A stretch of 63,840 nucleotides of DNA, filler included, from a bacterium (GTDB taxonomy: Bacteria > JADJOY01): NCBI GenBank assembly GCA_046331705.1. It is 4 parts of 4 records of this genome, joined end to end, with 100 filler letters (N's around TTAATTAATTAA, not from the genome) between each part and the next. Parts side by side here need not be neighbours in the genome. Positions count along the whole stretch, not along the records: positions 36,374 to 54,169 come from JAXLQJ010000094.1; 3 more parts are not named here. The stretch is one strand, 5' to 3'. The notes below the pieces were generated by a model, which worked only from the letters and a program-made list of their open reading frames with translations, searched no databases and had not been told where the DNA came from. Shown here one piece after another: positions 1 to 63,840 of the stretch. The position numbers were made by a program, and so were the translations under genes. How positions within the stretch are numbered: the first letter of the stretch is position 1; every line of letters starts with the position of its first letter.

Positions 1-24
1 CACGCTCGGCGATCGCCGCATCGC

Positions 25-2307
25 GTGTCGCGCACCATGGCTCGCCGGCTCGCGCACGGGGTTGCGATCGTCGCGCTGCTCGCGCTCGGCGGCGGCGTGC
101 TGGGCGCGAGCGCGGCCGAGGCTCGCGAGACCGTCGCCCTCGACGACGGCTGGCGATTCCAGCTCGCGCCGCGGCGCGCTTGCCCGAACGTGCCCGACGG
201 CAACGCGGCCTGGCGCGCCGTGCGGCTACCGCACACCTGGAACGACGTCGACACCTTCGATGGCGTCGTCGACTACGCACGCGACCGCGGCTGCTACCGC
301 TACCAGCTGAAGAACGAGGCGCGCTTCGCCGGTCGGGTGGTGCGGCTTCGCTTCCTCGGGGCCTACGCGCAGGCGCGGGTCTGGATCGACGGACGCTCGC
401 TGGGTCGCTTCGACGGGGACTACACGGGATTTCACGTCGACGTTCCGGGAGATTCGCTCGCGGCCAAGGCGTCCACGACGATCGACGTCGAGGTCGACAA
501 CCGGGCCTCGCGACGCGTGCTGCCCGGCCGACCCGACCCCGACTACAACCTCTACGGCGGCCTCTATCGCGAGGTCTATCTCGATGTGCTGGCGCCGATC
601 CACGTCGAGGCGGAGGCGACCTTCGCGCGCCCCGAGCCGATGAACGGCAGCGTGTGGCTGGTGCCCGTGACGGTGGGCATCGCCAGCGAGCGCGAGAACG
701 ACAGGGTCGACCTCGACCTCGAGCTGATCGGACCCGACGGTCGGTCCGAGGCGCGGGTCTCGCGAACCATCGAGGTGTGGGAGGAGACGATCACGCCCAC
801 CACGCTCGACCTCGGGCCACTCGATTCACCTGCGCGCTGGTCGCCCGACTCGCCTGCGCTCCACGAGGTGCGGATCGCCCTGCGTCGCGGCGGCACGATG
901 ATCGACGAGCACCGCTTCTCGATCGGCCTGCGCACGGCACGATTCGATCCCGAGCGCGGTTTCCTGCTGAACGGTGCGCCACTCCGGCTGCGCGGCGCCA
1001 ATCGCCACCAGGATTTTCCCGGAATGGGCAGCGCGCTGCCCGCCGGCTTCCAAGAGCTCGACGCGCGCATCCTGAAGGAGATGGGCGCCAACTTCGTGCG
1101 CACGTCGCACTACCCGCAGCACCCGGCGTTTCTCGATGCATGCGATCGCCTGGGCATCGTGGTGTTCGAGGAGATCGCCACCTGGAAGACCGTGGGCTGG
1201 GGCGCCTTTCAGGACGCTGCGGCGCGGATGATGCGGGCCATGATCGAGCGCGACCGCAATCATCCATCGATCGCGCTGTGGGGCATGATGAACGAAGGCC
1301 GCTCGAAGCCGATGTTCGAGCGGCTGAAGGCCATCGCCAGCGAGGCGGATCCGACGCGCGGCGTGGGCTACGCCGAGCACCGCTTCGAGCGCGCCCTCAG
1401 CCAGGACACCGCGGCGATCCCCGACGCGATCGGCCTCAACTACCGGCCCGAGAAATACCCGGAGTTCAAGCGACTCTTCCCGCGAGGGTCCTTCTTCGTC
1501 TCCGAGCACACCAACCAGAGTCACACCACGCGCGGCGACGGCGCCGCGGAGCTCGCGCAGGTGCGTGCGATCGACGCCGATCTCGATCGCATGGACGCGC
1601 TTGCCTGGCTCGGCGGCACGGCGCTGTGGTCGCTTCACGACTACGGCACCGAGCGCCCCAAGAAGAAGACGCGCACCATCCACAACTCGGGCGCCGTCGA
1701 TGCGTTTCGCATCCCGCGTGCCAGCTTCCGCTACCTCGCGACGCGCTGGAGCCGCGAGCCGAGGGCGGAGCTGCTGCTGCCGCCGATGAACGTCGCCCGC
1801 GGACCCGCCACGGGAAAGACCGTCGTCCCGATCGCCACCAACTGCGCGCGGGTGCGGCTGACCGCCGACGGCCGCGATCTGGGCGAGCGCCCGGGGAGGC
1901 CGCTGATCGAGTGGCTGCTCGATGCGCCGCCCTCCACCGTCGAGCTGCGCGCCGAGTGCGCCGGCGGCCCAGTCGAAGCGCGCTGGGAAAAACCGGGAAC
2001 CGCGGCGCGCATCCGGCTGGCGAGCGATCTCGAGACGCTTCCCCGCGACGGCTCGAACGCGGCGCGGATCACCATCCGCATCGAGGACGAACGTGGCCGG
2101 CTCGCGACGGAGTTCAGCGACGACGTCATCGTCACGACCACCGCCGCGGGACGCGCCGTCACGATCGGAGACCGCGGTCGCGTCCCGGTGGCCGCGGGGC
2201 TCGGCGCGTTCGCCGTCGAGAGCACGCCCGGCGCGAGCCACGACGTCCACGTGATCGTCGCGCACGGCGGCTTCGAGCCAGCGAATCTGCGCCTGCGCAC
2301 GCGTTGA
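25..2307 (+). CDS. Secreted glycoside hydrolase family 2 (beta-galactosidase/glucuronidase-like)
   Basis: Signal peptide; GH2 motifs LPHTWN, YGGLYREV, GANRHQD, VRTSHYP, WGMMNE (acid/base Glu), VSEH (nucleophile). Start may be the ATG at 37. Confidence 0.9.
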   Translation: MSRTMARRLAHGVAIVALLALGGGVLGASAAEARETVALDDGWRFQLAPRRACPNVPDGNAAWRAVRLPHTWNDVDTFDGVVDYARDRGCYRYQLKNEARFAGRVVRLRFLGAYAQARVWIDGRSLGRFDGDYTGFHVDVPGDSLAAKASTTIDVEVDNRASRRVLPGRPDPDYNLYGGLYREVYLDVLAPIHVEAEATFARPEPMNGSVWLVPVTVGIASERENDRVDLDLELIGPDGRSEARVSRTIEVWEETITPTTLDLGPLDSPARWSPDSPALHEVRIALRRGGTMIDEHRFSIGLRTARFDPERGFLLNGAPLRLRGANRHQDFPGMGSALPAGFQELDARILKEMGANFVRTSHYPQHPAFLDACDRLGIVVFEEIATWKTVGWGAFQDAAARMMRAMIERDRNHPSIALWGMMNEGRSKPMFERLKAIASEADPTRGVGYAEHRFERALSQDTAAIPDAIGLNYRPEKYPEFKRLFPRGSFFVSEHTNQSHTTRGDGAAELAQVRAIDADLDRMDALAWLGGTALWSLHDYGTERPKKKTRTIHNSGAVDAFRIPRASFRYLATRWSREPRAELLLPPMNVARGPATGKTVVPIATNCARVRLTADGRDLGERPGRPLIEWLLDAPPSTVELRAECAGGPVEARWEKPGTAARIRLASDLETLPRDGSNAARITIRIEDERGRLATEFSDDVIVTTTAAGRAVTIGDRGRVPVAAGLGAFAVESTPGASHDVHVIVAHGGFEPANLRLRTR

Positions 2308-2407
2308 GCCGGCCCGAGCCCGCGCCCCAGCCGGTTCCCCGCCGTTCGCCGGCGCCGGTCGCCAAGGCGCGCGCGGCCAGTCAGACTGCCGTGCGGGATC
2401 TCGCGCC

Positions 2408-3193
2408 ATGCACATCGACTCGGACAACACGCCTCGCGTGGCACGGCCGGCTTCCACCGTCGTGCTGCTGCGCGACCCCCCCGCCGGCAGCGACCAGCCG
2501 TTCGAGGTGTACTTCACGCGTCGCCCCGAGCACTTCACGTTCGTCGGCGGCTTCCACGTCTTCCCGGGCGGTGCGATGGACAGCGCCGACGCGCGATCGA
2601 CCACGCTCGCGCGCGTTCGCCGCCTCACGGCCGAGCAGGCGCTCGGCGAGCTCACCGGCGCATCCGACGGCCCGACGGCGCTCGCGCATTGGGTCACCGC
2701 CGCCCGCGAGGTCTTCGAGGAGGCCGGCGTGCTGCTGGCGACGAACGAGGACGGCTCGGCGGTCGCGGCGCAGGTGCTCGAGGAGGCGCTCGCGAACGTG
2801 CCGCGCACCCACGAGCACCACGCCGCCGAGGTCTTCCTCGATCACCTCGAGCGGCACGATCTCGTGATCGACGCGAACGGGATCCGCTATTTCTCGCACT
2901 GGATCACGCCGCCGGGGCCGCCGCGGCGCTTCGACACGCGCTTCTTCGTGGCGCGTCTGCCAGCCGGTCAACGGCCCACGCCGCATCCCACCGAGGTGGC
3001 CGGTGAGGCCTGGCACGGCCCCGCGGCGGCCATCGCCCAATGGGAAGCGGGCGCGCTCTCGCTCATGCCGCCCTCGGTCTTCACGCTTCAGCAGCTCGCG
3101 GTGTTCCCGTCCATCGACGCACTGTTCGCCACCCGCGATCTCGCCGCCGAGGCCGAAACGCGCGGCAACGCGAGGCTCATCGCCTCGTTCTGA
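2408..3193 (+). CDS. NUDIX hydrolase (NUDT19/acyl-CoA diphosphatase-like)
   Basis: ASTVVLLRD, VFPGG...AAREVFEEAG split Nudix box, WITP..PRRFDTRFF. Confidence 0.85.
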   Translation: MHIDSDNTPRVARPASTVVLLRDPPAGSDQPFEVYFTRRPEHFTFVGGFHVFPGGAMDSADARSTTLARVRRLTAEQALGELTGASDGPTALAHWVTAAREVFEEAGVLLATNEDGSAVAAQVLEEALANVPRTHEHHAAEVFLDHLERHDLVIDANGIRYFSHWITPPGPPRRFDTRFFVARLPAGQRPTPHPTEVAGEAWHGPAAAIAQWEAGALSLMPPSVFTLQQLAVFPSIDALFATRDLAAEAETRGNARLIASF

Positions 3194-4118
3194 CGGCTGC
3201 GCTGGCGTGCGCCACCCGACCGACGAGGTGCAAGCCCTCGCCGCCGGCAGGGCGAACCGTGACGTCGAGCGCAGCACCGCCCGCGTCGGAGGCACGCGAG
3301 GCGAAGAGTGCGACGCGCCCGGGCATGGCGATCGGCTGCTTGAACGCGACCTCCGCGTCGAGCAACCCGGCCACGCAACCGTCACGCGCGAGCTCGGCGA
3401 GCAGCCGCGCCAGCGTCCACATGCCGTGGGCGATCGGCCGCCGATAGCCGATGGGCCGCGCGGTGAGCGCCCAGAGGTGGTGTGGGTTCCAGTCGCCCGA
3501 AGCGAGCGCGTAGCGGCGCCCGGTGGGCTCCGGGACGTCGACGATCGCGAGCGGCGGCGCGCCGCCCACGGGCGGATGGGGCGATCGGGCGCCCGGCGGC
3601 GCAGTCACGCCGCGCGCGGTGCGGCTACGGGAAAGCATCGTCGCGCAGCCTTCCCAAGCGAGACGACCACCGACCTGGACCTCCATCCGCCAGTCGACCT
3701 CGACACCTCTCGCCGACGAGCGAAGGGCCTCGAGGCGACACGCGAGAGCCAGCGCCTCGCTCACGTGGATCGGCGCGTGCTCGACGAGCGTCTGCCGTAC
3801 GTGGATGAGGCCGAGCGGGCTCAGCGGAAACCCACGAGCCGTCACCAGCTTCGCGAGCAACCCGATGAAGAGCGTCTCGGGAAACGCCGGCGGAAGCACG
3901 TCGCCCCCGTCGCCCCCGTCGGCACACGCGCACACCGCGCGGTAGGCGGCGAGCCGCGCCGGATCGACGCGTACGCCCGGCACGCTCACGGCGAGCGCGG
4001 GGAGCTCGTCACCGACTCGGGCGCCGCCCTGGCGACGCACCGCCGCCAGCGCCAGCGCACGCACGAAGAGCGGCGCGAGCCACGGCAAGCGCGCGAGCTG
4101 GACGGCCGGCGCGGCCAC
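3177..4118 (-). CDS. MaoC-like (R)-enoyl-CoA hydratase/dehydratase
   Basis: YALASGDWNPHH and IAHGMW hot-dog motifs; GTG start at 4118, 2 nt after the SDR stop. Confidence 0.85.
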   Translation of the reverse strand: MAAPAVQLARLPWLAPLFVRALALAAVRRQGGARVGDELPALAVSVPGVRVDPARLAAYRAVCACADGGDGGDVLPPAFPETLFIGLLAKLVTARGFPLSPLGLIHVRQTLVEHAPIHVSEALALACRLEALRSSARGVEVDWRMEVQVGGRLAWEGCATMLSRSRTARGVTAPPGARSPHPPVGGAPPLAIVDVPEPTGRRYALASGDWNPHHLWALTARPIGYRRPIAHGMWTLARLLAELARDGCVAGLLDAEVAFKQPIAMPGRVALFASRASDAGGAALDVTVRPAGGEGLHLVGRVAHASAAVRTRR

Positions 4119-4120
4119 GT

Positions 4121-4984
4121 TCAGCCGTGGACGCTCGGTCCTTGCTTCGGCTCGTGCGCGCTCTTCGACTGCTGCGCGGCGGCTTTCTTGGCGGCGTTGC
4201 GCGTCATGGCGAAGTGGATCAAGCCCGGGGTGTGGCGCCCCAGCCACGCGGCGACCTTGCCGTGGGCGGTGAAGACGTACTCGCGATCCCGTCGTGCGAT
4301 GGCGTCGACCATGACGCGCGCCGCTTTCTCCGTCGGCCACATCAGCTTCGCCGGGCGCTTGTCCTTGCGGCTCGAGTCGAAGCGCCCCTGGTTGTCCACC
4401 TGCGCGATCTCGCTGGCGACGAAGCCCGGGTGGATGGTGGTGCACGAGACACCCGTGCCTTCCAGCTCCATCGAGAGCGTCTGGCCGATCGCGCGGACCG
4501 CGGCTTTCGACGCGGTGTACGGCCCCTGCCCCGGCACCGCCACCATGGACGACACGCTTCCCACCAGCGCGAGGCGGCCCCGCGTCTTCTTGAGCTCGTT
4601 CAGCGAGTAGCGCGCCGTCATCGCGAGCCCGATGACGTTGGTCTCGAATTGCCGGCGCCAGTCGGCGGCGTCGAGGTTCTCGATGCGCCCCGACATCCCG
4701 AAGCCGGCGTTCGCCACCACCACGTCGAGCCGGCCCAGGTCGCGGGCCACGGCCTCGACCGCGAACATCACCGCGCTCTCGTCGGTCACGTCGCACGGCA
4801 CCACCAGCCCGCGCCGGCCGAGCTTCTCGATCTCGCGGATCACTTCGCGCAGCCGGTCCTCGCGACGCCCCGACACGCCGACGTCCGCGCCGCGCGACGC
4901 CAACTCCAGCGCGATGCACCGGCCGATGCCAGCCGTGGCGCCGGTCACCCAAGCCACCAAACCTGCGAAGTCTTGCCTAGCCAT
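4121..4984 (-). CDS. Short-chain dehydrogenase/reductase
   Basis: TGATAGIG, NAG, YTASK motifs; ATG at 4984. Confidence 0.92.
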   Translation of the reverse strand: MARQDFAGLVAWVTGATAGIGRCIALELASRGADVGVSGRREDRLREVIREIEKLGRRGLVVPCDVTDESAVMFAVEAVARDLGRLDVVVANAGFGMSGRIENLDAADWRRQFETNVIGLAMTARYSLNELKKTRGRLALVGSVSSMVAVPGQGPYTASKAAVRAIGQTLSMELEGTGVSCTTIHPGFVASEIAQVDNQGRFDSSRKDKRPAKLMWPTEKAARVMVDAIARRDREYVFTAHGKVAAWLGRHTPGLIHFAMTRNAAKKAAAQQSKSAHEPKQGPSVHG

Positions 4985-5253
4985 CGCCTCTGCCTCGTTT
5001 TCCGGGCCGAAACCGCGCGCGCGTGGGAGGCCGCCGAGTCTAAATGACGATCGGCGAAACGTCGCGATCGCGAACCGGCACACGGACGCCCAGCCCGCGG
5101 GCCCGCGGGCGCCGCGCACGGCGCGGCCGGCCGCGGCCCCACTCGGCTTGCTCATCCGAATCGCACTGACGCATTGTGCGCGGCATCGGCATCGGCATCG
5201 CCAGCGTCTCGGCCCGCGAGATCCAGCGGGCGCCGGCGCGTTCGGAGCAGACC

Positions 5254-6315
5254 ATGCGACTGGGAATCATCGGCGAAGGCATCCTCGAACGGCTCATCGC
5301 CCTCACGAACGTCGCTCCCGCGCCGCTGATCGAGACCCAGATCGCGTACAGCATGGCGCGGACGATCATGGCCGGCGTGAAGGTCGGCATCTACGACGCC
5401 GTCGGCCGAGGTGCAGCCACGGCCGCCGAGGTCGCCGCAGCGTGCGGCAGCGACCGCGAAGCGACGACGAAGCTCATGAACGCGCTCGTGGGCTTGCGTT
5501 ACCTGCGACATCGCAACGGGCGTTACGACCTCACGCCGAAGGCCCGCAAGTGGCTGTTTCGCGACTCGCCTCATTCGATCGCCGACAAGCTGCTCTTTCA
5601 GTACGACGAGTGGGACATCGTGATGCGGTACGAGGAATACGTCACGACCGGACAGCCGCTCGACGTGCACAGCTCGCTCGTGGACCCGGCGACCTGGGAG
5701 CGCTACCAGCGCGGCATGCGAGCGCTGGCCACCATCTCGGGCGAGGAGGTGGCGGCTCGGCTCCCGATCGCGGCGGGCGCCACGACGATGCTCGACATCG
5801 GTGGCTCGCACGGCTACTACTCGATTTGCGTGTGCCGCCGTCATGCCGGCATGCGCGCGACGATTCTCGACCTTCCCGAAGCAGTCGAGCACGCAGCACC
5901 GATCCTCGCCCGCGAAGGCATGGGCGAGCGAGTCCGACACCGGCCCGGCAACGCGCTCACGGACGATCTGGGCGAGGAAGCGTGGGACGTCGTCTTCCTG
6001 TCACAGCTCGTGCACCACTTCACGGACCAGCAGAATCGGGAGCTCGTGAAGCGGATCGCCCGCGCCCTGAAGCCCGGCGGCGTGTGCGTGCTGCTCGACG
6101 CACTGCGGCCCGAGTCGCCGGAGGGCGCGGGCGGCGTGGGCGCGGTGCTCGACCTCTTCTTCGCGGCGACGAGTCGCTCAGGCACCTGGCCAGTCGCCAC
6201 CATGCAGAGCTGGATGCGGGATGCCGGATTGACCATCGCGGCGCCGATCCATCTGCGCAGCCTCCCCGGCGCGGCGATGGTGCCGGGACGCAAGCCGCTC
6301 GCGCGAGGCGCGTAA
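5254..6315 (+). CDS. SAM-dependent O-methyltransferase (dimerisation domain plus methyltransferase domain)
   Basis: LDIGGSHG SAM motif, DLP, LSQLVHHF, ALKPGG. Confidence 0.88.
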   Translation: MRLGIIGEGILERLIALTNVAPAPLIETQIAYSMARTIMAGVKVGIYDAVGRGAATAAEVAAACGSDREATTKLMNALVGLRYLRHRNGRYDLTPKARKWLFRDSPHSIADKLLFQYDEWDIVMRYEEYVTTGQPLDVHSSLVDPATWERYQRGMRALATISGEEVAARLPIAAGATTMLDIGGSHGYYSICVCRRHAGMRATILDLPEAVEHAAPILAREGMGERVRHRPGNALTDDLGEEAWDVVFLSQLVHHFTDQQNRELVKRIARALKPGGVCVLLDALRPESPEGAGGVGAVLDLFFAATSRSGTWPVATMQSWMRDAGLTIAAPIHLRSLPGAAMVPGRKPLARGA

Positions 6316-6440
6316 CCCGGGCTCTTCCCGCGACGTCGCGCGCCGGGGGGTGCGAATCTCGGCGCGCTCCAGCACGCGAGGGCCGGCTCGGGCGCGTGGA
6401 TGCGCGTGCTACGGTGTGCCGCCCGCGAGGAGAGACGCGC

Positions 6441-7655
6441 ATGCGCGAGGTCCACGAGCCGCTGATCCTGTCGGTATCCGGTCCCGACCGGCCCGGCATC
6501 CTCGCCGAGCTGGCGGGCATCCTGGCGCGCGGCCAGATCGACCTGGTCGATGTCGAGCAGGCCACGCTCCAGAACTTCCTGGCGCTCTCCTTGCTCGTGG
6601 ATCTCGGCAATCGCCCCGAGCGCGCGCAGGTGATCTTGCGCGAGTTCCTGCCGGCTGCGGCGCGCATGGGCCTCAACGCCGAGGTGCGCGCGATCTCCCA
6701 TCCCGAGCTGCGGATCCTGAAGGAGCAGGACCTGTGGGCGGTGACGCTGATCGGCGAGGCGGCGATCGCGCACATGGTGACGACGGTGGCGGCGGCGACC
6801 GCGCGCCACAACGCCAACATCGTCACGATCCGCAGGCTCGCCGAGCAGGACATCAGCGCCGCCGAGCTGATCGTGGACGTGTCGCGCACCGCCTACGTCG
6901 ACTCCTTCCGCCGCGACCTGCTGAGCGCCTGCGAGGCGGTGGGCATGGACGTGGGGGTCGCGCCCGAGGACGTGCACCGCAAGAGCAAGCGCGTGGTGGT
7001 GATGGACGCCGACTCGACGCTGGTCGCCGGCGAGGTGATCGACGAGCTGGCGCGCCGCGCGGGCGTGGTGGAGAAGGTCGCGGCCATCACCCGTCGCGCG
7101 ATGGAAGGCGAGCTCGACTTCACGGCGGCGCTCACCGAGCGCGTGGCGCTGCTCGCCGGGCTCGGCCGCGCGGACCTGCAGGCGGTCATCGACTCGATGC
7201 GGCTCACGCCCGGCGCCGCCGAGACCATCGCCGTGCTCAAGGCGCTCGGCTTCAAGGTGGGCGTGATCAGCGGCGGCTTCACGTTCTTCACCGACCACCT
7301 GCGCACCACGCTCGGCCTCGACTACGCGTTCGGCAACGTGCTCGAGATGGAAGGCGATCGCCTCACGGGACGCGTGGTGCCGCCGGTGATCGACGCCCAA
7401 GGCAAGGCGGAGCGCGTGCGCCAGATCGCCCGCGAGCTGGGCGTGCCGCTCTCGCAGGTGGTGACCGTGGGCGACGGCGCCAACGACATCCCCATGCTCG
7501 AGACCGCCGGCCTCGGCATCGCGTTTCGCGCCAAGGAAGCGGCGCGGCGCGCGGCGCGCGGCACGATCCAGCGCAACGACATGAAGGCGCTGCTCTACCT
7601 GCTCGGCATCTCGCAGCGGGACGTCCGACGCGTCGCCCGAAAGGACCCGCCATGA
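6441..7655 (+). CDS. serB: Phosphoserine phosphatase with N-terminal ACT domains
   Basis: GPDRPG ACT start; HAD motifs DADST, SGGF, K, GDGAND; GAGGAG RBS. Confidence 0.93.
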   Translation: MREVHEPLILSVSGPDRPGILAELAGILARGQIDLVDVEQATLQNFLALSLLVDLGNRPERAQVILREFLPAAARMGLNAEVRAISHPELRILKEQDLWAVTLIGEAAIAHMVTTVAAATARHNANIVTIRRLAEQDISAAELIVDVSRTAYVDSFRRDLLSACEAVGMDVGVAPEDVHRKSKRVVVMDADSTLVAGEVIDELARRAGVVEKVAAITRRAMEGELDFTAALTERVALLAGLGRADLQAVIDSMRLTPGAAETIAVLKALGFKVGVISGGFTFFTDHLRTTLGLDYAFGNVLEMEGDRLTGRVVPPVIDAQGKAERVRQIARELGVPLSQVVTVGDGANDIPMLETAGLGIAFRAKEAARRAARGTIQRNDMKALLYLLGISQRDVRRVARKDPP

Positions 7656-7978
7656 CGCTCGAGATCGCGCCCGACCGACGCTTCGTCGAAGACCCGACCG
7701 AACCGTTCTTCTGGGCGGACTTCCTCGCGCGACGTCCCGGCGACGACGAGCAGACGCAGATCCTCGTGCGCTTCGCGGTCGCCGACTTCCGCGCCCTGCA
7801 AGCACGGCTCGGCTGGGACGACAGCCGCCACAACAACCTGATCCTCTGCGAATCCGTGCTGCGCGCGGCCGTGGCGTGCGGATTCTGGGACCATCGCCTC
7901 GACGCCCGCGAGCACTGGCCGATCGTCGAGGCCGTGGTCACCGCGCTGGAACGAAGCGCGGCCGACGCTGCCCGATGA
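7652..7978 (+). CDS. Hypothetical protein (108 aa)
   Basis: ATGA overlap with serB stop; protein-like composition and GC3 bias. Confidence 0.65.
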   Translation: MTLEIAPDRRFVEDPTEPFFWADFLARRPGDDEQTQILVRFAVADFRALQARLGWDDSRHNNLILCESVLRAAVACGFWDHRLDAREHWPIVEAVVTALERSAADAAR

Positions 7979-8000
7979 GCGCGGTGCCCGGCCCCCACTC

Positions 8001-9470
8001 GTGAGCCAGTCTCGCCAGGACGGCCCGCTCGGACGCGCCGCGCGTTTCGCGCTCGCGTGGCTCGCCGATTCCCTGCGCTGGGCGCCGGGGATGCTGTTCG
8101 TGGGCGTGGGCGGTGCCTTCCTGTCGACGGCGTGGCTCGCGGCGCCCGCGCGGCTGCTGCTGCACCGCGACCTGGCGCGGTACACCGCCCACGCCGAAGG
8201 GCGAGCGTCGCAGCCGTTCTGGCGCTTCGAGGTCGCGCTCGATCGCCTCGGCGACGGCTGGAACTGGGCCGCGGTGACCAACGCCGAGCTGTGCGCGGAC
8301 TTCGAGACGCGAAACGACCCGCGGATCACGACCCATCTCACGCTCTGCGGCGCGCGCCGCGCGCGCACCGCGCCGTGGGGGATCGCCGAGACGCTCGAGC
8401 TCGCGCCCGGCGTGCCGATCACCTGGCCGCGCGACGAGCGCGGTCTTCCGGTGGTCGAGATCCGGCTCTCCCCCGGAGCGCGCCCGTGGCTCGAATCGCG
8501 GCCGGCGGGCTTCTGGCCCCTGACGGGGCAATCGGAGGAGGCGCGCGCCGCCATGCCGCCCGCCGGCAACGAGCTCGATGCGTTGCTGCTCGAGGTGGAC
8601 CGACCGCTGGAGTGGCTGATCCGCGCCTGGCCCGCATCGAGCGAAGCCGGCGCGCTGCCCATGGCGTTCGATCCCGCGACACCGGAGCTCCCGCTGCCCG
8701 TCGCGGTCGTCGACGCCGGCCTCGCGACGCGGCCGGAATGGCCGATGGCGGTGGCGCTCGCGCTGTTCGGCGCACTCGCCTGGGTGACGGGCTGGGGTTA
8801 CGCACTGGGCGGCAGCTCGCGACTTCGCGTCGCCGCAGCGTGCATCGCCCCGCTGGTGCTGCTGCCGTGGTGGGGGGATCGCTTCGAACGCGTGCTGCTC
8901 TGGCTCGAACCGCGCGCCGGCCAGGTGGGCGCGGAGATGCTGCACGACCTCACGGAGCCGCTCCGACTCGACGTCGAGCCACGCGGGCTCGACGTCCTGG
9001 CCGGGTACGACCGCATCCACTGGAGCGTGGCGACCTCGTACTACGAGCTGCTGCGGGGGCCGTTCGGCCCCGTGCGTCCCCAGCCCGCGCCTGCCGATCC
9101 CGATGCGGCGCTGCGCGCGGCCGTCGAGCAGGTCACGGCGCGCATGCTCGCCGCCGACGACGACACCCTGCTCCCGTTGCTCGCGCGCCTGCGACAGGAC
9201 GAGCTCGTCGATCGGGGGCAGATCGGCCTGCTCTTCCTCGACGGCGCGCGGCGAATCGCCCTCGACCCAGCCCGCGGCGCGGACGTGCGCCGCACGGCCG
9301 CGAGCTTCCTGTGGTGGCTCTCGGTGACTCCCATCGAGCCGCGCGCCGCGGAGCCGGCTTATCGAACACGCGTGGAGCTGTGGAAGGAGCTGCGGCAATT
9401 CCCGCTCGACTCGGCGGTGGAGAACTCCGTGGGCTCGATGCTCGAGCGACTCGAGGCCCCGCGATCCTGA
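8001..9470 (+). CDS. Hypothetical membrane protein
   Basis: Several hydrophobic segments; same strand as the upstream operon. Confidence 0.7.
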   Translation: MSQSRQDGPLGRAARFALAWLADSLRWAPGMLFVGVGGAFLSTAWLAAPARLLLHRDLARYTAHAEGRASQPFWRFEVALDRLGDGWNWAAVTNAELCADFETRNDPRITTHLTLCGARRARTAPWGIAETLELAPGVPITWPRDERGLPVVEIRLSPGARPWLESRPAGFWPLTGQSEEARAAMPPAGNELDALLLEVDRPLEWLIRAWPASSEAGALPMAFDPATPELPLPVAVVDAGLATRPEWPMAVALALFGALAWVTGWGYALGGSSRLRVAAACIAPLVLLPWWGDRFERVLLWLEPRAGQVGAEMLHDLTEPLRLDVEPRGLDVLAGYDRIHWSVATSYYELLRGPFGPVRPQPAPADPDAALRAAVEQVTARMLAADDDTLLPLLARLRQDELVDRGQIGLLFLDGARRIALDPARGADVRRTAASFLWWLSVTPIEPRAAEPAYRTRVELWKELRQFPLDSAVENSVGSMLERLEAPRS

Positions 9471-9491
9471 GCGCGGGGCCACGCGCCGCGA

Positions 9492-11291
9492 TCAAGGGCG
9501 CGGTTCGCCGCTCGGGCGCGAACGAAAGTCGACTCTGCGCAGATCGAAGACCACGAACGCCTCGTCCTGGTACGCGATCGTCGCCGGGGTGAAGCTCGCC
9601 CAGAGCGCATCGCGCGCCGCGCGGTGCTCCCGATCCCAGTACGCCGAGACCTCCGAGCGGATCGGCTCGTAAGCGAAGGACGCGGGCAGCTCGGTCCAGC
9701 CCAGATCGCGTCGCCGCGCCACCAGCAGATCGACACCGGCTGCCCGCAGCGCGCCCAGATCGCCAAACGGATCCTCGGGAAAGAGCGCTCGCGTCACCAG
9801 GCGGGTGCGCGGTCGCACCGTGCGCTCGAGATACTCGCGAAAGAGCGGATGCGAGATCTCCGAAGCGACGAAGATCCGTCGCGGCACCAGCGCGATCAGC
9901 GTGTCGGCATCGCCACGCGGGCTCGCCGCGTATCGCATGGCAAGCGGCTGCGCCGCGAGGAACTTCGCGACGCCGGCGTAGCCGGAGCGCTCGATTCGGT
10001 ATCCCGCCCGCTCGCCGCCGAAACGCACGCTCGCGAGCGCGGCGAGGAGGATGAGCGTCGCGAGCGCGGCGCGGCGGGGAACGGGGCTCGGCGACGTCGC
10101 GATGCGCGCGAGCGCGCGGTCGGCGAGCCACGCGATCGTGCCGAACGCCGCCAGCGGCACCAACGTCCCCAGAAACCGCCGCGGGAAATAGAGACGCGGC
10201 AGCAACAGCCAAGCGGCGACGTTCCACGCCGCGGCGATCGCGACGCACGCGGGGACGAACCACGGCACGTCGCGCCAGCGCGCTCGCGAGCCGCGCCGCA
10301 GCGCTTCCAGGACGATCCCCGTCGCCCCCAGGAACCCGAGCGCCCAGGCGAGCTGCGGTCCCGCTGGCGCGAAGGGAGGCACGCGCACCAGCACCTCCTC
10401 GGGAACGCCGAGGTGAAGCGCCAGCGTGCGCGCGGCCTCGATGACGAGGTTCTGGGGATGCTCGTTTCGAAAGCGCCCGCCTGGGCCGTAGTCGATCGAC
10501 TCGAGGATCTCGGCGCGTGACAGGAACGGGCCGAAGCGTCCTTGCACGGCGCGCGCGTGCTCGACGTCGACGAGCGCGAGCACGCCCGCCACCAGCGCGG
10601 CCGTCGCAACGGGTGCGGCCGCTCGCAGCAGCGCGAGCCGCGTCCGCGCGCGCGGCGCCCGGCGCGCGGCACGCAGCCAACCCACGAGCAAGACCGTGGC
10701 GCCCAGCAGCATGCTCTGCGGATGCAGCAAGCCACCCAACGCGACCAGCGCCGCAGCCGCCCACCAGCATTCGGCGGCCACGCAGGCGACCACGCCGATC
10801 TGGAGCGGCGGAGCGAAGCTTCGCGAGAGTCCCCCCGCCATCTCACGGATCCACGCGACGTCGAGAAACCCCAGGGTCACCAGCAACGGCGCGAACGCCG
10901 AGCGCGGCGAGACGTGCTCTCCCAAGCGCCACAGCGCCACGGCGAACCCCGGGATCAGCGCCAGCCCGACGAGCTTGGCGAGCCGCTCGGGATCGACGAC
11001 GCGCGCGAGCTGCTCGTAGGCCCACGCCAGCACGGGCGGCTGGAAATCGCGTGCGTAGCGCGTCAGCGGATCGGTGCCGGCGAAATCCACGCCGGCGCGA
11101 ACCTGCGTGAGCCAGAAGAAGTTCTGGCGCCAATCGTCGTGGAGCGCATCGGTGGCGAGCACCGGAATCGCGACTCGCCACACGAAGTGCAGCATCGCCA
11201 GCACGGCGAGCCACCGGCACCCGCTTCGCGCCCAGGAGGACGCAACCGGCTGCCCCTCCGTGGGCGCGCGGGATGCCTCGGTCGACGTCAT
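9492..11291 (-). CDS. Polytopic membrane protein, possible GT-C-type glycosyltransferase
   Basis: About 10 TM segments; HDDWRQ acidic pair just after the first TM; ATG at 11291. Confidence 0.6.
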
Positions 11292-11414
11292 GGGCGCGCA
11301 CACTGGCAAAGGCCTCGCGACGGCGCAAGCCCGCTCGCCGGCGCGCTGACAATCGAAGGCGATGCTGACAAGCTTCGCGCGTTGCAGCCGAGAAACAGCG
11401 GAGACTCGAAACTC

Positions 11415-13100
11415 ATGGCCAACGATCCGAAGCTCAATGCTCGCAGCCGCGTCGTCACCAGCGGGATCTCGCGTTCCCCCAATCGCGCCATGCTGCGCGC
11501 CGTCGGCTTCAGCGACGCCGACTTCACGAAGCCGATCGTGGGCGTCTCCAACGCGCACAGCACGATCACGCCTTGCAACGCCGGCATCGGCGGGCTCGCC
11601 GCCCGCGCCGAGGAAGGCGTGCGCGCCGCGGGCGGCATGCCGCAGGTCTTCGGCACGATCACGATCTCGGACGGCATCGCCATGGGCACCGAGGGCATGA
11701 AGTGCTCGCTGGTGAGCCGCGAGGTGATCGCCGACTCGATCGAGTGCGTGGTGCGTGGTCAGAGCATGGACGGGCTCATCGCCGTGGGCGGCTGCGACAA
11801 GAACATGCCGGGCGCGATGATCGCCATCGCGCGCCTCGACGTGCCGGCGGTCTTCGTCTACGCCGGCACCATCAAGCCCGGCAGCTGGAAGAGCCAGGAC
11901 CTGACGGTCGTGAGCGTGTTCGAAGCGGTCGGCGCCAAGAACGCCGGGCGGATGAGCGACGAGGACTTCTACGGCATCGAGCGCAGCGCGTGCCCGGGCC
12001 CCGGCGCCTGCGGCGGCATGTACACCGCCAACACGATGTCTTCCGCCATCGAGGCGATGGGAATGAGCTTGCCCATGACGTCGACGATGGCCGCCGAGGA
12101 CGCCGAGAAGGCCGACTCCACCGAGGAGGCGGGGCGGGCGGTGGTGAAGCTGATCGAGCGCCAGCTGCTGCCGCGGCAGATCATGACCCGCGCCGCGTTC
12201 GAGAACGCCATCGCCGTGGTGATGGCCGTGGGCGGATCGACCAACGCGGTCCTGCACCTGCTCGCGATCGCCCACGCGGCCGAGGTCCCGCTCACGATCG
12301 ACGACTTCGAGACCATCCGCAAACGCGTGCCCGTCCTCTGCGACCTCAAGCCTTCGGGCAAGTACGTCGCCACCGACCTCCGGCGCGTCGGCGGCATCCC
12401 GCTGATCATGAAGATGCTGCTCGAGGCGGGGCTCATCGACGGCTCGTGCCTCACGGTGACGGGCAAGACCGTGGCCGAGAACCTCGCGGACGTTCCCGCC
12501 GTGCCGCCGACGGGTCAGGACGTGGTGCGGCCCTTCGATCAGCCGCTCTACGCCGAGGGCCACCTCGCGATCCTCAAGGGGAACCTGGCGCCGCGCGGCG
12601 CCGTGGCGAAGGTGACCGGCCTCAAGAGCCGCCAGATCACCGGTCCAGCGCGCGTCTTCGACAGCGAGGAAGCGTGCATGGAAGCGATCCTCGCCGACCG
12701 CGTCCAGGCGGGCGACGTGCTGGTGATCCGCTACGAGGGACCACGCGGCGGCCCGGGAATGCGCGAGATGCTCGCTCCCACCGCGGCGTTGATCGGCAAG
12801 GGGCTCGGCGACAAGGTCGGCTTCGTCACCGACGGCCGGTTCTCGGGCGGCACGTTCGGCATGGTGGTCGGCCACGTGGCGCCGGAAGCGCAGGAGGGCG
12901 GTGCCATCGCGCTGGTGCACGAGGGCGACCGGATCACCATCGACGGCGACCACAACCGCCTCGACCTGCACGTGTCCGACGAGGAGCTGGCCAAGCGCCG
13001 CGCGGGCTGGAAGGCACCCGCGCCGCGCTACCCGACCGGCGTGCTCGGCAAGTACGGGCGCAGCGCGGCCTGCGCTTCGGTGGGCGCCTACACGGAATGA
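11415..13100 (+). CDS. ilvD: Dihydroxy-acid dehydratase
   Basis: [58 protein letters not shown]. Confidence 0.97.
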
Positions 13101-13102
13101 GG

Positions 13103-13121
13103 CGCCGGCGCTGCGCCGGCG
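13103..13121. terminator. GC hairpin between convergent genes (possible terminator)
   Basis: CGCCGGCG-ctg-CGCCGGCG 8-bp stem right after the ilvD stop; no U-tract. Confidence 0.3.
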
Positions 13122-13125
13122 ATGC

Positions 13126-14280
13126 TCAGTTCGACGCCGCGACCTGGTCGGCGTAGGCGCCGCGCGTGTAGTACTCGAGGATGGCCGCGCGCGTCAGATC
13201 GGCGACGTGCGCCATGCCCTCGTCATCGAGGTGCACCTGTTCCGAGTCGTTGCTGGCGAACCACTGGCGGTTGGACGAGTAGTCGAAGTCGCTCTCGACG
13301 AGCACGGCCTGGTACGCCGCGGGATTGGCCAAGGCTCGGATCACGTTGTTCGCCACGGATCGGCCGCTCGCCATGTCCTGGCGTCGCTCACCGTGAATGG
13401 TGCAGAGGATGGGCTTGGTGCCGGTCGAAGCGACGAGATCGAGCACTTCCGAGTAGGCATCGCGGAAGATCTCGACGTTCTCGTCGCTCGGGTACCAGAG
13501 ATACGAATGGATGTCGTTGAGCCCGAAGCGCAGGAACGCGAAGCGCATCCCGGGATAATCGCGCAAGCCAGCGCTCACCTGGGGCACGGCGTGGTGGTCG
13601 GCGTCCGCGGATTCGGACACGGGCGTATCGGGCTCGGCGAGATTGATCACGTCGAAGTTGCCGAAGAACGCGGAAAGCGCCGGGTCGTTGTCGAGGTAGG
13701 TATCGAGCGACGTGCGGCGAAACGGGATCGGGACCGAGAGGTCCGAGTCGCCGAACGTCGCCATGTAGCCGGTCTTGAGCTTCAACGGGATGTCGAACGA
13801 AAGGTCCTTGGGGAAGAACACACCGAAGCGGACCGAGGCAGGCACCACCGACGTGTCGTAGTCCGGCGGCATTCCATCGAGCGCCAGGCCGTAGTTATCG
13901 GCCACCAGCTGAGCGATCCGGGCCACCCCGTCCGCGCCGGTGATGGGCTCGGCGACGACCGTACCGTCGTGGGTCACCCTCACCTTCACACCGACCAGCG
14001 GATCCCCGTGCGGCGCCTGATGAAGCGTGATCGTGATTCCGGTGATCGTCGGGGGAGGCGGCGGAGGCTCGGGTGTGCCGCCACCGCCGGTCCCGCCGCC
14101 ACCCGTGCCACCGCCGCCGTCGCCGCCGCCACCGTCGCCACCGCCATCCCCGCCACCGTCGTCGGGGGGTGGGGTCGTGGTGGCCCCGCTTCCGCCACAG
14201 GCTGCGGCAGAAAGCACCAGGGCCAGAAGCAGCAGACTCGCGACGATTCGTCGGCTGATGACCTTCACGTTCTCACTCAC
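13126..14280 (-). CDS. Lipoprotein with Gly/Pro linker, carboxypeptidase-regulatory-like domain and SGNH/GDSL hydrolase domain
   Basis: Lipobox-like AAAC; GGGD/GGGT and poly-Pro linker; FGDS, GLND and EQVH blocks. Start is GTG at 14280 or 14268. Confidence 0.75.
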   Translation of the reverse strand: MSENVKVISRRIVASLLLLALVLSAAACGGSGATTTPPPDDGGGDGGGDGGGGDGGGGTGGGGTGGGGTPEPPPPPPTITGITITLHQAPHGDPLVGVKVRVTHDGTVVAEPITGADGVARIAQLVADNYGLALDGMPPDYDTSVVPASVRFGVFFPKDLSFDIPLKLKTGYMATFGDSDLSVPIPFRRTSLDTYLDNDPALSAFFGNFDVINLAEPDTPVSESADADHHAVPQVSAGLRDYPGMRFAFLRFGLNDIHSYLWYPSDENVEIFRDAYSEVLDLVASTGTKPILCTIHGERRQDMASGRSVANNVIRALANPAAYQAVLVESDFDYSSNRQWFASNDSEQVHLDDEGMAHVADLTRAAILEYYTRGAYADQVAASN

Positions 14281-14597
14281 TCGTCGTCGGACGCGTATGG
14301 CGAGCCCACGGCTCGCACGGCGCGCGCTGGGTCGAGGGCGGGCGCCCCCGGGGCTCTGCGATGCATGCCACAGCGTGCCATGCGGACCGGCGTGGGCAAC
14401 AATACTCGCATTAAAATCCTCGGCAAGCACGATTTATCACGCAAAATTGACAATTCGTCTGGATGGCAATCGAACGAACGGTCGACGATCGGGTCGAAAC
14501 ACGCCGCACCCTCTGCTACCATCGCGCGCCCCCGCCGTGACGGCGCGCAGCCGCGCTCGGTGCGGCCCGACCCGAACCACCGAAACGCAACCTCGCC

Positions 14598-15215
14598 ATG
14601 GCCTTTAGCAAAGACCGCTCCAACGTCTATCTCTGGTTCGACTCCGAGTACACGACGCTCGAGCTCGACAAGGCGTGCCTACTCCAAGTCGCGCTCATCA
14701 TCACGGACGCCGAGCTCAAGCGCCTGACTCCCGACCCCGGGTTGGTGATGTACGTCCGCCTGCCACCTGGGCACGAGCCCGCGCCCTGGGTGAAGGAGAA
14801 CCAGGCCGACGTGCTACGCGGATCGGCGGCGCACGGGCTGCCCGTGGCGGAGGTCGATCGCCGGCTCGCCCAGTACGTCGACAACACCCTCGGCGCGCCG
14901 GGAGACGCCGAGCGCTTCCGTCCGATCCTCGCCGGCAACAGCGTCCATTCCGACTGGATCCTCGTGCGGCGTTTCCTGCCCGAGCTCGTCAAGCGCATGA
15001 ACTACCGGCTGCTCGACGTGACCGGCATCAAGCTGCAGTGGGATCAGTACTGGAAGGGAGAGCGCTTCGAGAAGGACACGCCCGAGCTGATTCGTCGCTT
15101 CTTTCCGGAGGCCCAGCTCGAGGCGAACGCGATGCGCCACGATGCGTTCTTCGACGCCCAGGCCTCGATCGCCGAGCTCGCGTACTACCGCTCGCGGCTC
15201 GAGATGCGGCGCTGA
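14598..15215 (+). CDS. orn: Oligoribonuclease (DEDDh 3'-5' exonuclease)
   Basis: WFDSE, AGNSV..D, YRLLDV, HDAFFD..ASIAELAYYR match Orn motifs. Confidence 0.85.
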   Translation: MAFSKDRSNVYLWFDSEYTTLELDKACLLQVALIITDAELKRLTPDPGLVMYVRLPPGHEPAPWVKENQADVLRGSAAHGLPVAEVDRRLAQYVDNTLGAPGDAERFRPILAGNSVHSDWILVRRFLPELVKRMNYRLLDVTGIKLQWDQYWKGERFEKDTPELIRRFFPEAQLEANAMRHDAFFDAQASIAELAYYRSRLEMRR

Positions 15216-15265
15216 CCGGAGCGTCCTCCTCGTCTCCTCCGCGCCGGCCGGCGTCCCCTCGTCGA

Positions 15266-16210
15266 ATGCTCACGCCCACCCGCCTCTTCGATCGACCGAG
15301 CGGCGCGATCGTCACCGAGCAGGTCTTCGGCGGCACGATGCTGTCGCTCGCGTACGAGAGCCGCATCGGGCGAGCCGTGGGGCGCTGGCCGACGCTGCAG
15401 CGCGCGGTCTCGCGCATCGTCGGCTGGTACCAGTCCACGCGCCATTCCGCGCGCGGCATCGCGCCATTCGTGGCCCAATACGGCATCCAGTCCGCCGACT
15501 TCGAGCTGCCCGCGGGCGGCTACCGCACGTTCAACGAGTTCTTCTTCCGCCGCTTGGCGCCGGGCGCGCGCCCCTTCCCCGCGGACACCTCGGTGCTCGG
15601 CGCGGCCGCCGAGGGCCGCCTCAGCGTCTTTCCGATCGCATCGCCGGCCACGCCGCTCACCATCAAGGGCGTGCCCCTCTCGATCGCGACGCTGGTGGGC
15701 TCGGAAGTCACGGCGAACGCGTGCGTCGGCGGCCACGCGTTCGTGTTCCGGCTCTGCCCCGTCGACTACCACCGCTTTCACTTCCCGGACGCGGGCCTAC
15801 CGGAGCCGGCGCGCACCCTGGACGGCCAGCTCCATTCGGTTCATCCCGTGGCGCAGCGCGTGGTGCCCGATCTCTTCCTGCGCAACGAGCGCCAGGTGGC
15901 GGGTTTCTTAAGCGAGCGCTTCGGCCGTCTGGTGCTCGTCGACGTCGGCGCGATGTGCGTGGGCACGATCGTGCAGACGTATCGTCCGGGCGTTCCCGTG
16001 GCGCGGGGCGACGAGAAGGGCTACTTTGCGTTCGGCGGCTCCACCACGATCGTGCTCACCGAGCGGGGACGCGTGGCGCCGGACGGCGACCTGCTCGAGC
16101 ACACGGCGGCGGGCCTCGAGACCCTGGTCCGCGTCGGCGAGCCGGTCGGTCGTGCCATCCCCGCCGAGCCGCGCGTCACGAACCCGCAGGCGAATCCGGG
16201 GTCCTCATGA
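15266..16210 (+). CDS. psd: Phosphatidylserine decarboxylase proenzyme
   Basis: FNEFFFR, RLCPVDYHRFHFP, NER, FGGST self-cleavage site. Confidence 0.93.
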   Translation: MLTPTRLFDRPSGAIVTEQVFGGTMLSLAYESRIGRAVGRWPTLQRAVSRIVGWYQSTRHSARGIAPFVAQYGIQSADFELPAGGYRTFNEFFFRRLAPGARPFPADTSVLGAAAEGRLSVFPIASPATPLTIKGVPLSIATLVGSEVTANACVGGHAFVFRLCPVDYHRFHFPDAGLPEPARTLDGQLHSVHPVAQRVVPDLFLRNERQVAGFLSERFGRLVLVDVGAMCVGTIVQTYRPGVPVARGDEKGYFAFGGSTTIVLTERGRVAPDGDLLEHTAAGLETLVRVGEPVGRAIPAEPRVTNPQANPGSS

Positions 16211-16524
16211 ACGTCGTCGAATGGCAGGGCCGGGTCTCGTTCTCCGACGACAAGATGCAGAAAGTGCCGCTCTTCGACAGCGAGCGCATGTTCTGCGACG
16301 TGTACTGCTTCCGGCCCGGCCAGGAGCAGCGCGCGCATCGCCACGACGCCTCGGACAAGGTCTACGTCGTGCTGCAGGGCTCGGGCACGTTTCGGGTCGG
16401 CGCGGAGGAACGCGTGCTGCGCGCCGGCCAGGCCGTCATGGCGCCCGCCGGTGAAGAGCACGGCGCGCGCAACTCGAGCGACGACGAGCTGGTGGTCCTC
16501 GTGATCATGGCGCCCAAGCCCTGA
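16207..16524 (+). CDS. Cupin domain protein
   Basis: PGQEQRAHRH...YVVLQG...PAGEEHG; ATGA overlap with psd. Confidence 0.88.
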   Translation: MNVVEWQGRVSFSDDKMQKVPLFDSERMFCDVYCFRPGQEQRAHRHDASDKVYVVLQGSGTFRVGAEERVLRAGQAVMAPAGEEHGARNSSDDELVVLVIMAPKP

Positions 16525-16546
16525 CCGACCACCCCGGCCTCTCCTC

Positions 16547-18088
16547 ATGCCGATCGCCTGGGCCGCGCCACTCGCCGCCGCCCTGACGTTCACGAGCGTC
16601 GCGCTGCCGCTCGTGGCGCCGAGCGTGGACGTCGTTCCCGTGCACCCGAGCGTGGCCGCGCGCGGCTGGGTGGCCTTCGTCGCACAGGACGGCAAGAAGC
16701 GTTGCGAGGTGTCGCTCTGGCGCGTCACGAGGGAGCGCGCCGAGGGCGCGTTCCGCCAACCCTGCGAACGCGCCGACGCCTTCTACAACGTGATCCCCGC
16801 GCCGGATGGAACCAGCGCCGAGTTGGTGGCTCTCGGCGCGGACGGCCTGACCCGCGTCTTTCCGGGCCCGCGCGCCAAGCTGGCGCGGCAGCCCACCTTC
16901 GCCGCCGTGCCGCCGACGGTGCGCTCGCCGGGCTCGAATCTGTGGCTCGCGGTGCCCGACCCCACCGCGCCGCTTCGGCTCGCCATCCCGAGCTTCACCG
17001 AGATCGCCATCTGGGAACGGGAGCCGCCCGCCACCGGCGCCACGGAGCCGACCTCCCACGCGGAGCCGAGCGCACGCGAACCGGAGGACGAGCGCTGGCG
17101 CCGCGTCGAGCGCTACCGGATCGCCGTGGACGCGCGCTACAACCCGCGCATCGGCCGCGATTCGCTGTCGCCGGATTTCGCGCTGCTCACGCACCTGCGC
17201 CTGCCGAAGTGGCAGATCGGGCGCATCGCCACCACCACGCCCGCGGGCCTGCTCTACGCCGTCGAGAACGAGGTCACCGGCACGCGCATCCTCGATGGCG
17301 ACGATCCAGGCGACGTGTTCAAGGTCGAGAAGGTGCTCTTCCCCGACGATCCCGAGGGCAACGACCCACGACTGGTGCGGGGCAATCGCATCGAGGACAT
17401 CGACGCGGACGGCAACCTGGACATCGCGATGGTCGCGGCGCGAGGCGGGATCACCCACCTCGAGACCGCCTTCGACGTGTGGTTCGGACCGCTCGACGAG
17501 AGCCTGCAACGCGCGCCCGACGTGCGCTTTCGCGGCACCGGCGCCGCGGTCGGCACCGAGCTGGTGGACGTGGACGGCGACCACAAGCTCGAAGCCCTGC
17601 GCCCCCGGGTGGAGGTGTCGATCGCCGCCTTCGTGCGCATCCTGCTCTTCGGCGAGGTGCGGATCGACTACGACCTCTACGACCTGATCCGCGGCGAGCG
17701 CGACGACGTGGCGCCCTTCTGCTCGTTCGCGCGCAACTTCCCCGTGGACCTCGAGGGGCTCTCGGCCAAGTCCGTGCCGCTCTTCACCACCGACGGGGAT
17801 TTCGACGGCGATGGGCTGCGCGACGTCCTCACCGGCGAGGGGACCAAGGGCTACGCGATCCTGCGCGGTCGCCGATCGGATCCGGGACGGTGGTGCGTCG
17901 CGCCGGGCGAGGCCACGCCGATCCCCGTGACGCGCCCCGAGGCGCTGACCGTGCACGACCTCGATGGCGACGCCGCGAGCGATCTGATCGCCGTTCACGG
18001 CACGGGCGGCAAGGATTCGACGGTGGAGGTGCTGTTCGCCGATCGCACGCCCGGCGCCCCCAGCTTGCGCGCCGAACCCGCCCACTGA
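16547..18088 (+). CDS. Secreted FG-GAP/VCBS repeat protein
   Basis: Repeats DIDADGNLD, DVDGDHKLE, DFDGDGLRD, DLDGDAASD; N-terminal signal. Confidence 0.8.
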   Translation: MPIAWAAPLAAALTFTSVALPLVAPSVDVVPVHPSVAARGWVAFVAQDGKKRCEVSLWRVTRERAEGAFRQPCERADAFYNVIPAPDGTSAELVALGADGLTRVFPGPRAKLARQPTFAAVPPTVRSPGSNLWLAVPDPTAPLRLAIPSFTEIAIWEREPPATGATEPTSHAEPSAREPEDERWRRVERYRIAVDARYNPRIGRDSLSPDFALLTHLRLPKWQIGRIATTTPAGLLYAVENEVTGTRILDGDDPGDVFKVEKVLFPDDPEGNDPRLVRGNRIEDIDADGNLDIAMVAARGGITHLETAFDVWFGPLDESLQRAPDVRFRGTGAAVGTELVDVDGDHKLEALRPRVEVSIAAFVRILLFGEVRIDYDLYDLIRGERDDVAPFCSFARNFPVDLEGLSAKSVPLFTTDGDFDGDGLRDVLTGEGTKGYAILRGRRSDPGRWCVAPGEATPIPVTRPEALTVHDLDGDAASDLIAVHGTGGKDSTVEVLFADRTPGAPSLRAEPAH

Positions 18089-18148
18089 CCCCACGCCGGC
18101 GAGCCACAGCGCGGCGCGCTGCCCCGACCCGGCGCCGAAAAGCGGTGA

Positions 18149-18248
18149 NNNNNNNNNNNNNNNNNNNNNNNNNNNNNNNNNNNNNNNNNNNNTTAATTAA
18201 TTAANNNNNNNNNNNNNNNNNNNNNNNNNNNNNNNNNNNNNNNNNNNN
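18149..18248. other. Artificial contig spacer
   Basis: N-run with central TTAATTAATTAA (stops in all six frames). Confidence 0.98.
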
Positions 18249-18886
18249 TCGGCGTCGCGCTCCTCGTCGGCGTCCTCGTCCTCGACCGGCGGCGCCAGCT
18301 CACCGAGCGCGTACAGAGGATCGCCGACGTAGATCCGTTCCTCCGTGTAGCGATACCGATGAGCTCGCGTGCTCGCGACCCGGAGCAGGCCCTCCGGCGA
18401 TTCTCCCGGACCCACGCGCGGCGGATTGCGGTCCGTCGGCACGGGGGTGGAGCCGTACCAGACGCTGCGATCGGTGGGCGTCACCTCCGCGCCAGCGGGA
18501 AGGATCACGCAGGCGCCCGACGCGTCGCGCAGCACGAACGGCTCGTCACTGGTGTGCTCGGTGAGCGTGCGCCAGGTGGAGCTCTGCGAATCGGAACGCG
18601 CCGAGGACACGTACTCCTCGACCTTGGATCGAGACCAAGCCACCGGCGCACCCGTGAGCCGCGCCGTGAGCACGCGGTCCGGCAGCGCCTCGATCGTTCC
18701 CTCGAGCTCGACGTATCCGGGCGCAGCCGCGCCGAGCGGCGTGGTTGGCATGCGCGCGATGGTGCGCGCCAGTCGCGCGGCACGCAGACTCGCGTAGAGA
18801 CCGATGCCGAGGATCGCCGCGGGGAGCGCGAGCATGCCGAGGAAGACGCCCAACGGCGCCGTCGCAACCCACTCACCCATGGCCAT
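18249..18886 (-). CDS. GIDE-domain membrane protein (3' truncated by spacer)
   Basis: N-terminal TM, PTT...GYVELEG, FVLRDASG, YRYTEERI..GDPLYALG pattern. Confidence 0.7.
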
Positions 18887-18934
18887 GAACCCGAGCCAAG
18901 GCGAGCAGTCGCCGCCCTGCGCTCCGACCGCGCC

Positions 18935-19627
18935 TCACGTCCCGCTGCTACCCGCGAACTTGTCGTCCTCGTCGGCGAACAAGACGTTGAAGCTGGTCAG
19001 CGAGCCATAGCATCCCGTCACGTAGCCTTGCAGCTTGACCTTCAGCACTTCCGGCAGATCGGCGCCGTTGATCTGCTGCTCGAGCACCCGCAGCCGATCG
19101 CGGATCATCACGACCTTGTGAAAGAGCGTGTCGATCGGCCAGCTCTTCTCCTGCAAGCCCGGCTTCCCGGGCTTGAGGATCACCTCTCCGCCGCGCCACT
19201 TGTCCGCGGGAACGGCGGGGCCGAGCCCCGTCTCCTCGCGGATCACGCGCCGCAGCAGCAGCTCGAGATCGGCGACGGTCGCACCCGAATCACCCGTCGT
19301 GATGGACATCGTGGCGAACCTCCTCTCGCGCTCGGTGACGATGGGTAGCACGCCGGGACGCCAGCCGCGTGCACCAGCCGCGGCGGGCTCCGGCGCACGC
19401 GCGGCCGAGGGCGTCGCAGCGGCGCGCGGGCTCGCCGGCGGCAGCGCGTCCTCGTCACCGGCGTGGCGATAGTTGTGCTGGCTTCCGCAGGTGTCGCACA
19501 CCACACGGATGGGCACGCCACGCTCGCCCGCCACGATCACGTGGTGCGCGCGCACGTCCTTGCACACGCGGCACCGATCGTCGATCGCATCGCCTGCGCG
19601 GTACATCCGGGGGCTCGAGTCGGACAT
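18935..19627 (-). CDS. Conserved hypothetical protein with N-terminal Zn-ribbon
   Basis: CRVC..H and CDTC...H; C-terminal helical domain FHKVVMIRDRLRVLEQQIN...YGSLTSFNVLF. Confidence 0.8.
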   Translation of the reverse strand: MSDSSPRMYRAGDAIDDRCRVCKDVRAHHVIVAGERGVPIRVVCDTCGSQHNYRHAGDEDALPPASPRAAATPSAARAPEPAAAGARGWRPGVLPIVTERERRFATMSITTGDSGATVADLELLLRRVIREETGLGPAVPADKWRGGEVILKPGKPGLQEKSWPIDTLFHKVVMIRDRLRVLEQQINGADLPEVLKVKLQGYVTGCYGSLTSFNVLFADEDDKFAGSSGT

Positions 19628-19675
19628 GGCCGGGCTCCGGGGGAAATCGTCGCGACGCTGACCGTGGCGCGAACG

Positions 19676-21368
19676 TCACGAACGCCGTGGCGCCCCAGCA
19701 TAGCGACCGGCGCCCGCGAGAGAAGGATCGTCGGAGTGGAGCCGACGCAACACCGGATCCAACGCCTCGCCGAGGTCGATCCGGACGATGCCCCCCTGCG
19801 ACGCCACCACCAGCGTGTCGTCCCGCAGGTGCAAGTGCCGGACGCGATCCGCCACGTCGAAGCCGTCCACGATCCGGCCCGTGGCGCGCTCGATCGCGAA
19901 GACCTTCGCCATCTCGTAGTTCGCCTGGAAGAGCAGGTCGCGCGCGGGATCGTAGGCGAGGCTGCGGCCGCCGTCGGGCGTGGCGATCGTACGCGCGTAC
20001 TTCCACCCGTCGGAACCTTCGATCAGCTCGCCGATCCCCATGAACGGATAGCCGACGTAGACCGCGCGCACTCCGAGCGCCGGGTTGACGGCGAAGACCG
20101 CGCCGGCCGTGACGCCTCCGCTCCACAGCAGCCGCCCCCAGCCCGGCGAGTACGCACGGATCGTGGCGTCGCGCAGCGAAGCGATGCGCAGGTGAGGGCC
20201 CACGAAGACGTCCGCCGAATCGGTGGCGACGTTGTAGAAGCGCTCGCCGTTCAGCGCACGGGAGGTGTTCCCGCAGCGGCTCCGCGGTGAGCGTGCCGGA
20301 TGCCAGATCCAGGGTCGCGGCGACGAAGCTCGAGTCCTGCCAGTCGATCGCCACCCGTTGCTCGAGCTCGAGACCGGGCACCGCGGGAACGCCGCGCGCA
20401 CGGCCGCGGCCGAGGATCATCGAGACGGATCGCGTCGGGGCGAGATCGACGTCGCTGGGGCTGAGATCTCCGAGGTCGAGCACCCGTCGCACACGCCCCG
20501 AATCGGCGTCGGTCACGATCACTCCGCCGGCGATGGGTGAGGTCACCACGCAGCGGCCCGCCACCGGGTCGCACTCGCCGGCGAACGGCGAGGTGGCCCA
20601 CGTGACTCCGCGGATGCGCCACCGCGACAGCACCCGCGACTCGACCCGCCCGCCCCCCTCGATGACGGCGCGAACCGACTCCTTCACCAGGGTCACGATC
20701 GGCGCCAAGCCGGTCGCGTGGTCCTCCCAGCCGAAGGTCACGTGGATCGTGTCGCAGGTGCGTCCGCAAAAGGCGTCACGCGGGCTGGCGTCGATCTGCT
20801 GCGGCGCGTCCGGCAGCGTGCGATACCAGTGCTCCCAGTCGCCCACCTCGCAGCTCGTGAGCACCCGCGACACGCCGCGGCGCGGCTCCCCGCAGTCGAG
20901 CGGGCTCATCCAGGTGAGCGCGACCCAGGTCGCGGCCAGCAGCAGCGCATGGTGCAGGGGCACCAGCAACCACCATCGACGAGGTCGCGCGCGACCCGGA
21001 AGCGCGTGGCTCAGGTAACGCGCGAAGCGCACCACGGCACCGCGAAATCGAATCAGTGCCGCGGCTTCGACGAGCAGCACCCAGCCGAAGAGACTGAGCC
21101 CGTGCCGCGTCTCGGCGACGTAGAAGAGCGCGCCCGCGCCGTAGGCGACCGGCAACAACAGGTAATCGACGCCCAGCGCGCGCTTGAGCCGCACGTAGCC
21201 GATCACCACCCACACGCACGCGAGCACGAAGAGCGCCAGCCACAGCTCGCGCGGGATGTGGATGCGACTCACGTTCGAGACGAGCAGCAGCCCGCCGAGG
21301 AGGGCCGCAAAACGCAAGATCGCAGCCGCGTATTGCGCGTGCCGTCGCAAGATCGAACCAGCCCTCAC
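19676..21368 (-). pseudogene. Membrane protein with extracytoplasmic beta-propeller-like domain, split by one frameshift near 20260-20280
   Basis: Protein-like sequence passes from the 19455..21701 frame (...TLTAEPLR) to the 19676..20401 frame (ALNGERFYNV...LAYDPARD...). Confidence 0.6.
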
Positions 21369-21655
21369 ACCCGAGCCACACGGCCTTTCGTGAGCGGGCG
21401 CGTGCGCGGGACTTCCGTCGGTGCAACGCGCGCGCCGGACGACGGCTGTGCTAAACGACCGAGCGGGATCGGCTGCCAGCGTGCGGGGCACGGCGTGGCA
21501 CTCCGCGCCGGCGCGCTCGCGAATCCGATTCGTTGCCAGCGCCGGAGCGCGGCGTCGGCACACGACGCGCAGCGTGACCCGCACCATCCTTGCGAGCGAG
21601 AGACGAGCAGCAACGCGAGCGACCTGAAGTCGCGCGCGCCCCAGGAGGCCGTCGA

Positions 21656-24097
21656 ATGAGCGAGCGATACCCGTTCCCAGCCACGCGGCGCTCGGCCGCA
21701 CGCAGCCTGTCGGCGATCGCGCTCGCGAGCACCGTGCTCGCTGCGTGCTCGACGAGCGACGGCGCGGCGCCTCGCGACGGCGGCGTCACGATTCGCGACG
21801 AAGCGCTGCTCGCCGTCGGCGCGGACGGTGACGGGGCGTGGATCCTGCCCAACGGCCGCCGCATCACGCCGGCGGGTCGAACGTCACCCCTCGAGCACTT
21901 TCCGCTCGCGTTCGCGTGGAGCCCGGATCGAGGCACGCTCTTCGCCGCCTCGGATTCGGCGGTGGCGGCGCTGGATCCCGAGTCCGGCGCCGCGCGCGCG
22001 ACGGTCTCGGTGCCCGGCGCGTTCTTCGGGCTCGCGGTCTCCCACGACGGCGCGACCGTCTACGCCGCGCGCTCCGGCGACGAGCTGGTGGTCGCGCTCG
22101 CGTGGGACGGGGCCACCCTCACCGAGAGGGCGCAATTCCCCGTCGGTGGATATCCCTCCGGGCTGGCGATCTCACCGGACGACGCGGTGCTGTGGGTCGC
22201 CCTCCAGATCGGCGGCCAGCTCGTCGCGCTCGATGCCCGAACCGGCGGGCGCCTGGGCGGCGCCGACACGGGTGGGAACCCCTACGCCGTGGTCCTCGCG
22301 CCCGATGGCCGCGAAGCCTACGTATCCGTCGAGCGCGAGGGCCAGGTTCGGATCTTCGACGTGAGCGATCCCCGCGCGCCGCGCAAGGTGGCTGGCGTGG
22401 CGGTGCAGAAGAACCCGGAGGCGCTCGCGCTCTCCGCGGACGGCAGCGTGCTGCTGGTCGCGAACTCGGACGAGGATTCGATCTCGGTGCTGGATCTTCC
22501 CCGTCGTCGCGTGCGCGCCACCATCGACCTTCGTCCGCTCGGCGCGGCGGGATACGGCTCGGCGCCCAACGCGCTCGCGCTCGCGCCCGATGGCGGGCGT
22601 GTCTACGTCGCGCAAGCGGCGGACAACGCCGTGCGCGTGATCGACCTGGCATCGGCGCGCGTGGTGGGCGCGATTCCCACGGCGTGGTACCCGACCGCGC
22701 TCGCGCTCTCGAGCGATGGCCGCCGCCTCCACGTGGCGAACGCCAAGGGAGTCGGGAGTGGCCCCAACGGCCCGACGGTGACGCTCTCGAACGCGTCGCT
22801 GCTCGAGATCGTCGACGTTCCGAGCGACGCCGAGCTCGCCGCCGACGAGACCCGCGTCCGCGAGCACAACACGCGCTCGGCGCGGCTCTTCGACGTGAAC
22901 GCCGAGGCCTTCGCGAACCCGGTGCCCCTCGAGCGCGGCGGCGCCACCCCCATCGAGCACGTGCTCTTCGTGATCCGCGAGAACAAGACCTACGACGCGT
23001 TGCTGGGTGATTTCGCCGGCGCGAACGGCGTCGCCGAGAATTGCCTCTACTGCGGCGACGCCACCCCCAACCTGCACGCGCTGGTCGAGCGCTTCGCCAG
23101 CGGCGACAACTACTACTCGAACGCCGAAGCCTCGGTGCAGGGGCACGCGCTGACCACCGGCGCCATCTCGAACGCGTTCACCGAGAAGAACTGGTTCGGC
23201 GACCGCGGCGTCTCGCGCGACCTCGAGCAATTCGCCAACGCCTCCGAATGGCCCAAGAAGCAGTTCCTGTTCCAGGCGCTCCTCGCCAAGGGCATTCCGT
23301 TCAAGTCCTACGGCGATCAGGCGGGGCTCGGGCCGGACCTGCTGGTGCTCGATCGGCAGCACGTCCACTGGGGGCCGAAGGATCCCCCGCTCTTCTGGCT
23401 CAACTCGAAGGACGACGCGAAGATCGACGAGCGCATCGCCGAGTGGGAGCGGGACGGCTTGCCGACCGTCGCCTACATGGGATTGCCGAACGATCACACC
23501 AGCGGCTGCGAGTTCCCGTACCCGACGCCCATCTCGATGGTGGCGGACAACGACTTCGCCACCGGCAAGCTGATCGATTGGCTGAGCCACAGCCGCTACT
23601 GGGAGAGCTCGCTGGTGGTGGTGATCGAGGACGATCCGCAGCAAGGGGTCGATCACGTCGACGCCCACCGCTCGATCCTGCTGGTGGCGTCACCCTGGGT
23701 GAAGCGCGGCTACGTCTCGCACGTGCAGTACCACGAGGGGAACCTGCACGCCACGTTCGGCCACATCCTCGGCCTCGAGCCGCTCACGATCTACGACGAG
23801 AACGCGCAGCCAGCTTGGGACCTGTTCACGAGCACGCCGGACCTCACGCCGTTCACCGCGGTGCCACGCAAGATCCCGGAGGAAACCTCGATGCCCGGGA
23901 CCAACTGCGGCACCGAGTCGCGCGGGCTCGACTTCCTGGATCCCGACGAGGCGGACGGCCTGCAGCGCATCCTCTGGGCTCACGAGCGCGACGGTCTCAA
24001 CGCGTTCGAGCGCGAGAAGGCGCGCGGCGCGAGCTCGGGCTTGGATGCGCTCGATGCGCTCGATGCGCTCGCACGCGGCGCGGGCACACCCAGTTGA
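21656..24097 (+). CDS. Lipoprotein: YVTN/YncE beta-propeller plus phosphoesterase (alkaline phosphatase superfamily)
   Basis: LAAC lipobox; repeated SPDG..LYV/ANS blades; IRENKTYD, LPNDHT, EDDPQQGVDHVDAHRS; AGGAGG RBS. Confidence 0.9.
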   Translation: MSERYPFPATRRSAARSLSAIALASTVLAACSTSDGAAPRDGGVTIRDEALLAVGADGDGAWILPNGRRITPAGRTSPLEHFPLAFAWSPDRGTLFAASDSAVAALDPESGAARATVSVPGAFFGLAVSHDGATVYAARSGDELVVALAWDGATLTERAQFPVGGYPSGLAISPDDAVLWVALQIGGQLVALDARTGGRLGGADTGGNPYAVVLAPDGREAYVSVEREGQVRIFDVSDPRAPRKVAGVAVQKNPEALALSADGSVLLVANSDEDSISVLDLPRRRVRATIDLRPLGAAGYGSAPNALALAPDGGRVYVAQAADNAVRVIDLASARVVGAIPTAWYPTALALSSDGRRLHVANAKGVGSGPNGPTVTLSNASLLEIVDVPSDAELAADETRVREHNTRSARLFDVNAEAFANPVPLERGGATPIEHVLFVIRENKTYDALLGDFAGANGVAENCLYCGDATPNLHALVERFASGDNYYSNAEASVQGHALTTGAISNAFTEKNWFGDRGVSRDLEQFANASEWPKKQFLFQALLAKGIPFKSYGDQAGLGPDLLVLDRQHVHWGPKDPPLFWLNSKDDAKIDERIAEWERDGLPTVAYMGLPNDHTSGCEFPYPTPISMVADNDFATGKLIDWLSHSRYWESSLVVVIEDDPQQGVDHVDAHRSILLVASPWVKRGYVSHVQYHEGNLHATFGHILGLEPLTIYDENAQPAWDLFTSTPDLTPFTAVPRKIPEETSMPGTNCGTESRGLDFLDPDEADGLQRILWAHERDGLNAFEREKARGASSGLDALDALDALARGAGTPS

Positions 24098-24550
24098 GCG
24101 AGCGCGAACGGTCGTGATGGGCGGGGTGCTCGCCGCGACGGCGCTGCTCCGCTACGCGATCGCGGTGCATCGGCTACCCGACGTTTCCGGGTGATACGCA
24201 CCTGCGGAGCTCGTGGGCGCGGGCGGCCCTGACGCCGCTTACGACGCAGCGCGTGAGTGCGCTCTCGTAACCACGTTACGGGAGGTTGTTTCTCGATTGT
24301 GACTAGCTCGACACGCGCGCATTCGTTACGAGATTCCGACGTCGAGCGTTACCGATCGCCGAAATCCCGCGCGGCGTAGCGGATGGATCAACATCCCACC
24401 CTCGCGTGCCACGCGCGTTGGATCGGACTCCGCACTCGGGCGGCTGCAACGCAGCCGAGATCGAACGAGTGTTGATGACGATTCGACACCGAAAAATCGC
24501 CTCGACTCCGCGATTTTCACGTGGTTGCGCTTCGGTCTCGAGTGTCTCGT

Positions 24551-24566
24551 CGGCGTGACACTTGCT
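24551..24566 (+). promoter_or_regulatory. Putative sigma54 (-24/-12) promoter of the multiheme cytochrome
   Basis: cGGCgtgacacTTGCT: GG-N10-GC with TTGCT, 74 nt before the ATG. Confidence 0.55.
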
Positions 24567-24639
24567 TTGGATTGCCCCGCCGCCGTCGTCACCGGGGGGT
24601 CACGACGGGAACGTCATCGGACTGAACGAGGAGACCAAC

Positions 24640-26352
24640 ATGCCTGTGACTCGATCGAGATACCTTGGATTCGCGATCGTCGCGCTCGCCGGATTCGTAT
24701 CCGCAGCGCCGACGGGAGGCGCGTGCACACCAGCGCCGACGGCCCAGACCAAGGTCGTCGCCGCGAACGATCTGGGCATGCACTGCGTCGACAAAGAGTT
24801 CTCGGTCTTCTCGATCCTGCCGCCGTACAACGTCATCCAGGCACAGGTGCTCCAGACGGATGCGACGGGATTCCCACAGATCCTGACCGACTCCAAGGTG
24901 CGCGTGACCTACGGCGCGGTGGCGGATGCCGGGGGCTCCATCAACACCACCAGCCTGGGCAACAAGACGGCGTTCTGGAACTTCGCCCAGGCGCTCTTCG
25001 GCGTGACGCTGCAACCAGGCCAAGGCCTCCAAGGCCTCTACATGCCGGCGGACGCGCCCGTTCCCGGGCCGCAGGCGCTGCGCTTCGACGCGGCCACCAG
25101 CTGGTTCCGCGCCGACGGCATTCCCATCACGCCGACGGACGACGCGCGCAACTACAACCCCTACCCGCTGCTCCGCATCACCGCCATCGACAAGGCCACC
25201 AACACCGAGCTCGCGCACACCGACATCGTGGTGCCGGTCTCGACCGAGACCGACTGCCAGAACTGTCACGCCACGGGTGGGATCGCCGCCGAGGCCACCG
25301 ACATCACCTGGTCGAACGACCCGGACCTCGAGAAGCAATCGAAGCTCAACATCCTCACGCTGCACGACCACAGCGAAGGCACGAACCTGATCGGGAGCCA
25401 GCCGGTGCTGTGCGCGAGCTGCCACTACTCGGCGGCGCTCGACCTCGCCGGCGCGGGTCCCCAGGGTCCACAGGTCGGCAAGCCCACGTCGTCGGCGGTG
25501 GCCCACGACTTCCACGGACGCCAGCTCCACAACGGCGTCCCGGTCTTCCCCTCGAACGGCGACGCGCTCTCGACCTGCTACCAGTGCCATCCCGGCCGCA
25601 TCACGCAGTGTGATCGCGGCGCGATGAAGACCGGCGGCATGGAGTGCCGCGACTGCCACGGCGACATGCTCGCGGTCGGCGGCGCCAACACGCTGGCGGT
25701 GGGCGGCAGCATGGACGGCGCCAACGACGGCGGTCACCGGCGCCCGTGGCTCGACATGCCGCGCTGCCAGTCGTGTCACAACGGCGACGCGATGAACCAC
25801 CTCACCGGCACCGGCCTGGTGCCCGCCCCCGACGGGATCCGTCTGATCCAGGCGTATCGTACGGGCGATGCCGCCGCGTCCTCGATCCTGGCCACGAACA
25901 CCCGCTTCGCCGAGGACACCCACACGCGCTTCCGCTTCAGCACCGGCCACGGCGACGTGCTGTGCGAAGGCTGCCACGGCAGCACCCACGCGATCTGGCC
26001 GAACGCCGACGCTGCTGCGAACGACAACGTCGCGGCCGCCCAGATCCAGGGTCATAGCGGCACGCTCATCGAATGCACCGCCTGCCACAAGTCCGGCACC
26101 GTGCCGCTCAACCTGAACGGCCCCCACGGCATGCACGTCGTCAACGACACCCGCTGGCTCAACGAGGACGTCCACGGGCAGCAATTCGAGAACAACAAGA
26201 ACTCGTGCCGCACGTGTCACGGCGCGAGCCTCCAGGGCACGCCGCTCTCGAAGGCCGCGGCGACTCGTACCTTCACGGTCGAGGACCATACCGTGACGAT
26301 CCCGGCCGGCACCCAGGTGCGCTGCAACCACTGCCACAGCACGCCGAGCTGA
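24640..26352 (+). CDS. Exported multiheme cytochrome c (9 CxxCH)
   Basis: CQNCH, CASCH, CYQCH, CRDCH, CQSCH, CEGCH, CTACH, CRTCH, CNHCH; NDLGMHC in the N-terminal domain; signal peptide; GAGGAG RBS. Confidence 0.93.
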   Translation: MPVTRSRYLGFAIVALAGFVSAAPTGGACTPAPTAQTKVVAANDLGMHCVDKEFSVFSILPPYNVIQAQVLQTDATGFPQILTDSKVRVTYGAVADAGGSINTTSLGNKTAFWNFAQALFGVTLQPGQGLQGLYMPADAPVPGPQALRFDAATSWFRADGIPITPTDDARNYNPYPLLRITAIDKATNTELAHTDIVVPVSTETDCQNCHATGGIAAEATDITWSNDPDLEKQSKLNILTLHDHSEGTNLIGSQPVLCASCHYSAALDLAGAGPQGPQVGKPTSSAVAHDFHGRQLHNGVPVFPSNGDALSTCYQCHPGRITQCDRGAMKTGGMECRDCHGDMLAVGGANTLAVGGSMDGANDGGHRRPWLDMPRCQSCHNGDAMNHLTGTGLVPAPDGIRLIQAYRTGDAAASSILATNTRFAEDTHTRFRFSTGHGDVLCEGCHGSTHAIWPNADAAANDNVAAAQIQGHSGTLIECTACHKSGTVPLNLNGPHGMHVVNDTRWLNEDVHGQQFENNKNSCRTCHGASLQGTPLSKAAATRTFTVEDHTVTIPAGTQVRCNHCHSTPS

Positions 26353-26377
26353 TCGCGGCACGCGATCGGGCGGCTCG

Positions 26378-26420
26378 CGAGGCCGCGTGACCTTCGGGTC
26401 ACGCGGCCTCGTCGTTTCTC
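26378..26420 (+). terminator. Intrinsic terminator-like hairpin
   Basis: Perfect 15-bp stem CGAGGCCGCGTGACC-TTCG-GGTCACGCGGCCTCG with cUUCGg loop, followed by tcgtttctc. Confidence 0.75.
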
Positions 26421-26494
26421 GGGTACCGATTGCCGCTCGGTGGCTGGCGTGCAAGAGTGGCTGAGCCACTCAGCAACTGGCCCGAGGGATCGCA

Positions 26495-27058
26495 ATGCCG
26501 CGTCTCACCTGGAAGGAAGTCGCCGTACCGGCCCTCTTCGGTGCCGGGCTGACGCTCTGCGACCGCATGCACTGGCGGCACGGCGCCTTGAGCTACCCGC
26601 GCGTGGGGCTGCTCGCGGGCCAACCCCTCTGGGTTCCCCCGCTCTTCGCCCTGGGCGCGGTGGTGCTGGTCCTCACGCATCGCTGGGTGGTGGGGTTTCG
26701 GCTCGGCCATGCGCCGCGCGCCACGGTGGCCGCGGCGCTCGCGCAGACGAGCGTGTTCGTGCTCGCGTACGCATGCACCGCCTGGTTCCACCGGCATCCC
26801 TGGTCGCTCGCGGCGGCGCTCACGGCGAGTTGGATCCCGGTCGCGCTCAGCCAGCGCTATCGGGGCTTCGTCGCGTTCGCGCTGGTGGCCGCCGTCCTCG
26901 GGCCGCTCGCCGAATGCGGCGTCGCGCTCGCGGGCGGCTTCCACTACACCCACCCCGAGCTCGGGCCGGTGCCGATCTGGTTGCCGCCGCTCTACCTCTG
27001 GGCCGCCTATTGCGGCGCTGGCCTCGACCGCTGGCTCGCGGCGCTCCCGGAACGCTAG
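26495..27058 (+). CDS. Small polytopic membrane protein (DUF2878-like)
   Basis: About 5-6 TM segments; GPLAE...F.Y..P...VPIWLPPLY. Confidence 0.7.
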   Translation: MPRLTWKEVAVPALFGAGLTLCDRMHWRHGALSYPRVGLLAGQPLWVPPLFALGAVVLVLTHRWVVGFRLGHAPRATVAAALAQTSVFVLAYACTAWFHRHPWSLAAALTASWIPVALSQRYRGFVAFALVAAVLGPLAECGVALAGGFHYTHPELGPVPIWLPPLYLWAAYCGAGLDRWLAALPER

Positions 27059-27062
27059 GCGC

Positions 27063-28184
27063 TCAGCGCGAGCCGCCATCGACTGGCGGCTCGAGGGTGA
27101 GCGGGAGGCACGTGACGTCGAGATCCCGCGCCAGGATCAGCGCCAGACGTTCGCGCTGCTCCGCGCCGCGCGCCACGAGCTGCGCGCAGCCGTCGCCTTG
27201 CGAGCCCACGCCCTTTCCGCCCCACGCGAGGTCGCGGATCGCCGGATGCGCGAGCACCTCGTGCAGGCGCGGCGCCGCGAGCTCCGGGCACGCGGGCGCG
27301 ACCTCGCCGTCGAAGAGCGCTTGCGCCTCGACCATGAGCGCGCCCAGGGTCCGCGCGTCACCCGCGACGAGCGCGTCGCGCGCCTGCCGCACGAGGCTCG
27401 CGTTCCGCGCGCCGAGCGCGGAACGAACGCGAGCGGCGCGCTCCCCCGGCGTCGCCGGAAAGCACGCGTTCAGATCGCGCAGGATGCGACGCGTGTCCTT
27501 GGCGCGCTTCAGGTCGACGACCAGCAGATGCAGCGGCTGGGCAACCGCGAGCGCATCGATCGCGAGCTCGTCGCCATCGAACGTCAGGAACGTGGCGACT
27601 CGGCCGAGCGCGCAGATCTGATCCATCCGTCCGCACGCCGAGCCCGTGAGACGCTCGCCCTCGTACGCCAGGTCCATCTCGTCACGCGGGGAGAGACCGA
27701 GGCCGTGCACTCGATCGAACGCGCGCGCCACCGCGACGCAGATCGCCGCCGAGGAGGAAAGGCCCTTCTGGACGGGGAGCGTCGAACCCTCGATGCGGAG
27801 CGTGAGCCCGCCCACGCGGTAGCGCGCCACCACTTGCGCCGCGGTGCCGAACGCGTAGCTCAGGAAGCCGCCGCGCTCGGCCGCCGCGGCGAGCATCGCG
27901 GCCTGGTCCTCGACGACCTCCTCGTGCCAGCGCCGTTCCTCGTCCAGCCAATGCGAGATCGCGACCTCGTGAATCCTCGGCTCGGCGCGAACGCCGATCC
28001 CTTGATCGGTCCCCGCCACCAGGCAATGCCCCGGCGCGAGCGCGGGATGGGTCCGTCGGTAGCCGCCAGCCCAGTCGGAGTGCTCTCCCATCAGGCAGAG
28101 CCGGCCGGGGACGAAGAGCTCGATCACCGGTGGCTCGCCGCGGCGAGCGGGGCGCGACGGAGCGACATCGTCGACGTGGATCAC
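27063..28184 (-). CDS. GHMP-family kinase (galactokinase/mevalonate kinase-like)
   Basis: PGRLCLMGEHSD, PVQKGLSSSAA, CGRMDQ, GKGVGSQGDG. Confidence 0.88.
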   Translation of the reverse strand: MIHVDDVAPSRPARRGEPPVIELFVPGRLCLMGEHSDWAGGYRRTHPALAPGHCLVAGTDQGIGVRAEPRIHEVAISHWLDEERRWHEEVVEDQAAMLAAAAERGGFLSYAFGTAAQVVARYRVGGLTLRIEGSTLPVQKGLSSSAAICVAVARAFDRVHGLGLSPRDEMDLAYEGERLTGSACGRMDQICALGRVATFLTFDGDELAIDALAVAQPLHLLVVDLKRAKDTRRILRDLNACFPATPGERAARVRSALGARNASLVRQARDALVAGDARTLGALMVEAQALFDGEVAPACPELAAPRLHEVLAHPAIRDLAWGGKGVGSQGDGCAQLVARGAEQRERLALILARDLDVTCLPLTLEPPVDGGSR

Positions 28185-29638
28185 GCTCGCGACTCGACGC
28201 GCGCGTCACCGCCCGCGACGGGATGGCCGAGGGCCGCGCCCATGGCCCGGACCTCCGCGATCTTCGCCTCCAGCGGACCCCAGTCGTCGCGCTCGGCAAT
28301 CGCGTCCCAGAGGGACTCGACCTCCTGGATCAGCATCGAGCACGGCTGGTCGCGGCGGAAGTATTCGCCCGCGAGGCGCTCGGGATGCGACGGCGCATGC
28401 CGATCGAGCAGCGCTCGAAACTCCTCGTAGCGCGGGCCGGTGTAGTGGCGCGCCGCGGATCCGCCGAGCGCGCGAGCGGCGCTCGCCGCGCCGCCGTACC
28501 AATCGAAGAAGAAGCGGTCGAAGCCGACGTAGCTCTCGCCCAGAAAGCCGAGCGCGGCACGGACCAGCGACGTGTCGGCCTCGTCGCCGCGGCTGTCGAC
28601 GCCCAGCCGCTCGCGGAAGCGACGGCGGTACTCCGTGCGAAACACCACCTCGTACGTCGAGAGCGCCTCCTCCAGACGCTCGACCGTCGCGAGCGGCGCC
28701 AGCGCCACCGCGAGCTGCTCCAGGTTCCACAGCACCACGGCGGGCTGGCGGCCGTAGGCGTAGAGCCCCATCGAGTCGAAGTACGCGGCGGTGAACGCCG
28801 GGTCGTACCGCGGCAGGAATCGCCACGGACCGTAGTCGAAGCTCTCGCCCGTGATGTTCAGGTTGTCGGTGTTGAGCACTCCATGGACGAATCCCGCCAC
28901 CATCCAGCTCGCCGCGAGCCGTGCCGCGCGCTCGCTCACCGCGCGCAGGAACGCGGGTGCCAGCTCGTTCGCGCCGGCAGCGGAGACCTCCGGCAGATAG
29001 TGCGACGCCGCGAACTCGAGCAGCATCCCGAGCCGCGCGGTGTCGCGCAGATAAGCCTGCCGCTGGAAGCTGCCGAAGCGCACGTGCCCGTGGCTGAGAC
29101 GCACCATCACCGAGGAGCGCGTGGGCGACGGCTCGTCGCCGCGCTCGAGCGCCTCGCCCGTCTCGAAGAGGCTGAACGTCTTCGAGGTGTACACGCCCAG
29201 CGCTTCCAGCATCTCGGTGGCCAGGATCTCGCGAACGCCGCCTTTGAGCGTGAGCCGGCCGTCGCCGCCGCGCGACCAGGGAGTCTGCCCGCTGCCCTTG
29301 GTGCCCAGGTCGAGCAGGCGCTGGTCGACGGGATCCCGAAGCTGCGCGAACAGGAAACCGCGGCCGTCCCCGAGCTGCGGGTTGTACACCTGGAACTGGT
29401 GGCCGTGGTAGCGCAGCGCCAGCGGCCGCTCCAGGTTTCCCGGCAGCGGCTCGAACGCCCAGAAATGGCGCGACCAATCGTCGTCGCTCAGGCCACCCAG
29501 GCCGACGCGCGCGGCCCACGCCTGATTGCGAAACCGGAGCTGGCGCGCCGGAAAGCGTGCCGCGGCGACGGGGTCGAAGAACGCTTCGCCCAGGCTCGGG
29601 AAGCGGGGATCGGGAAGGTAGATGGCATCGATGGGCAT
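28181..29638 (-). CDS. selO: Protein adenylyltransferase SelO (YdiU)
   Basis: YHGHQF, LGDGRG, KGSGQTPWSRGGDGR, HVRFGSF, GFVHGVLNTDN, DYGP. Confidence 0.93.
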   Translation of the reverse strand: MPIDAIYLPDPRFPSLGEAFFDPVAAARFPARQLRFRNQAWAARVGLGGLSDDDWSRHFWAFEPLPGNLERPLALRYHGHQFQVYNPQLGDGRGFLFAQLRDPVDQRLLDLGTKGSGQTPWSRGGDGRLTLKGGVREILATEMLEALGVYTSKTFSLFETGEALERGDEPSPTRSSVMVRLSHGHVRFGSFQRQAYLRDTARLGMLLEFAASHYLPEVSAAGANELAPAFLRAVSERAARLAASWMVAGFVHGVLNTDNLNITGESFDYGPWRFLPRYDPAFTAAYFDSMGLYAYGRQPAVVLWNLEQLAVALAPLATVERLEEALSTYEVVFRTEYRRRFRERLGVDSRGDEADTSLVRAALGFLGESYVGFDRFFFDWYGGAASAARALGGSAARHYTGPRYEEFRALLDRHAPSHPERLAGEYFRRDQPCSMLIQEVESLWDAIAERDDWGPLEAKIAEVRAMGAALGHPVAGGDARVESRA

Positions 29639-29731
29639 GGCGGGCGCGCAGCGTAACCGGGCGCCACGTCGCGGGCGCTGCGCGGCGCGCGTTGCCGCCG
29701 CCCCCGGGCCCGCCGCGGAGGTCGCCGTGCT

Positions 29732-29786
29732 TTGCAGAACCGCCGTACGAAATTAGAATCGATATTCATGATTCGATCATCGATTC
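29732..29786 (+). promoter_or_regulatory. Sigma70-type promoter with overlapping inverted repeat (probable TetR operator)
   Basis: TTGCAG-16-TAGAAT; inverted repeat GAATCGAT (29756-29763) / ATCGATTC (29779-29786). Confidence 0.6.
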
Positions 29787-30511
29787 AAACCAAGACTTCG
29801 GGCTTCGGCGTCGAGCGCCGTGCCCGCGAGATGGCCGAGCGCGAGCGCGTGATCCTGTGCGCCGCGGAGCGGCTGATCGGCGACCACGGCTTCCACGGCG
29901 CCGGCATGTGCGAGATCGCACGCGAGGCTGAGTACGCGATCGGTACGCTCTACGGCCTCTTCCCGAGCAAGGAGGTGCTCTTCGAGCGACTGGTGGAATC
30001 GCGCGCACAGGAGCTCGCGACCGCGATCCATGCGGCGCTTGCCGGCACGGGAACCGTGCGCGAACGGCTCGCGCACGCCTGGCGCGCGAAGCTCGCGTTC
30101 TTCGTCCGCCACCTCCACTTCCTGCGGATCTACGCAGCCGCGTCGCCCATGGCCTCGACGGTCTGGGGCGCGCCGGCGGGAGCGGCGCGGATCCGCCGCG
30201 ACACGCTGCGCGCCGTCGCCGACACGATCGCCGAGGGCCAGCGCCTGGGCGAGCTCGACCCCGGCGCCTCCGCCCTGGATCTGGCCGTGGCGTTCCAGAA
30301 CCTCTCGACGAGCTTCCTGATCGAGGCCGTGACCGAGAACGGCGAGCTCGCGCAGGAGCGCGCGCACGACGCGATGGAGCGCGTCTACTTCGAGCGCACC
30401 CTCGGTGCTCCACCCGCGCGCAGCCGCGGGCGCGCGCGCGGCGGCGCTACCGTACCCACGGCTCGGGCCCGCCGCGCTGCGGTGCGCACCACGCCGCGGG
30501 CGCGCCGATGA
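29768..30511 (+). CDS. TetR/AcrR family regulator
   Basis: HTH GFHGAGMCEIAREAEYAIGTLYGLFPSKE. Start is 29768 or 29831. Confidence 0.9.
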   Translation: MIRSSIQTKTSGFGVERRAREMAERERVILCAAERLIGDHGFHGAGMCEIAREAEYAIGTLYGLFPSKEVLFERLVESRAQELATAIHAALAGTGTVRERLAHAWRAKLAFFVRHLHFLRIYAAASPMASTVWGAPAGAARIRRDTLRAVADTIAEGQRLGELDPGASALDLAVAFQNLSTSFLIEAVTENGELAQERAHDAMERVYFERTLGAPPARSRGRARGGATVPTARARRAAVRTTPRARR

Positions 30512-31920
30512 GCACCGATCCGAGGCGAGTCACGGGCGATCACGCGCCCGCTCACCGAGGCCGCGCGCGTCTCGTGGCGGCGCTGCTGGCGGTCGCGATC
30601 GCATCGCTCGTCGGGGGCGCTTCGGCCCACGCCGACACCGCGTCGCTGGCGCTCGCTGCCGCCTCCGACACGCCGGCCAGCGCGTCGCCCGCGCTCGATC
30701 TGGAGCAGGCCTTCGATCGGGCCCTCGCCACCGACCAGTCCATCCGGTCCGCGGTGGAGGCGGTGGCCAAGGCCGATCTCCTGCCCTGGAGCGGGCTCAC
30801 GCGTCTCGCGCCGCGAATCACCGCTCAGGGCCGCTACGACAAGCCCGAGCACGACATCACGTCGAACCTCGGCCCCACGCGGGTGGAGACCCGCAGCGCG
30901 TCGATCACCCTCGAGCAGCCGCTGCTCGATCTCACGGCGATCCCCGCCTATCGCCAGGGCACGCTCGCCGCGGACGCCGCGCGGCTTCGCCAGCGCTTCG
31001 CCGCGCGCAACCTGCTCTTCGCGGTGGCCGAGGCCTACTTCGAGGTCCTGAAGCAAGCGCGCATCTCCGCGGTGACCACGCAGACACTCGAGCTCGCCGA
31101 GGCACAGCTCAGGCTGGCCCAGCGCCGCTTCCAGGTCGGCGAGGTCACCAGGACCGACGAGCTGCGAGCGCGGGTGGTCGTGGAACGCGAGCACCAACGC
31201 CAGATCGAGGCCGAGAACGCGCTGCGCCTCGCTCGTCACACGCTGGCGAGCATCCTCAACCTCCCGAGCGGGGACGAGCTCCGGCTCGTCGAGCCGCCGC
31301 CGCTCGATGCGGCGCTGCCGGCGCTCGACGAGGCCGAATCGCGGGCGACGGCGCACCGCGAGGATCTCGCTGCGTCGCGTCTCGAGATCGAGCAGCAGCA
31401 AGAGCGACGCCTCGAGACGCTCGCGCAATACGCGCCGCGCATCGCCGGCACCTGGACGGATCAATGGCTCGATCCCGAGACGTTCTCGACCCGCAACGAC
31501 TTCTGGGAGGCGACCGTCGGCATCGAGATCCCCCTCTTCGAGGGCGGTCAGCGCGAGCTGGACGTCGCCAACGTGCGCCACGACATCACCACGACGCGGC
31601 TCGCTCACGAGAGCCTCGCCAAGTCCATCGACCTGGACGTGCGGGATGCCTGGCTGAGCGTCCGCACGCTCACCGAGACCCTCGATGCGCTGCGCGCGCA
31701 GGTCGCGGCTGCGGAGGAGAATTACCGCGACCTCGAGAGCCAGTACCGCGCGGGGGAGGCGACCAGCCTCGACCTCCAGAGCGCGCTCACGGACCTCGGC
31801 ACCTCGCGAACCGACCTCGCCGCGCGCACCTTCGACCTCGAGATCGCGCTGCGGAACCTGGAGCGCGCCGAGGGCTCGTTCCAGGACGCGCGCGTCGCCG
31901 GATGGGGGCAGCCACGATGA
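30508..31920 (+). CDS. TolC-family outer membrane efflux protein
   Basis: Signal peptide, LEQPL, AEAYFEVL, RFQVGEVTRTD, IPLFEGG, YRAGEAT. Confidence 0.9.
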   Translation: MSTDPRRVTGDHAPAHRGRARLVAALLAVAIASLVGGASAHADTASLALAAASDTPASASPALDLEQAFDRALATDQSIRSAVEAVAKADLLPWSGLTRLAPRITAQGRYDKPEHDITSNLGPTRVETRSASITLEQPLLDLTAIPAYRQGTLAADAARLRQRFAARNLLFAVAEAYFEVLKQARISAVTTQTLELAEAQLRLAQRRFQVGEVTRTDELRARVVVEREHQRQIEAENALRLARHTLASILNLPSGDELRLVEPPPLDAALPALDEAESRATAHREDLAASRLEIEQQQERRLETLAQYAPRIAGTWTDQWLDPETFSTRNDFWEATVGIEIPLFEGGQRELDVANVRHDITTTRLAHESLAKSIDLDVRDAWLSVRTLTETLDALRAQVAAAEENYRDLESQYRAGEATSLDLQSALTDLGTSRTDLAARTFDLEIALRNLERAEGSFQDARVAGWGQPR

Positions 31921-33134
31921 CCGAATGCGATTCACAACCCTTCCTCGAGCCGCGCGTGCGCGCCGCCGCGCTGGCGTTCCTCGTGCTGGCGGGCGCGTGC
32001 TCGAAGGCCTCGCGCTCGCCGTCCGCCGTCGCCGCGAAGCCGCCGCCTCCCACCGTGACGGCGAGCCTCGCCACGCGCGAGGACGTGCCCATCGAGATCC
32101 GCGCCATCGGCACCGTGAAGGCGCACCACACGGTGTCGGTGCGCAGCCGCGTGCCGGGCGAGCTCGCCCAGGCGCTCTTTCGTGAAGGCGACGAGATCGC
32201 GGCGGGCACACCCATCTTCCAGATCGATCCGCGCCCCTACCAGGCGGCATTGGAGCAGGCGCAGGCCGTGCTCGAGCGCGATCGCGCGCTGCTGGTCAAG
32301 GCGCAGGCCGACATGAGCCGCGCCGACGAGCTCAAGCGCGACGGATCCATCTCGCAGGCAACCTACGATCAGCGCTGGTCGGACCTCGCGGCCCGCAAGG
32401 CCAGCGTCGGCGCCGACGAGTCCGCCGTGCGCTCGGCCCGGCTCGAGCTCGACTACGCGACGATCCACTCGCCGATCACCGGGCGTGCCGGCGCGCTGCT
32501 GGTCGACGTCGGCAACGTCGTGAAGGAGAACGACACCGTGTTGGTGACCATCCGCGAGATCCGCCCCATCCATCTCGTGTTCTCGGTTCCCGCCCAGCAC
32601 CTCGCACGGCTGCGGGAACGATTCGCGCAAGGTCCCGTCGCCGTCGACGCACAGGTCTCGGACCCGGGCGTTCCGATGGCCCACGGCAAGCTGGTGCTGA
32701 TCGAGAACGCGATCGATCCCGCCACCGGGACGATCCAGCTCGAGGCCGAGATCGCCAACGACGACGAGCGGCTCTGGCCGGGGCAGTTCGCGGAGACGGT
32801 GCTCACCCTGGGAACCCTGCGCGACGCCACGGTCGTGCCAGGGCAGGCGGTGCAGGAGGCGCAACAGGGCTCCTACGTCTTCGTCGTGAAGGCCGATCAG
32901 ACCGTGGAGCAGCGGCCGGTTCGCGTCGGCGAGCGGCGCGCGGATCGCGCGGTCATCGAGGAAGGCGTGGCGCCGGGCGAGCAGGTCGTGACCAGCGGTT
33001 CGCTGCGGCTGGTGGCGGGGATGACGGTGCGCGTCGCGGCGCCCGCGAATGCCACGGCGCGAGGCGACGCGCAGCCGACCGGCGCCAGCTCCGCCACTCC
33101 GGCGAGCGCGACGCCGATCGAGAAGAAGACGTGA
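31917..33134 (+). CDS. RND membrane fusion protein (MdtA-like)
   Basis: LAGAC lipobox; IDPRPYQA, ISPITG-like IHSPITGRAG, IDPATGT, LWPGQF. Confidence 0.92.
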   Translation: MTECDSQPFLEPRVRAAALAFLVLAGACSKASRSPSAVAAKPPPPTVTASLATREDVPIEIRAIGTVKAHHTVSVRSRVPGELAQALFREGDEIAAGTPIFQIDPRPYQAALEQAQAVLERDRALLVKAQADMSRADELKRDGSISQATYDQRWSDLAARKASVGADESAVRSARLELDYATIHSPITGRAGALLVDVGNVVKENDTVLVTIREIRPIHLVFSVPAQHLARLRERFAQGPVAVDAQVSDPGVPMAHGKLVLIENAIDPATGTIQLEAEIANDDERLWPGQFAETVLTLGTLRDATVVPGQAVQEAQQGSYVFVVKADQTVEQRPVRVGERRADRAVIEEGVAPGEQVVTSGSLRLVAGMTVRVAAPANATARGDAQPTGASSATPASATPIEKKT

Positions 33135-36100
33135 ACGTCTCCGCCCCCGCCATCCGCCGCCCCGTCGCCACCACGTTGGTGATGCTCGGGGTCGCGATCT
33201 TCGGCGTGCTCGCGTTTCGCGGGCTGCCGGTGAGCGATCTGCCGAGCGTCGATTTCCCGACGATGAACGTGACCGCCAGCCTGCCGGGCGCCAATCCCGA
33301 GACCATGGCGTCGGCGGTCGCCACGCCGCTCGAGCGCCAGTTCTCGACGATCGCCGGGCTCGACTCGATGAGCTCGGTGAGCACCCTCGGCAACACGCAG
33401 ATCACGCTGGTCTTCGACCTGAGCCGCAAGATCAACGACGTCGCCCCCGACGTGCAGTCCGCGATCGCCGCGGCGGGGTCGCTGCTGCCGCCGGGTATGC
33501 CGGTGCCGCCCACCTACAAGAAGGTCAACCCGGCGGATCAGCCGATCCTCTACCTCGCCATCACGTCGAAGACGATGCCGCTCTGGGACCTCGACGAGTA
33601 CGCCGAGACGCTCATGGCGCAGCGCATCTCGATGATCGACGGCGTGGCGCAGGTCGGCGTCTTCGGCTCGCAGAAATACGCCGTTCACGTCGAGGTCGAC
33701 CCGGACGCGATGGCGAGTCGCGGCATCGGCATCGACGAGGTCGAGACCGCGGTCCGCAAGGCGAACGTGAACCTGCCCGTCGGGACGGTCGATGGCCGCC
33801 ACCGCTCGTACACGATCCGCGCCTCGGGCCAGCTCCTGGACGCAGCGCCCTACGGCGACGTCGTCGTCACCTACACCAAGGGCGCGCCCGTGCGGGTGCG
33901 CGACATCGGCCGCGCGGTGGACGGTGCGGAGGACGACCGCACCGCCGCCTGGTTCGTCGATCGCGAGGGCGGAAGCCGCCGCTCGCTGATCCTCGCCATC
34001 CAGCGTCAGCCCGGCGCGAACACGGTCGCGGTGGCCGACGAGATCAAGCAACTGCTGCCCACGCTTCAGTCGTACCTGCCGCCGGCGGTGGAGCTGCACG
34101 TGCTCTACGATCGCTCGATCTCGATCCGCAGCTCGGTGCGCGAGGTCGAGATCACGCTGATCCTGAGCTTCGTGCTGGTGGTGGCCGTGGTCTTCCTGTT
34201 CCTTCGCAACGTGTCGGCCACCGTGATTCCCAGCCTGGCCCTGCCGCTCAGCATCGTGGGCACCTTCGCCGCCATGGGCTTGCTCGGCTACACGGTCGAC
34301 AACTTGTCGATGATGGCCCTGATTCTCGCCATCGGCTTCGTGATCGACGACGCCATCGTGATGCTCGAGAACATCGTGCGCCATCACGAGATGGGCGAGC
34401 GCGGCGTGCAGGCGGCGCTCGCCGGCTCGTCGGAGATCGGATTCACGATCCTTTCCATGACGGTGTCGCTGGCCGCGGTGTTCATTCCGATCCTGCTCAT
34501 GGGCGGTGTGATCGGAAAGCTCTTCCGCGAGTTCGCGGTGGTGATCTGCGTCGCGATCCTGCTCTCGGGCGTGGTGTCGCTGACGCTCACTCCGATGCTC
34601 TGCAGCCGCTTCCTCCGCCCCACCGAGCCCGCCGAGCAAGGCGCGCTGTTCCGCTGGTCGGAGCGGATCTTCCAGGCGTGGCTCGGCCTCTACACGCGCT
34701 CGCTCGACTTCGTGCTTCGCCATCGCCGCGCGACCCTGCTCGTGAACGTCGCGGTCCTCGCGGTGATGGTGTTGATCTACCCGCGGGTGCCGAAGGGGTT
34801 TCTTCCCGACGAGGACAACAGCCAGATCTTCACGGTGACCGAGACGCCGCAGGGCACGTCGTTCCAGGAGCTCAAGGCGCGCCAGCAGGCCGTCATGGCG
34901 GCGATCCAGGACGACCCCAACATCGAGGCGTTCTTCTCGAACATCGGCGGCGTGGGCTCGGCGAGCCTGGGCGGACAGAACTTCGGCCGCATGTTCCTGC
35001 ACCTGAAGCCGCGCGACGAGCGCACGCTCGACGTCAATGGCGTGATCGCCGAGCTGCGCACCAAGCTCGCCGCCGTGCCGGGGATCGTCGCCTACCCCCA
35101 GAACCCGCCCACCATCCGAATCGGCGGTCAGCTCACCAAGAGCCTCTACCAGTTCACGCTTGAGAGCCCGGATCTCGACAGTCTCTACGAATCCGTGCCG
35201 GCGTTCGAGGCCAAGCTGCGCGGCCTGCCGGACCTGACGGACGTCAACAGCGACCTCCAGCTGCGCAACCCGCAGCTCTCGATCGACATCGACCGCGACC
35301 AGGCCGCGGTGCGCGGTCTCACGGCCGATCCGATCGAGAGCGCGCTCGCCAACGCCTACGGCCCGCGCTGGATCTCCACCATCTACGCGCCCAACAACCA
35401 GTATCGTGTGCTGCTCGAGCTCGACCCCGTGGACCGGGCCGATCCCGCGCTGCTCTCGAAGCTCTACGTGCGCGCTGCGAGCGGCGCGCTGGTGCCGCTC
35501 GATGCCGTGACGCGGCGACGCGAGACGGTGGGGCCGCAGGCCATCAGCCACGTCGGGCAGCTACCCGCCGTCACGGTCTCGTTCAACCTGAAGCCCGGCG
35601 CGTCGCTGGGCGCGGCGACGACACAGGTTCAGCAAGCGGCGCGGGAGACGCTGCCACCGTCCATCAGCACCAGCTTCCAGGGGTCGGCGCAGGCGTTCCG
35701 CTCGTCGCTCTCCGGGCTCGGGTGGCTGCTGCTGCTCTCGATCTTCTTCATCTACCTCGTGCTCGGCGTCCTCTACGAGAGCTTCGTGCACCCGCTGACG
35801 ATCCTTTCGGGTCTGCCGTCCGCCGGATTCGGGGCGCTCCTCACGCTCTGGCTCTTCGGCGCCGAGCTCAACCTGTACTCGTTCATCGGCCTCATCATGC
35901 TGATCGGCATCGTCAAGAAAAACGCGATCATGCAGATCGACTTCGCGCTGGAGGCGCAGCGCACGCGCGGCGTGAGCGCGCTCGAGGCGATTCGCGAGGG
36001 CTGCATCCTGCGGTTCCGGCCGATCATGATGACCACCATGGCGGCGCTCTGCGGTGCGTTGCCGATCGCCGTGGGCGTCGGAGCGGGGGGCGGAGGGCGA

Positions 36101-36273
36101 CGCGCGCTCGGGCTCACGGTGGTGGGCGGGCTGCTCACCTCGCAGCTCATCACGCTCTACCTGACGCCGGTGATGTTTCTCTACATGAATCGCGCGTGGG
36201 ATCGGCTGACGTCACGCGGGCGACGCACGTCGATCGACGCCGGCGCCCAGCCAGCGTCGCTCACGGGTCCGCA
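33131..36273 (+). CDS. RND efflux permease (MdtB/MdtC-like); stop lost at contig end
   Basis: IRRPVAT, DDAIVMLENI, TLTPMLC, GIVKKNAIM, RFRPIMMTT. Confidence 0.95.
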
Positions 36274-36373
36274 NNNNNNNNNNNNNNNNNNNNNNNNNNN
36301 NNNNNNNNNNNNNNNNNTTAATTAATTAANNNNNNNNNNNNNNNNNNNNNNNNNNNNNNNNNNNNNNNNNNNN
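36274..36373. other. Artificial contig spacer
   Basis: N-run with TTAATTAATTAA. Confidence 0.98.
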
Positions 36374-36761
36374 ACCCGCCGCCGCAGCTGCCGCAGGCGG
36401 GCGCGCTTCCCGTGGCGTGTTTTCGTGGACAGCCATCGAACTCTCTGCAACCATGGGCCGCTCGAAATCGCCGGGTCTTGGGCCGAGCTCCACGCGGGAC
36501 GTGCTTCGGGAACGCGACGAGCTGCATGCGGTGTGGACCTCTGTCGAGCGAGGTGATTCGGGGAGACGCCGGGGTGTGGGGCGTACGAGGACCTTTCCGA
36601 TGACTCCGCGAACCGTCGGCGATCGGCAACCAGCGCGCGTCACTCGAGCGCCACGTTGCCACGGGAGCTTGGCGGGATCGGCCCGACGAAAGCGGTTCCT
36701 TGCCGCGTCCGGCACGGGCAGGGGCGTCGAACCAACGTTTTTCTCGAGGGGGCGAGCGTTC

Positions 36762-39700
36762 ATGGAAGGTCGGCGATGGATCGCGGTGGTGGGCCTCTTG
36801 TTGGCGACGGGGCTGAGCGCCTGCGGCGGTTCCGATTCTTCGTCGGCCGGCCGCACGTTCACGATCCAGGCTGGCGCGAACGCCACCACCGACATGGTGG
36901 CGGCGATGGTGCAAGCCGCGCCGGGCGACGTGATCCAGTTCGACTGCGGCTACTTCGAGCTGAGCACGACGCTCACGATCATCAACACCGAGGACGTGCG
37001 CATCCGCGGCTGCGGCCGGGACCAGACCGTGCTGTCGTTCCGCGCGGCGAACTCCGCGCAGGGCATTCTCGTCGTCAACGTTCACGGCATCACGATCCAG
37101 GATCTCACCGTCCTGGATTCCGGTGGCAACGGCATCGAGCTGCGTGGCGTCGATCACGGCACGTTGCAGCGCGTGCGAGCGATGTGGTCCTCGGGCGGCG
37201 GCCGCGCCAGCGCGGATCCGATCACCGCAGCCAACTACGCCGAGGACGGCTTCCGGCGGCTCAACGTGCCTTGCACCGAACCGTCGAGCCACAAGCCCGG
37301 TACGCCCGGCGGCGGTGCTTCGCCCGACTACACCATGGACGCGAACAACGGCCGCTATGCGATCTATCCGGTGCTCTCGAAGAACGTCCTGATCGAGGAT
37401 TCCGAGGGCGTCGGCGCCTCGGACGCGGGGATCTACGTCGGCCAGAGCAACGACGCGATCATGCGTCGCAACCGCGCCGTCTACAACCCATTCGGCTTCG
37501 AGATCGAGAACGTCCAGGCTGGTGAGTACGACGGCAATCTCGCCGAGTGCAACACCGGCGGCATGCTGGTCTACGACCTCGACGGGCTCACGCAGTACGG
37601 CGAACGCACCCGCGTGCACGGAAACGTCATCCGCAAGAACAACAGCTACAACGTGGCGACCCATCCGGGCCTGGTGCGGCTGGTGCCGGCGGGCACGGGC
37701 ATCATCACGCTGGGCTACGACCGCATCGACGTCTTCGACAACGAGTTCCGCGACAACGACACGGTCGGCTTTCTGCACATGTCCTATGCGTTGTTTCCGA
37801 AGAGCGACCAGCCCACCGATCGCCGGCTCGACGGCTACAGCGAGGGTGTTCACCTCTTCAAGAACCGCTTCTTCAACAACGGCAACGCGCCGGCGATGCC
37901 GACGCTCGAGGACCTGTCGGGCGGCGACATCATCAAGGCGTTCCCGCTCCTGATGGCCGTCAAGAACCTGGTGGCCTGCGGCAAGTCCGAGAACGCGGGC
38001 GTCTGCGCCGGGGGAAGCGGCCTGCGCGGCGGTCACATCATGTGGGACGGTCTGCTCGACGACTACGATGCCGACTGCCCCTACCCGGTGGACGCAGCAG
38101 GCAATCCCTTGCCGAAGGACGCTCTCGGCAAGCCGATCGAAGGCAACCAGTACCCGAATCCCGCCTGTCACTACAACGCGTACAAGTTCGACACCGCCCG
38201 CGAGGGCGCACCGCGGATCAAGCCCGACTGGGCCGCGTCGTGCATCGACGACGACAACCAGCTGAGCAGCGACAGCCTGCCGTTCGCCAACTTCCACGGG
38301 CTCCAAGGCCTGGAGTGGCTCATCGAATCCCAAGTGGATCCGGGCAAGCCCGAAGCCGTGGCGACGATGCTCGCCAAGGTCGGTCCCGCCGCTTCGACGC
38401 AATTCGCGTCGGACTTCGACATGGCGCCACACCGCTGCGTCGCGCAGTACGGCGCGAACCTGCCGCTCTTGCCGAAAGTGACGATTCCACCGTTCGAGCG
38501 CAGTGGTGACTACGATCCGGCGCCCAGCGCGGCGGAAGTCGCGAAGCGATGCGACGCGAGCGTGCCCGCCGGCCAGGCGAACCACGCCGCCGCGAGCGTC
38601 GACTGTCCGACGCTCGATTCTTACCATTTGTTCTCCGATCCGGAGGATCCGCGCAGCGCACCGAACGGCGGCGTGCCCTGGGTGCTCACCACCAAGCTCT
38701 TCTCCGACTACGCGGTGAAGTACCGCGTCGCCTTCCTGCCTCCGGGTGCGCAGGCGAGCTACAACGACAAGGCCAGCAACGGCGTCGACGCGACGCTGGT
38801 CTTTCCGGTGGGAACGATCCTCGCCAAGACGTTTGCGTTCGCGAACGAGACCACCCACACCGAGACACCGGTGGAGACGCGGCTCTTGATCAAGCGCGTG
38901 ACCTCGAAGGGCCAGGTCCACTGGGACGGCGCGGCCTACGTCTGGAGCACCGACGCCGCCACCGGCAAGCGCGTGGCGAAGCTGGCGCTGGGCGGTGCGA
39001 CGGCCGCGCCGTCCTGGGACTACCACGACGTGGACTCCGGCGTGCGTCACGCTGGCGCCACGCAGCACTACGTGATTCCGAGCCGCGCACAGTGCCTGAC
39101 CTGCCACTCGGCGCAGAACAAGGAGCCCGGCGCTTCGCCGATCGGTCTCAAGGTGCGCTTCATGAACCGGCCCTACGCCGCCGAGTCGAACCTCCAAAGC
39201 GGCCAGAGCGCGCCGGCCATGCTCGGCCAGAACCAGCTCCAGTACTGGTGCAGCCAGGGCGTGCTCGGTGGCTGCCCGGCCGATCTCGGCGTGGACGCGA
39301 CGACACAGATCGCCTCTCACCTGGAGCGCATCCCGGTGTTCAACAAGCCGGGCGATTCCGGTTTCCCGGCCAACTCGCCGCAGGACGTCGAGGCCCGCGC
39401 CCGCGCCTACCTCGAGGTGAACTGCGAGCATTGCCACAGCCCGGGCGGATTCGCCGCCAGCACCGGCCTCTACCTCGATTCCTTCCGCCCGATCGACTCG
39501 AGCTTCGGCATCTGCAAGCAGCCGACCGCGGCCGGTCAGGAGGGCAGCGGGCTACGCACCTACGACATCCAGCCCGGCGCCGCGCACAAGTCGATCCTCG
39601 AGTTCCGGATCAGTCCCGAGGCCACCACGCCGGGCGCCGTGATGCCGCCGCTGGCGCGCAGCGTCGTACACGACGAGGGCCACGAGCTGATCGAGCAATG

Positions 39701-39767
39701 GATCGACGAGGTCGTGACCGCGGACGAGCAGCGCTATCCGGGCTCGACGAGCTGCGCGGGGAAGTGA
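36762..39767 (+). CDS. Lipoprotein: parallel beta-helix domain fused to SO2930-like diheme cytochrome c domain
   Basis: LSAC lipobox; YAIYPV, GASDAGIYVGQS, GFEIEN, NTGGMLVYDL; LFSDYAVKYR, FPVGTILAKTF, ETRLL, CLTCH, ARAYLEVNCEHCH, MPPLARSVVHDEG. Confidence 0.88.
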   Translation: MEGRRWIAVVGLLLATGLSACGGSDSSSAGRTFTIQAGANATTDMVAAMVQAAPGDVIQFDCGYFELSTTLTIINTEDVRIRGCGRDQTVLSFRAANSAQGILVVNVHGITIQDLTVLDSGGNGIELRGVDHGTLQRVRAMWSSGGGRASADPITAANYAEDGFRRLNVPCTEPSSHKPGTPGGGASPDYTMDANNGRYAIYPVLSKNVLIEDSEGVGASDAGIYVGQSNDAIMRRNRAVYNPFGFEIENVQAGEYDGNLAECNTGGMLVYDLDGLTQYGERTRVHGNVIRKNNSYNVATHPGLVRLVPAGTGIITLGYDRIDVFDNEFRDNDTVGFLHMSYALFPKSDQPTDRRLDGYSEGVHLFKNRFFNNGNAPAMPTLEDLSGGDIIKAFPLLMAVKNLVACGKSENAGVCAGGSGLRGGHIMWDGLLDDYDADCPYPVDAAGNPLPKDALGKPIEGNQYPNPACHYNAYKFDTAREGAPRIKPDWAASCIDDDNQLSSDSLPFANFHGLQGLEWLIESQVDPGKPEAVATMLAKVGPAASTQFASDFDMAPHRCVAQYGANLPLLPKVTIPPFERSGDYDPAPSAAEVAKRCDASVPAGQANHAAASVDCPTLDSYHLFSDPEDPRSAPNGGVPWVLTTKLFSDYAVKYRVAFLPPGAQASYNDKASNGVDATLVFPVGTILAKTFAFANETTHTETPVETRLLIKRVTSKGQVHWDGAAYVWSTDAATGKRVAKLALGGATAAPSWDYHDVDSGVRHAGATQHYVIPSRAQCLTCHSAQNKEPGASPIGLKVRFMNRPYAAESNLQSGQSAPAMLGQNQLQYWCSQGVLGGCPADLGVDATTQIASHLERIPVFNKPGDSGFPANSPQDVEARARAYLEVNCEHCHSPGGFAASTGLYLDSFRPIDSSFGICKQPTAAGQEGSGLRTYDIQPGAAHKSILEFRISPEATTPGAVMPPLARSVVHDEGHELIEQWIDEVVTADEQRYPGSTSCAGK

Positions 39768-39902
39768 CCGTTCGAGTCGCCCTCGAATCGGTGTCGCCGA
39801 CGGAGAGGGGGCTCGTGAGCGCGGCGACTGGTTCCGCGCGCGATTGGCAGGGCCATCGATTTCGTCAGCGCGTGACGACCGAGCGGCCTTCCGCCGCTGC
39901 GC

Positions 39903-41207
39903 TCACGCCACGTGCGCGGGGTGGGCTGCGTCGGGTCGCAGGAGATCGTGCTCGCGCTTGGCGAAGTAGCTGTCGAGGAGCGTGCGCTGGCGCGCGCGGT
40001 TGCGTTCGAGGTGGCGGTCGAGCGCGCCACCTCCGCGCAGCTGGTAATACGAGGCGGTGGCGAAGCGGACGGGCGCGCTGAGCAGCGGATACCACGGGAA
40101 GCTCAGGACCGGCAGCCCCAGCTGACGCCGCCGAAACGGCCCCAAGATCAGCGACGAGTTGCTGAGGTGCTTGTGGTACTCGAGGCGGCGTTTCCAGGCA
40201 GCCGCCCGTGGGCGATCGTCGTGGTCCGGCACGTATCGGCCGAGCGGCTCGTCCCGAAGCGCCGTGGCGAGACGCCGGGCGGTCTGGTCCGGCCAGCGGT
40301 GGGTGAGGAACGCGTGGTAGAGCTTGCGCAGCCCGTCACCTTCGGTCTTGGCGAGGAACGACTCGTCGACGCCGGAGAGGTAGCCCACGTAGCGCCACAG
40401 GTGCATCGCCGCCGCGGCGTCGTTGCGTCCCACCGGCACGCCGAAGAGACGCATGCCGAGCAGTGAGACCGGGCCGAAGGCGAGGTAGGTCGCGAGCATG
40501 TCGACCTGGTTGATCGGCACGCCCCAGCGCTCGGCGTTCCAGTCGGAACGGCGTGCGACCTGCCGCCGTATCAGGGCGTGGATGAGGCGGACGCGCAAGG
40601 TGCTGATGAAGCCGGGGCCGAAGCGCTCGAGGCCGCGGGTTTCGGTCACGTCGCTCAGCCACTTGCCGGTCTCGCCGATGCGCAGCGCGGTGTCCTTGGT
40701 GAGCGCGCCCGCGAGCGCGAGCGTCTGGTTCATGGTGTTGAAGTAGGAATAGCCACCCATGAGCGCGAGATCGCGGAGCACGTAGAACCCCGCATTGCCC
40801 GCCAAGCGGCTGGCGCGGATTCCGCGCGCCACCAGGCTTCGATCGAGCCAGGGCGGATCGCGGTCGACGAGCGCGAAGAACCGGCGCAGTGGCTCACCGG
40901 GAGAGGGGATCGACTGGATGCCTCTCGCGAGCGCGCGCTCGAAGCTCGCCTTGCGCTCGCGAGGCTGGTTCTCGAACATCCACGCGACCAGCTCGTCCAT
41001 CGCGGGATCGCCGCGCCAGAGCGCCGCCTCGATCTCGCGCCACTCGTCGTCCGTGGGCGCGAGGGGTGCGCCGAAGATGCGCCGCGCGAGCGCGGCGGGC
41101 AGCCACTGGACGCGGGCGATCCGGGTGGAGCGCATCCTCGTCGGGCGAGGGGGCGCGGAAGGCTCGCTCGACGTGGCCCTCGCATGGGAGCGGCTGGCTT
41201 CCGTCAT
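39903..41207 (-). CDS. MpaB/DUF2236 (Lcp-like) oxygenase family protein
   Basis: GDPAMD, LMGGY, RIGETGKW, LRVRLIHALIR, WGVPINQVDM, HLWRYVGYLSGV. Confidence 0.88.
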   Translation of the reverse strand: MTEASRSHARATSSEPSAPPRPTRMRSTRIARVQWLPAALARRIFGAPLAPTDDEWREIEAALWRGDPAMDELVAWMFENQPRERKASFERALARGIQSIPSPGEPLRRFFALVDRDPPWLDRSLVARGIRASRLAGNAGFYVLRDLALMGGYSYFNTMNQTLALAGALTKDTALRIGETGKWLSDVTETRGLERFGPGFISTLRVRLIHALIRRQVARRSDWNAERWGVPINQVDMLATYLAFGPVSLLGMRLFGVPVGRNDAAAAMHLWRYVGYLSGVDESFLAKTEGDGLRKLYHAFLTHRWPDQTARRLATALRDEPLGRYVPDHDDRPRAAAWKRRLEYHKHLSNSSLILGPFRRRQLGLPVLSFPWYPLLSAPVRFATASYYQLRGGGALDRHLERNRARQRTLLDSYFAKREHDLLRPDAAHPAHVA

Positions 41208-41583
41208 CCGAAGTTCCTCGCTGCCGTTCGGGAGGAGGCTGCGCCACCGTGGCCGGCGGCGATCTCCGTTCGGTCCGCGATCATACCGAGATCGACGCTT
41301 CGCAGGCGTGGCGCTTCGCGAGCGGCACGTCACCGCACTCGGAGTGGCCCGGGGTGGAGATGCCGATCGCCGCGTTGCGAGCCCCGGTGAGCCGTGCCTC
41401 GTCGTCGATCTGCAAGTCCCGGGGCGGCGCACGGCGGCGCCAGTGAACCAGCCGCCGCCGACGCCGAACGAGCGCGCGTGCGTGGCGAGCGTCGGTACTC
41501 GCGCGATCCGCGGGATGAGCCCGCGCCGCACACGCGTCCCTCGCGATGCGGAAGCATGGGCATCCGGCCTGCAACCAGCCGGC

Positions 41584-41991
41584 TCAGCCGCGCTGATGCA
41601 GCTCGATCACGTTGCGGTCGGGATCGCGGACGAAGATTCCCTTGGCGCCGGGGCCGAATTGCACCGGCCCCCCGCTCACCGGAACGCCGGCCGCCTCGAG
41701 CCGTTCCTTCGCGGCCATGATGTCCGGGCACAACAGTGCGAAGTGCGTGATCCCGGGGTGCTTCTCGGGTACATCCATGAGGATGTTCGGCTCGTTCGCG
41801 TTCGGCGCGTTGAGCACGAGGTTCACTTCGACTCCCGACGGGTGACCGAGGATCGCCACGGGTTCAGGACCGATCGGGCCCGCGGTCTTCGTGAAGCCCA
41901 GTAGCTCGTAGAAGCGCACGGAGCGCTCGAGGTCGTGTACGCGAATGCCAATGTGCGCGAGGCCGGCGATCGGGATGGACGACGGTTTCAT
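41584..41991 (-). CDS. VOC/glyoxalase family protein
   Basis: HIGIRV.DLERSVRFYE.LGF, HFAL, FVRDPDRNVIE. Confidence 0.92.
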   Translation of the reverse strand: MKPSSIPIAGLAHIGIRVHDLERSVRFYELLGFTKTAGPIGPEPVAILGHPSGVEVNLVLNAPNANEPNILMDVPEKHPGITHFALLCPDIMAAKERLEAAGVPVSGGPVQFGPGAKGIFVRDPDRNVIELHQRG

Positions 41992-42320
41992 GCGTTGGAT
42001 TGTCCCACTGTTCCCGCGTGGTCGACGTCAGCCGGACGGTCCTCGTGTCGGCGCAAGATGCGTGGAGTTCGCCGAGCGGTCCAGTCGCGGCGCGGCGAGC
42101 TCAGCCCGGCGATGAGGCGTTGGGTGCATCGCTGGTCCCGCTCGCGCGCTGGGTGCCGTTCGGCACCCGTACGACCATCGGCGCCGCGCGGAAGCGCGGT
42201 TGTCGCCCCAGACGGGCTGAGGGAGGCGGTTGCTTGTTGGGGAGCCCGGAGCGACAGTCGGTCGACCGGAGGCATTGGTTGGCACGGATCGGCGGCGACG
42301 ACGGAGCAGGGCGGCGCAGG

Positions 42321-42947
42321 ATGACGCGCGCGATGCGGTTTTTCGGGGCCGTTCTCGCGGTCACGGCGATGGCTTCGGGCGCTCGAGCGCAGAACCGGAT
42401 CGCCAACGGCGAGTTCGACGTGGGCGTCTCGGGCTGGTCGAGGTATGGGTTCGGCACCGAGCCGACGTTCATCCTCTTTGGCGATCACGACGCGTGCGCG
42501 AACTCCGGCGCTGCCGAGTTCTCCGGCAACACCCTGGACCAAGACAACTGGGTGAGAACCTGTGTCCCGGGGATCACGCCGCTCGCGGACTACTCCTTGG
42601 AAGCCAGCCTCCGTTTCATCGCTGGAGCAACGGACTCGGTTCTCGTTGGCATCGAGTGGCACGATTCGAGTGCTGATTGTCTCGGTGCCACGGTCGGCGG
42701 TTTTCCCATGACGGATACGCTGTTTGCTGGCGGGAGCAACGTCTGGACGCTGCTCTCGAACTCGAACATCGTCGCTCCGGCAAACGCTGGGAGCGCTTAC
42801 GTATCGTTGCTGCTCCATACGCCGGGTGCATCATCCGCTGTCGTGCGGATCGACGGCGTTCATCTCGTGCCTGGGCACGGTTTCTTGTTCGGAGACGGGT
42901 ACGAGTCGGGCTCCCTCTGCCGATGGTCGAGCGCCTTGGCGTCCTGA
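42321..42947 (+). CDS. Secreted protein (CBM-like NGEFD start) with C-terminal FxDG[FY]ESG motif
   Basis: Signal peptide ending ARA; IANGEFD..VSGW; C-terminus FLFGDGYESGSLCRWS; more A/T-ending codons than its neighbours. Confidence 0.75.
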   Translation: MTRAMRFFGAVLAVTAMASGARAQNRIANGEFDVGVSGWSRYGFGTEPTFILFGDHDACANSGAAEFSGNTLDQDNWVRTCVPGITPLADYSLEASLRFIAGATDSVLVGIEWHDSSADCLGATVGGFPMTDTLFAGGSNVWTLLSNSNIVAPANAGSAYVSLLLHTPGASSAVVRIDGVHLVPGHGFLFGDGYESGSLCRWSSALAS

Positions 42948-43084
42948 AGAACGTCGCTCGTACGATTCGGAGCGTTGCGAGCGATCCCGGGACACGCAGA
43001 CCACGTCTCGGGTGCCAGCGGTCCAGTCGACCCGGAAAGCACGCGCCAATCGTGAGCGGGCGGGTGTGGGTCGAAAGAACCTCC

Positions 43085-44716
43085 ATGGCACGTTCGATTG
43101 CGCCGCTGCGCTGGATACCGCTCTTCCTCGTCGTCGCCGCGACGGCCGCCCTCGCTGCTCCCGTCGAAACCGAGTCCGGCCTTCTCGAAGGCGTCACGGA
43201 GAACGAAGTCAGCGTGTTCAAGGGCATTCCGTTCGCGGCGCCGCCCGTGGGTGATTTGCGCTGGCGCGCGCCTCGAGCGGCCGGTGCGTGGAGCGGCGTC
43301 CGGCTCGCCGACACGTTCTCGCCGGTTTGCGTGCAGCGCGGCACCTACCCCGAAGACGCGCCCGTGGAGCCGATGAGCGAGGATTGCCTGTACCTCAACG
43401 TCTGGGCTCCAGCGGATGCCACGAAGGGCGCGAAGCTGCCGGTCATGGTCTGGATCTACGGCGGCGGACTCTCGAACGGCAGTGCATCGACGCCGCTCTA
43501 TGCCGGCGACGCCCTCGCGCGGCAAGGCGTCATCGTCGTGACGGCCAACTACCGGCTTGGCGCGCTTGGATTCCTTGCGCATCCCACGCTCACGCGCGAA
43601 TCCGAGCACCGAGCTTCGGGCAACTACGGCCTGCTCGACCAGCTTGCGGCGCTCGGCTGGGTGAGGCGCAACATCGCGGCGTTCGGCGGCGACCCGAGCA
43701 ACGTCACGGTATTCGGGCAGTCCTCGGGATCGATCTCGATCAGCGTGCTCTGCGCATCGCCGCTCGCGCACGGCCTGTTCCGCCGCGCGATCGGTCAAAG
43801 CGGCGGATTGTTCGAGCCGCTTGCCGCCGCGCCGGAATTCGCGCTGGCGGGCGCGGAGCAGGAAGGCGTGGCCTTCGCCGCGCGAGTCGGTGCCACGACG
43901 AGCGAGGCACTCCGTGCGTTGCCCGTCACCGACATCGTGGCTGCGCGGTTCGCGCCACACGTGGTGATCGACGGGTATGTGCTCGCGGAGGCGCCCCATG
44001 ACGCGCTCGCTGCCGGGCGCGGCGCCGATGTCGACATCCTGGTGGGATCGAACGCCGAGGAGGGGCTCTCTTTCCGGAACCAGCGCGCGGTGACCACCGC
44101 CAACCTGCCGGCGCTGCTCGCCGAGGACTTTCCGCCGTTCATCGTCTCGTTGGCAGGACCTCGCGCACCCGAGAGCGAAGCGTCTGCGAAGGCCGCCTTC
44201 GTCGCTTTCGAAAGCAACATGCGTTTCGCGTGGGACATGCGCGCGTGGGCGCGCCTTCATGCCGGGGCTGGGCGTGGGCGCACGTATCTCTATCGTTTTG
44301 CGCAGGTGCCACCGAACGCCGAAGGCGCGCATCACGGCGCCGAGATGGCCTACGTGTTCCATCACCCGCTCGGCGCGCAGTGGACCGACGACGACCACAC
44401 GCTCGCCGACAGGCTGAGTGCCTATTGGACCCACTTCGCCAAGACGGGTGATCCGAATGCCGCCGGCCTCCCCGTGTGGCCCGCGTTCACCACGACGCAC
44501 GAGCAAGCGCTCCGGATCGACGGCGAGCTCGCCGCGGGTGCACTACCCAATGCCGCGGAGCTCGACTCCATCGGCCGCGTCTATGCCGCCGTACGTTTCG
44601 TCTTCCGCCACCTCCGTGCGCTGGGCGCCGCGGCGCTCGTGATCGTCGTTTCGTTGCTCTACGTCTCGTGGCGCGCCGTGCGCTCGCGCTTCCGGCGCGG
44701 CGCTCCAACCCTGTAG
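43085..44716 (+). CDS. Type-B carboxylesterase with signal peptide and C-terminal TM
   Basis: FKGIPFA.PPVG.LRW, SEDCLYLNVW, WIYGGG, NYRLG, FGGDP..VTVFGQSSG, GAHHGAE. Confidence 0.93.
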   Translation: MARSIAPLRWIPLFLVVAATAALAAPVETESGLLEGVTENEVSVFKGIPFAAPPVGDLRWRAPRAAGAWSGVRLADTFSPVCVQRGTYPEDAPVEPMSEDCLYLNVWAPADATKGAKLPVMVWIYGGGLSNGSASTPLYAGDALARQGVIVVTANYRLGALGFLAHPTLTRESEHRASGNYGLLDQLAALGWVRRNIAAFGGDPSNVTVFGQSSGSISISVLCASPLAHGLFRRAIGQSGGLFEPLAAAPEFALAGAEQEGVAFAARVGATTSEALRALPVTDIVAARFAPHVVIDGYVLAEAPHDALAAGRGADVDILVGSNAEEGLSFRNQRAVTTANLPALLAEDFPPFIVSLAGPRAPESEASAKAAFVAFESNMRFAWDMRAWARLHAGAGRGRTYLYRFAQVPPNAEGAHHGAEMAYVFHHPLGAQWTDDDHTLADRLSAYWTHFAKTGDPNAAGLPVWPAFTTTHEQALRIDGELAAGALPNAAELDSIGRVYAAVRFVFRHLRALGAAALVIVVSLLYVSWRAVRSRFRRGAPTL

Positions 44717-45107
44717 CGGACGCTGCCCGCGAGCGTTCGGCGGGTGCTCCGCGAGCCGCGGGATGAGCCGCAAGGACCCTGAAGTCGTCTTCAGAACCTC
44801 GACGTCAGACGTGGCCACGTCAACCGCCACGCTCCTTAGCCCGACGAACGAGCGAACAGGGAAGTCACGGAACCTCGTGCGCGTCGCTGTTCGCGCGAGG
44901 CGGCGAGCGGCTGCACGAGGTCTGCACGCGGTGCCCGAGCGGAAGCAGCCTGGGGGTAGGCGACGCGACGTCCCGGTCGCAACCGCGTAGAGTCTCGTCT
45001 GACGGCGGCGACGTCGTTGGTCCCAGCGCCTATCGCGATGCCAGCGGCGCGATCACGCCGCCGCCGCTTCATCACGGACGAGCGGACAGCCCGACCGCCG
45101 ACGAAAC

Positions 45108-45995
45108 ATGAGCCGGCTCCCCGACTTCGTCATCATCGGCGCCGCGCGCTGCGGCACCACGTCCCTCCACGCGTACCTGCGCCAGCATCCCGACATCTTC
45201 ATGAGCCGGGAGAAGGAGACCGACTACTTCTCTCTCGGTGACCTGCCGCCGAGCGAGGTTCCGCGGAACGCATCCGCCTACCGTGCGCGCACTCGCGAGG
45301 AGTACGAGCGCCTCTTCCAAGACGCGGGTGACGCGCGCGCGGTGGGCGAGGCGTCGCCGAGCTACCTGTTCTACCCGAGAAGCGCGGCGCGGACGCAGCA
45401 GGCGATCCCGGATGCGAAGCTGATCTGCATCCTGCGCGACCCGGTGGAGCGCGCCTACTCGCACTACGCGCTCGCGCGCAAGATGGGCTTCGAGGCGCGC
45501 ACCGATTTCGAGGCCGCGGTAGCGGCGGAAGACGAGCGCTGGCGGCACGATCGCAGCATGCGCTTCGCCTACACGCGCGCGAGCCTCTATCACGACGGGC
45601 TGCTCGAGTTCTGGAAGCGGTTCGCGCGCGAGCGGATCTTGGTGTTGCTGTTCGAGGAGTTCGCGGCCGACCCCGCGGCGACGATGCGCACCGTCCACAG
45701 GTTCCTGGGGGCCGATGCGAGCCATACGCCAGACGTCAGCATCCGGCACAACCGCTCGATGCTGCCGCGCAGCGCGCTGGTACGCGAGGCGTTCGGCCGC
45801 CCGTTTCGTCTGCGCCGCTTCCTGCAGAGGAACCTGCCGCCGCGGCTCGTGACGCACCTCGGCAATCTTCTGATGCGCCGGCCTCCGGGCGTGGGACCGG
45901 AGGCTCGTGCGCGGCTCCTGCCGCGCTTCGCCGAGGACATCCGCCGGCTCGAGGCGCTCCTCGATCGCGATCTGAGTTGCTGGCGATCGATTTGA
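45108..45995 (+). CDS. PAPS-dependent sulfotransferase
   Basis: PDFVIIGAARCGTTSL (5'-PSB), GEASPSY, LRDPVERAYS (3'-PB). Confidence 0.92.
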   Translation: MSRLPDFVIIGAARCGTTSLHAYLRQHPDIFMSREKETDYFSLGDLPPSEVPRNASAYRARTREEYERLFQDAGDARAVGEASPSYLFYPRSAARTQQAIPDAKLICILRDPVERAYSHYALARKMGFEARTDFEAAVAAEDERWRHDRSMRFAYTRASLYHDGLLEFWKRFARERILVLLFEEFAADPAATMRTVHRFLGADASHTPDVSIRHNRSMLPRSALVREAFGRPFRLRRFLQRNLPPRLVTHLGNLLMRRPPGVGPEARARLLPRFAEDIRRLEALLDRDLSCWRSI

Positions 45996-46072
45996 GCGCG
46001 TCCTCGTCGTATGTTGACCGCCGTCCGAGCGACCGGCGCGGGGATCTCGCCGGTGGCTCGCGTGGAGGGCGA

Positions 46073-46510
46073 ATGGAAGTCCAGAGCTATTGCGTCAACG
46101 AGCCGTCCGTGATCAGCGAGGTGATCGACGGCGAGACCATCGTCCTCAACTTCGACAATGGCCACTACTACAGCTTCAATCCGACCGCCTCGGAGATCTG
46201 GCGGCGGTTGTGCGCGGGTAGCCCGGTCTCGGCGGCGACCGAATGGGTGGCCCGCCGCTTCGCGGCCGACCCGGCCGCCATTCGTCCGGAAGTCGAGGAC
46301 TTCGTCCGTCGTCTCGAGGAGGAGCAGCTGATCCGCCGAGCCGCGAACGATGCGCCCCCGGGATCGACGAACGCGCCCCCGGATGCCAGCCATCCCGTCG
46401 CGGCGTTCTCGTCCCCCGACTTCGAGAAGTTCACCGACATGGAGGAGCTGCTGCTGCTCGATCCGATCCACGAGGTGAGCGACTCAGGCTGGCCACGCAG
46501 GTCCGAGTGA
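46073..46510 (+). CDS. PqqD-family (RiPP recognition element) protein with C-terminal extension
   Basis: EVIDGETIVLN...YYSFNPTASEIW..L...FVRRLEEEQLI; tail FSSPDFEKFTDMEELLLLDPIHEVSDSGWP; GGAGG RBS. Confidence 0.88.
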   Translation: MEVQSYCVNEPSVISEVIDGETIVLNFDNGHYYSFNPTASEIWRRLCAGSPVSAATEWVARRFAADPAAIRPEVEDFVRRLEEEQLIRRAANDAPPGSTNAPPDASHPVAAFSSPDFEKFTDMEELLLLDPIHEVSDSGWPRRSE

Positions 46511-46512
46511 CC

Positions 46513-47214
46513 ATGTCGAGCGGGCGAGCAGCACGCGTTTCCGTCGTGCTCCCGGTCTACGATTGCGAGGCTTACGTCGGGGAGGCCATCGAGAGCGTGC
46601 TCGCACAGACGGTTGCTCCGGACGAGCTGATCGTCGTCGACGATGGCTCCACGGACGCGTCGCTGGCCGTCGTCGAGCGCTTCGCCCGGCCCTCGCTGCA
46701 CGTGATTCGACAGCAAAACGCCGGCATCGGTGCGGCGCGCAATCGTGGGCTTGGCGGCGCGACTGGAGAGCTGATCGCGTTCATCGACGCGGACGACCTC
46801 TGGGAGCGCGACAAGCTCGAGCTGCAGATCGGGGCGCTGCGCCAACGCGACGACCTCCAGCTCGTGTTCGGCCACCTCGTCGAGTTCCTGTCGCCCGACC
46901 GCGCGGCTGAGCTGGGCGGCTCGCTCGAGGTCGGGACCGCTCCGGTACCGGGGTTGATCGCCACGACGTTGCTCGTCCGCCGCACGGCGGTGGAGCGAAT
47001 CGGACCCTTCGACGAGACGCTCGAGGTCGGAGAGTTCGTCGAGTGGATGGCCCGCGCGCGCGACCTCGGGCTCGCGACCCTGTTGCTTCCCCAGATCGTG
47101 GCGCGACGTCGCATCCACGGCGGCAACACGGTGCTGACGCGCTCCAACACCGACTACCTGCGCGCGATCAAGGCGACACTCGACCGCCGCCGCAGAGCCG
47201 CGAATGCCGGCTGA
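46513..47214 (+). CDS. Glycosyltransferase family 2
   Basis: VSVVLPVY, VVDDGSTD, ARNRG, FIDADD. Confidence 0.92.
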   Translation: MSSGRAARVSVVLPVYDCEAYVGEAIESVLAQTVAPDELIVVDDGSTDASLAVVERFARPSLHVIRQQNAGIGAARNRGLGGATGELIAFIDADDLWERDKLELQIGALRQRDDLQLVFGHLVEFLSPDRAAELGGSLEVGTAPVPGLIATTLLVRRTAVERIGPFDETLEVGEFVEWMARARDLGLATLLLPQIVARRRIHGGNTVLTRSNTDYLRAIKATLDRRRRAANAG

Positions 47215-47956
47215 CGCTCGGCCCACGATGCAGCCCACCGTGACGGCGCTCATTCCGGTGTGGAACGGTGCCGCCTTCCTCGCCGAAGCGCTCGCGAGCG
47301 TTCTCTCGCAAGAGCCCGCCGTCGACGAGATCGTGGTGATCGACGATGGCTCGACCGACGGGAGCGGCGACATCGCCCGCGGCTTCGGCCCACGGGTGCG
47401 CTGCGTGCGCCAGGAGAACGGCGGCCTCGCCGCGGCGCGGAACGCAGCGGTCCGCGAAGCGCGGAGCGACTTGATCGCTTTCCTCGACTCGGACGACCTC
47501 TGGCCGCCCGGGCGCCTCGCCGGGCTGCTTCGTGCGCTCGAGGAGAATCCCGACTGTGGGATCGTGCAGGGCCGGCTGCGGCGTTTGGTCCGGAACGAGC
47601 AGACGAAACACTGGGAGCTGGTGAACGAGTCGTGGCGTGCGCCCAACGTCTCGACGGCGCTCATCCGGCGCTCGGTGTTCACGCTCGTCGGTCCGTTCGA
47701 CGCGAGCGTCGCCGGTGGCGACGACGTCGACTGGCTGCTGCGCGCGAAGGAGAGCGGGGTGCGCGAGGCCCACGTCGACGCGATCACGCTCCACTACCGC
47801 CGGCACGACGCCAACATGACGAACGACGTCGCGACGGATCAGTCGAGGTTGATGCGCGTTCTCGGCCGTGCCGTCGCCCGTCGCCGCGCCGCCGCCGCGC
47901 AGCCGCAGCGCGGTGCGACGCCCCAGCCCGCTGTGAAGCCGCGCCAGCGCTCATGA
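47204..47956 (+). CDS. Glycosyltransferase family 2
   Basis: IPVWNG, IDDGSTD, ARN, FLDSDD, YRRH. Start is 47204 or 47228. Confidence 0.92.
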   Translation: MPADARPTMQPTVTALIPVWNGAAFLAEALASVLSQEPAVDEIVVIDDGSTDGSGDIARGFGPRVRCVRQENGGLAAARNAAVREARSDLIAFLDSDDLWPPGRLAGLLRALEENPDCGIVQGRLRRLVRNEQTKHWELVNESWRAPNVSTALIRRSVFTLVGPFDASVAGGDDVDWLLRAKESGVREAHVDAITLHYRRHDANMTNDVATDQSRLMRVLGRAVARRRAAAAQPQRGATPQPAVKPRQRS

Positions 47957-49017
47957 CCGGTGAGAGCTTCGCGGCGGCGCTGCGCTCGCTCGACACCTTC
48001 GCGATGCCCGAGGACGCCTGCGAGCAGCGGCTCGCGATCGCGGGACTGAACATCCGGGTGCGGCTCTCGACTCGGCACCTGGCCGCGAGCGCCCTGCGTG
48101 CGCTCGCGCACCACGCGGTGGCGGAGGACTCGGCACCGGCACCCGACCTGACGGTGCTGGTTCTCGATCGGGAAGCCCCTGGCAATCCGTTGCGCGATCT
48201 CTTCCCCGCTGCGACCAGCGCGCCGGTGGGCGATCGCGTCGAGCGCTGGTCCTACGAAGGCGTTCCGGGGCGCGGACTTCTGCACGAGGGCTTTCGGACG
48301 CTCTTCCTGTGGGACCGCGAGCACCGCCGCGCCGCGGTGTGGCTCGGCGAGGGCGGCGAGCTGCCGTATCACCTCGTCGCCTTGCCGCTGTTACCGATCC
48401 TGAGCTGGGCGTTCGCCGCGCGCGGCTTCGCGGTGGTGCACGCCGCCGCGGTGGCCACGGCGAGTGGAGCGCTGCTGATCGGTGGAAGGTCGGGCACCGG
48501 CAAGTCGACCACGGCGCTCGCCTGCCTGGATGCAGGTCTCGGCTTCCTCGGCGACGACATGTGCGTCATCGAGCCCGGCGATCGGCCCATCGTCCACTCA
48601 CTCTTCTGCTCCGCCAAGCTCGACGCGCCGGATACGGCGCGCTTCCCGGCGCTGTCGCCGGCGCTGGTCGAAGGCTCGGGACCGGGCTGGGAAAAGTCGG
48701 TCTACCTCTTCGACCGCCACCTCGAGCGCGGTGTGGTGCGCGCCGCACCCCTGGCCGGCGTAGCGATTCCGCGGCGCGACGCAGGCCCTGCGGTCCTCCT
48801 CTCGCCACGCCAGGGATTCCTCGCGATGGCGCCGAACACCGCCTTCCAGCTCCCCGGTGCGGCTCTGGCTTCGTGCGCGGGCGTCAAGGAGATCGTGTCG
48901 AAGGTGCCCGTCTCGAGCGTCGGAGTCGGCGAGACCATCGCTGCGATCCCCGCACGGGTGAGCGGCTTCGCGCGCACCCTGTCGCTCTCAGGCGCTTGCG
49001 CAGAGCACCGCGCGTGA
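47953..49017 (+). CDS. HPr-kinase-like P-loop serine kinase
   Basis: VHAAAV, GRSGTGKST Walker A, LGDD; ATGA overlap. Confidence 0.82.
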   Translation: MTGESFAAALRSLDTFAMPEDACEQRLAIAGLNIRVRLSTRHLAASALRALAHHAVAEDSAPAPDLTVLVLDREAPGNPLRDLFPAATSAPVGDRVERWSYEGVPGRGLLHEGFRTLFLWDREHRRAAVWLGEGGELPYHLVALPLLPILSWAFAARGFAVVHAAAVATASGALLIGGRSGTGKSTTALACLDAGLGFLGDDMCVIEPGDRPIVHSLFCSAKLDAPDTARFPALSPALVEGSGPGWEKSVYLFDRHLERGVVRAAPLAGVAIPRRDAGPAVLLSPRQGFLAMAPNTAFQLPGAALASCAGVKEIVSKVPVSSVGVGETIAAIPARVSGFARTLSLSGACAEHRA

Positions 49018-50237
49018 CTCCGTCCGGGCGCCCGTGGCCCCACGGTGTGCGCTGTCGTCCGACGGCGTCTCAAGAGCTGCTGCTGAACGCGTGTCTCGCG
49101 GAGGAGAGCGCTGCGATCGCGGCATGGGAGCGCTGGTGCGCCACCACGGATCTGGATCGTGGCGACGAGGAGTCGTTCCGCCATCTGCCCTTCGCCTGGC
49201 ACCGCCTGCAGAACCGGGTACGCCGAGACCGCACACTCGCGATCGCGAAGGGCGTGTACCGGCAATCCTGGTACCGCAATCAGCTCCTGCTGCGCACGCT
49301 GGGCGGCGTGCTCGATGCGCTCGGGGCCGCAGGGATCGAAGCGATGCTGCTCAAGGGCACGTCGCTGGCGACACGTTACTACCCGAATCCGGCGACCCGG
49401 CCCATGGTCGACATCGACATCCTGGTTCCGCATCCCGCGGCGGAGCGCGCCTTTGCCGTGCTCGCGAGCGACGGCTGGCGACCCGTCAAGCGAACGCCCG
49501 CGAAGGATCTCATCGGCTACGCGCACGCCATCTCCTTCGTGCGCGATCAGACCAACCTCGACCTGCACTGGAACGCGCTCTGGCCGCAGCGCACAGCCGA
49601 CGCGGATCGGCCGTTCTGGCAGGACGCGATCCGCATCGACCACCAGGGGCGCGCGGCGTGGGTTCTCGCCCCGAGCGACGAGCTCTTTCATGCCTGCATG
49701 CACGGCGCCCGCCTCAGCCAGAACGCGTACAGCTGGGCGCCGTTCCGGCTCATCCGCTGGATCACGGATGCCTTCATGATCGCGCGGCGCTCGGACATCG
49801 ACTGGGCGCGGGTCGCTGCGCTCGCCGAGCGCTACCACGCCCGGCTCCACCTGCGCGACGCGTTCCTCTGCCTGCGTCACCTCGGCTTCGCGGTGCCGGA
49901 AGAACTGCTCTCCGAGTGGGCGCAGGTGCGCTCCCCCGCCGACGAGCTGCACTACGAACTGACGCTCACACCGCGGCCGCCCCGCTTCTTCCCTGCGCTG
50001 CCGCGCTTCCGCTTCTGGAAGAGCTACCGGATGAAGACGTACATCGAGCAGGACGCGAACGGCGGTGCCGGGCAGGCGTGCCTGGCGGAACGGCTCGCTG
50101 GCTTCGCCCCGTACCTGGTCGCCTTCGTCAAGGTGGACCTCGACGCGGCGCGCCTGCGCGATGTGCCCGTCAACCTCGCGCGCAAGCTCGCCGGCCGGCC
50201 GTCGTTGCTGCGGCCCTGGGAGCCTGTCGGGCACTAG
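49014..50237 (+). CDS. Nucleotidyltransferase family protein (NTP_transf_5-like)
   Basis: LLKG..LA..YY....RPMVDIDILV, LDLHW, RWITD, IDW; GTGA overlap. Confidence 0.88.
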   Translation: MTPSGRPWPHGVRCRPTASQELLLNACLAEESAAIAAWERWCATTDLDRGDEESFRHLPFAWHRLQNRVRRDRTLAIAKGVYRQSWYRNQLLLRTLGGVLDALGAAGIEAMLLKGTSLATRYYPNPATRPMVDIDILVPHPAAERAFAVLASDGWRPVKRTPAKDLIGYAHAISFVRDQTNLDLHWNALWPQRTADADRPFWQDAIRIDHQGRAAWVLAPSDELFHACMHGARLSQNAYSWAPFRLIRWITDAFMIARRSDIDWARVAALAERYHARLHLRDAFLCLRHLGFAVPEELLSEWAQVRSPADELHYELTLTPRPPRFFPALPRFRFWKSYRMKTYIEQDANGGAGQACLAERLAGFAPYLVAFVKVDLDAARLRDVPVNLARKLAGRPSLLRPWEPVGH

Positions 50238-50359
50238 CTCCGGCGACGAGGTTGGGACGAGTCCCCGTCGTCCTCGCGTCGCTGCGAGCGCCGACGCCTG
50301 GTTGGAAGGAAACAATCCGCAGCGCTGACGCTATCGTCCGCGGCATCGCCAGCGACTGG

Positions 50360-50578
50360 ATCATCGGCCCGATCCGGCACGAGGTGCGGTCCGGAGTGCG
50401 GGCCACCGACGTGTTCGATCGGCTCCGCCATCACCCTGCTGGCTTCGATTGCATCGCAGTCGCATTGGACGACGACGACCAAGCCGCGCGCTTCTACAAC
50501 ACGTTGCGTTCGGCGGGCGTAGCGGGTAGCGCCGTCGACTCGCTGACCTGCTCCGTGGCAAGCCGGGCCGACGTCCCT
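50360..50578 (+). pseudogene. PIN-domain (VapC-type) toxin fragment
   Basis: IIGPIRHEVRSG...AARFYNTLRSAGVAGSAVDSLTCSVA; no N-terminal DT motif, no C-terminal TxD motif, no start codon. Confidence 0.7.
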
Positions 50579-50651
50579 GCGCGGCTACATCCGGCAGGCG
50601 ACGGTGTTCGAAGAGAACGCCGCGGTGGCAATCGTCCACCCGCGCGCCTGA
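50577..50651 (+). mobile_element. Tyrosine recombinase 3'-end remnant, copy A
   Basis: Reads LRGYIRQATVFEENAAVAIVHPRA*; 44/48 nt identical to 51483-51530. Confidence 0.7.
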
Positions 50652-50685
50652 TGGAGTTCGCGGCACCGTGCTAGGGTCACGAGCC

Positions 50686-50769
50686 ATGAGTTCGTTGTTG
50701 CTGGTACTCGGTGCCTACTACGTCGTGCTCTTTCTCGCCACGAAGGCGCTCGTGGAGGACGACCGATGA
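50686..50769 (+). CDS. Small single-TM protein (27 aa)
   Basis: MSSLLLVLGAYYVVLFLATKALVEDDR*; ATGA overlap with the next gene. Confidence 0.45.
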   Translation: MSSLLLVLGAYYVVLFLATKALVEDDR

Positions 50770-51356
50770 TCGCCGGTCACTACGCCACGGCGCTCATTCC
50801 CAAGGCGCGCTCGCCCGAGCTTCCGATCGCCTGGCTCCTGCTGGCGGCCAACTTCCCGGACTTCGTGTGGGTTGCCCTCGGCTTCGCGGGCATCGAGACA
50901 CCTCATCCGGTGTCCATCCTCGACGCCACGTTCGCCAACATCCGCGTGCGCATGACCTTCAGCCACGACGTGCTGCCGATTCTCGTCCATTCCGCCGCGT
51001 TCGCCGCCGTCGTGCTGCTCGCGGGTCGGGGGCGGCGGCTCGCCGCTTGGTGCGCCGCGCTGGTCGTGCTGCACCTGGGCTGCGACCTCGTCTCGGGTTT
51101 CGAGCACCATCTGTGGGGACCGGGCTCGCCGTCGATCGGGCTCGACACCTACGGTCGCGCCCCCCACGTGGCGCTGCTGATCGAGGCGATGACGTCGTTC
51201 GCCTGTGTCTTCTACTACGATCGCTCGTGCCGCGAGCGCGGGCGTCCACTCTCCCGCGGTCGCCGGCTCGGGCTATACGGGGTGCTCGTGGGCGGAGTCG
51301 TGGTGTGGCTCCCCACGGCGACGATGTCCCTCGCACGGATTCTCGGGCTGCACTGA
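50766..51356 (+). CDS. Membrane protein, putative metal-dependent hydrolase (YdjM-like)
   Basis: GH at N-terminus, PD, SH and H...D motifs within TM segments. Confidence 0.7.
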   Translation: MIAGHYATALIPKARSPELPIAWLLLAANFPDFVWVALGFAGIETPHPVSILDATFANIRVRMTFSHDVLPILVHSAAFAAVVLLAGRGRRLAAWCAALVVLHLGCDLVSGFEHHLWGPGSPSIGLDTYGRAPHVALLIEAMTSFACVFYYDRSCRERGRPLSRGRRLGLYGVLVGGVVVWLPTATMSLARILGLH

Positions 51357-51434
51357 TCCCGCGCACGGCGTCGAGGTGGGGCGCGTGGGGTCAGAGCGTC
51401 GCGAGGAGTGACGACCACGGCTCGATGCGGATGC

Positions 51435-51554
51435 TCCGAGCGCTCGATCGCAAATCAGATGGGGCACAGATCGACGCCGGTGCTGCGCGGGTACATCCGG
51501 CGGGCGACGGTGTTCGAAGCGACCGCCGCGACACGAATCGTGGGCCCGATGTGA
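51435..51554 (+). mobile_element. Tyrosine recombinase 3'-end remnant, copy B
   Basis: Reads SERSIANQMGHRSTPVLRGYIRRATVFEATAATRIVGPM*; GH...Y catalytic box II. Confidence 0.8.
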
Positions 51555-51868
51555 GCCGCGTCATCGTCCGCGGGAGCGTCCTGGTCCTTGCGACAGTTGG
51601 CCTGCGTGCATTATCGGTCGGTGCGCTTGATGTCTGGATGAGCGTCGAAGGCGCTTGCCCCGCGGAAAAGGGCTGCAGTACATGCTGCCAGCCGTCTCCT
51701 TGGCCGGTTCCGGGGAACGCGATCGCAGCGTTGGCGAGCGACACCAACGGAATCGGAGTGGCGGGCGAGGTCAGCGGTGGTCACGTGGGATCCAGGTGGC
51801 GACGGGGTGCCGACGATGCGGCGATGGATTGTGCAGGACTTGAGCGTCTTGTCGATCTCCTGCTCAGC

Positions 51869-52936
51869 TCACCGGTAGCTCTTCGGGATGTCCGCCGTCG
51901 GCTCGTTTCCCCCGCGGATCCAGTCGCGACACTGTTCGAACAGTCCCGGCCGCCAGAGGCCGTCGATGGGCTCGGCGATGCTCGCCAGTAGCGTCCGCGT
52001 GCTCTCGACGTCGCGCGCGCCGCACGCGTACATCGCGAACGCCTGACGGTTCCACGCCGAGGGGTACCTTGCAACGAGGTCTTGAAACCCCTTGTGCATG
52101 CGCGCCCAGTTGGCGCCGCCGTGCGTGAAGATTGGCCGCGACGCCATACCGCTGTTTCCGTAGAGCGACCAGTAGATTCGAGCGTAGAGCGACTCACCTT
52201 CGGTTGCCCGGGTTCGCTCCGCGGCTTGCGTCGCGAACGCGTCGAGCGCTTCCGCGCTGCCATACCAACGCGGGTGCAGGTAGTACGCCCGCGCGAAGTA
52301 GTGGCCGAAGAAGGTCGGCTCTTGAGCGACAGCCTCTTCGAACAACCGATCGAATCGCTCCTTTGGCCACGCCTCGTTGATCGCCATCCACAGCGACTCT
52401 TCATACCAATCGGGGCAGCGTCGGCCGTCGTCGCCCACGGCGTCGAGTGCGGCACGCGCTTTCGCCAGGCGCTCGCGAAATATCGGCCAGGCGCTGTCCT
52501 GAACCTCACGTGCGTACGTGTTGCCACGCGCGCGCCACGCGTACTGACGCCACGCGGCGGCTTCAACGACGTGAGCCGCCACCGACTCCGGCTGCTCGCC
52601 GCGCCACGCGGCGAGCAAGGCGAATCGCCGTTCCCAATCCGAGTCGGAACCTTGCTTCGCTTGGGGAACGAGCGCGGACAGAAAGTCGGAGAGCGCCCAC
52701 GTCCCCGACGGATCCCGCTCGCGCGTTGCTCGAAGTGCTCGTATGCGCTTGTCGAGCTGGCGAAAGTCGTGGTCTTTCAACAGCGCAACCGCCTCCGCGT
52801 CAAGCTCGTTTCGAGCCCGCGTGGTTGGGTCCTCTGCGGCACCGGAATGCGACGCACTGATGATGAGCGCAATCAAGCCGAGCGCGAGCACGATCGGGGC
52901 GCGGTGCGCCGGTCGGGGAGTGGATGTGTGCGCCAT
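51869..52936 (-). CDS. Secreted DUF4034-like protein
   Basis: Signal peptide; W...QPES, YAWRARG, YLHPRWYGS. Confidence 0.75.
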   Translation of the reverse strand: MAHTSTPRPAHRAPIVLALGLIALIISASHSGAAEDPTTRARNELDAEAVALLKDHDFRQLDKRIRALRATRERDPSGTWALSDFLSALVPQAKQGSDSDWERRFALLAAWRGEQPESVAAHVVEAAAWRQYAWRARGNTYAREVQDSAWPIFRERLAKARAALDAVGDDGRRCPDWYEESLWMAINEAWPKERFDRLFEEAVAQEPTFFGHYFARAYYLHPRWYGSAEALDAFATQAAERTRATEGESLYARIYWSLYGNSGMASRPIFTHGGANWARMHKGFQDLVARYPSAWNRQAFAMYACGARDVESTRTLLASIAEPIDGLWRPGLFEQCRDWIRGGNEPTADIPKSYR

Positions 52937-53056
52937 GGGGCTCTCCGGGAGGCGACCAGCGACGGTTCTCTTGCAGTAACCGGCGGAACGGCAGCCCCAA
53001 CCGTGGCACGAATGGCTGCATCGCCGCCACCGCCACATCGCGTGGCCTCGAGTCGC

Positions 53057-53251
53057 CTACGCCCCTTGGAGTGACGGCAGCTCCGCCCCGCAGAACGGGC
53101 AGTACCGAATGTCGTGGGTGATACTTGCGACGTCCGCAATACGCCAGCCGCAACTGCCTGCCAACCACACGACGCGCGTCTGGGCCTCCTCGCAGCAGCC
53201 TGCCCAGTGCGCGGATCCGCGGCGATTAACGGGGGCGGGGTCGTCGGTCAT
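53057..53251 (-). CDS. Small Cys-rich protein (CC...YCPFCG)
   Basis: GCCEEA and IRYCPFCGAEL, putative Zn ligands. Confidence 0.5.
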   Translation of the reverse strand: MTDDPAPVNRRGSAHWAGCCEEAQTRVVWLAGSCGWRIADVASITHDIRYCPFCGAELPSLQGA

Positions 53252-53955
53252 CGCGTGGCTGTCACGAATCGCGGTGCGCTCGGCTATTCGACGCCTTCTA
53301 CGAACAATGACGCACCTGGCGGTGCGCGTGCCGCAGCGAGTGGCATCATCCGCTATCGCACGAGCAGCGAGCAATATGCCAGAAGTTCGACGAACGGACG
53401 CATCGTTCCCTCCGAGCAGCGCCTCCGGAAATCCCGCCGGGTTCCCTGGTAACCGCTGATTGTGATACGTCGAGGCATGCGCTCACGGCCGGGTCGTCAT
53501 CTGCGAGTCGATGTGGTACCCGCTCGTGCTCGGCGGGCGCCCCCGCCGGGGCCGCGTGGAGCCACTGCGGTAAGCACCACGATCGCCGAGCAGTGCCTTC
53601 GCGATCTCGTGAACGAGCGCGTCTCGACACGTGCGTCTGCCGTCGCTGTGGCGAAGCGCCTCGGCGACGACGCGCCGCCCGCGGTTCGCTACGTGTTGGC
53701 GGTGCTCGCCGAGCATGATCCGGACGATGCGATTCGTCGGGTTGCTGCCGGCTCGGCGTCGCAATCCCCGGAGCCACAATGAGCCAAGCGCACGACCGAG
53801 ACGCACGCCCCGCGTGTCCGAAGTGCGGCGTCACGCGCGTGCACCGCGTCACGTGGACGGATCCGCGAAGGGGAAGAAATAGTTGTCGTCGACCGGCAGG
53901 ACTTCTTGACGCCGATCAACGTGGTGAGAGAACGCCCACAGGCCACCCTGGGCTT

Positions 53956-53971
53956 ACACACGCGAGTGTGT
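53956..53971. promoter_or_regulatory. Palindrome upstream of the antitoxin (probable TA operator)
   Basis: ACACAC-gcga-GTGTGT about 30 nt before the VapB ATG. Confidence 0.5.
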
Positions 53972-53999
53972 GAACTGGCTTGCAGACCCGGAGGTGGAG

Positions 54000-54169
54000 A
54001 TGCCCACGAATCTAGCTGTCGACGACGAGCTCATCGAGCAGGCCCGGCGCGTCGGCAAGCACAAGACCAAGAAGGACGCCGTGACGGTCGCACTCCAGGA
54101 ATACATCAAGCTCCAGCGCCGGCGGGGAATCCTCGACCTCGAAGGCCAGGTCGACTTCTGGCCGGGCTA
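54000..54169 (+). CDS. VapB-family antitoxin (truncated by spacer)
   Basis: MPTNLAVDDELIEQA...KTKKDAVTVALQEYI; GGAGG RBS. Confidence 0.85.
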
Positions 54170-54269
54170 NNNNNNNNNNNNNNNNNNNNNNNNNNNNNNN
54201 NNNNNNNNNNNNNTTAATTAATTAANNNNNNNNNNNNNNNNNNNNNNNNNNNNNNNNNNNNNNNNNNNN
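54170..54269. other. Artificial contig spacer
   Basis: N-run with TTAATTAATTAA. Confidence 0.98.
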
Positions 54270-54960
54270 CCTCGTCGCTCTCGTCACCACCCAGGGCTTC
54301 CGCGTCGTACGACTCGGCGGCGACCTTGGAGCGCTTCTTTTTCTTCTTGGGCGTCGCCGCCGCGACAGCGGTCGCCGGCGCTTGATCCGCGGGCGCGGCG
54401 GTGGCCGCCGGGGTGGACGTGGGCGCCGTGGCGGCACTCGCAGGTGGCGCGCCGGTGGGTGGTGCCGGCGTCACGGACACGCTGGTCTGCGGCGCGGGCA
54501 CCGCGGTCCCGGGAGCATCCACGACCAGGATCAGGATTCGAAACGGCGAGGTGAGCGAGCTCACGCGGGTCACGACCTGGGCCACCGCGTCGATACGCAC
54601 GACGAAGCCGCCGCGCTCCCCTTCCCCGCCCGTGGGAGTGATCTCGACCCGCCGCACGCGCGGGTCGGCGGGGTCCACCCGCGGCACGGCGCGCGCGCCG
54701 ACCGCGGCCGCGTAGACCTGCACCTCGAACGACGATCCATCGCTGCTCGGCCGCAACCGATCGAGGTAGGGCACCGGTCGATCGAAGTCGAGGAAGATCG
54801 CGGTCTGCTCGGCGCCCGACGAGACGCGCACGGACTGCAAGGTCGCGAGCGGCTCGAGCGCGTCCTGGGCACGCGCCGGCGCGGCACCGATCCCGACCAG
54901 CCACAGCCAACCGACGACGAGCGGCGTGATGGAACGACGCCGGGATTCAAGGATCGACAT
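54270..54960 (-). CDS. Secreted AMIN-like domain protein (3' truncated)
   Basis: Signal ending ARA; LQSVRV...IFLDFD..V.Y...LTSPFRILI; Pro/Ala linker. Confidence 0.6.
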
Positions 54961-55094
54961 CGCGCTCTCGACTCCGGATCGATGCGGGGTGGTGCTCGGC
55001 TCGGGCACGCGCCCGGGTTCCGCCGGATGCGCCGCGTGCGCCGCCGAGTGGGACCGTCGAGCGCGCGGTAACATCCGCCCGTCACCTCGGTGTG

Positions 55095-56438
55095 TCAACA
55101 CCCGCGCGTCACCCGCGCGCGTCGCCGCGTGAGCGTCACGGGAACGCCGAGCCGCTTCATCGCCGCGCCGACCAGGTAGAGCGAGCCGATCACCACCACG
55201 ACGCCGTCGGCCCTTGCCAGCGCGCGAGCCCGGGAGAGCGCCCGCGGCCAGGGCGCGACCGCGTGGGCCGGCATTCCCGCTCGCCGCGCGGAATCGACGA
55301 GCTCCGCGGCGGCGACCGCGTCCGCGCGCGGCACGGTGGTGCACACGACCGCGTCCCAGGGCACGCGCCGCAGCGACCCGAGCAACCGCTCCGGCGACTT
55401 GGTGCGCAACGCACCCACCACCACCACGCGCGGACCCGCGAACGGGGCCACCAGCGCGCCCAGCGCTCGCGCCGATGCCGCAGCGCCGTGCGGGTTGTGC
55501 GCGCCGTCGAAGATCCACGTCGGGTGCCCGCGCACGACGTCGAGCCGTCCCGGCCAGCGTGTCTCGGCGAGCGCCGCGCGCACCGCCGCGGCGTCGACCG
55601 CGAGCCCGAGCTCCGCGATGCACTCGAGTGCCCGCAGCGCGAGCACCGCGTTGCCCACCTGATGCGCGCCGAGCAATCCGAGCGGCGCCCGCTCGAGCAC
55701 CAAGCGCTTGCCGCGATAGCTCACCACCCCGCCCGCGCCGGCGCCGCGAGTCGCGAGCGGCGGCGTCTGCACCGCGATCCCGTGGGCGCGGGCGTGCGCA
55801 TCGATCACACACCGCGCGGCGCCGCTCGCGACGCCCGTCACCAGCGTCCCGCCCGGGCTCGCGATCTCGACTTTCTCGCGGGCGATGGCGCGCCGCGTGG
55901 TGCCCAGGAACTCGGTGTGGTCGAGCTCGACGTTGGTGAGCACGGCCACCGGCGCCAGGCCGACGTTGGTGGCGTCCCAGCGTCCGCCGAGCCCCACCTC
56001 GAGCACCGCCACGTCCACCCGGCGGCGCACCATCTCGAGCAACGCCACCACCGTCACGAGCTCGAAGTACGTGAGCCGCACCGCCGGCGGCCGCTCGATG
56101 GCGCGGCGGACCCGCGCGATGCCGTTCGCCAGCGCCGCCCAGCCGATGGCGGCGCCGTTCACCCGGATGCGCTCGCGCACGTCGACGAGATGCGGCGAAG
56201 TATAGAGGCCGACCGCGAGGCCGCTGCGTTGCAGCGCCGCCGCGATCAGCGCCGAGACCGAGCCCTTCCCGTTGGTGCCGCCCACCCGCACGATCCGTAG
56301 CCGTCGCTCCGGGTGATCGAGACGAGCGAGCGCCTCGCGCACCCGTTCGAGCCCCGGGCGGATGTCGCGCGGATCGATCGCGTCGAGGTAGCGAAGCGCC
56401 CGACGCCGGCGCGCCGTGGCGGCGTCGCTCCGCCGCAC
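55095..56438 (-). CDS. folC: Folylpolyglutamate/dihydrofolate synthase
   Basis: GTNGKGS, YTSPHL...ERI, EVGLGGRWDATN, DH...LG, WPGR, DGAHN, GSLYL. Start approximate. Confidence 0.93.
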   Translation of the reverse strand: MRRSDAATARRRRALRYLDAIDPRDIRPGLERVREALARLDHPERRLRIVRVGGTNGKGSVSALIAAALQRSGLAVGLYTSPHLVDVRERIRVNGAAIGWAALANGIARVRRAIERPPAVRLTYFELVTVVALLEMVRRRVDVAVLEVGLGGRWDATNVGLAPVAVLTNVELDHTEFLGTTRRAIAREKVEIASPGGTLVTGVASGAARCVIDAHARAHGIAVQTPPLATRGAGAGGVVSYRGKRLVLERAPLGLLGAHQVGNAVLALRALECIAELGLAVDAAAVRAALAETRWPGRLDVVRGHPTWIFDGAHNPHGAAASARALGALVAPFAGPRVVVVGALRTKSPERLLGSLRRVPWDAVVCTTVPRADAVAAAELVDSARRAGMPAHAVAPWPRALSRARALARADGVVVVIGSLYLVGAAMKRLGVPVTLTRRRARVTRGC

Positions 56439-56490
56439 CCATGACGGCAAGCGCGTGGCCGGCGAGCGACGACTCGACGAACGCGCGCGC

Positions 56491-57411
56491 TCAGGTCGTG
56501 CCGGAGAACGCCTGCCCGTCGCCATTGCCTGCGCCGGTCGCGCCCTCGTGCGCCGAGAGGTACCGCCGGCTGCCGGGCGCGTGCGCCTGCCCCAGGAGCA
56601 GGCTCAGGATGCGCGCCAGCGTCTCCTTCACGTGGCGTCGCTCGACGATGCGGTCGATGAAGCCGTGCTCGAGCAGGAACTCGGAGCGCTGGAATCCCTC
56701 GGGCAGCGTTTCCTTGATGGTCTGCTGGATCACCCGCGGACCCGCGAAGCCGATGAGCGCGCGCGGCTCGGCCAGGATCACGTCTCCGACGGTCGCGAAG
56801 CTCGCCACCGTTCCTCCGGTGGTCGGATCGGCGAGCAGCGAGACGTAAGGCAGCCCCGCGCGGCGAAGCCGTGCCAGCGCGCCGACCGTCTTCGCCATCT
56901 GCATCAAGCTCAGGGTGCCTTCCTGCATGCGGGCACCGCCGCTCGACGACACGATCACCACCGGCAGCCGATCGCGCATCGCCGCGTCCACGAGACGAAC
57001 GATCTTCTCGCCCACCACCGAGCTCAGGCTGCCGCCGAAGAAGTGGAAGTCCATGACGCCGATCATGCAGGGCACGCCGCCCAGCCGGCACGAGCCCGTG
57101 ACGATGGCCTCGCGCGAGCCCGTCTTCTTCTGGGCGTCGCGGACCCGATCGGGGTAGCGCGCCGGGTCCCGAAACCCGAGTGGATCGAGCGGCTCGAGCT
57201 CGGCGTCGAGCTCCTGGAAGCTCGACGCGTCGGTCATGATCGCGATCCGTTCGCGCGCGGAGATGCGGAAGTGATAGTTGCACTTCGGGCAGACGCTGAA
57301 GTTGCGCTCGACTTCCTTCTTGTAGAGCATCTGGCTGCACGCGTTGCACTTGAGCCAGAGCCCCTTGGGGATCGAGACGCGGCTCTCGCCTTCCTTCTTG
57401 AACCAGGCCAT
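56491..57411 (-). CDS. accD: Acetyl-CoA carboxylase carboxyltransferase beta subunit
   Basis: LWLKC..C...CPKC Zn finger, SGGARMQEG, PTTGG, IGFAGPRVI, FQRSEFL. Confidence 0.96.
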   Translation of the reverse strand: MAWFKKEGESRVSIPKGLWLKCNACSQMLYKKEVERNFSVCPKCNYHFRISARERIAIMTDASSFQELDAELEPLDPLGFRDPARYPDRVRDAQKKTGSREAIVTGSCRLGGVPCMIGVMDFHFFGGSLSSVVGEKIVRLVDAAMRDRLPVVIVSSSGGARMQEGTLSLMQMAKTVGALARLRRAGLPYVSLLADPTTGGTVASFATVGDVILAEPRALIGFAGPRVIQQTIKETLPEGFQRSEFLLEHGFIDRIVERRHVKETLARILSLLLGQAHAPGSRRYLSAHEGATGAGNGDGQAFSGTT

Positions 57412-58238
57412 CAGCGCGCTCTCCGGCGGGTGGCTGCCGGCACTCGATCGAGTGCCGCGCGCAACTCGCGCACGAACGAAGCCACTCGCTCACAGGCACC
57501 GCGCGCGCCCCCCGCGCCCGGTACGCGGCGAACCACCGCCGAGCCGACGATCACCCCGTCGGCCACCGCGGCGACCTCGGCGGCCTGCTCGGGCGTGCTG
57601 ATGCCGAAGCCCACCAGCACCGGTCGATCCACGGCCCGCTGGACCGTGCGGATCCTCGCCGGCAGATCCGAACGCAGCTTGGTGCGCTCGCCGGTCACGC
57701 CCGTGAGCGACACGTAGTAGACGAAGCCGCGGCTTCTGCGGCCGATCTCGGCGAGCCGCGCCGCTTTGGTGGTGGGCGCGACGAGCAACACGGTGTCGAT
57801 GTCGTGGGCGCGCAGCGGCCGGAAGGTCTGCTCGCCGTCCTCGATGGGCAGGTCCGGGATGATGATGCCGTCGATGCCGGCGGCGCTCGCCGCCTGCGCG
57901 AAGCGCTCGGCGCCGAACGCGTGGATGGGGTTGATCGAGCCCATGAGCACCAGCGGCACGCGCACCTTCCCGCGAATCCGCGCCACCATGTCCAGGATCG
58001 CACGAAGCGTGGTGCCCGACGCCAGCGCGCGTGCGTTCGAGAGCTGGATCACCGGGCCATCCGCGAGCGGATCCGAGAACGGGATGCCGAGCTCGATGGC
58101 GTCGGCGCCCGCCGCTTCGAGCGCGAAGATGAGCTTCTCGGTGGTCGCGAGGTCCGGATCGCCGGCGGTGATGAACGGCACCAGCACGCGACGACCGCTG
58201 GCGCGCGCCGCGGCGAAGGAGGTGGTGAGCCGGCTCAT
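57411..58238 (-). CDS. trpA: Tryptophan synthase alpha chain
   Basis: ELGIPFSDPLADGPVIQ, GVTG, VGFGIS, DGVIVGSA. Confidence 0.97.
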   Translation of the reverse strand: MSRLTTSFAAARASGRRVLVPFITAGDPDLATTEKLIFALEAAGADAIELGIPFSDPLADGPVIQLSNARALASGTTLRAILDMVARIRGKVRVPLVLMGSINPIHAFGAERFAQAASAAGIDGIIIPDLPIEDGEQTFRPLRAHDIDTVLLVAPTTKAARLAEIGRRSRGFVYYVSLTGVTGERTKLRSDLPARIRTVQRAVDRPVLVGFGISTPEQAAEVAAVADGVIVGSAVVRRVPGAGGARGACERVASFVRELRAALDRVPAATRRRAR

Positions 58239-58311
58239 CGTCGCCTCGCCACGAGCCACGGGCTGGGAACGCCGTCGGTGAGGGCCGCGGCGGCGACCGG
58301 ATTCGGCGCCA

Positions 58312-59547
58312 TCAGGCGAGCTCCTTGGCGAGCCGCTCGGAGACCTTCATGACGTCCTTGTCGCCGCGTCCCGAAAGATTGAGCACCACCAGCTGTCCCT
58401 TGCGCAGTTGCTTGCGACGCGCGGCGCGGCGCACCCAGGCGATCGCATGCGCCGTCTCGAGCGCGGGGATGATGCCCTCCTTGCGCGCCAGATACTGGAA
58501 TCCCTCGAGCGCCTCGTCGTCGGTGACCGCGTCGACCTCCAGACGGCCCTGCGCCTTCCACGCCGAGAGCTCCGGCCCCGAGCCCGGATAATCGAGGCCC
58601 GCCGAGATCGAGTGCGCGGGGAGGATCTGCCCGTCGGCGTCCTGCAACACGTAGCTCAGGCTGCCGTGCAGCACGCCCGGCTTGCCACGCCCCAGCGACG
58701 CGCCGTGCTGGCCGGTCGAGATGCCCAATCCCGCGGCTTCCACGCCGACCATGCGCACCTCGCGGTCGGCGAGAAACGGATGGAAGAATCCACTGGCGTT
58801 CGAGCCGCCGCCGACGCACGCGACCAGGAGGTCCGGCAGCCGCTTGGTCGCCGCGCGAATCTGGCGCCGGGTCTCGCGTCCGATCACCGACTGGAGCTCG
58901 CGCACGATCCACGGATACGGGTGCGGCCCGACGGCCGAGCCGATCACGTAATGGGTGCTCTCGACGTGGGTGGCCCAGTCGCGGATGGCCTCGCTGGTGG
59001 CGTCCTTGAGCGTGCGGGTGCCGGAGGTGACCGCCACCACGCGGGTTCCCATGAGCCGCATGCGGAAGACGTTGAGCGCCTGGCGATCGATGTCCTCTTC
59101 GCCCATGTAGACGACGCATTCGAGGCCGAAGAGCGCCGCCACGGTGGCGGTCGCGACTCCGTGCTGGCCGGCACCGGTCTCGGCGATGATGCGCTTCTTG
59201 CCCATCCGCCGCGCGAGCAGCACCTGGCCGATGGTGTTGTTGATCTTGTGCGCGCCGGTATGACAGAGGTCCTCGCGCTTCAAGTAGAGCCGAATCCCGA
59301 GCTCCTCGCTGACCCGCGCCGCGCGGGTCAGCGGCGTCGGCCGGCCCACGTAGTTGCGCAGCAGGTCGTCGACCTCGCGGCGGAACGCACGATCCCGGCG
59401 CGCCTCGCGCCAAGCCCGCTCGAGCTCGACGCATGCGGGGACCACGGTCTCGGGGACGTAGCGGCCGCCGAAGGGACCGAAGCGCCCGTGCTCGTCGGGC
59501 ACCGAACCAACTCCCGCGTGAGCGCGCGGCTCGCGTGCGCGTCTCAC
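58312..59547 (-). CDS. trpB: Tryptophan synthase beta chain
   Basis: [52 protein letters not shown]. Confidence 0.97.
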
Positions 59548-60179
59548 GAGCGGGCCTCGATCGCGGCGAAGGCATGGTGGGCGCGCTCCACGAATGTCCG
59601 TACCTTTCTCGGGTCCTTGCGACCGGGTGCCGCTTCGACGCCGCTCGCGACGTCGACGGCGTAGGGTTGCACCTGGCGCACGGCGTCGGCGACGTTCTCG
59701 CAATCCAGTCCGCCGGCGAGGATGAGCGGGAAGCGCCGCGCGGCGGCGCGCGCGAGATTCCAGTCGCCGCGCACGCCCGTGCCGCCGGCTTGCCCGGGCA
59801 CGAACGCGTCCACCAGCACGGCGCTCGCGCCGTATTCCTCGACGCCTTCCAGATCCCGCTCGTCGCGGGCGCGGACGGCACGGATCACGCGTCGGCTCAA
59901 GCTGCGCGCGAGCTCGGGAGGCTCGGCGCCATGCAGCTGGATGACGTCCAGTCCCACTTGCGCCGCGATCGACTCGATCGACTCGCGGGATTCGTCGACG
60001 AAGACGCCCACGCGCGTCACGAAGGCCGGCAAGGTGCGGGCGAGCGGTGCGGCGACGGACGGATCGATCCAGCGCTTGCTGGCGCGATGGAAGTTGAAGC
60101 CGACCGCATCGGCGCCCGCGTCCACCACCGCTTGCAGATCGCGCGCGGTGGTCACGCCGCAGATCTTCACGCGGATCAT
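59544..60179 (-). CDS. trpF: Phosphoribosylanthranilate isomerase
   Basis: VKICG, QLHG, GGTG, LAGGL, DVASGVE. Confidence 0.96.
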
Positions 60180-60988
60180 CGGAGCCCGCCCCGCCCGAGG
60201 AGCGAACGGATCTGGGCCACGGGATCGTCGGCGCGCATCAGCGACTCGCCCACCAGCACCCCGCGCACGCCGCTCTCGCCCACGCGCAGCACGTCCTCGC
60301 GCGTGAAGATGCCGGACTCGGAGACCACGGGGACGTGCCGCGGCACCTCGGGCGCGAGCGTGAGGGTGACGTCGAGCTTGGTCTCGAAGGTGGTGAGATC
60401 GCGGTTGTTGATGCCCACCAGATCGGAACCGCGCTCGAGCGCGAGATCGAGCTCGCGGGCCTGGTGGACCTCGACGAGCGTGTCGAGCCCCACCTCGCGA
60501 GCCGCGGCCAGAAGCTCGCCCAGCAGCGCGCGATCGAGCGCGGCCACGATCAAGAGCATCGCGTCGGCGCCGGCGGCGCGCGTCTCGAAGACCTGATAGG
60601 GATCGACGATGAAGTCCTTGCGCAGCACCGGGATCTCGGTGGCGTCGCGGGCACGCTCGAGGTCGTCGAGCGTGCCGCGGAAGAAGCCCTCGTCCGTGAG
60701 CACGCTCATCGCTTGCGCGCCACCGGCCGCATAGCTGCGCGCCCGCTCGGCGGGCTCGGCGCCGCTCGCGAGCTGGCCCTTCGACGGCGAGGCGCGCTTG
60801 AACTCGGCGATCAGCGCCGGCGCTTCCGGGCTCGCCTCGTCGATGCGTTTGCGAAACCCACGCGCGGCACCCCGCCCGAGCGCGGCGTCCTCGAGCGTGC
60901 GCAGGCTGTAGCGCTTGCGCAGCGCCAGCACTTCCTCGCGCTTGCGATCCAGGATCTGACGCAGCAGGCCTTCCGGTCGCGCGGTCAT
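60176..60988 (-). CDS. trpC: Indole-3-glycerol phosphate synthase
   Basis: [40 protein letters not shown]. Confidence 0.97.
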
Positions 60989-61593
60989 GGGCGTCGTCCT
61001 CGCCGGTCGTCCGTGGCGTTCGCGCCGACCTGGACGCGCAGGAAGTTGGCGAGCAGCTCGCGTCCGGACTCGGTGAGGATCGATTCGGGATGGAACTGGA
61101 CTCCTTCCACCAGCCCATCCGCGGTGCGGACCCCCATGATCTCGCCGTCCTCGCTGCGCGACGTCACGGCGAGCTCCGCGGGTAGCGTCGCCTCGTCGAT
61201 GGCGAGCGAGTGGTAGCGGGTGGCGCGAAACGGGTTGGCGAGCCCCCGATAGACGCCCGCGCCGTCGTGCCGGATCTCGGAGACCTTGCCGTGCATCAAC
61301 CGGCGAGCGCGCACGATCTCGGCGCCGTACGCCGCACCGATCGACTGATGCCCCAGGCACACGCCGAGCAGTGGGATCTTGCCGCGGAAGCGCCGGATCA
61401 GCTCGACGCTGATGCCCGCTTCCCTGGGCGTGCACGGCCCCGGCGAGATCACGACGTGGTCCGGCGCGAGGCTCGCGACCTCGTCGAGCCCGATCTCGTC
61501 GTTGCGCTTCACGACGACGTCCTCGCCGAGCTCGGCCAGGTACTGGACGAGGTTCCAGGTGAAGGAATCGTAGTTGTCGATCATGAGGAGCAT
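60985..61593 (-). CDS. trpG: Anthranilate synthase component II (glutamine amidotransferase)
   Basis: IDNYDSFT, SPGP, GVCLGHQ, RYHSL, QFHPES. Confidence 0.96.
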   Translation of the reverse strand: MLLMIDNYDSFTWNLVQYLAELGEDVVVKRNDEIGLDEVASLAPDHVVISPGPCTPREAGISVELIRRFRGKIPLLGVCLGHQSIGAAYGAEIVRARRLMHGKVSEIRHDGAGVYRGLANPFRATRYHSLAIDEATLPAELAVTSRSEDGEIMGVRTADGLVEGVQFHPESILTESGRELLANFLRVQVGANATDDRRGRRP

Positions 61594-61594
61594 G

Positions 61595-63139
61595 TCAGGG
61601 CTCCTCCGCGGTCGCGCCGCCGCGCGGCACGCCTTCCACGAGACTCAGGTTCTCGAGCCCGCCGCGCGCCAGCTCCACCGCCTTGCGCGCCGCGCGGGCC
61701 TTGTTGACCGTCTCGCGGTACTCGCGCTCGGGATCCGAGTCCGCGACCACGCCGCCGCCGGCCTGCACGTGGATCTCGCCGTTGGCGAGCACCAGGGTGC
61801 GGATGGTGATGCAGAAATCCATGTCGCCATTGAACGAGACCCAGCCCACGGCGCCGCCGTAGGGGCCGCGGTGGCTCGGCTCGAGCTCCTCGATGATCTC
61901 CATCGCGCGGATCTTGGGCGCGCCCGTGAGCGTCCCGGCCGGGAATGCCGAGCGCAGCGCGTCGAGCGCGTCGCGGTCCTCGCGCAGCCGGCCTTCCACG
62001 TGGGAAACGAGGTGCATCACGTGACTGTAGCGTTCCACCACGGCCAGCTCGGGAACCCGCACCGTGCCGGCGCGCGCCACCCGCCCGACGTCGTTCCTGC
62101 CGAGATCGACGAGCATCACGTGCTCGGCCATCTCCTTGGGATCGGCGCGCAGGTCACGCTCGAGCGCCTCGTCCTCGGCCACCGAGGCTGCGCGCGGCCG
62201 GGTGCCGGCGATCGGCCGGGTCATCACCTCGGCGCCCTCGACGCGCACCAGAAGCTCGGGCGACGAGCCCACCAGCATGCCCTCGTCGAAGCCGAGGAAG
62301 AACATGTAGGGCGACGGGTTCACCACGCGCAGCGCGCGGTAGAGATCGATGGGCCGGACGTCGAGCGTGGTGCTGAAGCGCTGCGAGGGCACCACCTGGA
62401 TGATGTCGCCCGCCTGCACGTACTCCTTCGCCTTCTCGACGGCGCGGTGGTAGTCGGCGCGAGTGAAGTTCGAGCGCCACGCCGCCGGGCTCGAAGGCTC
62501 GGGCGCGCTCGGCTCGGGCGCGGCGAGCGGCGCGCGCAGCTCGCGGATCAGCTCCTCGATGTCCGCGACCGCGCGCGCGTAGGCGGCGTCCAGGTCCGGC
62601 TCCTCGTCGAGGAAGACGTTCCGGATCACCCGGATCGTGCCGCGCATGTTGTCGAAGACCAAGAGCGCGTCGGTGCGGCTCAGGTGCATGCGCGGGAAGC
62701 CGAGCACCTCCGGCTTGCGATCGGGCAGACGCTCGAAATGCCGCACGATGTCGTAGGTGAGGTAACCCACGAAGCCCGCGGCGAGCCGCGGCAGCCCCGG
62801 CACGTCGACCGGGCGGTACCGTTCGAGCTCGCGGCGCAGCACGTCGAGCGGAGAGGCCCCCGGGTGCTCCTCGACCGTGTGCTCGCCGTCGACGATGCGC
62901 ACACACGCGCCGTCCGCGATCACCTGACGCGCGCCGAAACGCCCCAGGAAGCTGAAACGCGCCCAGCGCTCGCCGCCCTCGACGCTCTCGAGGAGGAACG
63001 CCTGGCGATCGCCACGGATCTTGAGGAAGGCGCTGAGCGGCGTGTCGAGGTCCGCCAGCACCTCGCGGCTCACGGGCACGACGTTGCCGCGCGAGGCCCA
63101 ATCGCGGAATTGACGCAGGTCGGGAAAGCAAGGGCTCAT
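61595..63139 (-). CDS. trpE: Anthranilate synthase component I
   Basis: LLESVEGGE, NPSPYM, SSPE, PIAGT, EHVMLVDLGRND, PAGTLTGAPK. Confidence 0.96.
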   Translation of the reverse strand: MSPCFPDLRQFRDWASRGNVVPVSREVLADLDTPLSAFLKIRGDRQAFLLESVEGGERWARFSFLGRFGARQVIADGACVRIVDGEHTVEEHPGASPLDVLRRELERYRPVDVPGLPRLAAGFVGYLTYDIVRHFERLPDRKPEVLGFPRMHLSRTDALLVFDNMRGTIRVIRNVFLDEEPDLDAAYARAVADIEELIRELRAPLAAPEPSAPEPSSPAAWRSNFTRADYHRAVEKAKEYVQAGDIIQVVPSQRFSTTLDVRPIDLYRALRVVNPSPYMFFLGFDEGMLVGSSPELLVRVEGAEVMTRPIAGTRPRAASVAEDEALERDLRADPKEMAEHVMLVDLGRNDVGRVARAGTVRVPELAVVERYSHVMHLVSHVEGRLREDRDALDALRSAFPAGTLTGAPKIRAMEIIEELEPSHRGPYGGAVGWVSFNGDMDFCITIRTLVLANGEIHVQAGGGVVADSDPEREYRETVNKARAARKAVELARGGLENLSLVEGVPRGGATAEEP

Positions 63140-63229
63140 CGTCGCTCGAGCGAGCGCACGCGGCGAAGACCGAGAGCGCGCTGGAAGAAACGCCGAGTAT
63201 AGCGTCGCGACGCGGGATGGAACGGGACT

Positions 63230-63840
63230 TCAGCGACTCGACACGATCGCCGCACCACCGAACCCGGCGGCCGCCACTTTCTTCTGAGCGGCCTTCGCGT
63301 CCGCCATCGTCTTGTAGCGGCCGACCCGCACGCGGTAGTGCGGCCCCGAAGGCAGATCCACCCTGGCCGCCGTGCCCTGGATGCCGTGCGCCTTGAGGCG
63401 CGTGAGGAGCTGATCCGCGTCCGTCTTGCTATCGAGCTCCGCCACCTGGATCACGAACCCGGGCGCCGCCTGCTCGTCCGGCTTGGGAGCCTTGGGTGGC
63501 GCCTCCGGAGCGATGGTGAGCTTGGGCGCGGACGCGCTGCGCGCGTCGCGCGGTGCTTCAGGCTTCTTGGGAGTCACGGGAGGCAGCGGCTTGGCGACGG
63601 CGACGTTGGTGTCGCGCGCATCGCGCGCCGCTGTGGCCACGTCCGTCTTGGGCGGCGTGGGCGCCGTCGGGGTGGGCGCCTTCACGGGTGGCGCCACGGG
63701 AGTCGCCGCCGTTCCTGCGCGCGAGCCTTCCGCCTCGCTGGCGGGCTTTGGCGAGGGGCTCCCCGCGGTCGAGCGAAACATGCCGTAGTCGACCGCGGGC
63801 GTCGGTACCGGCGGCGTGACCTTGGCCACGCTCGCGGCCT
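63230..63840 (-). CDS. SPOR-domain protein (5' end outside the window)
   Basis: Pro/Ala linker followed by FVIQV...YRVRVGRY SPOR motif. Confidence 0.8.
   Translation of the reverse strand, partial: AASVAKVTPPVPTPAVDYGMFRSTAGSPSPKPASEAEGSRAGTAATPVAPPVKAPTPTAPTPPKTDVATAARDARDTNVAVAKPLPPVTPKKPEAPRDARSASAPKLTIAPEAPPKAPKPDEQAAPGFVIQVAELDSKTDADQLLTRLKAHGIQGTAARVDLPSGPHYRVRVGRYKTMADAKAAQKKVAAAGFGGAAIVSSR

Follow-up and report, generated by a model that had tools for sequence, protein, structure and literature searches.

A widespread six-gene RRE-kinase-nucleotidyltransferase cassette without lasso machinery, related to the linear polyphosphorylated peptide pathway

The closest described counterpart of the locus analyzed here is the pathway for linear polyphosphorylated peptides (LPP) in Bacillota, where experiments showed that these products are made, without a cyclase, by an RRE acting with an HprK-like kinase and an NTP transferase (Popov et al., Nat Commun 2026, PMC13381572). 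The LPP cluster, lppA-K-B-S-D-N, is presented there as restricted to Bacillota, with the RRE, HprK kinase and NTP transferase as its core; LppK polyphosphorylates Ser3 of LppA, and Thr was no substitute for Ser there. In the heterologous system LppN showed no activity, which leaves pseudomycoidin as the sole basis for the chemistry of this enzyme family. There, PsmN, with a fold resembling ANT(2''), is required for the addition of a hexose to phospho-Ser, and the D134A/D136A mutant is inactive (PMC6993621). The families represented at our locus are each described as companions of paeninodin- or pseudomycoidin-type lasso clusters (PMC8498205).

The window, that is, the whole analyzed stretch of 63,840 nucleotides, consists of four contigs joined by N spacers: C92 (1-18148), C93 (18249-36273), C94 (36374-54169) and C104 (54270-63840). 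The original prediction, which spoke of a single contig, had the operon junctions right, but the operon contig spans 36374-54169 only and links the operon physically to no more than 8.7 kb of upstream and 3.9 kb of downstream sequence. Six co-oriented genes occupy positions 45108-50237 of the forward strand, with junctions exactly as predicted and all six ORFs open on reading the sequence; third-position GC backs all six frames. The first gene (45108-45995; ATG start, TGA stop) encodes a PAPS-type sulfotransferase of 295 aa, matching Sulfotransfer_3 (9e-21) and Sulfotransfer_1 (1.3e-17) of Pfam and showing an N-terminal GAARCGTTS loop and an RDP motif. A 77-nt spacer (45996-46072), with a Shine-Dalgarno GGAGG at 46064-46068 and too short to leave room for a precursor gene, separates it from the gene of the 145-aa PqqD/RRE hub protein (46073-46510). 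After a 2-nt gap follows GT2a (46513-47214; 233 aa; Glycos_transf_2, 3.9e-31; DDGS and DADD motifs; maximum 19-residue hydropathy 1.34), which reached no NCBIfam cut-off, PRK10073 and MftF being the best partial matches. GT2b (47204-47956; 250 aa; Glycos_transf_2, 1.9e-34; DDGS and DSDD motifs) overlaps GT2a by 11 nt and, like it, is predicted to be soluble. An HprK-like P-loop kinase (47953-49017; 354 aa) joins GT2b through an ATGA overlap, and a PF14907 nucleotidyltransferase of the PsmN/LppN type (49014-50237; 407 aa; NTP_transf_5, 7.2e-40) joins the kinase through GTGA. None of the six proteins contains a clear membrane helix, the maximum 19-residue hydropathy of 1.82 corresponding to the strand that precedes the P-loop. 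The window cassette includes no protease, exporter, initiating phosphoglycosyl transferase, flippase, polymerase or membrane protein and, with neither protease nor exporter, offers no visible route to a released product.

Pfam matches, motifs and profiles confirmed the predicted family of each of the six genes, with the kinase scoring below the Pfam and NCBIfam cut-offs: 6.4e-4 and 19.7 bits for Hpr_kinase_C (cut-off, 33.3 bits), and 4e-8 for HprK_rel_B. In 56 kinase homologues, H163, the P-loop G181-x-G183-K184-S185 (within residues 178-185, 48484-48507) and D202 are invariant, and D201 is found in at least 90%; the family profile matches solved structures of HPr kinase/phosphorylase (HprK/P) in a region that covers the P-loop and the DD motif, with 1jb1 at 4.3e-6. 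These invariant motifs and the profile-to-structure match strengthen the assignment as a putative HprK-like kinase. The P-loop and the subsequent DD motif can be aligned to the solved HprK/P structures, but the alignable part comprises only about 50 residues, the N- and C-terminal parts show no sequence relationship, and the NCBIfam hpr-ser model gives 21.5 where its cut-off is 240. The nucleotidyltransferase contains the G-[ST]...DxD motif (KGTS...VDIDILV), and its AF2 model (pLDDT 89.9) has, according to Foldseek, a Pol-beta NTase fold with matches to MenT1, ANT(2'')-Ia (5cfs/4xje), LnuA and FKRP; the ANT(2'')-like fold is a likeness to PsmN as described in its source. The same genome encodes a second PF14907 gene that has no RRE nearby and adjoins a UDP-glycosyltransferase and a phosphotransferase.

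The hub protein begins with a winged-helix RRE of the lasso-B1 type (residues 1-90, 46073-46342; PqqD, 6.8e-15, residues 21-87), modeled by AF2 with a block pLDDT of 80 over the first ten residues and of 89-96 from residue 11 to residue 90. Foldseek matched it to TbiB1 (5v1u, 5v1v; TM 0.89-0.90) and also to the lasso B1 protein 6jx3, and its profile, run against the PDB, retrieved TbiB1 (6.6e-17) and PbaB1 (5e-13) and scored these lasso B1 proteins above LppB (1.4e-6). TbiB1 and TfuB1 (5v1u, 5v1v, 6jx3) share the fold (target-normalized TM 0.85-0.90), but they comprise about 85-100 aa, take the leader in trans and have been solved leader-bound, whereas the hub protein has 55 extra residues that include a built-in leader-like motif. 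A variable, low-complexity linker (residues 91-110, 46343-46402; mean pLDDT about 53, no conserved columns) leads to the C-terminal tail (residues 111-145 and the stop codon, 46403-46510), which reads F112xxP115xF117-EKFTDMEELLLLDPIHEV-xxx-GWP141 and has a variable end thereafter. Tail residues 111-120, following the disordered linker, reach an AF2 pLDDT of 93, with a strand at 117-120. The tail consensus across homologues, [FY]xxPx[LF]EK[FY]TDMxxLLLLDPIHEVxxxGWP, starts in a manner resembling a lasso or LPP leader; P115, L127, L128, D130, P131, I132, V135, G139, W140 and P141 are invariant in 73 homologues. The motif occurs once in its own genome, and a search for stand-alone or longer fused forms found none. 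No phosphate-accepting residue is invariant among the 73 sequences: position 121 holds Thr in 67 of them, Ser and Val in 2 each, and Asn and Asp in 1 each, while 23 tails lack Ser, 33 lack Ser after D122 and 17 lack both Ser and Thr there.

Structure prediction joined kinase and RRE protein in a complex scoring 0.74, compared with 0.02 for the best of three controls. Of 157 solved complexes 116 attained that mark, as did 2 of 215 mismatched pairs; both counts apply here only approximately, since the prediction used our own alignments. Contact agreement among the runs was at least 96%, and partner pLDDT at least 77. In the predicted complex, the C-terminal helices of the kinase and the area beside its P-loop form the docking site for the beta-sheet of the RRE and for residues 120-137 of the tail, and F120 has kinase contacts 290 and 294 in common with beta-3 residues 32 and 34. 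The F120 contacts fit a tail strand alongside beta-3, where RREs bind leaders, and they suggest, indirectly, that the peptide groove of the RRE may be filled in cis by the protein's own tail. Residue 179 is the only P-loop position listed among the predicted tail-kinase contacts, and D201 and D202 are absent from the list.

The pathway had been predicted to lack lasso cyclase and B2 peptidase, and the search of the rest of the genome (95.7% complete, 118 contigs) bore this out: PF13471, the lasso B2 peptidase, had 0 matches, and the five Asn_synthase proteins, all of which pass the asparagine-synthase cut-off, score 169-252 bits against a lasso-cyclase cut-off of 525. The PqqD domain (PF05402) has a single match genome-wide, the hub gene itself. 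None of 80 homologous loci contains a cyclase-like gene, the lone AsnB-profile match being GlmS, and PF13471 is absent altogether from 29 of 50 relatives' genomes. Against this evidence it is highly improbable that the six genes are tailoring genes separated by a contig break from the cyclase, peptidase and precursor of a conventional lasso cluster, although the assembly is fragmented, the families are each known beside such clusters (PMC8498205), and PF13471 is present somewhere in the other 21 genomes. Locus L028 has a B1/B2 pair 10 kb away, but on the opposite strand and behind glutamine synthetase, phycobilisome and GTPase genes.

The 80 related loci were collected through the tail motif itself and are therefore mute on how often the kinase family occurs without a tailed RRE; 462 of the 488 pattern matches, in one-genome-per-species contigs, encode an RRE relative. 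The comparison of neighborhoods that the original prediction proposed found the kinase in 69 of the 80 loci (38 of the 43 flanked on either side by 6 kb or more), the nucleotidyltransferase in 52 (32/43), at least one GT2 in 62 (36/43), and all three jointly in 45 (29/43), with two or more GT2 genes in 49. An ABC exporter is present in 27 (20/43), and a sulfotransferase, detected by tblastn, in 14 (9/43), including all five nearest relatives (L016-L020). For five loci without an adjacent kinase, four of the genomes encode one elsewhere (E ≤5e-91). By record titles, the module of RRE, kinase, GT2 and nucleotidyltransferase spans at least 12 phyla. The gene set is no chance grouping, as it recurs beside RRE homologues in most of the 80 loci and in many phyla. 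In blastn comparisons, the nearest relatives (74.8-88.1% nucleotide identity) have only 45101-50218 in common with our locus, the flanks being unrelated, a pattern indicative of a discrete unit of six genes moving together. The kinase-family profile matched this genome, one of five other genomes of the phylum and none of four same-genus genomes (74-90% complete). No conserved small ORF that could serve as an alternative precursor was found at the searched loci, and no LPP-like motif in the 80 loci or contig C94. Several relatives lie amid polysaccharide genes (Bac_transf, Wzy_C, GT4, epimerases); clustering of ORFs from the 80 loci yielded GT2 in 68 and GT4 in 14, along with epimerases, methyltransferases, sulfotransferases and polysaccharide deacetylase, and in L029 GlmU and GlmS lie immediately upstream.

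The original prediction proposed a new peptide-modifying system. The concept had already been published, because PMC13381572 showed a cyclase-free pathway with RRE, kinase and NTP transferase, but the cassette is a distinct variant without protease, pump or separate precursor. As in LPP clusters, glycosyltransferase and polysaccharide genes are a frequent setting, the recognition motif is of the [Y/W]xxP type, and an MsbA-like exporter occurs, though in 27 of 80 cassette relatives and not in the window. Unlike the LPP clusters, the cassette has neither an SpI-like leader peptidase nor a separate precursor carrying YxxPxVLxHQxIxFETxxS; its recognition-like motif is fused to the RRE, and the invariant stretch of 20 residues behind it contains no conserved Ser; GT2 belongs to its conserved core, with a sulfotransferase in addition; and its module is found in at least 12 phyla rather than in Bacillota only. 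Lasso clusters of the paeninodin and pseudomycoidin types (PadeK/PsmK, PsmN) likewise include a B1-type RRE, an HprK-like kinase, PF14907 and, in some, a sulfotransferase, but the cassette is devoid of cyclase, B2 peptidase and separate precursor and hence would yield no lariat. The acceptor described for those clusters is a C-terminal Ser, whereas the end of the cassette tail is variable and often Ser-free.

Starting from direct observations, namely, the gene set, the catalytic motifs, the conservation of the module across phyla and the absence of a cyclase, B2 peptidase or LPP-type precursor, we consider it probable that the six genes constitute an accessory cassette, complete in itself, which acts on an acceptor of ribosomal origin, peptide or protein, and needs no lasso machinery: an LPP relative outside Bacillota. 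The leader-like part of the tail would occupy the RRE's own peptide groove, producing a single-chain RRE and pseudo-precursor, and the kinase would phosphorylate a hydroxyl of an acceptor presented by the hub-kinase complex. The PF14907 enzyme would then place a sugar, sugar-phosphate or NMP on the phosphate, as PsmN does in pseudomycoidin, after which the two soluble GT2 enzymes would lengthen the glycan and the sulfotransferase would sulfate it from PAPS. The predicted order, from Ser phosphorylation through NMP or sugar-phosphate transfer and GT2 elongation to sulfation, is one that family membership suggests. Because 23 of the 73 tails lack Ser, the acceptor remains a choice among candidates: the hub protein's own tail or C-terminus, as a self-priming scaffold, is the foremost one, at somewhat less than an even chance; a peptide or protein encoded elsewhere and a non-peptide acceptor are both unlikely, and something else takes up the remainder. 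For a glycan primed on the PqqD protein, the lack of a separate precursor and the leader-like tail speak in favor, and the lack of a conserved Ser against.

An LPP-type arrangement, in which the enzymes phosphorylate and glycosylate a precursor peptide or protein encoded elsewhere, the tailed RRE has no role beyond that of an adapter or activator subunit of the kinase, and a housekeeping peptidase and pump finish the product, would accommodate the absence of a conserved Ser in the tail, the predicted contact adjacent to, not clearly inside, the kinase active site, and the genome-level pairing of unlinked kinase and RRE in four of five cases; in LPP, too, a gene of its own encodes the precursor, and the RRE works for the enzymes (PMC13381572). 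The tail may, in such an arrangement, be an autoinhibitory pseudo-leader displaced by the real leader. We nevertheless regard this arrangement as unlikely, since precisely these six genes travel together, amid unrelated surroundings, so that a specific trans substrate would not accompany them, and since there is neither a conserved small ORF nor an LPP-like motif at the searched loci, the tail motif is single in the genome and the RRE groove, by indirect evidence, appears to be occupied in cis. A doubtful proposition as well, and slightly more so, is a non-peptide pathway for a glycan, glycolipid or small glycoside, where a sugar would be decorated or activated by the kinase and nucleotidyltransferase, the GT2s and sulfotransferase would assemble a sulfated oligosaccharide, and the tailed RRE protein would be a regulatory or scaffolding subunit. 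The recurrent glycan neighbors, GlmU and GlmS in L029, the ABC_membrane-type exporters and the second, RRE-free PF14907 gene all point in this direction, but the RRE has a fold that binds peptides, its nearest relatives of solved structure being RiPP proteins without exception; peptide substrates have been demonstrated by experiment for the HprK-like and PF14907 families (PMC13381572, PMC6993621); and the window cassette lacks the membrane and polymerization components noted above.

We thus return to the peptide- or protein-modifying cassette as the preferred reading: these six genes represent an undescribed, widely spread relative of the LPP pathway.

The cassette at 45108-50237 on the forward strand encodes, in order, a sulfotransferase, a PqqD-type RRE protein, two GT2 glycosyltransferases (GT2a and GT2b), a kinase and a nucleotidyltransferase. 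Its layout is as originally predicted, with six open frames that are all backed by third-position GC, matching junctions (a 77-nt gap, a 2-nt gap, and overlaps of 11, 4 (ATGA) and 4 (GTGA) nt) and a GGAGG upstream of the RRE gene, the second of the six. What did not hold was the treatment of the window as a single contig: it joins four separate contigs (C92, C93, C94 and C104, with spacers at 18149-18248, 36274-36373 and 54170-54269), so that any apparent linkage from one side of a spacer to the other is spurious, and the cassette sits on C94 only (36374-54169). ORFs that seem to span spacers, such as 36330-39767, have artificial starts. The source assembly comprises 8.17 Mb in 118 contigs and is 95.7% complete and 2.6% contaminated. 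On C94, the neighbouring genes are unrelated to the cassette, encoding a beta-helix protein, an MpaB/Lcp-like oxygenase, a glyoxalase, a carboxylesterase, a membrane protein without a family match and a DUF4034 protein. Downstream of the cassette lie a gene whose coding signal is strong and whose hydrophobic 196-aa product has no Pfam match (50766-51356, +) and a weaker 138-aa frame (50258-50674, +), the products of which are not conserved beside the cassette in relatives. A promoter and terminator scan returned no promoter-like sites and four terminator-like sites versus 2.0 expected, none of them informative.

DNA nearly identical to 45108-50237 (66-97% of sampled words) is present in activated-sludge, digester and wastewater metagenomes from about ten studies, one of which may have yielded the assembly. 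Short contigs (129-250 nt, 0-3 differences each) from three metatranscriptome runs in two studies also match the cassette, falling on the spacer/RRE start, the GT2a/GT2b and GT2b/kinase junctions, the kinase and the nucleotidyltransferase; we set these aside as evidence of expression because DNA carry-over is possible and they leave the greater part of the operon without coverage.

The family assignments of all six genes were borne out by Pfam, conserved motifs and a profile of the kinase family. Pfam places the sulfotransferase in Sulfotransfer_3 (9e-21), the RRE in PqqD (residues 21-87 of 145, 6.8e-15), GT2a and GT2b in Glycos_transf_2 (3.9e-31 and 1.9e-34) and the nucleotidyltransferase in NTP_transf_5 (PF14907, 7.2e-40), and matches the kinase to Hpr_kinase_C at 6.4e-4, below the cut-off. 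None of the six proteins scores above the cut-off of an NCBIfam model, the kinase scoring 32.8, 27.7 and 21.5 bits with HprK-related kinase A, HprK-related kinase B and HPr(Ser) kinase, respectively (cut-offs 200, 200 and 240). The predicted HprK-like identity of the kinase holds despite the weak Pfam score because H163, G181-x-G183-K184-S185 and D202 are invariant across 56 homologues, and the P-loop and DD motif of the family profile align to solved HprK/P structures (1jb1 at 4.3e-6). The sulfotransferase contains a PAPS-binding loop, both GT2 proteins contain DxD-type motifs, and the nucleotidyltransferase contains a G-[ST]...DxD motif; none of the six proteins has a clear membrane helix. 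Foldseek assigns the nucleotidyltransferase an NTase fold, with ANT(2'') entries among the matches, the same as for the ANT(2'')-like model of the pseudomycoidin nucleotidyltransferase PsmN, which is needed to add one or two hexoses to phospho-pseudomycoidin and is inactivated in the D134A/D136A mutant (PMC6993621). The source genome carries a second PF14907 gene (1.2e-38; G000:C24:38338-39516, minus strand; 8338-9516 in locus L099), which lies in a neighbourhood free of RRE and HprK-like genes and is surrounded by genes for a TupA-like ATP-grasp protein, an APH-type phosphotransferase, a UDP-glycosyltransferase and a methyltransferase; thus, in this genome the family is at work beyond RRE contexts as well.

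Of 355 candidates, 308 are relatives of the 145-aa RRE protein (hereafter the hub protein) with roughly its length, and 462 of 488 pattern matches on one-genome-per-species contigs encode a relative. Going by record titles, the 80 loci kept belong to Binatia, Chloroflexota, Cyanobacteria, Acidobacteriota, Alpha- and Gammaproteobacteria, Desulfobacterota, Verrucomicrobiota, Nitrospirota, Methylomirabilota, Actinomycetota, Bacteroidota and Bipolaricaulota. Because these loci were gathered via the tail motif of the hub protein, they are a biased sample of the kinase family. Partners were counted in all 80 loci and in the 43 with at least 6 kb on each of the two sides, by tblastn with the window proteins (E <=1e-8) or, for the exporter, by ORF clustering. 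The kinase is present in 69/80 loci (38/43 in the second set), the nucleotidyltransferase in 52/80 (32/43), at least one GT2 in 62/80 (36/43), at least two GT2 in 49/80, the sulfotransferase in 14/80 (9/43) and an ABC_membrane-type exporter in 27/80 (20/43). Kinase, nucleotidyltransferase and GT2 occur jointly in 45/80 loci (29/43) and a lasso cyclase in none of the 80, a pattern of co-occurrence that favours the cyclase-free pathway of the original prediction. For four of five loci without an adjacent kinase, a kinase of the family is encoded elsewhere in the genome (E <=5e-91). Other recurrent neighbours include GT4 proteins, epimerases, methyltransferases, further sulfotransferases, Bac_transf and Wzy_C.

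Individual loci show their own arrangements. In two Thermoflexales MAGs (L042 8183-12354 and L073 4976-9140), the tailed RRE lies between a 546-548-aa ParA/MinD-type P-loop protein upstream and an ABC exporter directly downstream; the kinase is on another contig, yet the tail is invariant, and L073 runs on into AMP-binding and carrier-domain genes. In the Chloroploca loci (L082 10620-18129), the RRE is followed in turn by nucleotidyltransferase, ABC exporter, epimerase, FkbM methyltransferase and 680-aa sulfotransferase. In L029 (6653-9919), the tailed RRE has GlmU-like and GlmS genes (UDP-GlcNAc supply) immediately upstream on its own strand, and two PF14907 genes flank the module in some cyanobacterial loci (L025 5996-7234 and 11556-12608). 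A similar 164-aa membrane protein is encoded beside the cassette in L017 (~6900-7400) and L020 (2854-3348), once on the downstream and once on the upstream flank, and is missing from the window.

In blastn comparisons with the five nearest relatives, nucleotide identity is 74.8-88.1% across 45101-50218, with nothing aligned outside; blastn was used instead of tblastx, which gave only high-GC noise for the contig. The kinase-family profile matches the source genome and one of five other genomes of the phylum, but none of four congeneric genomes (74-90% complete). Judging by these comparisons, the cassette is a mobile six-gene unit.

The hub protein consists of an RRE domain (residues 1-90), a variable linker (91-110) and a tail (111-145) that is far better conserved than the RRE domain. 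The tail reads [FY]112-x-x-P115-x-[LF]-E-K-[FY]-T-D-M-x-x-L-L-L-L-D-P-I-H-E-V-x-x-x-G-W-P141, after which the end varies; across 73 sequences, ten positions never change, and the motif occurs once in the source genome. Its start fits the [Y/W]xxPx[L/V/I/F/A] recognition motif of the leaders of lasso peptides and linear polyphosphorylated peptides (LPP) (PMC13381572). In the AlphaFold2 model, pLDDT is 80 for residues 1-10, 89-96 for residues 11-90, ~53 for the linker and 93 for residues 111-120, of which 117-120 form a strand. Among solved structures, those nearest in fold by Foldseek are lasso RRE (B1) proteins crystallised with leaders, TbiB1 (TM 0.89-0.90) and 6jx3, and the profile of the hub RRE matches TbiB1 (6.6e-17), PbaB1 (5e-13), TfuB1 (5.5e-8) and LppB (9x8z; 1.4e-6).

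RREs hold leaders beside beta-3, and the tail strand of the hub protein may be placed likewise. Prediction of the kinase-hub complex scored 0.74, compared with 0.02 for the best of three controls; 116 of 157 solved complexes reach this score, as do 2 of 215 mismatched pairs, counts that apply approximately here given the use of our own alignments, and the score is a model confidence and no measurement. At least 96% of the contacts agree between runs, with partner pLDDT of at least 77. The predicted contacts join kinase residues 284-316, 95-103 and the P-loop residue 179 to the RRE sheet face (residues 11-34) and tail residues 120-137. F120 has kinase partners 290 and 294 in common with beta-3 residues 32 and 34, which we read, indirectly, as placing the tail strand beside beta-3.

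Searches for a separate precursor yielded no candidate family. The 1042 non-overlapping small ORFs (18-100 aa) clustered from the 80 loci formed families only between two near-identical cyanobacterial loci, and the 600 nt flanking each end of the cassette, compared by eye between the window and L016-L020, had nothing in common. Strict and loose patterns of the LPP precursor motif YxxPxVLxHQxIxFETxxS had no match in the 80 loci and C94; among the 12 matches listed for the loosest LPP-like pattern, 11 were hub tails. In word-limited searches of 5.8 billion proteins, the only match below 79 aa was a 74-aa partial PqqD protein and no stand-alone tail peptide, in a set from which gene callers omit very short ORFs, and no longer fused tail above 254 aa was found.

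Lasso clusters share the B1-type RRE with the cassette, the RRE of which scores 42.1 and 38.9 bits with the NCBIfam lasso PqqD models, below the cut-offs of 70 and 80, but they also have a macrolactam cyclase and the leader peptidase B2 (PF13471), both of which the cassette lacks. PF13471 has no match in the 95.7% complete source genome, and its five Asn_synthase proteins, all over the asparagine-synthase cut-off, score 169-252 bits versus the 525-bit lasso-cyclase cut-off. Within up to 10 kb on each side of the 80 loci, the AsnB profile matched one ORF, which is GlmS. The cyclase-free pathway claimed in the original prediction is thus supported by both the loci and the rest of the genome. A single-seed phmmer search for B2 in the 80 loci recovered only the seed itself and, being single-seeded, is a weaker test than the Pfam-based genome search; PF13471 is missing from 29 of 50 relatives' genomes (covering 50 of the 80 loci), which is no proof of absence because most are MAGs. 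In Oscillatoria sp. PCC 10802 (L028 2-713), an ordinary lasso B2 is paired with a 107-aa tail-less B1 at a distance of 10 kb upstream of the module; the pair is on the opposite strand, with housekeeping genes (glutamine synthetase, phycobilisome and GTPase) in between, so that both kinds of RRE are present in one genome. None of pqqA, pqqB, pqqC and pqqE is on C94, and the hub gene is the only PqqD-domain (PF05402) gene in the source genome. Kinase, nucleotidyltransferase and sulfotransferase genes occur in lasso clusters (PMC8498205), an iterative glycosyltransferase acts on a lasso peptide (PMC11912497), and passages on RRE-glycosyltransferase fusions make no mention of a cassette-type module (PMC12710340, PMC7470986); passages of PMC10040529 cover an ordinary lasso gene set only.

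The cyclase-free pathway has a published precedent in the LPP clusters (Nat Commun, May 2026; PMC13381572), which were defined for Bacillota, and are restricted to them according to the authors, by an SpI-like peptidase, an MsbA-like pump and precursors with YxxPxVLxHQxIxFETxxS; Ser3 is polyphosphorylated, and the nucleotidyltransferase LppN is inactive in a heterologous host. The cassette has counterparts of the discrete RRE LppB (by the PqqD and LppB matches and the RRE fold) and of the NTP transferase LppN/PsmN (by PF14907 and the NTase fold), and a likely counterpart of the HprK-like kinase LppK (by the P-loop, H163 and DD motif, likened through HprK/P structures). In contrast, the leader peptidase LppS, a signal peptidase I of the archaeal type, has no counterpart among the six genes, which all belong to other families, and no S24/S26 peptidase appears among the annotated recurrent neighbour clusters of relatives. 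The separate LPP precursor is likewise unmatched in the cassette, the MsbA-like exporter LppD has no counterpart in the cassette or on C94 but is present in 27/80 related loci, and the hub tail has no conserved Ser corresponding to the polyphosphorylated core Ser. The initiating phosphoglycosyl transferase, flippase/ABC-2 transporter and polymerase of lipid-linked polysaccharide loci are all missing from the cassette and C94; some relatives have Bac_transf or Wzy_C nearby. The claim of novelty therefore stands only in part, as LPP already provides a cyclase-free system. New in the cassette variant are the pairing of a tailed, apparently self-liganded RRE with a kinase, the GT2 genes in the conserved core, the lack of a protease and separate precursor, and the very wide, patchy distribution. 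We found no description of the fused RRE-tail architecture in the literature, although Supplementary Data 1-2 of PMC13381572 may list fused or non-Bacillota forms.

What we infer of the cassette mechanism comes from the enzyme families, and the role of the tail can be construed in several ways. It is possible, if rather doubtful, that the hub protein is at once recognition element, leader and core within a single polypeptide, a ribosomally produced scaffold that recognises itself and on the tail of which a phosphate-linked, GT2-extended, sulfated glycan would be built in the cytoplasm, making the cassette a protein-primed, lipid-free phosphoglycan route spread horizontally through a dozen phyla. 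Tail invariance would then reflect recognition by every pathway enzyme, as in carrier proteins or PQQ/mycofactocin precursors. Among the 73 sequences, there is no invariant hydroxyl residue in the tail: 23 tails have no Ser at all, 33 have none after D122, and 17 lack both Ser and Thr after D122. T121 was rejected as the main phospho-site because four sequences have V, N or D there. Given this lack of an invariant hydroxyl and the rejection of Thr or Tyr by LppK at its site (PMC13381572), the tail may be a docking arm rather than an acceptor.

We also considered that the tail might be what is left of a lasso precursor, a fossil in which T121 would fall at -2 and core position 8 would be Asp130. 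Lasso precursors combine a YxxPxL leader with a core Asp/Glu at 7-9, and the hub tail has [FY]xxPx[LF] and an invariant Asp130, with no separate gene found. The motif-to-Thr spacing of 9 residues is probably shorter than in lasso leaders, and this reading was set aside on that seemingly unfit spacing and the lack of a cyclase.

RREs are seen as adapters that read a leader from a separate precursor gene. In the hub family, a leader-like motif is welded to the RRE and followed by a segment that barely varies among cyanobacteria, Chloroflexota, Acidobacteriota, Proteobacteria and the sludge bacterium studied here. If the tail is a substrate, the family would represent a new logic of peptide or protein glycosylation, phosphate-primed rather than lipid-primed; if it is a docking arm, it would exemplify an RRE turned into a fixed kinase subunit. 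On either reading, LPP-type chemistry would be carried far outside Bacillota, PF14907 enzymes would gain a compact, all-soluble six-gene test system, and several hundred genomes would be flagged in which the module is hidden under the annotation 'PqqD family protein'.
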